From Bugula neritina (lineage: Eukaryota > Animalia > Bryozoa), in NCBI GenBank assembly GCA_964035545.1, contig OZ037765.1, forward strand, positions 7,698,698-7,762,697: a DNA stretch of 64,000 nt, given 5' to 3'. A program made the translations under genes and the position numbers. How positions within the stretch are numbered: position 1 is the stretch's first letter; each line of letters begins with the position of its first letter. Positions 1 through 64,000 of the stretch are shown piece after piece. Under the pieces are notes generated by a model, which was given only the letters and a program-made list of their open reading frames with translations, had not been told where the DNA came from and did not search any database.

Positions 1-450
1 TACATTATTAAATTATTATATGGTATATTATTATATTATTATATGGTATATTATTACATTATTATATGGTATATTATTACATTATTATATGTTACATTAT
101 TAAATTATTATATGGTATATTATTACATTATTATATGGTATATTATTACACTATTATATGGTATATTATTACATTATTATATGGTATATTATTACATTAT
201 TATATGGTATATTATTACATTATTATATGGTATATTATTACATTATTATATGTTACATTATTACATTATTATATGGTATATTATTACATTATTATATGGT
301 ACATTATTACATTATTATATGATATATTATAACATTATTATATGGTATATTATTACATTATTATATGTTACATTATTAAATTATTATATGGTATATTATT
401 ACATTATCATATGGTATATTATTACATTTATTACATGATACATTATATGT
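1..450. repeat. ~23-bp AT-rich tandem repeat (ATTATTATATGGTATATTATTAC)n
   Basis: Unit directly repeated from the window start; explains the spurious ORFs 43..438 and 66..332. Confidence 0.95.
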
Positions 451-576
451 ATTTCTCTTCAGGGCAAACAACCAAGAATAAAACGTCTAGCATGCAATAA
501 AGCAGTTATTTTATTGAACAATGGCAAAAGATAACTTAAGCCATAGTGTGAACAGCGAGTGCTTTATAAAGTTGTA

Positions 577-3500
577 CCTGAGAATAGCAAGCTGTAGCCG
601 GCAGGTGATGACGTCAGAGCTGAATTTAGAACAGAGACAGCAGAGGCTACAACACCAGCTCTCCGATCTGTATAGAATCATAGAGTATAGGGAGCATGTG
701 GTGATAATATTACCTGTGTTTATTATAGCAAATACTGTATAAGAAGATAAATACAACATGAATATAAATCCTACAGCTTGCCAAAATTTTTATGTAAGCC
801 ATTGTTATATACTATATAAACAGTGCATATTGTTTGCATCATGCATAACTTGTGCTATAATAATATTACACAGCATAATATAATACAAACTATATAATAT
901 AAATCATTACATTCTTATACTTGCAACCGTAACCTCAACATTTTAATTAAAACAGTGCTTATTTCAACATCATAAACAGACATGAGCACGCTATCAAATT
1001 ATAACTGGAGACGTATAGATTTATTCTCAATAAATATAATATAATCAACAGATAATATATGTGCACACCTTTACAACAGGCAATACCCTGTACATTTTAA
1101 AAGTTACAAAATAAAAATAAAATAATGTGCAAAACCACCCAACAAAAGCACATCACAGGTTGTACAGGTAAGCACCACACGACGTAATAACAAATACATT
1201 ACCTTCAAGATTAACGATTTCATCCTCACAGATTTTCAGTAAGAACTCTTTCAGGATATCTACTGTTGATTCCACCTGATCAATTATTGCAGCAACACCA
1301 TTGGTTTGAGTAGACATCAACTGCAGGCAATGTAGCAGACTAAACGTTCCTTCTTCTACTACTAATCTGTACAAATAGTGCATTGCCAATATACAAGGTT
1401 ATGAGTACTTATGAAATAGCATGTACAGAGAATAGAGTAATGAATGAGATATTAAACAATCAATTAAATCTCTAGTAAATCACAATGATAAAACTTTCCA
1501 AACTATTTGACTGCTGATAGTATGAAGAAAATTTATAAACTATTATCAACTTCTTTCAGATCACACGGAGCTGTCACAGCCGTGTCCTACAGTCACATGA
1601 CCCGTTGAGTCTGTGACACACTCACCCCAGTTGCTTCAACGCCTCTACTACAGCTGCGAGTAGAGTGACTGAACTCCAAGTCTTACACAACTCATCTGAC
1701 ACGTCTAGTATGTAGTCTAGTAGACTAGCCGTGTTGGTGAGAAGATCCTCTGTAATATACAGGTATCAGGTGATCATACAGGTATCAGGTGACTGTACAG
1801 GTATCAGGTGATCATACAGGTATCAGGTGACTGTACAGGTATCAGGTGATCATACAGGTATCAGGTGATCATACAGGTATCAGGTGATCATACAGGTATC
1901 AGGTGATCATACAGGTATCAGGTGATCATACAGGTATCAGGTGAACATACAGGTATCAGGTAAATATACAGGTGAACCAATGATACACTTGCTACACACT
2001 ACTCAGCAGGAAATAGGTCTGCTGTCATACAAATAAACTAGCTTCATATAACGAGAATTGATTTGAGTACTGGAAAACAATGTTTTAAGCATGATTAACT
2101 AGATAGCATGTGCAAATTGTGTCAGTAAATGAAAGTATAAATATAATAAATATAGATAGATAATAAAATTAAAAGCTTCTTTTTTACTTAAATTTTGAAG
2201 TTGAATGAACTCAGCCAACTTCAAGTAAAGAAAGTCCATGTGGCCAGAATCGAGGGGGTTGATGAATTAGTTGATACATTAGAATGTTTAATCTGGTATA
2301 AATGCTATACACAATAAGTATAAACTTGGTTTGCTCCTTATTTGCTTCAGCCCTTACTAGATACCAGTTTCCACAGCTAGAATGCTACTCTCAATACACA
2401 AAGTTGACTCACTGTTTACAGAACTTCTGAGGATGAACTTTATATCTTCTATATACTTGGTGTCCGAAGCGTATTCCTTCAACCAAACATCTCTACACTT
2501 TTCATTAGACAAAACAGTTGTGAGAAATCTCGTAGCTTCTACCAGAGTTGGGGCGTCAGTCTTTCCCAGCAAACTAAGGGACAATACCCTAAAAGAAACT
2601 TATGAATTGATAATAAAATAAAATCAAAAATAAAATTCAGGTTGAATATCTAAGCATATTATATTAGAATGAACTATATAACCATTTGCCCATACACCAC
2701 AATTTTAACCCAAGTTATTCTACTATCTGATTGAGATCTTGGACTAAACAACTGGAGTGTGTGTGTGTGTGTGTGTGTGCGTGTGCGTGTTGGGCTAGTT
2801 TGAGTTATTTGAGTATACATGCAGTATATGAGTGGGTATGCTGATAAATAAAGAAACTGATGGTCAGTATACCAGCGAATAGAATTCTTGCATATGATTT
2901 ACTTGCTAATTTCAAAATAATCAAAGACCCAACATTGTTGTTTCATATAAACTTGAGTGCAGCCTTTTTCCTTGTCAAAGTATTTCAAAATAAACACAAT
3001 GCAATACAATTTAGTAATTATGCAATTAGGTTGAATAAGAAAGTTTGGCCATGTTGTCATAGAAATAGTATCAATAATCCTTAGGACCTGATTATGTTGA
3101 CCTGTTTGTTTTTTAAAACGGTACACTATTTAAATCATGAGTTGTTCTAACAATCTAAACTAATGATTGGGCTCCCACGAAAACAATGGTATGCTAGAGC
3201 AGATTATATATGCTTTTAAAATTTTTGTCAAAAAGTAATAAAATGAAAGTCCATAATGTGGGACAAAACTACAAAAATTCATGCGTTTTCACTTGTAATT
3301 TTAAAGTTAAAATTATCTCATTGCTTGAGCAAGTTAATTTCGTTATGACACTATCAAAAGGTAAGTTACAGTGAAAATGAAGCTTTGCGTGCTGAAAACA
3401 GGTCCGTGTATTGCTAGTTATCATATTGCTAGTTATCATATTGCTAGTTATCATATTGCTAGTTATCATATTGCTAGTTAGCATATTGCTAGTTATCATA

Positions 3501-5448
3501 TTGCTAGTCAACAAACCTACACCAGAAACTGACTGTTTGCCATACTTTCACAGACACTTGCAGTACATGCCATGTTGCCCAAGATGCCAATAGCGATTTC
3601 CTACAATAGTATGGAGTCAGTGATGAGTAACAAAATATAAAAGTAAATTTTACACTCTGACAGCTAATGTACATTTTATCAACAAAAGTGCACCTTACTG
3701 TAGCAGACAGTGGGATAGTGTATATCTAAACATATACTGTTGCAGGTAAAATATATAATATACAACTATAACAGGAAATCCTGACTTAACCTGCAGGAAA
3801 TTTTATTAAACATTTTGTTTAGTTAAAACACAAGTGTTGTGTAGTATAAACAAATTTAAATGGACCTGTGATAACAGTCAACTGCGTTTTAGAGCCACAA
3901 ACTAGCAGCACCTGCATTCTACAGCTCATGTCATTCAACAAACTGTCATTTCTGATTGCATCAGGCTGTTTAGATCTTGTAGCTTACATTGAATGTAAAT
4001 TTATATGCCGGACTGATATTTAAAATACAATAATAATCAAAATTCCTTGTATTGCACCCAGTACCAAAAGTTGGTAAGTTAGCCAAATTTAGCTATGCAT
4101 TTAAATTTATTTATACACAACACTTGTTTCACTTGTGTCAGAATGTTTAATAAAATTTCCTGCAGGTGAAGTCAAGATTTCCGTTATTTGGGATCTAACT
4201 ATTAGTCTAGACCAGAAGGTTATAAATTTTGGGAACAAATGTATCCTTTTACTGAAATTTGACTCTCACAAACAATATTATAAATATCAAATCTATGAAT
4301 TATAACACTGCAATGGACCAGAAGTGGGAAGACTATTCCAACTATTAATGCTACAAGTTCAGGTCAGACAAGTACCGTGGCTCTAGGAGCATTAGACTTG
4401 GATATAACTTCTATGAGAATGTCTACAGCTTTAAATTCTTGAAGAAGTTTTGCTACATTTTCATCAGAGCTCATATCCCAGAGCTGACACAACTCGTCCT
4501 GCAGAGTATCGCTGATGTTGATGATGTCAGAGTCAGCAGTTGAAATGCTGTCGAGTTGAGCTCCGGCAAGCTGACGGTCTTTAGCAGGTGAGTCTGTAGC
4601 AGTTTCTAAAGCAACAATGAAACAAGGTTTTACTTAGCATAACTTATTAGTCCATATAACACGTTTAAAAGGTCGACATAGTATCCAAAACTATTACTAA
4701 TCAACTATGTATATAAACTGCCAATTATGAAATAAGAGTACCTTTCACGGACTTGCTATCATTCAATTGAGTTGAGCTGCTTTCATCAAGTGAAGATCCT
4801 TTAACACAATCACCCTTAGCGTCTGTATTTGAGACAGACTCTACAACACACATACAGTTATCAACACCACAAAACCTAGTTTAGTATAATTTATATAATT
4901 TATGCATATATTAGTAATAGTCGTTTTGAGTAAAATGTAACAAAAAATAGACAACTTTAAAAACATTTCACATCATATATTGCATTATTTGAATTAAAGC
5001 CGCTTGTTGAAAATAGCAGCAACAAAAAACAAACCTGAGGTAGTGGCAGCACTGTCAACAGGCTGTTCGATCACCTATAACAAAAATAATTTGAATTCAA
5101 CAACTATTACGCATTAAAAAAATAAAATTTAAAGTTTAAACTAAAATGTCTTGCCTTAAGAAGGTTCATTAAAGTACGGAATAGCCAATGTTTACTAAAG
5201 GCTGTTCCGCCAATATTGTCACTCAGGCCGAGAATTTCTCTGGGAGGAGAAGGGTTCCTCACGGGAGCGGGACTTTCACTTCCAAAAGCAATCATTGCAG
5301 GACTGCAGCCACCAGCAATCATTGCAGGACTGCAGCCACCAGCAATCATTGCAGGACTGCAGCTACCTAAAGGCAATGATGCAGAACTTCCTTCACTTGT
5401 GTCTGCACTACTCTTGGTCAGAAACCTCTCAACTTTTGATTCACTCAT
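577..5448 (-). CDS. SAAL1: Protein SAAL1 homolog (multi-exon, probably continues beyond the left edge)
   Basis: Exons approx. 5448-5155, 5074-5035, 4840-4742, 4605-4376, 3600-3521, ~2588-2414, ~1748-1540, ~1367-1203, ~668-577. Translations RNPSPP..DNIGGTAFSKHWLF, ELCQLWDMSSDENVA, EIAIGILGNMAC and DAPTLVEATR match SAAL1 motifs (RNPSPP/IGSTVYSKHWLF/WDMS/EICVGILGNMAC/DPPTLLETSR). Confidence 0.88.
1757..1975. repeat. 19-bp minisatellite (CAGGTATCAGGTGATCATA)n, ~11 copies, SAAL1 intron
   Basis: Directly visible tandem array abutting the acceptor of the ~1748 exon. Confidence 0.95.
2757..2790. repeat. (GT)n microsatellite
   Basis: Visible GT/GC dinucleotide run. Confidence 0.95.
3409..3509. repeat. 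15-bp minisatellite (TATTGCTAGTTATCA)n, ~7 copies
   Basis: Direct tandem copies; explains ORFs 3269..3514 and 3411..3593. Confidence 0.95.
3768..4187. mobile_element. MITE-like element with ~90-bp terminal inverted repeats
   Basis: Left arm GGAAATCCTGACTTAACCTGCAGGAAATTTTATTAAACATT..CAAGTGTTGTGTA..AAATTTAAATG (3768-3862) is the near reverse complement of 4098-4187; no ORF. Confidence 0.8.
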
Positions 5449-5769
5449 CTACATCAATACAATAATTGGGTTGCAAACAAGATGTTATCATTTTCTATTA
5501 TTCTAACTTTGATCATTAATGGTTGGTTGCACAAGCACTTCCATCTACAGCACCAGAAGGGGGCAAACTAATAATATTACTATTACTAATACAAGTAACT
5601 AATACTAAGTAACACAAACTGTAATACTAATAGTAAAAGTCTGTCACTGTCAGTCACTGACTGTGACTCTGACTGAGTCAGTGTGAGTATCTATGGTTAT
5701 TGTTGATGATGGTGTCTGACAATTGACTTAGACCTCAGGCTATCAGCTAAATACTTAATACTAACACTC

Positions 5770-6404
5770 TGTAGCGATTCAACCTATAACAGTTATAACC
5801 CAACACGCTGATATGTTTGGCTTCCCATCTTCATTCTATTGTTACAAGTACATTCTCTGGCTTATGGTTTGAGACAGATTAAAGATTACCTATCACACGA
5901 AACTAACCCAAACTTTCTTATCACAATATCTGTTTATCCACAAACAATTACAATAACAATTACAAAACATTGGAACACTCACTGACATAAACATGGTGCC
6001 CCGAGTGAGGAAGTTATCACACTGAACGCTACCTATACTACAGCTAGTTCCTGATACCTGATACAAGATAAGAAATAGTTATTGTAAACATGGCAACTGC
6101 ACAAGATTTTCTTATGCCCAAACCCCTGCAAGATGGTGCAGAGTTGTCCACCCAATGGTCCCGCTTCAAGGAAGAGTTCGACTATTACCTAATAGCTGCA
6201 GTAAAATCTGACAAAGAGGATAAAATAAAAATAGCCATTCTACTGCGGACCATTGGACCAAGAGGCGTAGACATATTCAAAAGTTTCAAGTTTGGGGAAA
6301 GAGAATCTAAAGATGTTTACAAGGATGTCCTAGGAAAATTTGACAACTTTTGTAAAAAGACCTCCAACAAAATAATCAAAAGACACCATCATCAACAGTT
6401 ATGA
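5770..6404 (+). mobile_element. 5' fragment of a Ty3/Gypsy LTR retrotransposon: putative LTR (5770-5993, TG..CA), PBS (5994-6010), truncated gag
   Basis: TGTAGC...AAACA is followed immediately by TGGTGCCCCGAGTGAGG (complement of a tRNA 3' end), then a gag-like ORF. The LTR left boundary is inferred; no pol or 3' LTR is present. Confidence 0.8.
6090..6404 (+). pseudogene. Truncated retrotransposon gag N-terminus (104 aa)
   Basis: QWSRFKEEFDYYLIA..KIKIAILLRTIGPRGVDIFKSF..YKDVLGKFDNFC is typical of invertebrate Gypsy gag N-termini; it ends abruptly. Confidence 0.75.
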
Positions 6405-8263
6405 CAGTATGAGTATGACTTTACCCGTAGGAGTATACCGTAGGACGTATGCCTATTGATATTGATATCCAATTTCATAGTCTTACAGTAACTGCATTAG
6501 ATTAAATAATTAATATCAATATGTTCACTGATTAGTTAGTTACTACTTGTAGTTGTAAGCTATTACTATTAGACTTACTTTTAGTATTAGTTATTTAGTA
6601 TTAGCTAACCAGTTGAATATACTCATACTGATACTGCATATATTTATATAATAACTGCATCATCATCATGATCAATAAGTATAACATTAACCGAGTTATT
6701 CATATTCATATTGATAATGATATTCATATTCATATTGATGCATTTATTATAATTCAAGCTAATAGTTTAAAGGGAGTGTAACACTGAAAGTAAGTATAAC
6801 ACTGATTCAAACTGTAAGACTAACTCCAAGTGTAAGACTGGGTGTAAGTTTAACTTTAAGACTAAAAGTAACTGTAAGTTCAAGTAAAGATTATAAATAC
6901 TAATTAGTAATTTCATATTTGCTTATTTGGCTGATGCTTTGTAAAATTGGAAAAGCACGTTTAAGGTCAAGGCTAAAAATTTAACCTTAGATCAAAAATT
7001 TGAAAAGCAAAGTAAATTAGCATGTAAATAATATGATTATGATGTCGTTCCTCCCCCAATAGAAACATAAAATGCTGTGGTGCAGCCACTAATTGCATTT
7101 GCAGACTAAATATCACTAGAAGCAGCACCAAGTTGGGGGCGCCTGAGTGCAGCATATTTTGTATAAACCTCGTTGTACAAACTCCAAACTCGAGACTCAA
7201 ACCAATGCACTTAGAGACCATTAACTTCGTGCTGTTTTAAGCAACTCTCCTGCAGGCTTTCAAAGGAGTGGGCTTTAATTTTTCGCAACATATCCTTATG
7301 TTATTAAACTAATAATAATTTAGACTGGTGCTATGATTACAATAAATCACTGTCAAATTTTAAGTAATAAATCTCTTTATTATAATTATTGGTTATTTTA
7401 CAGCGATAATAAATGCAATAGTTATTTGCTTTAAATTAACTTTGACAACTATTGTTAGTGTAACACTAACTGTAACTGTAACTTTTAAGTGTTACTATTA
7501 GTATCACTATTAGTATTATTATTACTCTAAGTCAATAACTATTACTATTAGTATTACTAAACTAAAACTAAAAGTAAATCTAATACTAATACTAATAGTA
7601 GTAATATTATTGTTAACTAATATTAACTATTGCTGTTAGATTTAGTATTATTATTACTATAACTTTCAAGTATCAGTATGAGTATGACTATTGGCAATAT
7701 AATTATTGAATTACTGTTATTGTTAGTAATACTAATAGTATTGGTATTACAGTCACTGTTTTATTTACAGCATATTTTTATTAGTATTATACTATTAATA
7801 TTAATATTTCTGGTTAATATTGCTATTAGTATTAATATAAATCTTAGTAATACTTTAACTTATACTAACAATATTACTATTACTATTACTATTACTGACT
7901 ATAACTATTACTAATGGTAATAGTAGTTATATCTGTTCAGTATTAATATATAAATTAGCATTTTTAAAATTTTTAGCTATCAAGCACTTTATAAATCATT
8001 GAAGAGCTTAAAATATGTGTATAAGAAACATAAATTTGATGTTATAAGAAAGTGAATGTATAATTTGAATGCATTGTGCAATGTCAAGTGATTTTTGTAA
8101 TTTTTTGTTTGCTGTATTGTAAAATGTCTTTTTGCAGTTTGCGATACGTTGTGCTGCTTAGAATTAGATAGTCTTATGCTTTTAAATGGCAGAAAATTCT
8201 TAAAAAGTGTTTTCATTTGTATTTTGTAGATGGTTGGATGATGGTGCTAAAAATTTGTTAAGC

Positions 8264-11200
8264 ATGTTTTGTAAATCTTTACTAGTTAAATTAGCTGCAT
8301 CAGTAAATCATCAGATTTGGAGAAATACTAAACTGTATGGTGTTACAGTTTGTTCTCATTTTTATCCTACTTCTGGTCATCAAGCTCATCTACAATACAG
8401 ATTATGCAGCAATTACTGTAAAACAAATCCAGATGTTGCTCCTGGTGCTATACACAATGTTAAGTCTATATGTTTGAAGTGGGCTGAACATTTTAAGCAT
8501 AAAAATATTCCTGAACCAGAAGTTTCTGCTGAGCTCATTGTTGCTCATGTTCTTGGCTTTAAAACAGTAAGTATTAGATTGTGACATTCTGGCTTCTTAT
8601 TTTGTGTCTAAGCAATGGTTTTTTGCAATAATTCATAGCTGAGGCTGGTTTTTTCGTAGATTTGTATATCTGACAAATGTGCTCTAATTGGTGGGTTTTG
8701 AGAAAACATCATTTAAATCGTTTAAACATGATATTTATTATTCAATAACTAGACTCATTAGAGAGATTATTGAAACGTGATAGTGAAAAGCTTCACCTTT
8801 TCTTAATTACTACATATTATTTTTCAGTTATGCTCTCTTTCTAGCATCTAGAAAAAAATCCCCTTCACTCCAAATGTTCATCATATTGTATTTGAGATCC
8901 AGTGAACGTTCGCCAGAAAACTGAGAAAATTTTGACAATTCCAATCATATAAAAATCTCCTGAAGTCAGTTGATTTATAGCTGCAATCTAGTTGCGAAAA
9001 CAAATCCTACGTAGTAACATAATACATAGTTTCTTATTTCCTACCATTAAAATAGAATACATATATTAAGAGAACATGTATCTTGTTTTACTTGTTTTCT
9101 AGTTAGCAGGTGTTGTTCCCTGGCAGATTGTACCTACAGTCAAAACAGATAAGATTAATAAGTTGTGTTTACTGCGACTTGAAAGGTATGTATAACTAAT
9201 ACTTCTTTTCACTTTCTTATATTTTTCAATATCTTTTAACCACATGGAGCAACTTTGTTCTAATGTAGATAGACAATTCCTTTTTATTCTGGGATATGGT
9301 TTTGTTATACTATAAATTTATAATTATTTCATGATTAATTTATAAAATTATAAATTCTATTTGTTGACTAATAGTTTTTTATTCTATTCAACATCTTCAG
9401 AATGCCTGTGCAATATATCATTGAAGAATGGGATTTCAGAGATCTTTTGCTGGAAATGAGGCCTCCTGTTCTAATCCCAAGACCTGAAACTGAGGTCGGT
9501 GAATGTATCTAGGCCCTAGGCCCTCGGGCTATGCCGTCTATTTAGAATTAATTTTTTGCTGACAGTGAAAAACGCAAAATTTTGAACATCTATAAAGGAA
9601 ATTAGGTTTTCATCTTTATAATATAAGATAGTATAATTTAGACTTAATATATTATATATATTTTTAATTCCATATATGTATTATAAAAAATATGTTGCAG
9701 GAGTTAATTGGTTTTATCCACCAATACCAAGTTTCTAATCACCTTCTACCACCGGAATGGATTTTAGATATTGGATGTGGCTGTGGAGCTATAATACTAT
9801 CTCTGTGCAAGGAATATCCACTATCTCAATGTATCGGCATCGATCAGTCCCCAGCTGCTTGTGATCTTTCTAGAAAAAATGCCAACAGCAATTCTTTAGC
9901 CGTTCACATTGAGAACATACAGTTTAATGACGATATTGTTAAAAGTAATAAACACAATAATACATTACTGTTTAGTTTTATCTTTATTATTGGCGTTATG
10001 AAATTTCAGACTTGCCATGCAACTATACACAGTTGTCTTCTCTATGTCGGTGATAGACAACTCCACTAACCACGACCGAGCTCAATAGTTCCATGTATAT
10101 TATAATAAAATCAATTTCGTTTCTGTCTTCTCATTTTATCACAAATATTCAATTTTTGTACTTGAAATTCTTGTAGCCATGTTTTATACCATTATTTAAT
10201 GAACACGATTTAGTAGACTAAGATGATAACCAAGATTTAAATGTTGTAGAAGAGAAGTTGTTTCATCATGGCTTTGATCTAATAGTCAGTAACCCACCAT
10301 ATATTAAGAAAGAAGATTTGGAGATACTACCTCCAGAAATAAAATGGTTAGCTATGTACAGATAATCTAATCAAGTCTGTTTTATGTAATCAATGACTTT
10401 GTTCTGTTAGACGTGTATAAAGTAGGGAACCAAATTGACACTTCATTCTTTTCACAATCAACATTTTCATATGATGTGTAAAATACTTGTTTAATGTTTC
10501 TAAACTCATTGGTGTGCATTTTACAATTTCCTTGTTTACACACCCACACTAAATAAAAAGTTTATTCAACAATAATTCTATTTCAACTTAAACTGTGAGT
10601 ATTTCTATTTCCTCATCAATGTACACAGTTCTGTTTACAAATTTCTCACTGTTTCGGCACCTAACCTTTTATGTGTTCACATGTGTGCCTTTATCTCATA
10701 TCAACTTTTCCTCATTTGAGTTGGTCACCCAATGTTATGCAACATACTGTTAACTGTTACCTTATTTCCTGTAACAGCTATGAAGATGTTTCTGGGGCAT
10801 TAGATGGTGGTGCAGACGGGCTGGAAATGATTGTATCTATTCTCAGGAATGCAAAATACTTACTAAATAAACAAGGGTGAGTGTATTTAGTTTATGCATT
10901 ACCTAATTAATAAAAACTGCGGTTTTGATTAGATTATATTATACTTACTAAATAAGCATAGGTAGGTTTCTCAGGTGTCTATAATACTTACCAAGTAAAT
11001 TATTCAACATCAGAAAAAAAATTCTTATTTGCTGAATGAGGTTTTCTTCTTTTATTAAAAATTGCTTTATCATGTTGATAAATTCTTAGATAATAGCTTT
11101 TCAATGTTTTCTGGGGTAATGTAGAGACTGCAAGCTGCATATAAACTTTTTTTGCACTCACATAGGTCATATTTTACTAGTTTCTGTTTTTGAACATTTT

Positions 11201-13954
11201 TGAACAATTTTAAACAATGAAAAATATATTTTTTATCCTGAAGTTCCCAATAGTTTTAATAAAAATGCCAGCCAAAAATGTGTTATGCAGATATATCATT
11301 TTATCTATTTTGCATTAATTTTAGATACAGTATTGTGATTAATCATATATATAATAGCCAAATAGGGAGTGTTTGTTTCTGAATTTGTCATTATATTTTC
11401 AATTCTAATTGTTGTATTGCACTTACATTGTCATATGTTTTATGCATTTGAAATTGATGCGATTCAGTAGATATAAACATTTTTATGGAATAATTTTCGT
11501 TGTTCTACGTTCATCTTTTCAGCTGTGATTTTTTTGGCACTTGTGAGTTTACTATAGCCAAACCTTTTTAAAGTCTTGTAATATTGAGCAAGAGTTTTGG
11601 GTAGGAAAAGTCACTTTTCTTAACAGCTTGGTAACTCATATGCTTAGATGCTGTTAGTTTGCTTCATGTGCATTTCCACAATTTTAAAGCTAATTGCAAA
11701 AAACAAGTCATCTTATTGAATGATATTCTCTGCTTCTACCACAGTAGATAGAATATACTAGATCTCAGAATTGAAAGCATCTTCTAAGTATTGACTATAT
11801 ACTGACTAGATACTGACTACTGACTATATACTGACTATGTACTGACTAGATACTGACTATATACTGACTATGTACTGACTAGGTACTGACTAGATACTGA
11901 CTAGATACTGACTATATACTGGCTATGTACTGACTATATACTGTGACTATGTACTGACTATATACTGACTAGGTACTGACTAGATACTGACTATATACTG
12001 GCTATGTACTGACTATATACTGTGACTATGTACTGACTATATACTGGCTAGGTACTGACTACATACTGACTATGTACTGACTATATACTGACTAGATACT
12101 GACTATGTACTGACTAGGTACTGACTATATACTGACTAGATACTGACTATAGACTGACTAGGTACTGACTATATACTGACTATGTACTGACTAGATACTG
12201 ACTATATACTGACTAGGTACTGACTAGATACTGACTATGTACTGACTAGGTACTGACTATATACTGACTAGATACTGACTATAGACTGACTAGGTGCTGA
12301 CTAGGTACTGACTATATACTGACTATGTACTGACTAGATACTGACTATATATTGACTATATACTGACTAGGTATTGACTATATACTGAATAGATACTGAC
12401 TATAGACTGACTAGGTGCTGACTAGGTACTGACTATATACTGACTAGGTACTGACTTGGTACTGACTATATACTGACTAGGTCATGTACACAAGTTGATG
12501 AAGCTGTGAAGTATATTTTTAATATGGCTATTTCTAGCAACTTGATCAGAATGAAGTACTCAATAATTTTTTGACGTATCTCAGCAGCTGGATATTCTTA
12601 ATTCTTTATCTCTGCTGCCAGGAGCATGTTACTTCAGCATTGTATATTCAGCTAATATTATTTCTACTACTACTACTACTACTACTACTGTTGCTACTAC
12701 TACTACTACTGCTACTACTACTGCTACTGCTATTATTACTGCTACTACTACTGCTGCTGCTGCTGCTACTAGTACTACTGCTACTACTACTGCTGCTGCT
12801 GCTACTAGTACTACTGCTACTGCTGCTGCTGCTGCTACTAATACTACTGCTACTGCTGCTGCTACCACTACTACTCTTGCTACTTTTACCACTGCTACTA
12901 CTACTTCTATTACTACCTCTATTACTACTACTACTGCTACTTCTACTGCTACTGCTACTGCTACTATTACTGCAATTTTCTATTGTTATTTCTGCACTAT
13001 TACTATACTTGGTATAATACATTCAATCTCTCATTACTCGGTGTTTCTGTTTTACACAAATTATGATAAAACTCACACTCACAAAGGGAGCATGTGTGCA
13101 TATTTTTTAACTTACAAATTAATATATATTGTATTTGCCTTGCTATACATTCATAGTTAGCGAGATGTACTTTATATACCCTTCATAGCTATCTGGTAAG
13201 CCTATGTTTTATTATTGTTAGATTATAATATATTTTCATATTCATTAACCACCCAGCACTTGTGTAGGTGTTTATGTAGAATGCATCAAGCATTCCAGTA
13301 TGCCTCTCATGATTTTTCTCTTTCACATCTTGCTTGTCGACAATAAAACACGCTTTTTGCTCTCTTAGTTCACTGCTGTGTGATTGACATTTCTAAGTGA
13401 TTGTGATTCAAGTATAAATACTTCAGAGTTGCATCATAAATTAAAGTTTATGTAAAAGGAGTAGACATACATTTTTCAGACTTCTAGTTTTAAGGTGTTC
13501 CATGTTAAGATTGCCTAGCACTGAGCAATTTTAATAGCTAATCCATTTAATGTAGAGTGTTCTGCACAATAAAATACACAAAACCAACTATTTTCAATAG
13601 ACACATGGTGGTTCTGTACTCTGTGATATCTAGGTCTAAACTTTACAATAGTAACTATTAGAGTGGAGGTTGAGCAAGTCTTGTGGTATCTAGTAAAGCT
13701 GAAAATTGAGTTGAATGTGAAAATTGAGGAACTAAAAGCCTGATGATGAAGTTAAACTAAGTTCATAAAAACAAATGCTATCATAAAATATTTTATGTTG
13801 TGATTGCAGCCTGCTATGGTTAGAAGTTGATTCAAGCCACCCTGATCAAATCAAGAATTTAGTAGAAAATAACTTAGACTGGGGTCTTCAGTACATACAG
13901 ACATACAATGACTTTCTTGGCAAGCCCCGATTCTGTTTGCTTTCACTTCAATAA
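8264..13954 (+). CDS. HEMK1: HemK/PrmC-family release factor glutamine N5-methyltransferase (mitochondrial type)
   Basis: Exons approx. 8264-8566, 9103-9185, 9401-9494, 9701-~9944, ~10250-10346, 10778-10877, 13810-13954. Motifs [32 protein letters not shown] (SAM motif I), [29 protein letters not shown]; N-terminal extension compatible with a transit peptide. Confidence 0.93.
11790..12481. repeat. 11-bp variant minisatellite TACTGACTA[TA/GA/TG/GG], ~60 copies, HEMK1 last intron
   Basis: Near-invariant 9-mer plus a variable dinucleotide, directly visible. Confidence 0.95.
12664..12972. repeat. Mixed (CTA/CTG)n trinucleotide repeat
   Basis: Visible run; explains the poly-L, poly-S and poly-V/A ORFs. 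Confidence 0.95.
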
Positions 13955-14806
13955 ATACAACATATCAGCTTTGTTTACACAATCAGGTGTCGTCACTCAT
14001 CTAATAACTATTGGTTTGAGTATTATATATTTGCTGCTAATTCTTAAATAATTATTTTGTGAATTTTAACAGTTTTTGAGCTTTTAGAAAATAAAATTCG
14101 GAGTTATCAGGTAATATTTAGTCATGGTAGTTAATAACTGATGGATATACAAAATCAGTTTTTACAAGTGCAGTGCAGACCATCTCTTTTAGAATACCAC
14201 ATCCTGGCAAGTTTATGTTCCCCTCGTCCAACAGTCTTTATTTTTATTACTTACTACTTTTACATTTATATTCTATTATAACATAATACGTATTGTAATG
14301 TTATTTTTAATTTGTGAAAGTTCATGCACTCTGTATAATACATATGATGCCATATATACTCTTTTTTTTCTGATAATTTTAATGCTTTACATATATTTCT
14401 CTATTAAAATATAGCACCCTAATGAAGTCAAAACATGTGTGAGCTGCAACCTCTAAGTACTAGCTCAATCTTAGTGTTGCTAATTAGTTATGCAGTAATT
14501 AATGTTGTGCTGTGTGTATAATATGGACTGAAACCGTGTAGAAGGAGATACCTGCAATGTAAACTAGCAGGCAGCTAGATTCACTAATTAGCTAACAGTG
14601 ATTTTCCTTGCTCAACCGCATAGACATTTGGTAATTACTGGGCTCTTCTAGGCTTGCCCGTCTTATTGGTCAGTTAAGAGCTTGGGCTGAAATGTTATTT
14701 GGATAAGTCGTACAAGCTTTTTCACTTCTCATTTATCTGCTGAAGCTCAACATATACCTTTTTCTCTGTGCTTGATTTCGCTACTACGCAACTCTCAAAT
14801 ATAAAA

Positions 14807-17800
14807 ATGGATTCGATAAAGAAAGCTATGCTTGCTATGAAGAATGACAAAGATGCTGCTACAGATCGAGCAGAAACACTTGAAAATGATCTTGTAGAGA
14901 AAAAAGAAGAAAAAGAAAAGGTACGTTAAAAGCACCATACTAAAGCTGATTGAAATAAGTGTGAAAAAGAAAATATTTTAAAGCTTGATGTGATACTTAA
15001 TTTGATTATAGCAACTACACAAGCAAGCTGGTAAATCTTGTGAAATAAAATAATAAATGCCTATAAATTTGAAAATTATTGGCGAATGAAAATAGGTCAT
15101 AATTTTGCACTCTTGGTAATGTCCTCGCACACTCCAGCTATTGTTTTTAAGGTTATTGAATTTTTTTAAACTCAGCTTTGTTATAGAATTTTGAAATGAG
15201 GCTTCTAGTTTGTTTTGATAAGAATACAAAACTATTTTGCATCTGCATATATTTTATTATTTAAAAGTATAAAATTATATAAACTACAGTTTAACCAGAA
15301 ACGACTCTTTCATCTAATTGTATAGACTAGCCATCAGCGGCTGTCAAAGAAATACTATTTTTCTGAATTTAAATGAAAAACAATTTATGAAGCATTAGTT
15401 AGATAGAAGAACTGAATTTGTTTATGTTTTTATGTTTAAAACATTTATAGATTGAGGAAGAAAGAGATGCCCTATTGAAGAGAATCAACCAGCTTGAGGC
15501 AGACACTACCACTGCCAAGTCCAGCTTCGAAGAGTGCACAAAGAACTTAGAAGAATGGAATGTACAGAAAGAAAAGGTTTGCAGAAGCATATCAATAATA
15601 TATACTTGCATGGGAAAAAAACATAATAATACACTTGTTGCTATGCTCCTTCCTGTGAAGGAAAAATCTTTTGAAAATTTAAAAACTATATGTATGCTTA
15701 TAGTGGATTAATCTGAGGAATAGTAGCCTACAAATCATTAAATAGTATTCCACTGTTGCCTATAACTGCGGGTGTGTATAAATACCTCGTAAGTGCCATC
15801 GTAATATTTCACCAACAGTTTAAATCTATCTTAAATCTATGTTTTGTTGCAGTACGAACTAATTTACATGTAGCTGCTTTGGAAATATAAAGATATGTTA
15901 ACAGACAATTATTGTGCAAATAAAAGCACATTTGAAAAAGATAACCACTGCAACTACTAAAAAGTAATTGAGATTACACAATAATAATAATTCAACTTCT
16001 GCAGTGACTGATGCCTCTATTATTATAATAAAAATACTATAAAATTATTCATAAAATTGAACATAAATCAACATAATTAACATAACCAACACACCTAGCA
16101 AAATGCAGCATTAGTTTATTCTACCTAGTACAAATAATCAGTTGGAGAGACCAATTAGTAGGCTGAAGATACATGCAATTCATATGATAATAATCTCATC
16201 TGCTTATACACCTTATAGCTTGTGCTGTCTCTACAACTGTTGAATGTAATAAAATACTCATCACCTTGAGTAACTGCACTCATCTGCAATCTTATTATAA
16301 AGGTAAACACATGCAAAAGGGACATAAAATAAACATTGAATTGAAATTTCAACTTATTTTTTTAATTAAATTGACACCTATTTATAATATTTAGTAGCAT
16401 AAAATAGCCTTCTTGAGTATTTCATTTGAGTCATAGCTCCCTAGTATATCTGATGGTCCGGGTTTTAGAGAAAGATTCAAAAAATTTTTGGCACAAATTA
16501 TTCTGTTCTGTGAAGTATTTTTTGAGACAAAACCCTAATCAAAAGTCAAAAGTATTGTTTTAATAGAATCCAAAGAATTATTATGATAATTGGACTGGTT
16601 TAGGCTTTACTGAGACTATTTCTCAAATCAAAATCAACATTTGTTTTATAAAACCCAGCTGAGAAATAGTACAACTAGTTAAAAAACTAGGTAAAATTGA
16701 TGCATAGACAAAATATATTTCTGAAATCACATTATAGGGAAAACATCTTTGCTTGGCTAATATTATAGTCTGACAATTTACTTTTTGTAGCACTATATAA
16801 ACTATGAATGTAAGTTTTTTTTTCCTTTGCATTCTTTTCCAATAAAAATTTAAATTGAGCTGCTAAAAAGTAACCATGTTTTGGTTACTATTACTTGAGG
16901 ATTTTATTACATTGGTTACTAAAGAAATGGGTTTGTGAAATTACATGGGAGTAAATAACTCCAAACTTATTAAGCATCGAATGCTTTCTTATAGAAAAAG
17001 ATAACTCCGTATTTAAGTACTATTAAACCGAAAGTGAAAATAAGCTATGCGTAGTAACTTTTATAGTCTATTTAAATTGCAATTAAAAAATTATATATTT
17101 TGTAGCATTTTAATTATAAAACAAATAATACAATTTTTTGTATATGTTTAAATTACTATTGTATTCTAACTAATATATAATACAAAGTTTAAGCTAATTT
17201 TAAAGCATTATTTATAGCGGAGCAATATATTATAGTAATTGGTCGGTTATGTGGAAGATGGCTTTTCCGGGTGTTGAAAGCTTCAGCTTGCAAGTTTCGG
17301 TACCGGCTTGACTGACCTACTAGAAGTTCTTCTGTTTTTTTACCTTTGTCAACCAAATAATTTGCAATGGCTGATCGAGGTCTTGTACTTGCAAGCGTGA
17401 AAAATCGCATGCAAGCTCTGAGAGATGAGTTGGATGTGGTAAAAGATAATTATGATCTAAAGTGTAGAGAATGTGAAGCATTGATTGAAGAGAAAAATCA
17501 GGTCTGTGAAAATCAAAATAGAAATGTTTTGCCATGCATAGACATTTTATATATTATTGTTCTTTCTGTTGGATTTTGTTTTGTGTTAATTCAATATGGT
17601 GTGCTGGTTTTTTATTGCTTCAGTTTTGCTTTCAGTTTCTTACTGTTTTGATTTTCAATTTGAATTTCAACGAATCCAATAGTTATAGTTATACTCGTAA
17701 CTCATACTCATACTCGTACAGTCAATTTCAAATTCACCATTCATTCATTGAATAAAATTAGAAATAAGAATGAGAATGAAAAGAATAAAAGAATCGGACC

Positions 17801-20800
17801 TTAGTCACACTCAGTTAGTCTGAATATCATATTAAACCAGTAAGATTCAGACTGACCACTAAGACTGATGAGTGATACTCGTGTTGGTGTGGGTAGTCTT
17901 TGCAGTTGAGTTGAAGACTAAGTCAAAATGAGAATGGATTTTTTTTATTGAGGTTGGCGCGGTTCTATTATTTTTTGACCTAGAATGAATAACATTAGCT
18001 CAGTAAGTGTAGTGTAGTACTAACAACTACTCTTAACTTTTAGCAGAAGACAATTGTGCAGTATAATTTATTTCCAAGATTGCTCTTCACTACAGTTGCA
18101 TATAATGAGTAACAAAAAGTAAGCCTAACCATTTATTGTTTAATTATATTCATCACTATTGATATTAACTATTTTTACAATTCGTTTGACTTTTAAATAT
18201 TTGCATAAATATTATAAATATATAAGACTATACAGAAAGTTGGTATTGTATTTAACTTTGCTGACTACTTATTATAGTCTTACTGTCTTCTCTTATTGTG
18301 AGCTGCTAGTCAGTGAGTAATTGCTATAAAGTAAACTGCTGAAATTGTAGCATAGTGTGAATACTGGTGATCAGCAAATTTAATTATTTAATAATTTCGT
18401 TTAAAAAATATGATAATTGATTGCAATGATGAGTACATTATAAAGAAATTTTTACCTACACACACACCATTATATGCCAGTTTACACTTAAATGGGTTAT
18501 GAAGTTAGTGGGGTTTAAAAAAGTAAGCTAGCCACCATCACAGGCTTTAGTTTGTCAAATTTATACAGCCACAAAATTATTTGATTAAAATTAATTTAAA
18601 TTTTAATAATATATTTAGCCTTAAATGAGTAACTAAATCAGTAAATAAGGAGATTTACAATCTAACAATCATAGTTGGTGTTAGAGTTAGACAAGGTATC
18701 TATGGTAATTTCAAAAAGTCTGGTAACTAAATTTTATGTTTGACATTAGCTTCAACACTCTTGACATTACCCAATTTTGTCACACTAGCATTTATATTTT
18801 ATTTTTAAAATGTAGTCTGTGCTCTTTGTGTATCTGAAATACTTCAAGAGAAGTTGCATATGGACATTTTAATAATACAGATTTTTTATTTAAAGATATT
18901 TTTAAAAATAATGATCAGCCAGAGGTTTTTGATTTGCAAGATGATCTGGTGGTTCTGATGCCTTAAAATCGCGAATATTATGGAAAAAATAACACATGTT
19001 AGGCTATATTTGATCTAAATGGCATACTGGTTTTTATTAGCAATACCCATAAAATTATCAAAAAACAGTCCAAATAGAAACCATCATTTGGCAGCCTCAA
19101 ACCAGTTAGAATTGACTGAATCCATAGCAACTGGTGTTGTTGACCTACTGGGACTGGGTAATTGCTGGAAGTCTACTTATATCTCTATGCCAGGTCATAT
19201 TGAATTGGTTTTCAAAGTTTTAATTTAGGAATCTACTAACTGAATTGTTAAAGTAAGTATATTTTTAGTTAGGAACTCAACATTGTTTTGATTTCCATTT
19301 GATGTTTTACAGAAACAACTGGATGAGTTTATAGAACTCCACTAATAATGAGTTACAATGAAAGTATGGTTGCATAGTGGGACAAAAATTCATAAAAGTT
19401 CATGAAATGTGTAATAATGGAATCACTTTTCTGAAATATATCTAAGGAATTGTTTCATTAAAAGACAATAGACAAACCATCAATGCCAATTTAGATCATT
19501 AAACAATGTACTCAGTATAGAATGAGGGTCAGAACTCTAAAAAAATATTCTTAAGTTCAGTTCAGTTCGACTCAATTTGACAACTGCAGTTGGTAAAGGC
19601 CATGCTATGTTTCATTGAATAGTATGATGAGGAGGTGGCAAGTCTCAATAGAAAACTTCAAATGGTAGAGGAGAAGCTGGAGACTACAGAGGAGCGTCTG
19701 GAGCAAGCTAATTCAAAATTTGAAGAGGCATCCCACCAGGCTGATGAGAGTGAGAGGTGAGCATCAAACTAGTAGTATTAGTTAGTAGGTGAACTAGTCA
19801 GGCAGGATTTCATACGAGAAGGAGGGGGGTAATACCAATGAAACTAATATTTTTATTGGGTGTGTGTATATAGTCTGCTGGTAGAGTGAATTAATTTGTG
19901 AATGACTAGAGCTTACAGTGGTTGCAGTCAGTAATCATTGTAGTCTAGAATGTGGTTTAATAATCGTGCCATTGTAAACTGGTGTCTGACCTAGTTGTTT
20001 TTGCTAGTAAAAAACAACTAGGTTGTTGTTTCACCATAGTTTACTCAAACACTTGTGGCAGTTAGCGGAGAACATCCTGATGAACAAGTGAACTAGCAGT
20101 TTATGTGGGCCGTGTGATCTTTAGATAACCTCAACTGTAACACAGCCATAACATGCCATACAACTACAGTGGAGTTGATCATAAAATTCAAAGCACTATC
20201 AGTGATACTTTACCCTGTATTGTTTCTATGATAATAAATTAAACGAAGCTTGCATCTGGTAATAAGACCTCACTACTAGCTTGTGTTTTATCTTGCCATT
20301 ACCCCTCAGTACCGCTTGGAAAGTTATGCTTGACTGAAGCACTGCTTAAGTCAATATATTTTATCAACGGAGTGAAGCTTATGCATGCATTTACCTCAAA
20401 CCCCAATAAGTATGTTACAAAAAGTGCATAGATTGAGCCCCATCTGTCAATATTTTTTACATGGATTCTGCCTCCACTTGTTTTCATGTGTCATTTGACG
20501 TATCTATGACACACTCATCAACTGCTACTGACCCACATACCAGTGTATATGACAGCCTGCAAACTGTTTCCTAGTTTTTCATGTCCCGCATTCAATTCAT
20601 ATAGATGTTGAATATGCTTGAGTGAACCCTGTTTATCACTTTTTGTGTGTCTGCATGCATAGAGCAAGAAAAGTATTAGAGAACCGTAACATGGGTGTTG
20701 AGGAGCAGTTGTCGACAAATGAGGCGCAACTTCGAGCAATAAAAGAGTCTGCTGAAGAGAGAGATAAGATGTATGAAGAGGTAAATGGTTGGACTTAGCA

Positions 20801-23800
20801 TCTCTGATCTCCGAAAACTGATTAAGTTCAAATCCTGTAAAACACAAGCTGTAGTAATCATAGTTTATAGTTCTGTGCCATTAGTCACCCTGTGGTAGTT
20901 TCTTGAAAGTGTCATTCTCCTTTTTCTGATTTCAGAGTTTAACTTTACTTTGGTGTTATTGCCCGTATTGGGTTCAATTACCTCTTTAATGTAATGATAT
21001 GTTGAATGGGGATATATATATCATAAAATATTTATTGTTCATGTTGAGAATTATAAAAGGCCAGCCTCCTTGCTGTTGAACAAACTGCCAAGTGTATTAT
21101 GTGCATTGTACAGCGGTAACTGATAGAAATTCAATGCTCCTTCTTTCAACTGCAATTGTAAAATTTAATTTTGCACACGTGTAATTTTCTGTTAGTCGGG
21201 TGCTATAGAGCGTAAACCCTGTTTGTGAAAAGTTTGTACTGCTATAATTTAGAATAACTCCATTAAGCCAATGTCTTGTAATCACCATCATTGTTTTTAT
21301 TGGAATGTATTGTATTTATTAGGGACTGTTAGATTGAGAATAGATTAGCTGTCTGCTCAACCTTTCAATAGCTTTTATGACCTTTGTCAGAGTTCGCTGC
21401 CCCGTTTTTACCACTTATTCATACATAATCAGTCACTTGGTTCAAGACCATGACCTGATAGAATTGTGTTATGTAACATGCATGTCTAATTTTAGGGTGT
21501 GTTTAGAATTGGAAACCTGCTATTAGGTGCCCCTGCAGCTTGACTGTTGGATTGTGTCACTAACCATCTAACTGGAATAATATTGGTAGAGGTGGTTGGA
21601 GGTGGTGGCTATCGCCCCACAGCATTTTGTTACTGGTTATGCAGTATTGTAGGCTACAGTGACAACCTTCACCAGTTAATTGTGCACTTTATGTTGGTAT
21701 ATATTCTCAGTCCAATAGTAATGTTTTAAGAGACAAGCATTCTACAAATGAATTTCAACTTCAAGAATTTTAATCTACTCAAGCATTGCTTGATGGAGGT
21801 GAAATGTCAGGAATTCGCTTTCTTGGATCCATTTAGTGTTATTTGCCCTTTCTCATTAAACCAGCTGTGCATTTTTAGAGGCCGTAAGGTTCTTGAAACT
21901 AGAGGTGCAACAGAAAGCTCTAAAATCACTAGCCTAGAGGAGGAGCTAAAAGAAGCGCAGTTCATCTCTGAAGATGCCAACAGGAAGCTGGAGGAGGTCA
22001 GAGAGAGAGAGTGGTTTTGCAGCATGAGCCCTGTTTTGGCATGAGCCTGATTTTAGATACTTCCTTCTGTTATCCAAGTTGTGGAGTATGTTGAAGTGTT
22101 GTTTGATTTCCTTCCTCTCACAACTGGGAAACTGATGAATATTGGCATGCCCTTTTGGTGTACTTGAACTGATGTCTTCTCCATCCAAGTGACAACCACT
22201 GATGGATGATGGTTTAAGAGGCTTCACCAAAGAGCAGAGAGTTCTGATTGTTTCTTTGGCTTATCTGCTCTCCTGTCATATGCTTGACTGAGTGTGAAGT
22301 ATTCATGCAATGTGTGGAGGGTTTTAAAATGATAGCCTTTTTATTTGCTAACGTACATAGTGGTGATGTTCAACTGTGAATCATTCAACTATTCACTCAA
22401 TTATGCAGTTCTGTGCTTTAGTTATGCTTCCCAGATTGTTTCCCTTGTCCGCCTGCCGGAAAATACATTCATATATTTGCAAAAGTATGCTACTTTCGAA
22501 ACTTGTTGATTGGTATTACTCATATTCCGGTTGATGGAGAATATAGAATTTCTTTCATCTTTTAGTTGACTTAATGTTGATAATATTTCATGTTTGCTAA
22601 TACAGACAGCTCGAAAGCTGGCAATGGTAGAAGGAGACTCCACCCGTGCTGACACTAAACTTTTAGCTGCCGAGCAGTAAGTCATTTAGGCATCCGTGTT
22701 TGCCCCGCCTGTGCTTGCATGTAGTGTGCCTTGTGTTTGTTGTAGACTGCACGCAAACTCGTCATTGTTGAGAATGAAGCAGCCCGAACTGAAGACAGGG
22801 CAGATACAGCCGAAGCGTGAGCATGCAAAACATTATTAATGTATTTTTAGTACAATTATTTTGGTTTGGCTTAATAATTTGATAATAATTTTAAAGAGTC
22901 TTTGGGAAGAGAAAAAAATTGAAACCGCTATGCAGTGTGTTTTACCTACAAATAGATGATGCTTGACTTTGTAATTAGACATGCTTTGCATGAATACTTT
23001 CGAGTGTGCACACCCTTTGATGTTTGTTTGCAGTAAAGTCAAACAGCTTGAAGAACAACTCCATGAAATTACTTCTAGTCTTAAAACCTTAGAAATTAAT
23101 GAAGTTCAGGTAAATAGTAAATATATGCATATGTAGAATATAGTATATGTGTGTATAGATCATGATGGGGCATTTTCTGTGTGTGTTGGGTGGTGTGCTC
23201 TTATTATTTTACTTTCCTCTAGTTTGCTGTCATTCACAACTTTTCAGGGTTTTTTTTCTAGGGCATCCGACTTTGAGTGTACATGCGTCTCACACTGGTC
23301 ATATTAGTTACTGCAATATATACCATGTTACTAAAACATAGACAAACTGTTCATGTTTTAAGCTGAACCAAAAATGCTCTTATGGTACCTTTTGGTAACC
23401 AACTAATGTTCTTTAGAAAATAACAATATAATTATTGTTCTAAGTTTTCACCAGTCTTTAAACCAAAGTCTATTTTTATCAATCTGAACACTTTCTACAA
23501 CTACTCTTGGCTTAGATTATGTTATATGAAGTTTTAGACTTTACTTGCTATATCCCATGTGCCACTCCCTATAAAGGGTTCTTTATTCTATCAAAGTGAG
23601 CCTATCATTTCGAGGTGGATAGTAGTGGTGTAAGATAAAGACTGCTCTATACTATTATGCTGAATGCTAGGGTGATGACCCAAATTAAGTAACCACTTAC
23701 ATGCCACTAGATGATAGACTGTACTAGTATGCTCAGTGTGATACTCTACACCTCCGCCTTATACACATATAATCCGATATCTTTATGTATGTAATGTAGA

Positions 23801-26123
23801 TAGATTGTAAACTGAGCTCAACATTCTGAATTACCCTTTAAGCTGATATTATCTTTAACATAAGTCTTCAATTCTAAAGTTCACTCCCGGTACCTGTCAT
23901 TCGCATACCTTTCAAAATGGTAGTTGTGCTGTTTGCGCAGCTGACTGCTATCAGTAAAATTGCCTTGTACTCAAGCCAAATACTTTACATTACCTAGTAA
24001 AATTACTGAGCTAGAAGAGCAGCTTAGAATTGTGGGAAATGCAGTGAAATCACTGGAGGCTAGCACCGGAGCGGTAAGTGTGTCCTCGTAGCCACCCGGC
24101 TACCTGTGATACCGGTGTGGACCTCCGCTTTGCTTGAAAACAATAGACTGATATCTTAAATAGTAGGAGTTATTCTGCACTTCTGTGTTGCCTAAGGTCT
24201 GTCTGTTTGTCTAGTTGTATACCACACCCTGCCAGTTACATCAGACAGGTTTTGTTATCTGATCTGGCAACAGCTTCATTGTGTTTAGAAATTTTTTGCA
24301 GCAAAATAGTTGATCTTGAGGAGCAGCTTCAAGTAGTTCAAAACAACTTGAAATCTCTGGAGAACTCTGTTGCTAAGGTATCAGGACATGGCATGTAGTT
24401 CTGAATCTGTGCCTGCTTTTACCATTTTCTATTGTAGACATCATAGTGGTTTCCCTCGTATGAAATAACTTAGCAGGATCCTCCCCCCCAACTGTTTGCT
24501 GTCTTATTAGATATATGCCCTTCGCCGAGTGATTTGCCCTCCCCTCTTTGCAGTGTGATATCATAGATTTTTATTTGCACTGTTCTGGATTATTCATCAA
24601 CGTTCATTTGTAATGCTTGCACAGTTTTATTTGCCCGGATTCCATTCAGAAAAGGAACGACTCTGTAGGGCTTGTTGGCATCTTCTTGTTTCTCACAAGA
24701 AAATCAGATGAATTTTAGATGTGGAGGTGTGAGTGCTGAGACGGCTTGTGTGAGATCAAAACATGTGATTTATATTTTACGCCAAGACTTCATATGTGTG
24801 CCCTATAGTTAATGGTGAAGTGTGTGTGCCCTGTAGTTGATGGCTGACGTAATACACAAATGTGAGTGGTGGTCTGAACTGATAGGTTTTCTAAAATGCT
24901 TTGCTGCCCCTCTTAAATAGATTTTTGCACGAGTTTTCTTCTGTAAGTCTTCTATGCTTGTATTTTCTCTGATGCTCATTTTGACTCTTTCTCACCCCAT
25001 GTGTCTCACTAAATGAGTTTATACTGATAATTAGGTAGCCCATGCTCGGTACTGCTGTGTATGATGAGAGTAGAGATGTCTGCCAAGTATATGCACCAGA
25101 TAGTACTTTATGATTTTCTTAAATTAATCATTTATTGGCCGCATCCATACATGGCTTATGCATAGATGTCGCAATTAGACTTGATAAATAGAGGCTGCTG
25201 ACCAATCCTACTCACTGTATTGGAGAGTTATGTTATATATTCTAGGCGGCTTCCAGGGAGACAACTTACGAAGACACCATCAAAGATTTGAATGACAGAC
25301 TTAAAGATGTGAGTCAACTAGCATTATCACCCATGTTTTGTTGTTGTATATTATACATCCTGAAAGGGATAAGAGGCTTTAATATCTAATTTCAAGCAAA
25401 TTTGTTAGGCCCAAGAGAAGGCTGTTGATTTTGAGCAAAGAGCTGCTGATAGGCAGAAGAATAATGAGCAGTTAGAAGGTATTAACTGGGTGAAGTTGTT
25501 AACTGTGTGGGCATGGTCTTGCCTCCTCGTATTGTGTATTGCGGATTTTGCATGTTTAATTTGACCTGCATGTGTTTGGCTTCAATCTCAGGCTGAGAAG
25601 CGTGCTGATGATGCCGAGAGTACCTGTAAAAGATTAATGAAAGAGAATGAGAAATTTGAAGGTAAGGAAATGGTGGCTTTTTTCATTGGGCTGTAGTTGC
25701 CTATTCTGGATACACAAATGACTATACAGTCCACAATAGCTATGTAGGTAATGTTGCAGATTTTGCAAAACGGAGAGTGGAAAATTCCTACATAATTGTG
25801 TACTGCATTCATCATAATTCTTGCAATACAGCATGCGATGTTTTGGAGCAAAAATAGTTTTTAGTGGTTTTCATGCAAATGCCTCAGTGGTTTGTTGGGT
25901 TGACGTTTCTTGGCCACCCTAAGCATGCATGCGATTTTTCTGCTGTAAAGCTGCATTTTTATGTTAGAGAACCAAAATTTGTAACTTCCCAAGTTTGGTG
26001 CCATTACACTGAAACAAGCTTTATTGTTTTTCTCTTGTAGAGGATTTGAAGAAGGCAGGTGACGCTTATAATGCCCTCAATGCTGAGTTGGAGACTACGC
26101 TGAGCGAAATGGGAGCCATGTAA
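14807..26123 (+). CDS. TPM: Tropomyosin, 284-aa long isoform(s), with alternative exons
   Basis: Exons 1a 14807-14920 (114 nt), 2 15451-15576 (126), 3 19623-19756 (134), 4a 20663-20780 / 4b 21879-21996 (118), 5a 22606-22676 / 5b 22746-22816 (71), 6a 23034-23109 / 6b 23998-24073 / 6c 24302-24377 (76), 7 25246-25308 (63), 8a 25409-25478 / 8b 25592-25661 (70), 9 26041-26123. These are the canonical tropomyosin exon sizes and sum to 284 codons; MDSIKKAM start, VASLNRKLQMVEE, ADESER, RKVLE motifs. Confidence 0.96.
17367..17501 (+). CDS. TPM: Tropomyosin alternative first exon 1b (short, non-muscle-type isoform, ~249 aa)
   Basis: MADRGLVLASVKNRMQALRDELD..EEKNQ|GT, 45 codons, phase 0, located between exons 2 and 3 as in the short isoforms of other animals. 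Confidence 0.88.
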
Positions 26124-28164
26124 TCAGATTGCTGATCATTTACAAACACTGACTCGGTGTGAAGTTACTGTTACAAGAACATTCATAAGCTAACCATCAA
26201 CTCTTAGTATCGTCTGAAAACTACTAATATTTATGATGGCTTTTGGATTAGACTCTATTTTACATTTCTTGTGTGGTAGTTCTGCAAAATGCTATATTTT
26301 GTTTTAAAAAAAGTCGAATAAATATTAGAGCGAGAAATTGAACTGTTTTGTTTAAAATTTCTATTAGATCACGAATGTTCAAGTGCCTAATAGAACAAAT
26401 CATGCGAGTTTAGGAGCTCACCATTGTCACCGCCGACCAGCTTACTGTATGCTGTTATTCTAATGCCTTGCTTGCTGTTTTCAGAAATGTTTGTAGATGA
26501 ATTTGTAGAACTAATATAACTTACCCTCTTTTTTATATCTATTTTCTTTCTGTATACCTCCAGGTACAGTTGATATGTATACTATTACTTTAACATTATA
26601 TTATAAATATTTTGAACTTTTGCAATCTATAAATGTGACCCAGCTATGAGATCTTTGTTTTGGTGATGATTAATGATAAGCTAGTGAGCTCTTTCTTCTG
26701 ACTTTATTACTTATTCCCCTACTATAGCTTTTTTATCATGAATCTGGTGATGGTTTTATTACTACTATTACTATACTTTGTTAAACTAATGTGAATCGAA
26801 ATTATATAACTGATATTTTCTATTTACATCAGTGGTAGCTATTTGTGTTCTCTAGCTGCTACTAATGTGTTTAGTTGTAAGTAAAAAAAATTGAATAAAC
26901 ACCACTTTAACAAAAGAAAGATGTATTTCATTGCTCATTTATGACAGAGTTCTATATATATATTGCAGTGGCATAAAGTGGTAGTTACATAATATTATTT
27001 TTGTTCAGCATCAAAGATTGTAAAGTTTTGAAGGTGTAATAATATACTATGTACTAGTGTTGTTTCATGCCTAGTACAGTATAAGTTCTTAAAATGTAAT
27101 ATAAATAGGTAGGGTATCACAAATGGCTGTAGAAATATTGTTACAACCCGGCTAATGGGTCGAGTTTCTACGTGAAGCTGAACCTTTTATATTGATATAA
27201 AAAAAAATCACTTGACTTGAATGCAGCAATAAATTTGGAATTAGATTATGTTATAACTAAATAATTATATACAGATTTGCTGATGTAGTTTACTCAGAAT
27301 GTATTGTACATAAGCTTGTAAGTGTTAGCTTCGGAGATTTCATTTGGTTCTTCAACTCCAAGCTGTACTACAATACACTATTGAATAAAAACATATCTTA
27401 GTGTAATCACAGTTATATAGATTTTAAAAAGTATGACTCAGGAAGTTATTACATATCACTATATAACTCATTAGAAGAAGTTACCTACAGCCACATTTAA
27501 TTCACTAGCATAATTGAAAATAGTCTCTCTTGCATAACCAACAAATTTTCATTGCCCCCCATAAATCTATCTAAATATTATTCATTAAGCATATGCAAGT
27601 TTGTTTACGATGAATCCAGAAGGCATTTGTATTTGAGAACGTACCAATTATGACTGTAGTCAATGTTTGCTAACGTAACAGCTGCAGTTGGCATCAGGAT
27701 ATTAAATATTTTCCATTCACTATAAAAAAAGCAAATGTTAGTTACCTAATGCATATTTATTATAATATAATTGCTGTTGCATGTAAATTATTATGTTCAA
27801 ATGGACATGTACCTATAATTTAAAAGCTGGGAACAATCCATCTGTAATCACAAAAAATAGAGTACAACGCTATATTTTCAACAGTCCTGGTGAGTGGGAT
27901 CTGAATGCTTACTTTAGTTTTATTTATGCAATATAGAAACTCTACAAACTATTTTATTCAACTCTAAATAAGACAACTTAAATATGTACCCAATGTTGTA
28001 CAATTCTTTCGTGTTGGTCCTGGCCAAGTGGACTATTATTTACATGACTAGTGCAAATTAATGGTAAAGCCTAGAATTATTGGACAAGAGTTTTTACAGT
28101 GCTGGGAGTTGTCGGACCAATTCTAAAATATGTTTTGCAAGTCCTAATTTCTACAGTATCGCGA

Positions 28165-28182
28165 AGTCTCGTCCTTTTACGT
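28165..28182 (+). promoter_or_regulatory. Pyrimidine-rich TCT/5'TOP-like start of RPS25
   Basis: TCTCGTCCTTTTAC lies ~20-30 nt upstream of the ATG-only first coding exon, as expected for a ribosomal protein gene. Confidence 0.55.
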
Positions 28183-28198
28183 AAAACCTTCATTAAAT

Positions 28199-30231
28199 AT
28201 GGTAGGCACGTTTTTCTTTTTCTTCTTATGCTTATATTTAAAACTACTAGCAATATATTTAAGAAACTTTGTACCTTATTAACACGCTTTTAAACTTGAG
28301 ACACAATATTTTTTATTAGTTTTTGTTACACCAATTTGGTACTGAATAACCAATTATTATAAAATAAACTCGTATTTATTTTCGATTTCATGAGATGTAA
28401 ACTTAGACTTGGAGTTAGTCCATGGTCATGTTGATGTTCTTCAGTGAAAACCTGCTAAAATTGATTTTTAATCTTTGTCTTGTCTGTAGCTAAAGATACT
28501 TGTAAATTTACCAAGCCGTTGGCATTTATGGTACTATAAGTAAGCCAAGTAAAATTTGTACTAAGTCTAATGTGTATAACTATGATTAAGTATGGTGTCG
28601 TGTCGGTGTACTTCTAGTTATACCAATCAAATTGTATTTGTAGTACTAGTAGCAGTTCAAAGTCAATAAGCTTGACACCAATTGCGGTGGAAAAATTAAA
28701 GATTGGAATTCCGCATTTTTTCAGATTCGCATTTAAATTTGCCAATATTAAAAGTTGCAAAACTTATTTTATGAATTGCATTTATTTTTAATTTCTTACA
28801 GTACCATTAGTATTACCAATACTAATAAATGTTAAATATAATAATCTATATGGGTACTAATAGTATTTAGATGAGTTATACTAATAATAGTAAATAGTAA
28901 TAGATTTAGTATTCAGATTACTCCGACTGACTCTTGTTATATTGATCTATATTTTTTAACCTTATATGGTATATACTACTATCATAATAATTATTTTATT
29001 ACTGTAAAACTTCTACTCCATATATTTTTAGCCGCCAAAGAAGGCAGGTAAAGATAGTAAAACTCCTAGTAAGGCGCCGGCCAAGAAGAAAGAAGGGTCT
29101 GGTGGTAAAGCTAAGAAGAAGGTATCTAACATTTGCAATTAAATTAAATCAGTAGAAAAGTCTTGGTAGCTGTACTACAAGTAGGCATGAAAATTTTTTT
29201 AATTAGTTTAATATATTCACGTTCATCATTCTCGAAACCAATTAACCTTGTTAAATACTTACTTGAAAATCTTAATAAAGGCTGATAAAATATTTTAGAA
29301 AATTGCTTGGCATAGTTGCAATTTAAATGCTTGAAGACTTGATTCAAGTTACTTATTGCTTCAAACACAAACTGATGCTATGCTGTGAGTTGAAATATCT
29401 TGTGATAAATATCATTGCTGAAGAAATTATTTGCAGAAGTGGTCAAAAGGAAAAGTAAGAGACAAGTTGAACAATTTGGTTTTGTTTGACAAAGCTACAT
29501 ATGATAAATTGCTGAAGGAAGTACCAGCTTACAAGTTGATTACCCCATCAGTTGTTTCTGAAAGACTAAAAGTTAGAGGTAGCTTGGCTAGAGCAGCTCT
29601 CGCTGATCTTCATTCTAAAGGTAAATTGTTTTGATTGTAAATATTTTTGAACGTGTAATATAAATTGGTGTAATTACCAACGTAAAGATTAAAAATAATG
29701 ATTATTTGCTTCCAGGTTCAAATACTCAACAGAAATTTCAATAATATGCTTAGGTATTGAGTTGTATAAGTATACAGTAAGTTGATAGTATAGAGTTGTG
29801 AAAAGCTGAATTACTTGCTGGTATTAGCTTTAATTAGTAGAAACAATAGTAATATTTATAATTGTAATGTGAAAAACCATTGTATGGGTGTAACTTTTTT
29901 TCCTCTTTTTTAAGCTGTAATGGAGAAGTTGGTTTATGAGTTTGGTGTACCAGGTTGTGCTTTTAATATAACATCACAGTTCCACAAAAAAAGTTTCCTA
30001 CCTCTGGGAATGTGGATATAATATGATGAAAACTTCACTGACCTGTTCATACAACACAATGGTGATAGTTTGTCTGAATCCATAATCTGCTAGTGTTTAC
30101 TGCAACAAAATTATTTATTCTTTTTGTGTACAGCTTAGGTTTGTGTTGCAGGATTGATAAAGTTGGTGAGCAAACACAGAGCACAGATTATATACACCAG
30201 AATTACTAAAGGTGAAGATGAAGCCGAGTAG
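28199..30231 (+). CDS. RPS25: 40S ribosomal protein S25 (eS25)
   Basis: ATG|GT at 28199-28201, exons 29032-29121, 29437-29620, 30152-30231: [53 protein letters not shown]. Confidence 0.97.
30011..30083 (+). ncRNA. Intronic box C/D snoRNA, SNORD25(U25)/snR56-like
   Basis: Terminal stem TGTGGAT/ATCCATA, C box ATGATGA 30023-30029, C'-like ATGGTGA, D box CTGA 30074-30077, guide TCACTGACCTGT (11/12 to the 18S ACAGGUCUGUGA site); ends ~70 nt upstream of the 3' splice site of a ribosomal protein intron. Confidence 0.72.
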
Positions 30232-31368
30232 ATTGTGATTTACTTCTTACCTAATAAATAATATGCTCTAAAACTAACATCTTGTTGATTTATTTTTCAG
30301 CATTGTAATAAATGCAAAATCTCTAATATGAGACCAAGTAAAAATAAAATTCACTATAGCTATCTGACTGTGACCTGTTGGAAAGAAGATTGCATAATCT
30401 TTTTTATAATTCAAATAGTTGCAAAACTTGAAATATTATGTACAGCATATATTATAAAAACAGCAGTGAACTTTCATGAAAAAATAATAATTTGAATTTT
30501 AACGAAGTGCATGATTGTCATAAATTCTGTTGAAATGAACAACTTTTCACAAGTGATGCTCATTTTAATCTTTTACTGGGGTATGGGAAGAATATGATTG
30601 AATACTAGTACATTCAAGGGTTGTACATACTGGACTAGGAAGGTTAAGACTTGAGTAAGTGGAATATAAATAAGGGATTTTACAAAGGTGACGTGACTGG
30701 ATTGTGGGTGAAACAATCGGTTTTGGCTATAGTCCTCAAAATTTGCTTGGTGGCCTAAATGATGGTGCTGCTAAATTGTTCTTGTTTTGCATTGGCTGCA
30801 TGTAGCCTGTCAAACTCTACTTGAGGTTTGAATATTTGCTTTTACATTCCCAGAGTTTAGTTTGCCTACAATGTGATATTTTTAGACTATAATAGTCCTA
30901 ATTGGTAAAATAGTTCAACCTTGTCTGTGCACTAGTAATTTTCGGAAGCTGCCAGTTGTACACATTTAGCTTGATTAGTCATTTACTTATTGATGCACCA
31001 TGTGCAATGCAGGAAATTTCTGATAATTTGGAGCATATTAAATATAATAAGTTGCTTTGAGTAAATTAGTATAAGAAATGCAACTGTTTGTAATTAGACC
31101 GACTTGGCATTTACACTGGCTACAATAGACCCTCTGTTCACATGCAATACTGCGAGCAATGCATCTTCAATAAATCTAATAGTGAAAGCAACATTTAACT
31201 CTGCTGTATTTGTTGTCATTTTGAGTGCAGAAGATATACACGGATTTATAAACACAAATTCTAATTAGACATTTATTGCTTTATCACAGTCAGCCGTTGG
31301 TGCCTATAGCTTAACCAGGCACATGATATCTGGAAGATATTTAGACATTTGTTGCTACAAGCTCTACC

Positions 31369-34332
31369 ATGGATGTATCAGAACTTACTCCTACTGTGGA
31401 GAAAATATACTTCTCAGAGAAACAGCATTTATCTTTCAGTCTTGTGATGGGTAGCCTTTCCTTGTTCGGATTTATCTACTGCGTGTTACTCATAGTATTC
31501 AATGTAAGGTACAGAAACCTCAGGTGAGCTAGTATGGCTATAATATTTCTCATCTGTTTTTTACTATTCTTGTTTTGAAAGCAGCACTTTTGGCATTGTT
31601 TCGGATTAGGAACACTTTGTGTATTTTACCACATAGTTCTTGGCAGACGTGTTTCAGTTTTATAGGAGACTCAGTGCATTGTTCATTGTCAAACCATGTT
31701 GATTTTTCTCAAAATAAAATTAAGCCAAAAAGAAGTAGTGTTATAATTTTTAGGTGGCTTCATGTATCTTTTTTTGAAGTTGAAAATTTATAGACTGGGG
31801 AAGGGACCTTCATTTAAGCACCCCTGCTGTAGGTAGCAAGAATGAAGGCGTAAACCTACTTGTAATCTGCGTATATTATGTTTTCACTGAAAAAATAGCA
31901 TATTACACCAACTGCCTATTTCTCTAGCCTAAACAATACTTTCTAATGAGTTTATATTCTACATGTGAACATTCACCTTGCTTATGGCTGGTCTAACAAA
32001 TAACTGGAACAGCCAAAATTGCATAGAGCTCCACACTTGTATTTTAAAAAAGAAAACAATTTAACATTTAGGAGCAGTAGTGGAGGAATTAATATAGCCT
32101 AAATTCTTTAATTTTTTTGGTTAAATTATGGTTTGGGCTGCAGTTGAAATTCCAATGCCAGAGTGTACTACAACAGTGATAATGCTACGTCATATCTTCC
32201 AGGTTCATAAAGATGACGAGTCCACGTATCAACATCCTGATGACTATTGGAGGCTTAGTAATGTATAGCTATTCTATGTTGGTGGCCATCTCACCTCTCT
32301 TACCTGTTCATCAGTCTCATTACCAGGTAATAAACCTTTAGATGCAAAGCCACTGTATTTTGGCTAACTAAGATTTCTAACTATTAGGGATTGCGTTTTA
32401 AATGCAAGTGTTTTAGTTAATAGGTCGCCAATTTGTTATGTTGCAACAACAGTTGGGATCTGGATTTCACAAGCAGATAACTTTTTCTACTTTCCTTATA
32501 ATTTTTGAGCCAATTATGGGTTACTGTTGATATGCACATGATCTCAAATGAGGTATAAAACTTTTTGTCAGATGTCATCCCTGTCAGATCATGTTGTATG
32601 ACTATATGTTAGATTCAGTAGGTATCATACATTTTATATATTTACATCCCCTCCCCTCTTTTGCTTGCCCCATTCTGAAAGGCTAACAGAAATTGTACCC
32701 TGATTAATACCGATATTATAAACTCTAAAAACATTTTAAAAACTATAAAGATAAAGATGCAGTGAATCTGCGCTAATACAGTAAATAGTGTGCGTTGATC
32801 TATAGAATCTAGTTCAAGTGTAGAAATAAGCTGCACTAAGATAACAGTTTCCAATTAGCTAGTACAGAAGTAGACAAAGCTACCAAGTTACTCTTACAAT
32901 CATTATCCAGTGTTTTGTTAACCAAATGAAAGTTACAAAAATTTAGAAGTTTCAAGTTTTCTCAGATTTACATATCCATGTTCCCAGTTAATTCTGGGTA
33001 GATGTTTGGACTTACCACTTGGATCTGTATCATATAGAACTCTTCATAAGTAAAATGTAATAGCTCCAAATAGTAGTTGCCTGCAATTATTATAATGCAG
33101 TGTGTACACCAACAAAGTTTTTATTTATTTTTTTTGTGTATGGGAATATATTATTTAACATACACTTGCCTATGTTGCATGTGACACAAGTTGTATTTGC
33201 TGTAAGCAAATAATATAAATGCCTGCCGCTATCTCTTACATCCTGCAATAGAGTGTATATAATACATTCACACAATTCAATTATATATGACACATAATAG
33301 AATCATAATTAGTATTTGAAGTTTACTATGCATTATAATATAACATCTTAAGCTTATATCTCTAGTAGAGTATGGACTGCAGTATAGATTAAAGGGACTC
33401 CAAGTAAAACTTTTGCCATGTTTGAGTTACAATTAAAATAATATTTTCATGTTTGACAGAGTAAATATCTTATAAATTTATTTTTAGCTTCAGTATTGGC
33501 TGTTAACTATAGGATTCACTCTGCTAGTTGGGTCAATGCTTGTCAAGGGATGGCGAATTTATCGACTGTTTTTATATCAAAAGAAGAGAAAACAGGTATG
33601 AATTCATATTAAGAAGCAACCTAAGTACTTTTGTAATTTACTTTTCAGCTGTTAGTTGCCTGCTCATTGAATGCAAATGTGTGAAGTGGGCAAATTTCAA
33701 TTAATTGCAGTATTTGTCAAAAATCAAATTATTTTTGATTTTTAGCAACATTTTTGTGGCATAGTTTTGAAGCAACACTTTTGAATAGCAGGTTTCATAA
33801 ATGTGTTATGCAATTTAAAAAGACTTTAGATAAAACAACTGATGGAAACTTCTAGGGTACATTAAGAATAATTCTTATTTTAATACTAGAATTATTATAG
33901 GAAATATTGTAAGAGGCTGATTTTAATTAAAAGTTTGTAATATTTACTGTGCACAGGCATGTAGTAAATATTATTGCACAGTCTAAAGGTAAAATAAAAA
34001 CTTTGTAAACACACAGGAGTTACCTTAAATTTACCTGCTATGCATTTATCATATACACTTTATAATAAGTTTTCTTTCTTTGGCAAACTTAAGTGCTGAG
34101 TTTTTGTTTTGTAGTCTATAAAAGATGGGAACCTGGTAGTGGCTTTGCTAGCATTTCTAGTGTTGGACACGTCATTCATGTTGTGTTGGCAGTTGTCCGA
34201 CCCTCTCACATGCTCTTTTCTAAGCTGTACTTCAACTGCTCAATCTACTTGGCTGCTGGTATTGAGTGCATATAAGCAAGTATTTGCACTAGCAGCCTGT
34301 TTTGTAGGGTGAGTAGGCTACTGTATAAGCAG

Positions 34333-34391
<59 letters not shown>

Positions 34392-36693
34392 CAACATGTG
34401 TGCTAGATTATAATTAACCGTATATACAAGTATATATTTTCATAACTAATTTTTTTTATAGATGGGCTATTCGCCATGTGACATTCCCTGCATTAGATGA
34501 TGGAAGAAGCTTGCTAATAACTACAGTGTTGAGTCTAGTTTCTACCAGCATTATCTCTGCTGTAGTGGCACTCTACCCACAATATGTACAACTTCCTGTT
34601 TATATGTCTTCTGCTCTCGCTTGGCTCACGACAACTGTTGCTCTATCAGCAGCTTTTCTGCAAAAGGTATGCATATAAAAAAACTGCAAAACTGAGCTTA
34701 AAACTCACTTTTCTGCTTATTTTGCTTTTTTAGTTTGCTTTTAGTCCTGTAAGTGGATACAAACTATTTTAATGCATCCGTACTGTGAAAATTGCAGATG
34801 TTTGTGATATACCATAATAAAGGCAAAGAGCCATATATGAACTCCGTTTCTAAATATATACAAGCACCTATGTCCAATGATGCAGGGGAAGAACTATTAA
34901 AAGTTCTCGGAGAAAATCATTATTTGAAACAAAGACTCCATGAGGTATGGAAGTTATATAATATTAATGTTGAAGTCGATCTCTAGCTATTATATTATAA
35001 TATATGGGTTATATTGTTATATCTGTCTATTGTAAATACTTTATTGGGATTTATGACTCTTGACGGATTTTACTAGAAAACTGCCATACATAATTACTTT
35101 ATTAGTATTTCTAATTGCTATTGATTTCAGGCTTCGTTACATGCTTGACTTGATGAAGTGACTACTGGACTGTCTACTCATTGTCTATGAAATATCAGTC
35201 TGACCAAAACCCATCATTATTAAATATCCAACTCTATTTCAGTACCAAATATTATTAGAATATTGTATTACAGGACGCCACATCCGACTGTTAAAAGTTC
35301 TAATTTTCATTTCACTTGCACTACTAGAATTGCAATTAATAAACAGTGTGCAGGCCTTACATTTATTAATGTCTTGGTGTATGCTGACTGATAGATTAAT
35401 TCATGAAATCTGTTAGAAACCCAATACCCAAAAATTTTTGGGACATTTACAAAAGATCACTCAAATAATTGTGCATCTATCATATTACAATGCTCAATAA
35501 ATTTAATGCATAATTACTCTAAAAAAGTAGAAAAGATTTAGCTCTGTTTACATCTATGAAAAGAAGATGGGTTCTTTTACTGAAGCAAAATTTTCTTGCT
35601 CTTATGTTTTCAAGTTTATTTATAATCACAACTTTTCTGGTAGCTTGATGCCATTGCATAAAACAACTCATACTCACTACATGGCTTGCAAGCTGCACAG
35701 GAGATCACTAAATGTTCTCCTTCACATCTGTTTAGCTTTCATTGACCAGTCTAGCACAACGTCATGCTATACAACAACACCTGTTTTGAATAGATGATGC
35801 CTTCTTCCTTTCTTAGTTTGTAAACATCTTAATAGTATACAAATTGTATAAGAACTCATTGGTTTGTTTACGAGAAACAACAACCAAACTTTATTAGAAA
35901 CTCTGTAGATCTCTCAACTAACTCCTTTGATGTTTTGTATTTATTACAGACAGAAAGCATGATAAACCAACTAAGAAAACTGGTTCCAGATACTCTACAC
36001 GTTGGACAGGAAGTGAGTCATGCTAACTCATCTGCTACCCACGGTACATACAACTCTACACAGATGGATAAACCTTATCTTTTGCACCTGCTTAGTACAT
36101 GTTGTGCAAAAATTGAGTCTGAAGAACATCAGCCTGAAAAACTTGTACTTCAACAGAAATTTCAAAACAACGAGCGTCTTCTTTCACTTGACAAGCCTTG
36201 TCCGCTGGATCATACTCTGAGTTTGACTTCAAGGCTATCTGGTAACAGTATTATGGGGTCGCCAATGCATACCCGACCTATCTTACCCTTGCAAGATGAA
36301 GTTAGTCAGCTGGCAACAATTGAGTACGGCTGCGGGAACAATATAGACTTGATATGTTCCATTGCTGATACGTATGAGTTACCTAGTGATTCGGATACAT
36401 ACTCATACTTGAGCAACTGTCTTATACAAAGAAACTATGAGCCTAATAGATTAGATAGTGTAGAGAGATCAGTGCGAAGAAGTCAAGGTAGTATTCCTAC
36501 AAGTTGCCAGAAAGAGCATCAGGCTTCACCCCCAACAGATATGAACGGAATGAGTAAGACGGGGAGACACAGGAAGTACAGGAGAAGAAGCAGGTCTCAA
36601 CCAGCTTCCCTTCGTCGTTCACGACATCAGAATGATAAAACTACTAAGCCAAATATCATGACAGATTCTAACTGTAGCACTGTGATTCTTTAG
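31369..36693 (+). CDS. Class C (GABA-B-related) 7TM receptor without Venus flytrap domain, GPR156-like
   Basis: Exons 31369-31523, 32203-32326, 33488-33595, 34115-34308, 34462-34666, 34798-34944, 35950-36693 join in frame. Motifs IKMTSPRINIL, GFTLLVGSMLVKGWRIYRLF, IKDGNL, WQLSDPL, YKQV, WAIRHVTFPALDD are 7tm_3 GABA-B/GPR156 signatures; a coiled coil and a long disordered tail follow. Confidence 0.85.
34336..34389. repeat. (TA)n microsatellite
   Basis: Visible run in GPCR intron 4. Confidence 0.95.
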
Positions 36694-36835
36694 AATATAC
36701 ATGTACACTACTCTCTATATAAATTATAAGCTACTCTCTATAAAGAATATAAACCACTGTCTATATAGAATATGCACCACTCTCTATATAGAATACAAAC
36801 CACTATCTATGTAGAATATACACTACTATATAATT
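36690..36835. repeat. Degenerate ~25-bp tandem repeat (TATAGAATATACACCACTCTCTA-like) in the GPCR 3' UTR
   Basis: About 5-6 diverged copies starting at the stop codon. Confidence 0.75.
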
Positions 36836-37400
36836 CATATAAATGAGTAGACCACCCAAGAAGCATTTAAATTTGTTAATTATAACTATTCCAATCACAT
36901 AATAATGTTGGTGTTTTTCTTCTAAAATTTATTATTTTTTTACCATTTCTTGCTTTAAATAATTATTAAAATTTCATGAAGTAAATCTACCTCATGCAGC
37001 TGTTGATTATTATTATTGTTGTTGCTTTGTGTGTCAGAAACCTACTATATAAAATATATTATTTTCAAATCAAATATAAGTCTTGTAAATTTACAGCATA
37101 TATACTAGATTGAATAGCTTTCCAACCAACAAAAAGCTACCGACTTTTTTATATGCCAACATCAAGTTGTTTTGTTTCTCCATACTTACAGGAAATAGCA
37201 AGAAATTACTGCAGAAATTTCCAATAGACAAACAGTTCCTATCAATGGTCAATATACATTGCCATGTACCATAGGCATTGTTGAAATCTGTAGACCCTGC
37301 CAAGTGGGACAAGAAGAAAGGCGCCAGCTAACAGAGCAATCTGTGCTCTCTTATACCAATAGCTAATTTACTCAAGTTCTTTAAAGTTTTTGTTTCATAT

Positions 37401-40400
37401 CTAGTACTTTTCTGATGACAAGAACAGTTGAGGGTCACTAACCGTCTTTTTCAAAGGGCAAGTAACCATTCCAGTTGCCTCGTCATACTGCATGACATTT
37501 GGTGAAAAGTAGACAACGGCACTGGATGGAGTCGGTACCTCAGATAAGTTTTCGGCTCGTTTACCTTTACGGTGGGAGCTAGCTCTGCTCATCTGTGATA
37601 CAGGAGTGATGGACACACCAGGGTTGTCGTATAATGAGGAAAGACCACTTCGTTGACTGAAACTAGTTGTCATTAGTGCATATGTACTGGCAGATCTCAA
37701 ACCTTGTCTCATCTCACTTTGTCTGCGTTTAGAGTATTTTCGAGATGAAATGCAAGCACACACTGCAAAATAGAATTACACCCATGTATAGCATATATAA
37801 TAATATGTAGTTTATGCAAAAGACAAATAACATCTACGCAAAGGGCAGTTATTAAATTAACGAAGGAAATGTTTGATTAAGAGCAAAAACCCTTCAGGCA
37901 ATTACCAAAATAAAATTGATTGGTGCTTACAATGCTAAAACTGCATAAGGAAAGCTTACTGATAAAACCAGGACATTTTGTATGCATTTGTTCTAACAGG
38001 GGACAAGTAATTGTAACTATTTATAAAAAGAATTGTTTGCACTGTGCATATAGTACAGCCCTCAGTTAAAATGACTGCAAGTCTATTTGCCCTTCTGCTA
38101 TAATTATTGTCTGCAATATTTATAGCTTATTTCATAGATTGCCTAGTATATAGAATACAAGTTTAACCCCAAACCCCTCTGTTTGCAATAGGCTATTTAT
38201 AGCTTATTCCACACATTCAAAGTACAAGTTTTTAATTTGCAATAGGCTATGGAGTATAGACTATGTTGTAGAACGCCATGGGTGCCAAAAAATCACTCAG
38301 GACTACAAGTAAATGATTAGCTCCCTTGTATAGCCTGTAGGCAAAGAGTGAACAAATACATGCTTGGTTAATATTGATCAGCAACAGTAACATGTTGTAA
38401 GAGTGTAACACGAAGTTTGAGGACTAAGGTAATGCAGCCTTCATAATAAAAGCAAAATGTCATCTAGGCTTTGACTTTTTAAGTTTTTATGGTTCTACCT
38501 ATAATGCAGATGAATAGAGCGCTGACAATGGAAGCAATAATGATGCCATACAATCGGTAGTCTGTGATGCCATCTGGTGTATTTTCTGTGTCCGATTTAG
38601 TAGTGAATGTGTCACATTTGTTCCCATCAGCAAATTGTTGATCCTGGTAAGCCAAACACAGCCTGTACGTTGTGTCTCTCTGTGAAATCATTGAAATAAA
38701 ATATATTTTAATATATATGCTTTAGTAAATATAGGCTAGACACATAGGTAATATTAATTAATAGCAGTGATCCCACAAATTGGAGTGTTACAAGTACTTT
38801 TATCATCAGCTACTAGGTTGTGAAGAGGTTAAGTTTGCCTATATACCATTAGCTAGGTGAATATATAGCTATATATCACAATATGGATATCATTAAAACT
38901 TTTAGAATGTAAAGTAAGAAACTATATACATAGCATGTTTTCGTTCAAACAATGTTGTGAAAGCTTGTTGAGAGCAAAACTCTGAAAGTAACTTTAATTT
39001 GTTTAAAGCCTTCTATTCCTCAGCCTTTACCTTCAAAGCTAGACTAGAGTATGAAACTGGGTATAGTGACATATTTGTGGTATTATGAAAATAAAGTACT
39101 TTTCCTTACTAACAGCCAGTAATGTTTTATTCGAGCTTAGAGCACATTGAACCTTAATACTACAATGTTAATCAATTACAAGTACAACCCATGCGTTACA
39201 AAACTCACTTGTCAGAATGAAGTATAAACTTATTTAATATGCAAGTTATCATAACCTAAAGCAAACATAATATTATAAAAGGCAGCCAAAGCTGTAATAA
39301 TGATAATAGCAATACCTATAATCAAAGTAAACTTTTGGCTGCATTATTAAAAAAGTTTTAATAATGAAACAATGCCAACATTATAAGCAGATATTTGCTG
39401 TCAGTATATCTTATTGGATGAAATAAAAATTGAAATAATAATTTACTTGTAAGTTTGAGATGGTGTATCCAGTGGGAGAGTGCCTTGACCTTACAAAGTA
39501 TTGGATAGGAAAAGAGGTCTGGTTATTCGTCTTGACTTCGATGAGAATTGCTTTGTAGCGTCTTGAAGGATAAATTATCTGCCAGGAGAATTCAACAAAT
39601 TCTTCCCCTAATAATAATTATGAGATGTGAATTTATATACAACATCAACGTGTGATACGTGACATAGCCTGCATGGAGCGACACAGGACTAATTGAAGTT
39701 ATTTGAGTAAACAATTAGATTAACTGATATTTGGTGAATTATCACTATAAATAAGTACAGCATATACTATAGACTATACTACATATGTTGTTCAATAATT
39801 CCATTAAAATATTATATACTAAAAAATCAACCACCAAACTTGTAGAAATAGTCATCTGGAAGATTACATGATTTAAGCTTACATTATTCACCATCTCATA
39901 AAATCTAAATTATATGGCTATAAATATATGTACATATACAGTGGCGCAACTTGTATCTATGTAACTTTATAGCTAATACTATACCAAGACTAGCTTTATA
40001 GCTAATATAACCTCTGAAGACTGTTAACAAACTTAAACAAAATGAAGGAAATTCTGTAAACCACTCTATTTTATCAAAGAATAACTTTTCTTACCAATAT
40101 TTCTTATGATTATCTTAGACTCGTCTTTAATCACTTCCAGATAGAAAGTTTGGCGTACACCAGGTCCTTGGTTGTTGGTAGCAGAGCATACGTACATGCC
40201 AGAACTGTCTGCCTTTGCTTGCCTAATCACCAGATCGCCATTTATGAAACCAATAACTGAATTGGAAAGGAGCATTCGGTTGCCAAAGTACCAATGCACC
40301 AGTGGAGTTGGTTTGCCAGCAACCTAGCAATACATGGGAATGATTTCAGCATGTATAAATTATATACAAACTTGTAGTAAAATTACTGTAATATATTGTG

Positions 40401-42542
40401 CTTTGCATAAAAATACGATTTTCCAATTACAAAGTTTCTGTGGAAAATTTGAATTTTATGAACATCAACTTTTTTTTAATTAATTTTCAAAACTAATCAT
40501 TTATAGTTCAAGATTGATTGATTGATTTAGTTATTACACATCACAGGCATGAAAACATGTTGTGAAATTCAGTGTAAATACTGGCCTTAAGAAATAAATG
40601 TGAAAAAAATAGAAAATACACAGTTCCTTATTTTAGTGCACAGATCTGCAATGTGAAGTAAACCATGAGCTTGAGCTTATAGGCTAGCTTACACAACCAA
40701 CTTCACACTCATTACATATGCACACATATATTATGTACACTGTATACTGTAGTATATCTAACAACCTTATTCTATATGTCATGCTGTGTCTCTATAGGTG
40801 AACAGTAAATAACATGAAAATAAGATGGAAGTAGTAATAATATATTACTTATAAGCCTATAATTGTGCTGTCAGAGTCGATTTGTGTTATCTACTTTAAT
40901 TATTCTCATACAATAGGTTTATGAAGGATTTTCACAATTATGTTTACATTATATAATTATTGAATTTAATGCAGTTACGTTAAATAGTTTAGAGCTTCAA
41001 AGTATAAATTAATTGCATTTTGAACATGCAAAAGCAAACAGACACAAACAAATTAACTGCAGAAAAAAGATTCCAAAGCTGTAGTAGACCTCAAGGCAGA
41101 TTCAATACTAAAATTCCATGATAAAAATGCATGCTCATGTAAAAGTGCCATGCAAATTCACCTAAGTTTGCAATCTATTGAAAGAGTTTCAGTTTAATTT
41201 TTTTCTTCATGGCTATAAAACTTTAAAATGCAATCATGCAATGGTTACTAACCTTGCATCTGATCCTAACATTACCTCCTTCATTCACTACCGTCACGTT
41301 ACTTGATCGGTAAAGCAGTTTTGGGGAACATGTTTGGTGTTGTAGTGTTGAATTCCTGTGAATGCTACACGTTAACAGGGTTTCGGGAGAGAGCATAATT
41401 TGTTTCTTTGAAATAGATGTTTTTGTGAACTCTGCTATCCAATTAAAGCTGCAATCACATACCAGCAACATGCCAAAAGCAGAGATATTTATTGCTGTAG
41501 AGATGTTCATCCACGTTTCTGGCAGGACACGAAGCCCAGTGTAGGACACGTCTATAGTGTGGAGGTACTGTAGATCTTGAAGAGACTGAGAGTCAACATA
41601 CTGCAGGTTTGAGTTATTGAAGAGCAAAAGCTTGTTTACTTTAGAGTTGACAAAAGCGTTTGCATCCATTAGCTGTAACTTTTGAGAATTTGTAATTTTT
41701 AGTGTGTTGATCGAAGCATTGATGAAAGTGTTCGTTTCAATGACTGTGAGGTGACATGCACTGATATCTAATATATTTAGTTGTGTTTGTGTAGTAGAAT
41801 GCCATGTTAAGTTGGTAATAGGGTTTTTTCCAACAAAGAATGATGTGCCTGAATTCGGGAACTTCACAAAAGACAAGACGTGTATCGCATTACCTTCGAG
41901 ATTCACCCACTTTAGTGACAATAATTTTGTGAACTCAGAAGTCAAAACATTCTGTATTAGGTTGTAAGATAAGTCCAGAACTTGCAGTTGTTTCAAGTCA
42001 GCAAAAGATTTTGATGGCACTCGTGTGAGAGCGTTGTAAGACAGGTTTAGATGTTGCAAATAAGCCATTTGATGAAAGGCATCATCACCAATGTGACTTA
42101 TAAAATTGTGAGAAAGAGATAGTATCACAAGAGTCTTAGATATTTTATACAGTGAGTAGCCGGAGATGAAAGTAATATACGAGTTTGAAATTTGAAGCTC
42201 TTCAAGAGTGATGATTGTAGGAATACTTTTTATATCCTGCACATTTCCGATTATTTTTAATGACTTCAATTTATAAAAATCTACTAAAGCACTGTAGTCT
42301 AGCACTATGTCAAGGTCTAAGGGAGTCTTGTAAAATAGGATATCAGCATTAGATATATTTGCAATGTTTGCCAACTTGCCAGTACATTCCACAAGGATGT
42401 AGTTTTCATCCCCAAGTGATGGTGCCGAAGCGTTACTCGAACAAACACAGTTGCTGATGCAGTTGCTTGTCTGACCAGATATGGTGCTTATTCCATAAAC
42501 CAGAAAGGTGGAGAGGTAAGCTGTGAGCCAGCAGTTTCTCAT
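37401..42542 (-). CDS. LRR-Ig-FN3 single-pass transmembrane protein (LIG family, LRRN/LRFN-like)
   Basis: Exons 42542-41253 (signal peptide, LRRNT CISNCVC, LxxLxLxxNxL repeats, LRRCT LVCDCSFNW), 40323-40095 (Ig: VAGKPTPLVHW..DSSGMYVCSATN), 39607-39447 and 38679-38499 (FN3: FSW..YTISNLQRDTTYRLCL; TM), 37762-37401 (tail); phases are consistent. Confidence 0.88.
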
Positions 42543-44409
42543 CTTCAGCGGTCAGCTATGAACAATATTTATAGCAAAAGTATGTGACAGGTTCCCTTAG
42601 TAAACCCATACATGTATAGGCTGCCACCTGTAACATGTCAACAGCACTAGCTTCAGTCTGCACATAAAAATTGTCTTATAGGCAATGAGTAAATTACTAC
42701 ATGTTTGACAGAACTCATCCATATGTATACATTTAATCTAATTAGTCAGTTGTATGGTAGGCAGCTATGAAATGTATTTAAACATGGAAAATCAATAAAA
42801 TGTATTAAGGTCAATGTGAAAGCAATATCCAAAACATCATAAGGTGTAGCATCTGGGATACCAGAATATAATCTGGCCAGAAACCATGAGCTATGAATAA
42901 TTGGTTTATAAAAGATGAAAACCTGGACAAATATTCTAAAACTTGAAGACCCTGCAACTATCAACATCAAACAACTAAAGTATTTTGTAATAATTATGAC
43001 ATTAATGTTGCTGCTACCGTGTGTCATTATTTTTTTGTACATATTAGAATTTTCAAAATAAAAAAAGGAATAATGATTTATAATTTTGATATAATATTGT
43101 TGTCTCAACAACCAATTTGAGCATGAACAATTATTCGCCAACAGATTAAGTTGCATATGTGTTGCAGAGTTTGTCCTATAATGTATACACTATGTTGTAT
43201 AATATGCATTATTAACCAGTTCCAGTTCACCATATCATGTCATCCGTGGTTATTGATTGCTAAAGTACTATTATTTGATGAATGTGCAACCACTGTAACT
43301 TTGTCTGACTTTCAATTACATGCAAAATCTATAAATATAATATTGAGGAAACAGCTAGATATATTAATTTTTGCCACCTTCTAGGCATCACAATAATGCA
43401 GGTAGTCAGCCTCTGTGCGAATTGCAGTTCTATTCTTAATTTCTCATAAAAAGTAAAAAAACAAGCTGATTTTAAAAAGCATTTTGGCAGGTAAATGTAA
43501 CTAATACCAGTCAACTACACGTCACAGTGATACTTACTCAGAAAGAAAAAAATTATTTACAAAACTTTCTCATTAATAACTTTATATAGTTAGCCTATTT
43601 ATTTATGTAAACTTTATATGAATTGCTTATTGTCCTAGCTTGAAAGTTTCAGTGTCATTACATTTTTGATTTACTACTTTTCTACATAGCATGTAAAAGA
43701 TTGGGAATTATTTGATACCTATGTTGGTCATATAGATATAGAAAATTCGCCTAAAACTTCTAATAACATGTTATAGTTAAATGATGATACAGGGTCAATG
43801 TTCATTTGTAGACGATAGAGTTATCTTCTCTATCCAATTACAGTCTAGGACTCTAGGAGGAGGAGAGTTATAGTTATAGCAGGTTCTTACAGAGCCTTTA
43901 CCAGAGATTATAAATTTCAAGTATTTATAAATAATCGCATTAGGTGTTTTAATGCTATTGGAAATGTGAGGGTGCCCAACAATGCAGTGTAGAAGGAAAG
44001 AAACAATTTTAATCTCACTAGTAAACTTGTTCTGTAGCAACATTAATAGTTGCCAAACATTATAGAAGACCATGTACAAATGCAGTTTATAGGGCTAGCA
44101 TGTGGCTAACAACAATGAATAATGAGTGATACTTTTTATACACTTATCTAATAATTATATTAATTGAAGAATTTATAGTGTGGCCAGTGATCTCAACAAT
44201 ACATGTTGTTATAATGACTAATAGTAATATCTCTTATCTGATGGTATATCACAACAGTAAATTAATTTCAAGAGAATGACTGGAAGAATTAAGATAATTG
44301 TCACTCATAACTGTTTTTATGACAATATGAATTACAAGCAATAGTTTTTAACGTTTTAATTATTAAACAGGTTGTTTAATTCTAAATTTTGGTGTTTATA
44401 ATCATTTTA

Positions 44410-44530
44410 GGTGCTGTGACGTCAAAGTGTTAAAGGGCATATATCGCGCTGTGGTGAAGGTCAAAGTTAAAATAATCAGTAATGACCTAGCGTAGTGTTG
44501 AAGTTTTGTGTTGCAGTATGCGGTACGATC
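44410..44530 (+). promoter_or_regulatory. Probable FDXR promoter / 5' UTR exon with palindromic CRE (TGACGTCA at ~44417)
   Basis: Local CpG-containing patch with candidate donors, upstream of the acceptor at ~45455 that precedes the ATG; inferred. Confidence 0.4.
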
Positions 44531-45480
44531 CCTAAGTTAAAACGCATTAGGAATTATTATGGTGCTAATTTTATATTCTAATTTTATTCTAGTAGTACTA
44601 GTACTTAGAGTTAGAGTTAGTAACAGTATTACTTATAATTATATTTATCATTTAATTTTATGGTTATTCTAAATTTCTTATATCTAAAGTTAGTCTTATA
44701 CTTGGTATTACCGTTATTCACTCATGCAATTATACTTATGCTTTTACTTTTAGTGTAACAATGATATTTTTGTTGGAGTTGACAAATTAAGGTTGTAAAA
44801 GAGTAAAGACTAAGTCAAAATCTATTGAATCTAAACTTTATTCATTATTGGCTACCTTTAGCTAGGGTTACTGCAGTATAATGATAATAAATGTGAATAT
44901 AAATTTGAGTATTGTGATTTAATGCAATAGCTTAACGTGAATAGATAATACCGAAACTACTAGTAGAGTAGTACTTGGCAGAGCTGGGTCATAGTCAAAT
45001 TTACTTGAGTAATTGCCGATTCAAATTTCTTCACTTAAGCTAAACTCGACTTGCTAAAACCATTGACTTTGAGTTTTTACTTGACTGACTTTTAAAAACT
45101 TGCAGGTGAATTTAAGTCATATAGGAACAGTTCGTTAAGTATGTCATGTAAAGTTTGTAATTTAAGTCAACATGCTTGTGTAAAATGTTTTTAAAGTATT
45201 TGAATCCAAGTCTATAAACTAATAGTATTAGTTTTAGCTTTATTTTTATTTCAATAGCATTATCTTTTTTTTATTATAACTATTTTAGGACTATTGCATC
45301 TTTTCATGAATTGTGATAAATATTATGTGAAAAAGGTTTTTGATTAGTTCGTACTAAATGTTTTTAAAATTATTATTGCAGAATGATAAATATGTGTTGG
45401 GGGAAAAATGTTCAACTAAATTAAACAACTGGTTAATTTATCACTTTTATTTTAGTATTTGCTCTATTATAACACTCACG

Positions 45481-48400
45481 ATGTCTAGGAGGATATTTCA
45501 GCACATTTTCGAAAAGTATAACCGTGCCTATCAACATAGGAACTGTTCTCGGAAAAGAAATGCTAAACAATTGAAGTCTTGCATTGTTGGCGGTGGACCA
45601 GCAGGCTTTTATACTGCTCAAAGGTTACTCAGAGTATGTTCTATGTTTCTCATATAGTTAATTGTGTATTGGTAATAAAACTCTGCTAGAAATATTTCGA
45701 TTACATAGTATTTAATAGTTCTAATCGTTGGGATATTGTAGAGAAATTCAGAGATTTTGGTGGATATTTTTGACAAACTTCCTGTTCCTTTTGGTCTTGT
45801 CAGGTTTGGAGTGGCTCCTGACCATCCTGAAGTCAAGGTAATAGTTTATTACATGATGTTTTGCTCTGGTTAGTGTGGATTGTGTTCAATGACATAATTT
45901 TAACTTGATCAAACACTCACTTCCACTAAACTTTGTTTTGAGACCACATATGATAGAGCTACTTTTAATTTTTTTTTACATTTTGGAGTTGAAACTGTAA
46001 AATAATTGAAATGCATTGTTAAGGAATTGGCTTACTGTTGCCTGATCCATAATTTTTTCCAAGTATGCTTAGAGTCAAAACAACAACTGCTGCCTAATAC
46101 TGCTTTTTTACTATATAACTGACTCATCAATATTAGCTTGATATAGCTCCCAAATCTCTTTATTGAGTATTAAATTCAGCAACGTACATTTAACATTAAC
46201 ACTGTATGCTATAATGAGTGCATATTTTAGACAGAAATACTTACTGCATTGATTAATAAAAATTTCAATTCTAAACAGTTTTCTTGTAACTAGAAAGGCA
46301 AAATCTATATATTTTTTACAACTCTTATTTCTTATTACTAAATTTTTTTTATGTGAAAACTGGCCGACTAAATATTGCATACAAACTGCACAGATTCCTA
46401 GTCTTTCTACTTATATGAAATATTTCTAATGTAACTGAAAAGTTTGTTGGTTTTATATTTCAATATATTTATTTGTTTTGCTGTTGTGAGGTTGGTTTTA
46501 TTTAAATAGCACATTAAAAGTTTGCAAAGTTATTGTGAGTATAAAAATTGGGTTATATTTCTGCAAAAAATTGTAGTAGTTAATTTTTAGGGTTGTTAAA
46601 TTAAAATTGGACAAGCATATAATACATATAAATACATAAATGATGTAATTATATTTTAGGCTAGCTTTTTCAACATTTGTCAACATGACTGTAATAAAGA
46701 GGAGTAAATTAAAAGAATTATTAAAGTATAAACTATTTTAATTTGTAGAATGTCATCAATACTTTTACTCAAACAGCTAACAAGTATTCTGATAGATGCC
46801 GATTTCTAGGAAATGTAGAAGTTGGTAAAGACATCGCCATATCTCAACTACTTGAATCATATGACATTGTTGTATTTGTAAGTTACAGTGCTAGTCTTAT
46901 TTTTCACAACATATTACGCATGTAATTTTTGTGAATGTGTTTTTTAAAGGTTGTGAAATAATCGTCTCTTGTACAAAATGACTCTGTTTCCCATTACTCA
47001 CCTTTGCAGAAACACATTACACTGGTTCTAATTTTAAAAAGTTGTACTGTTACTTTTTTCTTATAGAGCCATGGCGCTGAAAGTGACAGAAAGTTAAACA
47101 TCCCTGGGGAGGTAAGTAGATTTTCTACTGGAATACCGGTTTCTGTCTAAACCCTTGGGTATATGTAGTTTGTTCAATGCACATGACCAGGTTTTTATTT
47201 TTTGCAGAATTCAGATGGTGTTTATTCAGCTCGAGAATTTGTTGGATGGTATAATGGTCTTCCTGAATTCTCCCATGTAAGAATTGCACATTTTCTTGTA
47301 ACTTTTATATATGTCTGCTTGTATGTCAGCTTTAGTAATAGTGTATTTAGGTACCTGTGTAACTACTTAGTCAATTTATAATAAATTTGAGCTTGTATCG
47401 AGCTATGACATTTATAAACCATTACAAATTGTCAATATTGTGATCTTTATGTAGCTGGCACCAGATCTGAGCAGGGAGTCTGCTATTATACTTGGACATG
47501 GTAATGTTGCTCTGGACATAGCAAGACTACTTCTAATGCCAGTTGATGAACTTGCTGTGAGTTACTGATGTCAAACTATGCATGCCCTTTGAATTAGCTT
47601 CTCAAATATATTTTATGGCTTTTACTAGTTTGCTGAATTGTAATAGTAATGCAGTTTGCCCTGTTTGAAACATTGCGCTATACCTTCATTCATGTATGTA
47701 TGTATGTGTATATGCATATGTGTGTGTGTGTGTACGTGTATGGATGTGTGTACATGTGTGTGGAAGTATAGGTGCGTGTATACTGTGTTTATCACTAAAA
47801 AGAGCTTGATATAAAAAACAAAGCATATAATGTTACGATAAAACAAAACATTTGAATAAATAAAATGTAACATTATATTATAGGCTTCCATTACATAAAA
47901 CATTTGTATTTTGGTAAAAAAGAGTTATCCAATAACATTGTTCCTTTTATTTATTGAAACTTTCATGGTTTCAAGAATTCCGTGTACGTTATTTTGCAGA
48001 AGACAGATATCTGCCAACATGCGTTAGACGTTGTGGCAGCTAGTAAGGTTCAACATGTTCACATTGTTGGTCGAAGAGGACCTCTTCAAACTGCCTTCAC
48101 CATCAAAGAATTCAGAGAGATGACAAAACTACCTAACGTTAAATCACACATTTGTTTAGAGGATTCGAAAACATCAATAATGGAAGAATATGAACGTGTG
48201 TTGAGTTTTTGTGTATTATTTAGTAGACGGTTAATTTTTATATAAAATGTTGAAAACATAATAACTTATATTTCAATTTACACTGTGCAGAAAGTTTACA
48301 TTCTGATTTTATTTATTTGCCGCAGTTTGAAATATCTAAACCTTTTCAATATATAGGTTTGGCCAGACCTCGTCGTAGGATAACTGATCTCATGCTGAAA

Positions 48401-51400
48401 ATGGCGGACAATCCAACAGTCTCTAAATCTTCTAGCAAATCCTGGAGTCTTGAATTTCTACTGACACCACTAGAAGTTTTAACAGAAAATGGACATGCTT
48501 CGGCTGTGAGATTTGCTAAAAATAAACTGGAGGTGAGCTTCCTATCAATCGTTCTAGGAATAGTATGGATTCTTAAGATTACTAGAACTTTCAGTTATGT
48601 TAAATTATATGCTTTTATCAGGTGAAATAGATTTATAGAATGGGACATCTAGTCTATTAAAAGCCACCTTTAAGTTAAAACGAAGCTGAAAATTGCTACA
48701 AATACCCACAATTTTTGTAACGTTGTATAGACATATTATTATTCTTTCATAGTTGCCATTCACCATGTCTAGATGTAGGACCTCTGTATTGGCAATAAGT
48801 ATGATTTTTTAGAATATTGATGCATTAAATTTTATATACTTGAAGGTTTAGAAATAGCACATACAAAAAAGGTGTTTATTAGAAATTAGGAATGATATTG
48901 AATGATGGGACTTGATTACTGTGAACTGGCTACAGTCCCATATGATGCTTTTGCCTGAGATATTTTCCATTATTTTTCTTTTCATTTTTCAAGTGTAACT
49001 GAAGGCTATATATTTACTTTTACTAAATGTAGTCTCCTTTAAGTTGGTACAATTTTGATCATTTCAGAAAATAACCATACTGTTTATTTCCAGTTGCACA
49101 AATAAAAACCTAAAGAAAAGTTAATTAATTAAAAGCAACCCGAAACTAAAGCTGTCAGACCTGCACATAGGTTACATGCTTAGAAAATTTATTTTTCTAG
49201 AAACGATGAAATTTTAACTTTAGTGAGAGCAGTAACAACTTCATTTAACCTAATATTTAAAGATATAATAGTTTGCTGTATTTTAGGGAAAAGAAATAAA
49301 TTCTCAAAAAGCGGTTGTCACAGATGAAGTGATAAACCTACAGTCAAACCTGGTGATAAGGTGATTTACACATACATGAGATTCATTTTAGCATATCCTG
49401 CTATTGTTAAGTAGAAATAATATTGGTCCATGCTGTTGTTTGATTTTTATTAGGCCAGCATTATTCCTCCTGGCATGTTTTCACATCAGTGAAGATTTGC
49501 TGAATGTATGTACATGTAGTTCAAAGATATGTGCACAATAAAACAAATTATAGCATATAGGAATGTAAATGTGCACTATGAATGTATTATTCGAAGATGA
49601 ACAATATCTTGAATTTTTAGACATTTTGTTCTCCTACATTGTAGGGCATATTTCTGCAGTATACAAACCCTATTTTGCTTATCGTCACTCTCCAATTTCT
49701 TAAAAGTTCAGGCGGATAACTTTTAGTAGAAAGTAGCAATGAAATTATGCAACTTAAAGTCTTATCAAATGCTAATGTACACGTGGCAGAAACTGTGCGA
49801 TTTTTAGACTTTAGGTTTTAATATTACAATAAAATGCCTAACTGGTTGGAGGCGGTGACACGGCATTTCGAAAATAATAATTGGAAAACACCTATTTGGA
49901 AAAGGGAGAAGTCACCAATAGACAACTCGAAAATAGACAATTAAAAAATGGACTACTGGAAAATAGACGTTTGGAAAATGAAAATCTTCAACATAGCCTA
50001 GTCTGTAGGAGGCGTTTAACATCTGGTCGGGTCCAAAATAGCTTTCAAAAATAAATATTAAGACCGAATCAGTTAGGCTTTCATGGAAGTAGAATTAGTT
50101 ACTGAATAGTTCTAATTTAAAATTGCCCACATGTTGAAGATTCTTCATTTTCCAAATGTCTATTTTCCAATTGTACATTGATGATTTGTCCGTTTTCCTA
50201 TTGTCATTTTCGAAATGTCGCGGATTCAGTTGGAGGCACCTACCCACCACGAAAGCCTGTAACATGGGTGGCGTATCTAATGCAGTTGCCAATTTTAAGA
50301 AAGTGGCCTTGGTACACTTGCTTTGGTAATAATAGACACCAGCATTTGTTAAGGCAAAGTCCATAGTATTCTAATATATTCTTTCCTATCCAGTTCTCAC
50401 TGTGATGCAGTAGAAAGCTTCCCAGCTATTTTTTCTATGATATGCAAAACCAAAGTGAAAGGATTAGTTTTGGTTTTAGAAACCACCTGACTACTGTGTA
50501 TATATTTCCAAACTATAGGCCCAAATTGAGTTTGCAGTAGCTGATGAACAATAAAATAAATTGTGATTGACATGACTGAAATTAGAGGCTCAATTGATGA
50601 AGCTTGCTATTTTCATTACCTGAACAGTACATTTGTTGTATATCACAAATAATTGTTTGCTGTCAATAATTTATGCTAATAATACACTTTGCTATTGTAG
50701 AAGTATAGGCTACCAGACTTTACCTATTGGAGATGGCAATATTATTCCATTCGATGATAAAACCTACACTATACCCAATCGTTATGGCCGAATTTTGAAT
50801 CATAAAGGTTGTTGGTAAATTTTTTTAATTTAATAAATGATAGTGTATGCCAAATCAAATGATGAATAGCACTTGTTTAGCATGCCATATAATATTAAGT
50901 TGGTTAATCAAACCCATTAGAAGGAGTGTCACAACCAGTCATTTTATCAGCATGTTTTATTGTAAAGTTCATAGCCTGCCTAAAATGCTTATTGGGGTTC
51001 TTACGGAAATGTCAAAATTTACAAACTAATAGATACATGCTTATTATATATTTCTCTATGAAAAGAATTGTATAACTTATGTGTCAAATTTTTAATTCAT
51101 ATGTTACTGTGTTTATATGCTTTGATTAATTTTTGTGTTGTAGGTGTGTATTGTAGTGGTTGGGCAAAGAGGGGTCCTGTTGGGGTGATAGCGGGCACCA
51201 TGACCGATGCATTTGAAACTGCTGATAGTGTGATTGAAGATATAGAGTCAGGAGTTATCAAACCATCTACCTCATGTATAAAAGATATTACTGAATCGCT
51301 ATTCAGTGAAGGTACTAGCAATATTTTGGTACAAATGGTGTTTATATTGATAGTGCATCTGTCAATCTTAATCATTCTACAACCAAATTATTTTTTACTG

Positions 51401-51724
51401 TTCTACTATTTAATAAATGCAAATTGTAGCACAGCCTAAATTTACAAAAACGTAGAGACCTGCATAAATGCATTTCTTTCCCATGAGTTGATCTAATGAA
51501 AGTGAAAATTAATAAAGGTATACAAGTAGTAAAAATGAGAGTTCATTTAATCATGAAACATTATAGTTATTGGCCTATTTTCAGGTATTAGTGTGGTAGA
51601 TTTCAATGAGTGGGAGAAGATAAATGAAGAAGAAATGCGAAGGGGTGATAAAGTAGGCAAGCCGAGAGAAAAGATCATAGATGTTCATGAAATGATAAGA
51701 ATTGCAAAGTCCTTGGACAGTTGA
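45481..51724 (+). CDS. FDXR: NADPH:adrenodoxin oxidoreductase (ferredoxin reductase), mitochondrial
   Basis: About 12 exons (45481-45633, 45742-45837, 46749-46877, ~47067-47112, ~47208-47276, 47455-47556, 48000-~48195, ~48357-48532, ~49287-49340, 50701-~50807, 51144-~51311, 51585-51724). Motifs [86 protein letters not shown]. Confidence 0.96.
47690..47785. repeat. (TG/TA)n degenerate microsatellite
   Basis: Visible in an FDXR intron. Confidence 0.85.
49854..50228. mobile_element. Foldback/MULE-like non-autonomous DNA transposon with 9-bp TSD
   Basis: Flanked by the direct repeat GTTGGAGGC (49845-49853 and 50229-50237). Inverted arms (~49857-49996 vs ~50130-50227) are built from ~15-bp subrepeats (GACAATTGGAAAATA-like). 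Confidence 0.85.
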
Positions 51725-51991
51725 CACATTCTTAGTTTTCAATTCATATTTAATTAATTGAGCTTTTTCAGTAAATTAAGAGGGTGGTCATATTTTTATA
51801 CCCTGGCATTTCACACTGAGGATGAATAACATTTAGTTAAATACTAGTAGAATGAAGATATTTATTTAACCTCGGTGTACCTTTCACTTCTGTTACTGTA
51901 TACTCAAGTGCTGTATAATGCTTCTAGTTCTATGTATTATATCATTTTATTAATGTACATGTTTACAGTAATTGCATTATTTTGTTGGACA

Positions 51992-54900
51992 CTAGCTGTT
52001 AGTCAATGAGCAACTCCATGGTTTTTGCTTCATCTCTTCCAGTTCGTCTAAAATATTACAATATATAAAACAAATTAATAAATGCAATAATAAAATATAT
52101 TGAAACGATACATTCTCATAAATATGCCAAAACGAAGATTTAATGCACTAGTACTGGTCCAGTTAACAATACAAAGGTGAACAGGACTGTTACTATTCGT
52201 AGCGTTTCACATTTTAGATAAAACCTCTTATAATCTCAACTATACTATTGGTTGGGTTCACTAAAAACTAAAATATTTTCATCTGAAACTTATTTAAAAT
52301 TGATTGCCTTGATTCATGTGAAACTAACTCTTTAGTTTGTTTGTTTGTTTGTTTTCTTTATTTCCATCAAAAAAAACAAAGGGACAAAAAAATACAAATA
52401 TACAACAGTAACACAAAAAGAGCTAAATTCAATTTATATATAATATCAATCGAAGTCAAGATGGGGGCCCATGTGCTCAGTAGCATAGCTATTCAAGGAA
52501 CGGGGCCCAAGTGGCAGTTGAAAAAATAGTGGGAACTATTTATTCAGATTAAGTTAAAGATTTTAGTAGGTGCTTTTTCAACAATATTTTAAATGTGGCA
52601 AAGCTTTGATGATGTCTTAAAGTATTTGGGTATTTCAGCATATAGTGGCTAGTTATTTGCATGACTTCATACTTTAAGCATCTGGAATAGTTGAGAGAAA
52701 GCTTCAAATATTCGAAGCATCACCCATTCATTTAGCAGCCTAACTAGTTTAATGGCAATGACTGTCATATATGATAGTAAATACTGACTAACCTTTGTAA
52801 GTAGCAAAGATGGGAAGGAATATTGCAAGGAGTCTCAACCAATCTTCATACAAAACAGGCATATGCTGGCACATACCATTTATACTCGGCAAGATGGGGA
52901 TTATGTTGGAGATTACACTACGAGCAGGCAACACTAAAACAGTTTCAATAAATATAACTTGTTTGATGGTGTGATAAGTATGACTACCTTTTCAAAATGC
53001 TTACTACTTTAAGTGAGCTGGTTAAATAACAATGAAGCACCATCACAGGCGCGATGTTCTTTTCATCTGAACAGCAAAATTGTTTTATTAGGTGAAAACA
53101 ATTAAATTTATCACAACAAAATAGAACCAATTTGTATTGAAACTTGGTGAATGTAAACTATTGACAGTCCTCACCTCCTATTAAGGTAACCACAGTACTG
53201 ATGCAGAGTTTGGCCATGGTGAAAGTCTTGTGAACTCCGTACTGTTCACACAGAGATGCTGTCAGTCTCACAGCAAACATCTGTTTTCAACAAACACACG
53301 AATAAAATATATCTTGTATGCAAATACACTACAAATACACACTTACTCGATATTAAACATGGCTACCAGAAAACATTTCTAAACCCTACAAAGATTATAT
53401 GACATACCTGTTTAGCAATGTCAGGTTGTGCCAATAGTTCAGGAACATAGTCTAGACATATATGCATGGAAGGTATTCCAGCTATTGCTATAGGGATTAA
53501 CTTGCTGTGGTAGCCCTGAATGAAGTACAGAGTAAATTTTCTGACAAGTTTCTAACAAAAACTTGCCATAATGGTGGATATAAAAAGTTATAACTGATAG
53601 TGATTTAGTATAGAGTTATGAAGTCAAACAGGAGTCATACCTGAAATGAAACCAACTTGGCTTGATAGGGATTATCAATTATTATTTTGTGAACTTCTGA
53701 ACAAATTAAAGTCTGTAGTTCTCTTTGATCACACAGGATGCTTTCATTGGCCTATTAAAAATAAATAATTGTGTTGACAACATAAATAATATGTTACCGG
53801 ATTTAAATAAATGACTAAATTTAGATTTTAAAGTCAAGTCAACTGTAAACTATCCAAAATATAATATTTTATGAATTTATTATCAGACAACAAAATACTT
53901 CTCATTATAAAAAGTGGTGAATACTAGAATCATATTTTTAGAGGAAGTAACTAAAAGTAAAGCTGCATACTGGTACAGCCGGCAGACAATGTTCTAACAT
54001 AATCTGAATGGTTGCGCTATCCTGAGCTGATAGCAAGCTGTAACAGATCTCCTGTGCCTCTGTCAGAGCCACTGTTCCATGTGGCTGTTTGTTCTGCCAG
54101 TGAAGAGTGAAATAGCGATTGGAAGCTCTGGAGTAAACTCCTATGAGATGCAGCAGGATGACTAAGAGATCCGGCTGCCTGGAATACAAATTCAGCAAGG
54201 TCATGTAAATTTGTCTGAATAACTGTTTTTAGAGACAATGCCAGTTTAAAGGGCAAATTATGCACTGTTGCTGCAGCACTTCATGGCAGAAATATATAAA
54301 TACATAAAAAAGAAATGGGAACCATTATTACTACAATAACACCGGCACGCAGATGTTAAATGTGCCTCCATCATTTACAGTTCATATTTGGAGTCACCAT
54401 CAAACTATCAAAAAGTACTTTAGGACATAATAAACATGTGAAAGCCCCATGAGTTGTTCGGAAATGTTTTAGTCACATGATCAAAGATTAGGTCCATGTG
54501 TAGAGCTACACACCTGCAGGTGGGCAAGCACTGCAGGACCAACAGAGGGTCTGTCACCAGCTGATCTTCTTTCAGAGAGCCATGTTGATTGCGTAGAACC
54601 TTTACTGTCTCCAGATAAAGACTACAATTAACTAACATCCATCAACTACAAGTTGTACCAAACAGCTACAGAAACTATTAGTCAACAATTTTCTTTTCTT
54701 ATTAAAAATGGCAAATTGTCTACAGTGATTACTTCATAGATCTTTTAAAATCTACTAGAATTGGGCACATATTTTATTAAACCACCAACATCGAATCAAA
54801 TAAACAAATTGATGATCAATCAGAGACCAAACACTTGGTTCATAATATCACTTTCAAATAGATTTATTATTATTTTCACTATGCGTCATTTCAAAACATA

Positions 54901-57900
54901 AACAAAATTAATTTAAAAAGTGCTCTAGTGGCACTAAAACTTTTTAAGGGAATGTATTGTCTTACATTGCCAACAGCCATGCTTACCGTTCAGGAGCGAT
55001 TCTGCTGTAAGCCAGCCACGTCTGAGCCATTGTTAACGTCATATGTCTGGGTATGCAATCGGCAGGAGAGGACTGGACCAACTTGATGCTGTCTAACAGC
55101 ACAGGCAGCGTGTCTGCAGAAAGACTCTCCGATGCCAATCTCAACTTTATGTACTGCTTGTATATTGAGTCCATACTGCTCTCTCCTGGCAATGGCAACA
55201 GGCAAGTATTTCTATGAATGGCGAGATTCAAAAACAAATACGCCATACCAAAGAAGTGAAAAGTTATTGAATTTGCTGAATAACGAACCTGAAAGATGGG
55301 GAGAGAATAGCTTTACCAGCAGATTAGACTTTTGATGAGTTGAAGTATCAAACAGCCACATGTCTGCCTTGCATATCTGAGGCATGTTAGTGTAGAGGAG
55401 CCTACAAGCAGCATGCTGTTTGTTCATCATATGGTGAAGGTCATAGGTCAATTTACTTACATAAATGAAATGTGTTTCATAACAACACATTTCAGCATAT
55501 TAACAGGTAGAAGTAGCAAGATAATGCATAACACAAAGTTAAATTATACTTTTCCGTAATTTTCGGTCTCTATATTGTAGAATATATGTTCACAGTGTAT
55601 AAAACATCACATTGGCTAGAATCAGTAATTAGTAAGGGATTTTGAGTGGTGAATTACTTTGATTGATAAACTCACTTGACCAGAGAGGCATACAGAGAGC
55701 TGCATTGGTACCGATGCTCATAGGCCTTCACCATAAGCAGTTTGGTTGGTATGCTTGACATTAGCTCACCACTGTAAGGCTTGAAAGGTCGTTTCTTTGA
55801 TGCTAGTGCTAGATTACAAACAAGTGTTTATTTCAACTGCACAACTAGAGGATAGAGACAAGTTTAATGCAAACTAAAATACTTCATTTTCAAGTTTTTT
55901 TCTTCAGCCTAAGTTCTTTTATAAAATAGTGTGGATATGGCATTTGACCCCTACCTGGTTCTGTGTAGACAGCTTCTTGGTGAGAGAGTACGTAGTAGAG
56001 GAAGACCAGTTGAGATGCTAAGTGCTTGTTAGTGCTCTTCTCAAACTGGTCTCTGATTCGCTGTTCGTCTAGCTGGGGGTTGGCAGATCGCATGTTGTGT
56101 TGTTGAGGGGTGGTGGTGGCCACATAGAGGGTGATCATTTGCTGAACCATTGGATGCAGAGGCAGGGCTACATTAGCCAGCTGTACATATATAGTAGGCA
56201 GTCAGTCTAAACACCAAGATATAGAACTTGTTCTGTTTAAAGTCTATATCCCTGTAACAACCTCTGATGACAGAGTTCTAAGTGGGCTAAGAACAGTGCC
56301 TGACTATGCTGGAAACATAGTTTGAGGACTTTTGCTGGAGTACAGCAGCTATTAGTATCAGATGCTCTTCCTGACATCACCAATAGTTGGGGATCAACCC
56401 CAGAACCTGTCAGCCAGTGCTGTCAATGTTAGACATTGACCAAAATACAAACTTACAGTTAAATAAAATTAGAAACTAAAAACATTTTGATATGGCAATT
56501 CTCTCTTCACTTTAGCTAACACTCCCTTTATACAACACCATTTACAAGTTAAGCAAGCTAATGTGGATTATTTGTATCAAGAGTTACTTACAAATATCAG
56601 ATAAGTTATAAGTGTGAAAAATGAAAGTTCAAGGTCACCTGTTGAGTTATCCATTCCGAAATAGACACGTTATGCTTTGAAAAAGCTCGGCTCTTTAATA
56701 GTTGACAAACGCAATGAATAGGCAGATACCCCTTCATGTTTGCATTGAGATTCTCAGTCACTGAGAGTAAAACTGTGAGCTGGGATATTACCTAATAGCA
56801 AAGAAACAATACAATACTTTGCAAATACAAATAACAGCAACTGTAGTGATGAAAGAGTCATATCAACTAAATAAATAACTTTATTAGCCTGAAATTTCTA
56901 AATCATGAATACACAAAACTACTGTTTCTCCAATCTAATATTCTTTTCCAAAACAACTGAAGCTGACCAAGTCACTAATCATTTGCAAAAGTTTCCAATA
57001 GTTTACATACCGATTCCGTAAAGACTTCATAGGTGATGATTTGCTTTAATATAGTATTCGAAAGCTTCACAGCAGATGGCTAAAATTCAAAATATGTTTA
57101 AATTATCAATTTATAAAACATGTATATAATGCTTGATGTATACATATTGATAATATAGATACCATACATTATTTTATATTCAGTTCTAGTGTATTAACTT
57201 GAATCAACATTTGAAAAACTGTCAGCAGTAAGTTTGAGTACTGACAAACACAGCAGTTTGAAGTTATCACCACGTCAGACTAATGGTATAAAAAAGGCAC
57301 AAAGTACAAATTCCACTGTAGGCAAACAAGTGGTGCAGCATATAAAATCCATCTGCTAAATATTAATAAATGAACAGTTTAAAGAGAATTAACAGATGAT
57401 TTCAGAGAACTGACCTTAATATTCAAGTATGAGGCTACCATTTCAGAAATGGTTGTCAGCTGGTTACCATGGTAATGAATAGCTATAAGCAACAGAAACT
57501 GTCCAATGCCTGTGTCATTACACCTAGTATTGAATAAACACAACAAATTTATGACCATACAAAACTAATTAAAAATGTATAGCACACAATGTAAGAAATG
57601 AAATCAGCTTTAAAAATTATTAGCACATAAAGAAAAGCAATGCAGAGTAAATAATGCATTTGGAGGAAAATTAAAGAGTCATTTGTTAAAACAAAATTAA
57701 GCTCAAACTTTAATAATTTCATTCAAAAACCTAATAAATTGATGACAAATCCAATACAAATAGCTTAGAAATGAGCTGAGCAAGAAGTTAACATGTCTGT
57801 GTAACTTTTCAGATTGCACCACATTGAACCAAAAGCCTAAATTAAGTACTGAAAGCAGATTAATTAGGTCCCTTGATGGTTTTAGTTACTACGGACAATT

Positions 57901-60900
57901 AAATAGTAAAAATAACTACAATACAAGTTTCTATTTATACTATCCCATCATGGATTCAGAAATATTTTCCATATAAGAACTAAATCCAAGGAACAGAATA
58001 TTTGAACATATGAAAAAGCTCTAGAAAACTGGGATCCAGTGTGACAACTTACTGAGTATACAGAGTTTTTTTGTCAGCCAAACCACGCAACCAGACTGAG
58101 AGTTTGTGTGAGTAAGCAGACATCTGGTGTATACTCGCTATGACAAGACACAGTGCCAACATCGTTAGTCGCATCTCTTTTTCTGTTCCTAGAGGTAACT
58201 GCGGAAATATCTTAAACATTTTCTCTAACTCAGATTCGGTGAATCTACAAGAAAATGCGAGTAAATAAAATGCAAAGAGAGCTAAATAGATACAACAATG
58301 AATGTAGTGCATATTTGGATTAGCCATTATTGTCTATTAAACATACTTATAGTTGTTGAGTTCACGAAGGCAGCCACACAACCTAATAAGTGTAGTCAGC
58401 CGGTAGAAAGTAGAGCTGGTAAAGACACTTTCTCTCACTAACGCATCTAATTCCTTGTCAATAGTTCGCCGTATCATAGCCAGCAGCTCCGAGTCTTCAG
58501 GTGAAGCCTGGTGATAAAGGAGCAAAATTCTGGTTAAATAAACTTTACAGACATCACATAGAAAGAAGATAAGAAACGTACCATTAAAACAACAGAATTT
58601 ACATGTTTTCAACAAACCAAGTGAGTGCCATAGCCACTGCCAATATTGAAAAAAAAACTAATGGCAATAATTGCACATACTTTCTGCAAAACAACCATTT
58701 GGCTACAACTACTGTATTTACTAGTAAAACTTTTAAAATGAATATTTCAGCTAATGTAAAGAATCACCTGATTTTTAGTAACAAGTAAAGACTTTGCTAG
58801 TCTTCTGTGAGTGAAAATAAACTCTGAAAGTTTATTAATAGAAGCTGATCCTCCTTCATCTTCACTAATATACAAGTAGGCCAAAACTTGTGGTAACTTA
58901 TTGTAAGTAACCTAAAGAGTAGAACAACCCCAGATGCATCAACAACATTAGGATGAGTATGCACAGGCCTATAGGATCTGCATTATCGCTGCATGTTGAA
59001 CAGTGTATTTAAAATAACTACTTTAAAAATAACTTGTGATGGGATAAGTCAAGAGTTTCTTTTACTGTAATAAGTATACTTGAAAATAAACATTTCCTCA
59101 CAACATAAAATTGATGATTTCATCAACAGTTTACACAAATGGTTATAAAGGAAACACAACTCTAATAATCAACATGAGGTGTTGTAAAAATGTCAATAGA
59201 AGAGTTAAAACTTACACATGTTTTGGTGGCTTGTGAAATGGCAGTTGGACTAAGTCGACAAATATGACGGATAATGTCAATCCTGACTTGAGTTACACTG
59301 TCCGGGTGATCGAGATGTGAGCTTTTAATCAGGTTACAGCACACTACAGTAAATATATAGTTGAATAAGTGCCATGATATCCTTTACAACCGTGTATAAT
59401 AGGTCATAGCTGATACAAGTATTACAATTGGTGGGAATACAAGTTTACATATTCATATTGAAAATGCATAAACAAGTATTCTGAATTATTAAAAAACCAA
59501 AAATTACCATTTTGTTAAATCAATTGAATATATAAATGTAAATTATAATGATGAAAACTTAGTGAAACCATTAATACAAATCAACACTAGGTTCAAAACT
59601 GTTCACACTACAAGCACGCACACAATATCACGTGTGTTGTATATACATGACTCTAGCTTCTATTTATAAATCTACATAGACATCTAATTATAAAAGCAGT
59701 TAAAATTGATGTTTCACCCCTATTGCTGTCTATTATACATGAATTATAATGCCTATTTTAGGATACTGGATAAACTATTTACTTATAGATATAGTACTTT
59801 ATGCACACCATAGGGCATACCTTCAGCAGCTGACCAAGGAGAGTTTATAATAAGACTCAAAATCATATCCAAAGGATTGTTAAGATACAGTAGCGCTTCA
59901 ATAACATCGCACAATGGAAAGAGGGAAGGTAACTCTGCAAAACCAAAAGAATAATAATAAATAACAAATGAAAATAATAATTCTTTAACAGCTACAGCTG
60001 CTGTGATGCGCAGCCTTAACATTGTAATAGATTCCAGTAGAAATAAGAATTGACAAAATTGATTATATTCTACTCAAAATACATATATGCAGACAGAATT
60101 CAATTTTTTCGAACTATTCATAAAAATAAACATGATTGCAAACCAAGCCTATTGCTTTTTAATAGATACAAGCTTTTGCCTGTTATAGTAACTCTTAATT
60201 CAACCACATAAAAAATTAAAATGAGTTGATTTCCTTAAATATCAGTAAACACAATCATAATTGGTTACTTTTTCTGTCCCAATCAATGACTTTTGCATGA
60301 TTTGAACTCATGCATGAAAATTCACATCATCAATGTGTTTCAATACAAAATTAATCAAGTTGCTTACATAGGCCATAACCCCAAACCACTACAAATTAGA
60401 AAATTTGTTATCAGTGAACATGCTTACCATGAAGAGCGATACATATCAACTTAGTAATCCAATCTCTAAACAGAGACAGTTGGAGGATAGGAGCAGGAAT
60501 TATTCCAGAGAATTTACCATCAGCTGTCTAAAAATAGTATGAAGCTTCCAGACAATGTTGTGAACACCACTTACCATATGTTAAAACTTACCAGTGCAAG
60601 CTGGCTGCTGATTCTAACATTGAGAGACTTGGCATCAGTTAATTGGCATTAAAAAAAATTATGTCATGGTATCTACCCAATATCTGGATTAGGTTTTAAC
60701 AACCACTGCACAATATAAATTTCCTTGTATACCTATCAAAAGTTTATTATTTAAATTTTCCCAACAAACCTTTTCAGAAGTCAAGGAAATAAGCCATTTC
60801 ACTTCAGTTATTATAATTTTGAACTGTTGCGCTACAGAGTAGCTCTCAAAGTTAGCTATGACATCATCTGAATAGTTCATAGACACTGAATCTCCTGCAT

Positions 60901-61338
60901 CACACTGCTTTTTTCTAAAATTATATAAAATGACAACTAATAATGAAACAGTAGCTTATGATTTAATCTATCTTATTCTGTGTTTCCATGTAATACCAAA
61001 CAAACATTATGTTCAAAAAGGAAAACAAAACTAAGAAAAAAATCAACTAACCTGAGAGCTAATTGACTATGGCAATCGAATGCTATCTCATTAAAGTCAG
61101 CTGACAAACAGGCTATGAGATTATTTACTTCACTAAAACTCAGAAGAACCTGTGTGAGTGATTGTCTTTTTCTCTGAAGAGGAGCGTCTATATCGGCCAA
61201 GGAACACAAGCTGCATCTCGTTAGAAGTGGTAAAGCACATTTCAGCTGACTTAAGCTGCACTCAACAATTTTGTCGAAATCACAGCTTTCCAGTAATCCA
61301 AAAAACGTTCTATCAATAGTTGATGGTAAAACCGACAT
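51992..61338 (-). CDS. INTS2: Integrator complex subunit 2 (about 20+ exons; last exon 52047-51992 tentative)
   Basis: N-terminus LPLLTRCSLC..EVNNLIACLSADF, ELPSLFPLCDVIEALL, GQFLLLIAIHYHGNQL, DPLLVLQC, ALTEAQE..SAQDSATIQIMLEHCL, ICSEVHKIIIDNP..KLVSFQGY..GIPSMHICLDYVPELLAQPD match INTS2. Confidence 0.92.
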
Positions 61339-61443
61339 GTCAATCTTCCTAACAAATAAAAAGCTTTAGTTTAATAGAACATATAAATGATAAACATTCA
61401 GTATACATACTTTTCACAATGACTATTAAATTTAGTTATTTAA

Positions 61444-61650
61444 AGGAGCAGTCATAGTCTAGTGGTTAAAGTATTGATCTAATCAGCGCTAGAATAGGAG
61501 TTAAGGCATGACTACTGGTGATATCAGGAAAAGCATTTGATCATAATTACTTCTGAGCAACAGCAAATGTCCCCAAACTATGTTGCATGCATGACAAGAG
61601 GACAACCCTTAGCCACTTACAAACCCTTAGCTGCAAAGGCTTACAGAAAG
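61444..61650 (+). mobile_element. Degenerate tRNA-derived SINE (possibly MetaSINE-type)
   Basis: A-box TAGTCTAGTGG (61455-61465) with a decayed B-box, followed by GATATCAGGAAAAGCATTTGATCATAA resembling the Meta-domain core (TCAGGAAGGGCATCCGGCCGTAA); no cloverleaf. Confidence 0.5.
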
Positions 61651-64000
61651 ATAAAGATGCTAAACAAATGCGAGTTCTTTTTATTACATTTAATTACTAA
61701 TACTGATCAAAGTTTTACTCCAACTTTTAGAATTCTATGTTTAAGAATAATTTAATAAATTTCATTGTTGGCTTGAAAAGTAGCAGCGCATCCTTAATTT
61801 AATTATTGATAATCATGATGAATTATCAATAATTTTACTTAATTAGTATACACTGGAAATGCATTTCATTTAGTTTTTCTGAAAAATAAGTATAAAACAT
61901 TAAAAAGAGGTCTAAGTAATACTAATTTTAACTAAATCTAATAGCAATACTTTATTAGTATAACGAAATCTAATACTAATACTATGACCCACAGTATTAC
62001 TATTGTATTAGTATTAGCATAAACTTAAAGCATGAAACATGAACTATGAAGTAAAATTTACAATTACTGAGAGCCAGAGTGAGTGTCACACTTGCTGTTC
62101 ATACTGATATGATACTCACACTAACTCTAAGTATCAGTTACAGTATGAGCAGCGACTGTGAGTGTGAGTATCAGTGTGACACTGATAGTGAAACTCTCAC
62201 AATTACTGTAGTAATCCGTATTAAACTTAATGTTACTGTTAGTTGCACTCTGACTTGGCCTTGCAGACTTTCAAATAGTAATACTAGTAGTACTCATACT
62301 AATACTAATAGTAATAGTAACAACTAATACGAAGTGAAAGTCAAAGAGTAAGACTAAGAGTAAGACGTTGCAAACCGCCAAATATTTTACACTTTACAGG
62401 TTAACTATTACAATTTTGAGTTCGTTACACCATTGATTGTTTGCACGGATGACTGAGACATAACTATGATTTAAGGCCATTACATCACTTTGACTATCAT
62501 AATTGTAAGTAATTATTACAAACTTGTGTGATAACTGATATTACTATTACTATTACTATTAGTATTACTGATAGTGATATTCATATTACTTCATCGCCAG
62601 GTTTATTGCTATGACCTTGACAAAGACTTACTATAAGTGACTTGACTTTAAAAATTATGCTATGTATACGGTCAATGTCGAATATTTAGCGCAACAATAT
62701 ATAGCACGTTTTTGTTAGGTAAGTTTGAACATGCTGAGTTTATGCACAAAAGTAAATTAATTTAATATTTTTTGAAACGTATATAATTATTTTCAAATGT
62801 GTAACAATTTAAAAACAAGTTAGTTTAAACAATTCAGTTCGAAATAGAAATTCACTCGGCGAGAAAATGTCCGCGCAGTATGTAATGAGCGGGATAGGCC
62901 TTTTCACAACTAGCGTCGTCTGACAAAAAACCAGCGCCTGTCCAATTTACTGAAGTGAACACACGCACAGCACCAGTAGACATCGATCTTTATATCGGTA
63001 GCATTTCACAATTTTCGTTCATCAGTTTATGTATAACTAATCACTTTACTTGATATTATCAAGGTACAGTTGCAATCATTCCTTCTCTTATAGTTATAGT
63101 GATTATTTCAATTCAAAATTCGTGAATACTATAACTATAAGTATAACATTAGATGATAAGTATAACCGTATTTGATTATTTCACTATTTGAATTTTAACC
63201 TACCAAGTTCAAATTGGAGTACTATTTGAATTTCTTTTTGACTTTCAGTAATCAATATATTTTATATCTAATTCTATTACATTTACTATTAGTATTATAT
63301 TTGTGGTGATAAATTGCACTCAAAATTGCTGTTGCACTCGCATGTCATTTTTAATTTTGTGATACAAGTTCAATTTGAATTTCATCATGGTCAGTATGAT
63401 TATTATCGATGTCATCATCATTAGATCATCCTGGTATCCATAGTGGTAGGTAGTACTGTGGTAGGAATATTCAGGAATACGATTACTGAGAGTGGGTGAT
63501 AATCATTGAGATAATAGTAATACAATTTCAATTACGAAATCAAAATGAACTCAGAGTCACGTGGTCATCTCTGTCATAAAATCTTTCCCAGTGGATACCT
63601 TGTTATTCGTAGGCCTTTTCTTGTATGATTGCAAGCTTTCCCCGATAATTAATTGGGTTGATATTGAAAAAAAACTTTTAGAACTGCTAATTATCACTAG
63701 AGTTAAGCGCCCTTTGTTGTTGAGCTGAGTGCACAATAGCGAAACAAGTTGAGAAATATTGAAAAAATTGGGGTCGCATGATGTCTCTTCATCATATATC
63801 CACTTGTCACCAAGGAGACCCGCTATTCTTAGACTTTTCTTGCATTATAGCATAGTTGACCCGATCATTTCTTGGGCGTATATTCAAGGAAGTTTTTGGA
63901 GCTGCTAATCGACACTAAGTGACCTACCCTTCTCGTGTTAAACTTAAGGCATACCATAGGCAAAATAAGTTTTAGTTTTGCGCACAGGCTGCCAGCAGTA

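Follow-up and report, generated by a model that had tools for sequence, protein, structure and literature searches.

A close described counterpart of the DNA reported here is found in C. elegans, whose PATCs form an abundant periodic non-coding texture, rather than a motif, that is tied to a gene class (PMC4947018; bioRxiv 10.64898/2026.08.08.743475). They reportedly arose when minisatellites of germline-active genes underwent mutation coupled to transcription (bioRxiv 10.64898/2026.08.08.743475), and their host is an animal with spliced-leader trans-splicing. A second likeness is to the outrons of trans-spliced genes in nematodes, tunicates and chaetognaths, 5′ RNA segments that are discarded at an acceptor immediately ahead of the start codon; chaetognath genes that undergo trans-splicing show broad expression and germline enrichment (PMC12460157). 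Promoter-proximal short tandem repeats are also enriched near gene starts and change rapidly by whole units (10.1101/2025.09.14.676153, PMC9990875). Interrupted minisatellite-like arrays share with the DNA described below the gain or loss of several units at once (18, 24, 30 bases), and their interruptions may stabilise them. Cryptic simplicity denotes scrambled mixtures of related repeat units, which the Bugula neritina tracts likewise are. Our literature searches found no paper describing a genome-wide hexamer-lattice class and no periodic DNA class described for outrons; trans-splicing in Bryozoa is not reported in print.

The sequence analysed was the 216-Mb Bugula neritina assembly, and the window, that is, the whole stretch examined, comprised 64 kb of its contig OZ037765.1. 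The features discussed are given below with their lag-6 identity (the identity between bases six positions apart), followed in brackets by the interval measured where this differs.

5446-5450, minus strand: SAAL1 start codon (5448-5446) with the acceptor AG (5450-5449) directly before it, from the sequence
5570-5700, no strand assigned: distal piece of the hexamer tract on the SAAL1 side, lag-6 identity 0.50 (5570-5765)
5701-6407, plus strand: 707-base insertion of a multi-copy repeat, absent from the sibling-lineage contigs L003 and L004
6408-6920, no strand assigned: proximal piece of the hexamer tract on the SAAL1 side, lag-6 identity 0.47 (6405-6920)
6921-7449, no strand assigned: unique ordinary core, presumed divergent promoter of SAAL1 and HEMK1, lag-6 identity 0.31 (6950-7430), 8 CpG
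7450-7950, no strand assigned: hexamer tract on the HEMK1 side, a strict (A-N-T)n lattice, lag-6 identity 0.61, lag-3 identity 0.45
8229-8233, plus strand: HEMK1 acceptor AG (8229-8230) with the ATG at 8231 directly after it, from the sequence
17601-17930, no strand assigned: weak hexamer tract about 100 bases past the tropomyosin alternative first exon 1b, lag-6 identity 0.45 (17650-17930)
28801-29010, no strand assigned: weak tract with periods of 3 and 6 in the 3′-terminal part of RPS25 intron 1, lag-6 identity 0.43, lag-3 identity 0.41
44521-44970, no strand assigned: hexamer tract after a CpG-containing core on the 5′ side of FDXR, from the sequence, lag-6 identity 0.44 (44580-44970)
61901-62365, no strand assigned: hexamer tract on the 5′ side of INTS2 (minus strand), about 550 bases from its acceptor and ATG (61338), lag-6 identity 0.53 (61915-62365)
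62476-62660, no strand assigned: hexamer tract of opposite A/T polarity with TATTAC units, from the sequence and the lattice and periodicity scans
63085-63420, no strand assigned: weak hexamer tract following the CpG-rich core (62850-63060) that belongs to the next gene on the plus strand, lag-6 identity 0.45

Lag-6 identity lay between 0.43 and 0.61 in every tract named by a preliminary description of this DNA, compared with 0.30 window-wide. Lags 4, 5, 7, 8, 10 and 11 were generally at background; at lags 10 and 11 identity was ~0.19-0.33 in most tracts, and a lag-10 value of 0.40 was seen solely in the short interval 5570-5765. The enrichment at lag 6 held for all four bases, same-base neighbours were depleted, AA and TT being scarcer, and each tract contained 0-5 CpG. 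Nine control introns and intergenic stretches were flat, without periodicity. A lag-6 excess above 0.2 was found in 3.0% of 120-base scanning windows, and no such window passed this value in ten third-order Markov simulations (maximum 0.18). An independent scan of the window recovered the tract sites of the preliminary description and agreed with it that the internal introns and the GPCR, LRR-Ig and tropomyosin 1a starts in the 64-kb window carry no tract. Periodicity was also confirmed in the further tracts, although it was weak at 17650-17930, 28800-29010 and 63085-63420. Otherwise the scan matched only two classical satellites, one of (CTA)n (12664-12971) and one of (TA)n (34336-34389). TRF resolved the tracts into arrays of period 6, 12 and 18, with 2.5-21 copies and 65-100% matches, and perfect hexamer arrays of at least two copies numbered 355 in 264 kb. 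Hexamer families were numerous among the tracts: the strict A-N-T lattice was limited, in the window, to 7441-7965 and 62191-62640, and the other tracts consisted of other families. An Rfam search of the window found no family. The proposed association with housekeeping genes was drawn from about nine genes of the window.

At the SAAL1/HEMK1 locus the tracts do flank an ordinary, unique core: its lag-6 identity was at background, and a BLAST search with 6921-7449 against 200 kb of other loci gave no match. The core was 87.5% identical to L003, with conserved blocks, and was partly covered by RNA contigs. The claim that both genes have an acceptor just before the ATG was borne out by the AG at 5449-5450 for SAAL1 and at 8229-8230 for HEMK1, and the exons following the HEMK1 start match a methyltransferase domain. 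The SAAL1-side tract begins ~120 bases from the acceptor. Its supposed segment 5701-5765 proved instead to be the start of the 707-base insertion, which splits one older tract; in L003 and L004, 5570-5700 continues straight into 6408-6920. The insertion carries a 104-aa gag-like ORF (6090-6404), matched no Pfam family above threshold, and had a contig depth 10-60x that of unique sequence in two DNA runs. TATTCA, GTAAGA and TATTAG are among the units of 6408-6920. In 7450-7950 there is a single strong base (S) per 6 bases, and A-N-T occupancy reached 0.70, compared with a null maximum of 0.40.

The other tracts of the window are likewise confined to gene 5′ ends. In tropomyosin, the exon 1b ORF spans 17361-17500. 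RPS25 was identified by PF03297 matches, all protein searches being run on single exons, and its exon 2 opens at 29033 without an ATG, so that the start codon lies upstream. The FDXR tract lies ~500 bases ahead of the acceptor and ATG (45481); the nearby core at 44400-44540 contains CpG and TGACGTCA, and no tract was seen on the LRR-gene side. The acceptor lies 31 bases ahead of the ATG in FDXR and 10 bases ahead in INTS2, which was identified by PF14750. The 62476-62660 tract is separated from 61901-62365 by a short unique stretch.

The preliminary description's recurrent sequence class adjoining gene 5′ ends is real, and it extends genome-wide. The strict 24-base lattice (A-S-T-A-W-T)x4 occurred 11,438 and 11,373 times on the two strands of the assembly, compared with a chance expectation of ~0.01 per strand and with 812 and 843 occurrences of a mirror-image control. 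Of 20 Ras-family genes, 13 had a tract in the 3 kb upstream of the first coding exon and 2 had one in the 3 kb downstream (p = 0.0008). The class is not a decayed transposon family: tract-to-tract matches had a median of 70 bases and 76% identity and fell equally on both strands. Window tracts matched 10 of 20 unrelated loci in short, multi-register matches on both strands, without common ends; the matches of L003 to the tract of the window likewise ran both ways and in many registers. A decayed transposon or satellite family, or an assembly artefact, is therefore almost certainly not the explanation, even with a genuine repeat inserted at 5701-6407 and a very high contig depth over 7452-7648, since that depth is due to short look-alike lattice words and the tract also occurs, besides the long-read assembly, in a further two DNA runs and in two independent metagenome contigs.

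The tracts had been assigned to first (5′ UTR) introns. At RPS25 intron 1 and tropomyosin exon 1b it follows from the sequence that the tracts are intronic; at SAAL1 and HEMK1, no join to an upstream exon was seen in the RNA contigs among the matches listed. SAAL1 contigs from two runs stop at the acceptor, at 5450, and HEMK1 contigs begin at 8228 and 8256, with exon joins 8566>9399 and 9492>9699 observed. The furthest-reaching contig of each gene carries about 21 unaligned letters (21 in SAAL1) that, judged by orientation, adjoin the acceptor. The tracts at SAAL1, HEMK1 and INTS2 may be located in outrons rather than introns. In SAAL1, HEMK1, INTS2 and FDXR alike, they sit between promoter core and first acceptor. 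In 14 of 17 nearest-upstream tracts, T exceeded A on the sense strand, which is the pattern expected of transcribed DNA.

A sibling-lineage contig, 6-7% diverged in flanks and introns, keeps the tracts at the same place, with an identity of 0.80-0.885 compared with 0.936 in the flanks. Against L003, 6408-6920 was 80% identical, with indels of 24, 16, 14, 8, 6, 6, 5, 4 and 1 bases, and 7450-7950 was 88.5% identical, with insertions of 6, 6, 15 and 30 bases. In these comparisons of short-read contigs, the lineages differed by whole units, the longer indels including multiples of 6 (6, 6, 6, 6, 24, 30), and also by other lengths (1-5, 8, 14, 15 and 16 bases). L003 and L004 are near-identical, with 0 differences over 634 flanking sites; within 6408-6920 four indels (18, 18, 6 and 20 bases) separated them, and at the tract edge a 42-base deletion. 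Some of the indels could be assembly errors, since both contigs are short-read assemblies. No tract stretch was conserved above the neutral level between the two lineages. In the strict lattice, the middle N differed at 17.9%, the A/T frame positions at 4.4% and introns at 7.3%; this pattern of N and frame would follow from unit turnover, and the frame positions were, if anything, slower than introns, not significantly (p = 0.17). The excess at N, together with apparent C<>G changes, could partly reflect units aligned out of register.

Beyond these lineages, the RPS25 route to the transcription start and to other species was dropped, its matches being too conserved, and the two long animal contigs that it yielded contained no tracts. 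A relative's SAAL1 showed no tract in the 390 bases at hand and the same acceptor just before the ATG. The INTS2 contigs extend only 162 bases upstream, and a metagenome scan with FDXR exon 1 returned bacterial flavoproteins only.

Neighbouring units follow an unusual rule at their C/G letter. The A/T letter persists along arrays, with 74% of 4-unit arrays coherent and A/T positions the same between neighbouring units in 70.8%. The C/G letter is anti-persistent: (ACTAWT)x4 and its complement made up 3.2% of lattice 24-mers, compared with 12.5% expected. S followed S at lag 6 at 1.87x expectation, and the base was identical in just 55.7% of such pairs; when the spacer was identical, S was flipped in 61-67% of neighbouring units. 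After ACT and an identical spacer, the next unit was AGT in 76 cases, ACT in 40, AAT in 12 and ATT in fewer than 6, which is not a point-mutation spectrum. Anti-persistence was restricted to the contexts A_T and T_A, where 505 letters were flipped and 483 the same, compared with 31 and 118 in T_T and A_A (p = 1e-12). Neighbouring copies, as expected from slippage, were alike beyond chance at A/T positions, but not at C/G. TACTA and TAGTA are one duplex read from opposite strands.

Several simple sources of the flips were considered. If whole hexamers were copied either way, the middle A/T should flip with S; among S-flip cases it was the same in 32 and flipped in 6, and this model was rejected. 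Correction through extended hairpins or quasi-palindromes was not supported, the flip rate being independent of spacer symmetry (0.54 and 0.52). Dyad 4-unit patterns accounted for 29 of 100 arrays in a hand tally of the first 100 rows listed, compared with 25% expected, and single-strand folding was only modestly beyond shuffles (tracts, z = -3.2; core, z = -2.2). A strong rise in C<>G point mutation is not favoured, few such changes being seen: confidently aligned blocks contained 3 in tracts and 3 outside, and N sites showed 3 in 84 compared with 2 in 1,501 intron sites, changes that out-of-register units could mimic. AID-like hypermutation, for which TACT fits WRCY, is a resemblance only, and S persists at such sites, which speaks against it.

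The explanation that we prefer, and to which we give roughly an even chance, is that the tracts are a local case of a genome-wide class, hexamer-phased and hypermutable DNA within the 5′ segment of genes that is transcribed and then discarded. Hypermutable, A/T-rich, low-complexity DNA would fill the first intron, or the outron if the gene is trans-spliced, on both sides of unique cores. No specific sequence would be retained; the tracts would be remade as blocks of 6 bases, or of multiples of 6, are gained and lost locally at very high frequency, plausibly during germline transcription, when the DNA is single-stranded. Texture and promoter-adjoining position would thereby persist while letters turn over at or above the neutral rate, and any function would reside in the texture rather than in a motif. 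In its lattice form, (A-S-T)(N-N-N), a second, strand-symmetric step would have to be added to unit turnover, because the lone C:G pair of a unit is not copied with its unit. Candidates for this step are a C<>G change that depends on context, a micro-inversion at either T-A-S-T-A or A-T-S-A-T, and selection that keeps a strong pair there in either direction. We favour a mutational process over the other mechanisms put forward in the preliminary description, a role as chromatin texture being less probable. Several observations run against the preferred explanation: plain slippage copies whole units, yet S is anti-persistent; the next-unit counts after ACT are not those of point mutation; frame positions are, if anything, slower than introns; and a lattice so uniform over thousands of loci could mean constraint.

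A selected texture, in which selection keeps the lattice because it gives the first kilobase behind active promoters some physical or chromatin property, is distinctly less probable. The relevant features would be TA steps every 3 bases, one strong pair per 6 and the lack of homopolymer runs; candidate properties include nucleosome organisation, easy melting or supercoil absorption, an anti-silencing barrier and an array on which a protein blind to strand (dyad-symmetric or minor-groove) could land, with unit turnover merely renewing the texture. Consistent with such selection, the strong/weak pattern shows much stronger periodicity than base identity does, S stays S while its direction is free, frame positions differ less than introns, and position and length are retained in two lineages while letters change. 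There is also precedent in PATCs as sequence-encoded mechanical insulators of germline genes. Selection for texture is harder to reconcile with polymorphic lengths, the lack of any stretch conserved above neutral, a 6-base period that mismatches the helical repeat and the many hexamer families; moreover, neutrality of S predicts 50% flips, not the observed excess nor a four-fold deficit of same-S runs.

A broader and similarly tentative reading is that the lattice is the trace or target of a strand-symmetric machine at active promoters of a trans-splicing animal. Such a machine could take the form of a dimeric nuclease or recombinase cutting with a 6-base stagger, or of a chromatin factor reading T-A-S-T-A every 6 bases without regard to strand. 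If true, this reading would imply a previously unknown promoter-side DNA code or a mutational process that writes gene starts into the DNA.

Scars of fixed-stagger breaks form an improbable alternative. Here an enzyme such as a transposase, a domesticated nuclease or a topoisomerase-like dimer, acting at open promoters, would cut TA-rich, dyad-symmetric sites with a 6-base stagger; fill-in and rejoining would duplicate the 6 bases between the nicks, and end processing would complement the central base. This accounts more naturally than slippage for a register that holds at 6 while the unit changes. The complement change occurs only with complementary neighbours and independently of wider symmetry; one between-lineage insertion has an extra TAATAG beside TAATAC. 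Several cut-and-paste transposons prefer promoters, and hairpin-end repair yields complement changes adjoining the break. Against such breaks, young indels are mostly 18-42 bases rather than single 6-base steps, no candidate enzyme or element was found, about a hundred events would be needed per promoter at thousands of promoters, and such breaks do not predict an A/T letter that is coherent along arrays.

We consider very improbable an element acting in the pre-mRNA, within the outron or first intron, as a trans-splicing mark, by holding splicing factors or by hastening decay of the discarded piece. Its appeal lies in the position of the tracts between promoter core and first acceptor, in the weak T-over-A polarity and in units that resemble branch-point (CTAAT) and 5′ splice-site-like (GTAAG, GTATG) words; a report on fission yeast describes tandem RNA hexamers that recruit a decay factor (PMC3352096). 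Against it, C equals G on the sense strand, unit directions are equal (39 and 47 BLAST matches), the direction of S is near random, ATT-type and AAT-type units are nearly even (29 and 25), and the GTAAG-rich run at 6780-6880 is antisense to SAAL1.

Whichever reading holds, the C/G rule is hard to fit to standard models of repeat evolution, and it is directly testable with existing bryozoan long-read population data. If the tracts are by-products, as we prefer, they would be a strong and easily readable record of a germline, promoter-linked mutational process, its signature being 6-base steps and complement changes confined to self-complementary triplets, and would provide a gene-start marker from sequence only for a phylum in which functional genomics is almost absent. 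If selection maintains the texture, the tracts would join the 10-bp PATCs of nematodes as the second case of gene regulation through the mechanics of non-coding DNA, with a period and a rule unlike those of PATCs.

Compared with the systems introduced above, the Bugula tracts stand apart in several respects. PATCs have a 10-bp period of A/T clusters, with curvature, are spread through introns of genes in repressed domains and have a demonstrated function, whereas the Bugula tracts have period 6 (and 3), no A/T runs and one strong pair per unit, are confined to ~0.2-1 kb beside the promoter core and are at background at lag 10 in most cases. In minisatellite-like arrays, interruptions are a mutation-like mixture; in the Bugula tracts nearly all of them are C<>G at a single position of the lattice. 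An ordinary repeat grows by amplification of a single unit, which may have any length, and adjacent copies agree at all bases. In contrast, the Bugula tracts keep a register of 6 for hundreds of bases as their unit drifts, and the C/G letters of neighbours are anti-correlated, solely in A_T and T_A.

Lag-6 identity was 0.43-0.61 in all of the tracts listed by the preliminary description, compared with 0.30 for the window and 0.31 for the core (6921-7449) between SAAL1 and HEMK1, which had rightly been called ordinary. Within the tracts period 6 was present for all four bases, same-base neighbours were depleted and CpG was rare; nine control stretches were flat, with no period-6 signal. The lag-6 threshold was passed by 3.0% of 120-base windows and reached in 0 of 10 Markov-3 simulations. 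A whole-window scan recovered the places first described together with two ordinary satellites, and it returned no internal intron, in agreement with the claim that such introns lack tracts. The strict (A-N-T)n lattice was restricted to 7441-7965 and 62191-62640, and other tracts use other hexamers. CpGs were present in 44400-44540 and 62850-63060, the cores ahead of two tracts, the tracts themselves being CpG-free; factor-like words in cores were TGACGTCA at 44418-44425 and a CCAAT-like word near 62940.

The SAAL1/HEMK1 locus contains the following features:

5446-5450, minus strand: SAAL1 ATG (5448) with an AG acceptor immediately before it
8229-8233, plus strand: HEMK1 ATG (8231) with an AG acceptor immediately before it
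5701-6407: multi-copy repeat with a gag-like 104-aa ORF at 6090-6404, an insertion that interrupts the hexamer tract and is confined to this haplotype

From the SAAL1 ATG to the HEMK1 ATG, left to right, the order is 120 bases, tract, the unique core, tract and 280 bases. The repeat matched no Pfam family and is missing from two sibling-lineage contigs, L003 and L004; therefore, both left tract pieces were once a single tract. Protein searches were run exon by exon, with no spliced models built, on C1:7,698,698-7,762,697 of an assembly of 216,009,554 bases (the published Bugula neritina genome has nine large pieces; PMC11480708). HEMK-type methyltransferase, LRR and Ig exons were checked in the window, and PF03297 and PF14750 backed the RPS25 and INTS2 labels, respectively. 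No Pfam family matched the exons of SAAL1, a name taken from the preliminary description. Exon 1 of this gene carries an in-frame 27-base repeat in three copies (5287-5367, GGCSPAMIA), with gap differences among RNA contigs and the sibling lineage (protein of 110 aa vs 113 aa).

RNA contigs from two runs covered the SAAL1 and HEMK1 exons and started at the acceptors, whose position directly before each ATG had been correctly described. Some RNA covered the core and none covered HEMK1 intron 1, so the runs were free of DNA contamination there. In these contigs we saw no upstream exon joined to either acceptor; in two of them, about 21 non-aligning letters adjoin the acceptor. Four window genes have an acceptor 0-31 bases ahead of the ATG, as in INTS2 (10 bases; 61339-61349) and FDXR (31 bases; 45445-45483), and a SAAL1 relative from another species has one 2 bases before it (L005:400-408). 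Acceptors near the ATG and the unaligned letters fit spliced-leader trans-splicing in B. neritina, a process for which we found no report from Bryozoa in the literature; with trans-splicing, the stretches ahead of these acceptors would be outrons. The RPS25 and tropomyosin exon 1b tracts are intronic from plain sequence logic.

Alignment to L003, from a JGI metagenome of the animal, spanned the whole intergenic region, and identity was 0.936 for the flanks, 0.875 for the core and 0.80-0.885 for the tracts. Indels inside the tracts included lengths of 6, 6, 6, 6, 24 and 30 bases, and at 6611-6760 a stretch was swapped for other hexamers. Under a strict filter, differences amounted to 7.3% in SAAL1 introns, 4.4% at the A and T that frame the lattice and 17.9% at the middle N, the last figure being qualified by register shifts inside the lattice, which can mimic substitutions at N. 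L004, from a second sample of the same lineage as L003, was identical to it at 634/634 flanking sites and differed within the tract by indels of 18, 18, 6 and 20 bases and, where the tract ends, by a deletion of 42 bases. Flank identity and tract indels therefore indicate that the tract keeps its place while turning over by unit blocks, and among the contigs compared, which are short-read assemblies, this turnover is much faster than point change.

Within 21 kb of tracts, S (C or G) was paired with S at lag 6 at 1.87x expectation, and the base was the same in 55.7% of S-S pairs vs 70.8% of A/T pairs. Genome-wide, 74% of lattice 24-mers kept a single A/T letter throughout (expected 12.5%), only 3.2% kept a single S letter, and 9.6% alternated as CGCG (expected 6.25%). 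Changes between C and G in neighbouring units (flips) depended on context (p = 1e-12), with 505 flips vs 483 same in A_T and T_A (61.5% and 67% flips with an identical spacer) and 31 vs 118 in T_T and A_A. After ACT and an identical spacer, the next unit was AGT 76 times, ACT 40, AAT 12 and ATT fewer than 6. The flip was independent of the A/T letter and needed no wider symmetry. Three models each failed one of these tests of the C/G rule: slippage of whole units, inversion of whole units, and correction through long hairpins.

The 24-base pattern (ASTAWT)x4 (W, A or T) had 11,438 forward and 11,373 reverse occurrences across the genome, chance being about 0.01 per strand; the matches listed come from about 24 distinct loci within the first 1.6 Mb. 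Its mirror image (TWATSA)x4, taken as a control, was still far above chance (812 and 843 occurrences), and T-S-A sites showed the same C/G flipping as A-S-T, so that the two patterns seem to be sister lattices. Beyond the window we compared 200 kb from the 5' regions of 20 Ras-family genes, in which the core found no match. In 17/20 genes a tract preceded the first coding exon by at most 7 kb, and within 3 kb a tract was upstream in 13/20 and downstream in 2/20 (p = 0.0008); in 14 of the 17 genes the sense strand of the nearest upstream tract was T-rich. At two Ras loci, about -5000 (L011) and -6000 (L014) from the exon, AAT-type arrays stand left and ATT-type arrays right of a short gap, a polarity switch suggestive of additional divergent promoters whose tracts mirror each other, as at 62191-62640. 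Small contigs of the assembly carry Ras and E2 ubiquitin-conjugating genes without introns (e.g. C101:8283-8765, C110:12100-12576, C66:235133-235612, C213:12095-12505, C95:23182-23592), which match along their full length but are rich in in-frame TAA and TAG codons and have hardly any TGA. Such unplaced contigs appear to come from a ciliate that reads TAA/TAG as an amino acid and was assembled together with the bryozoan.

The leading reading, to which we give an even chance, is that the tracts are hypermutable hexamer-phased DNA lying in a transcribed, discarded 5' segment; blocks of units would be gained and lost, renewing the tract, and a further strand-symmetric step would act at S. A possible but less favoured reading, by analogy with nematode PATCs (the An/Tn clusters of Caenorhabditis elegans, 10-bp period), is that they may be a selected physical texture. 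Scars left by a fixed 6-base staggered break are an unlikely source, and an RNA-level role, weakened by the near-perfect strand symmetry of the tracts, is somewhat less likely again. That the tracts are a repeat family or an artefact is scarcely credible; tract-to-tract matches are short, 76% identical and on both strands, on which ground a transposon family was rejected, and the view that no single decayed transposon family aligns to them was upheld. Literature searches on the 6-base periodicity, bryozoan first-intron repeats and outron hexamer repeats yielded no relevant paper, consistent with a sequence class without prior description. Tropomyosin exon 1a has two arrays upstream of it, a 62-copy 11-base satellite (11792-12479) and a 300-base (CTA)n array (12664-12971). 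The latter is a pure A-C-T lattice in which C never changes strand, so that it lacks C/G flipping, and this ordinary microsatellite behaviour contrasts with that of the C/G-flipping hexamer tracts.
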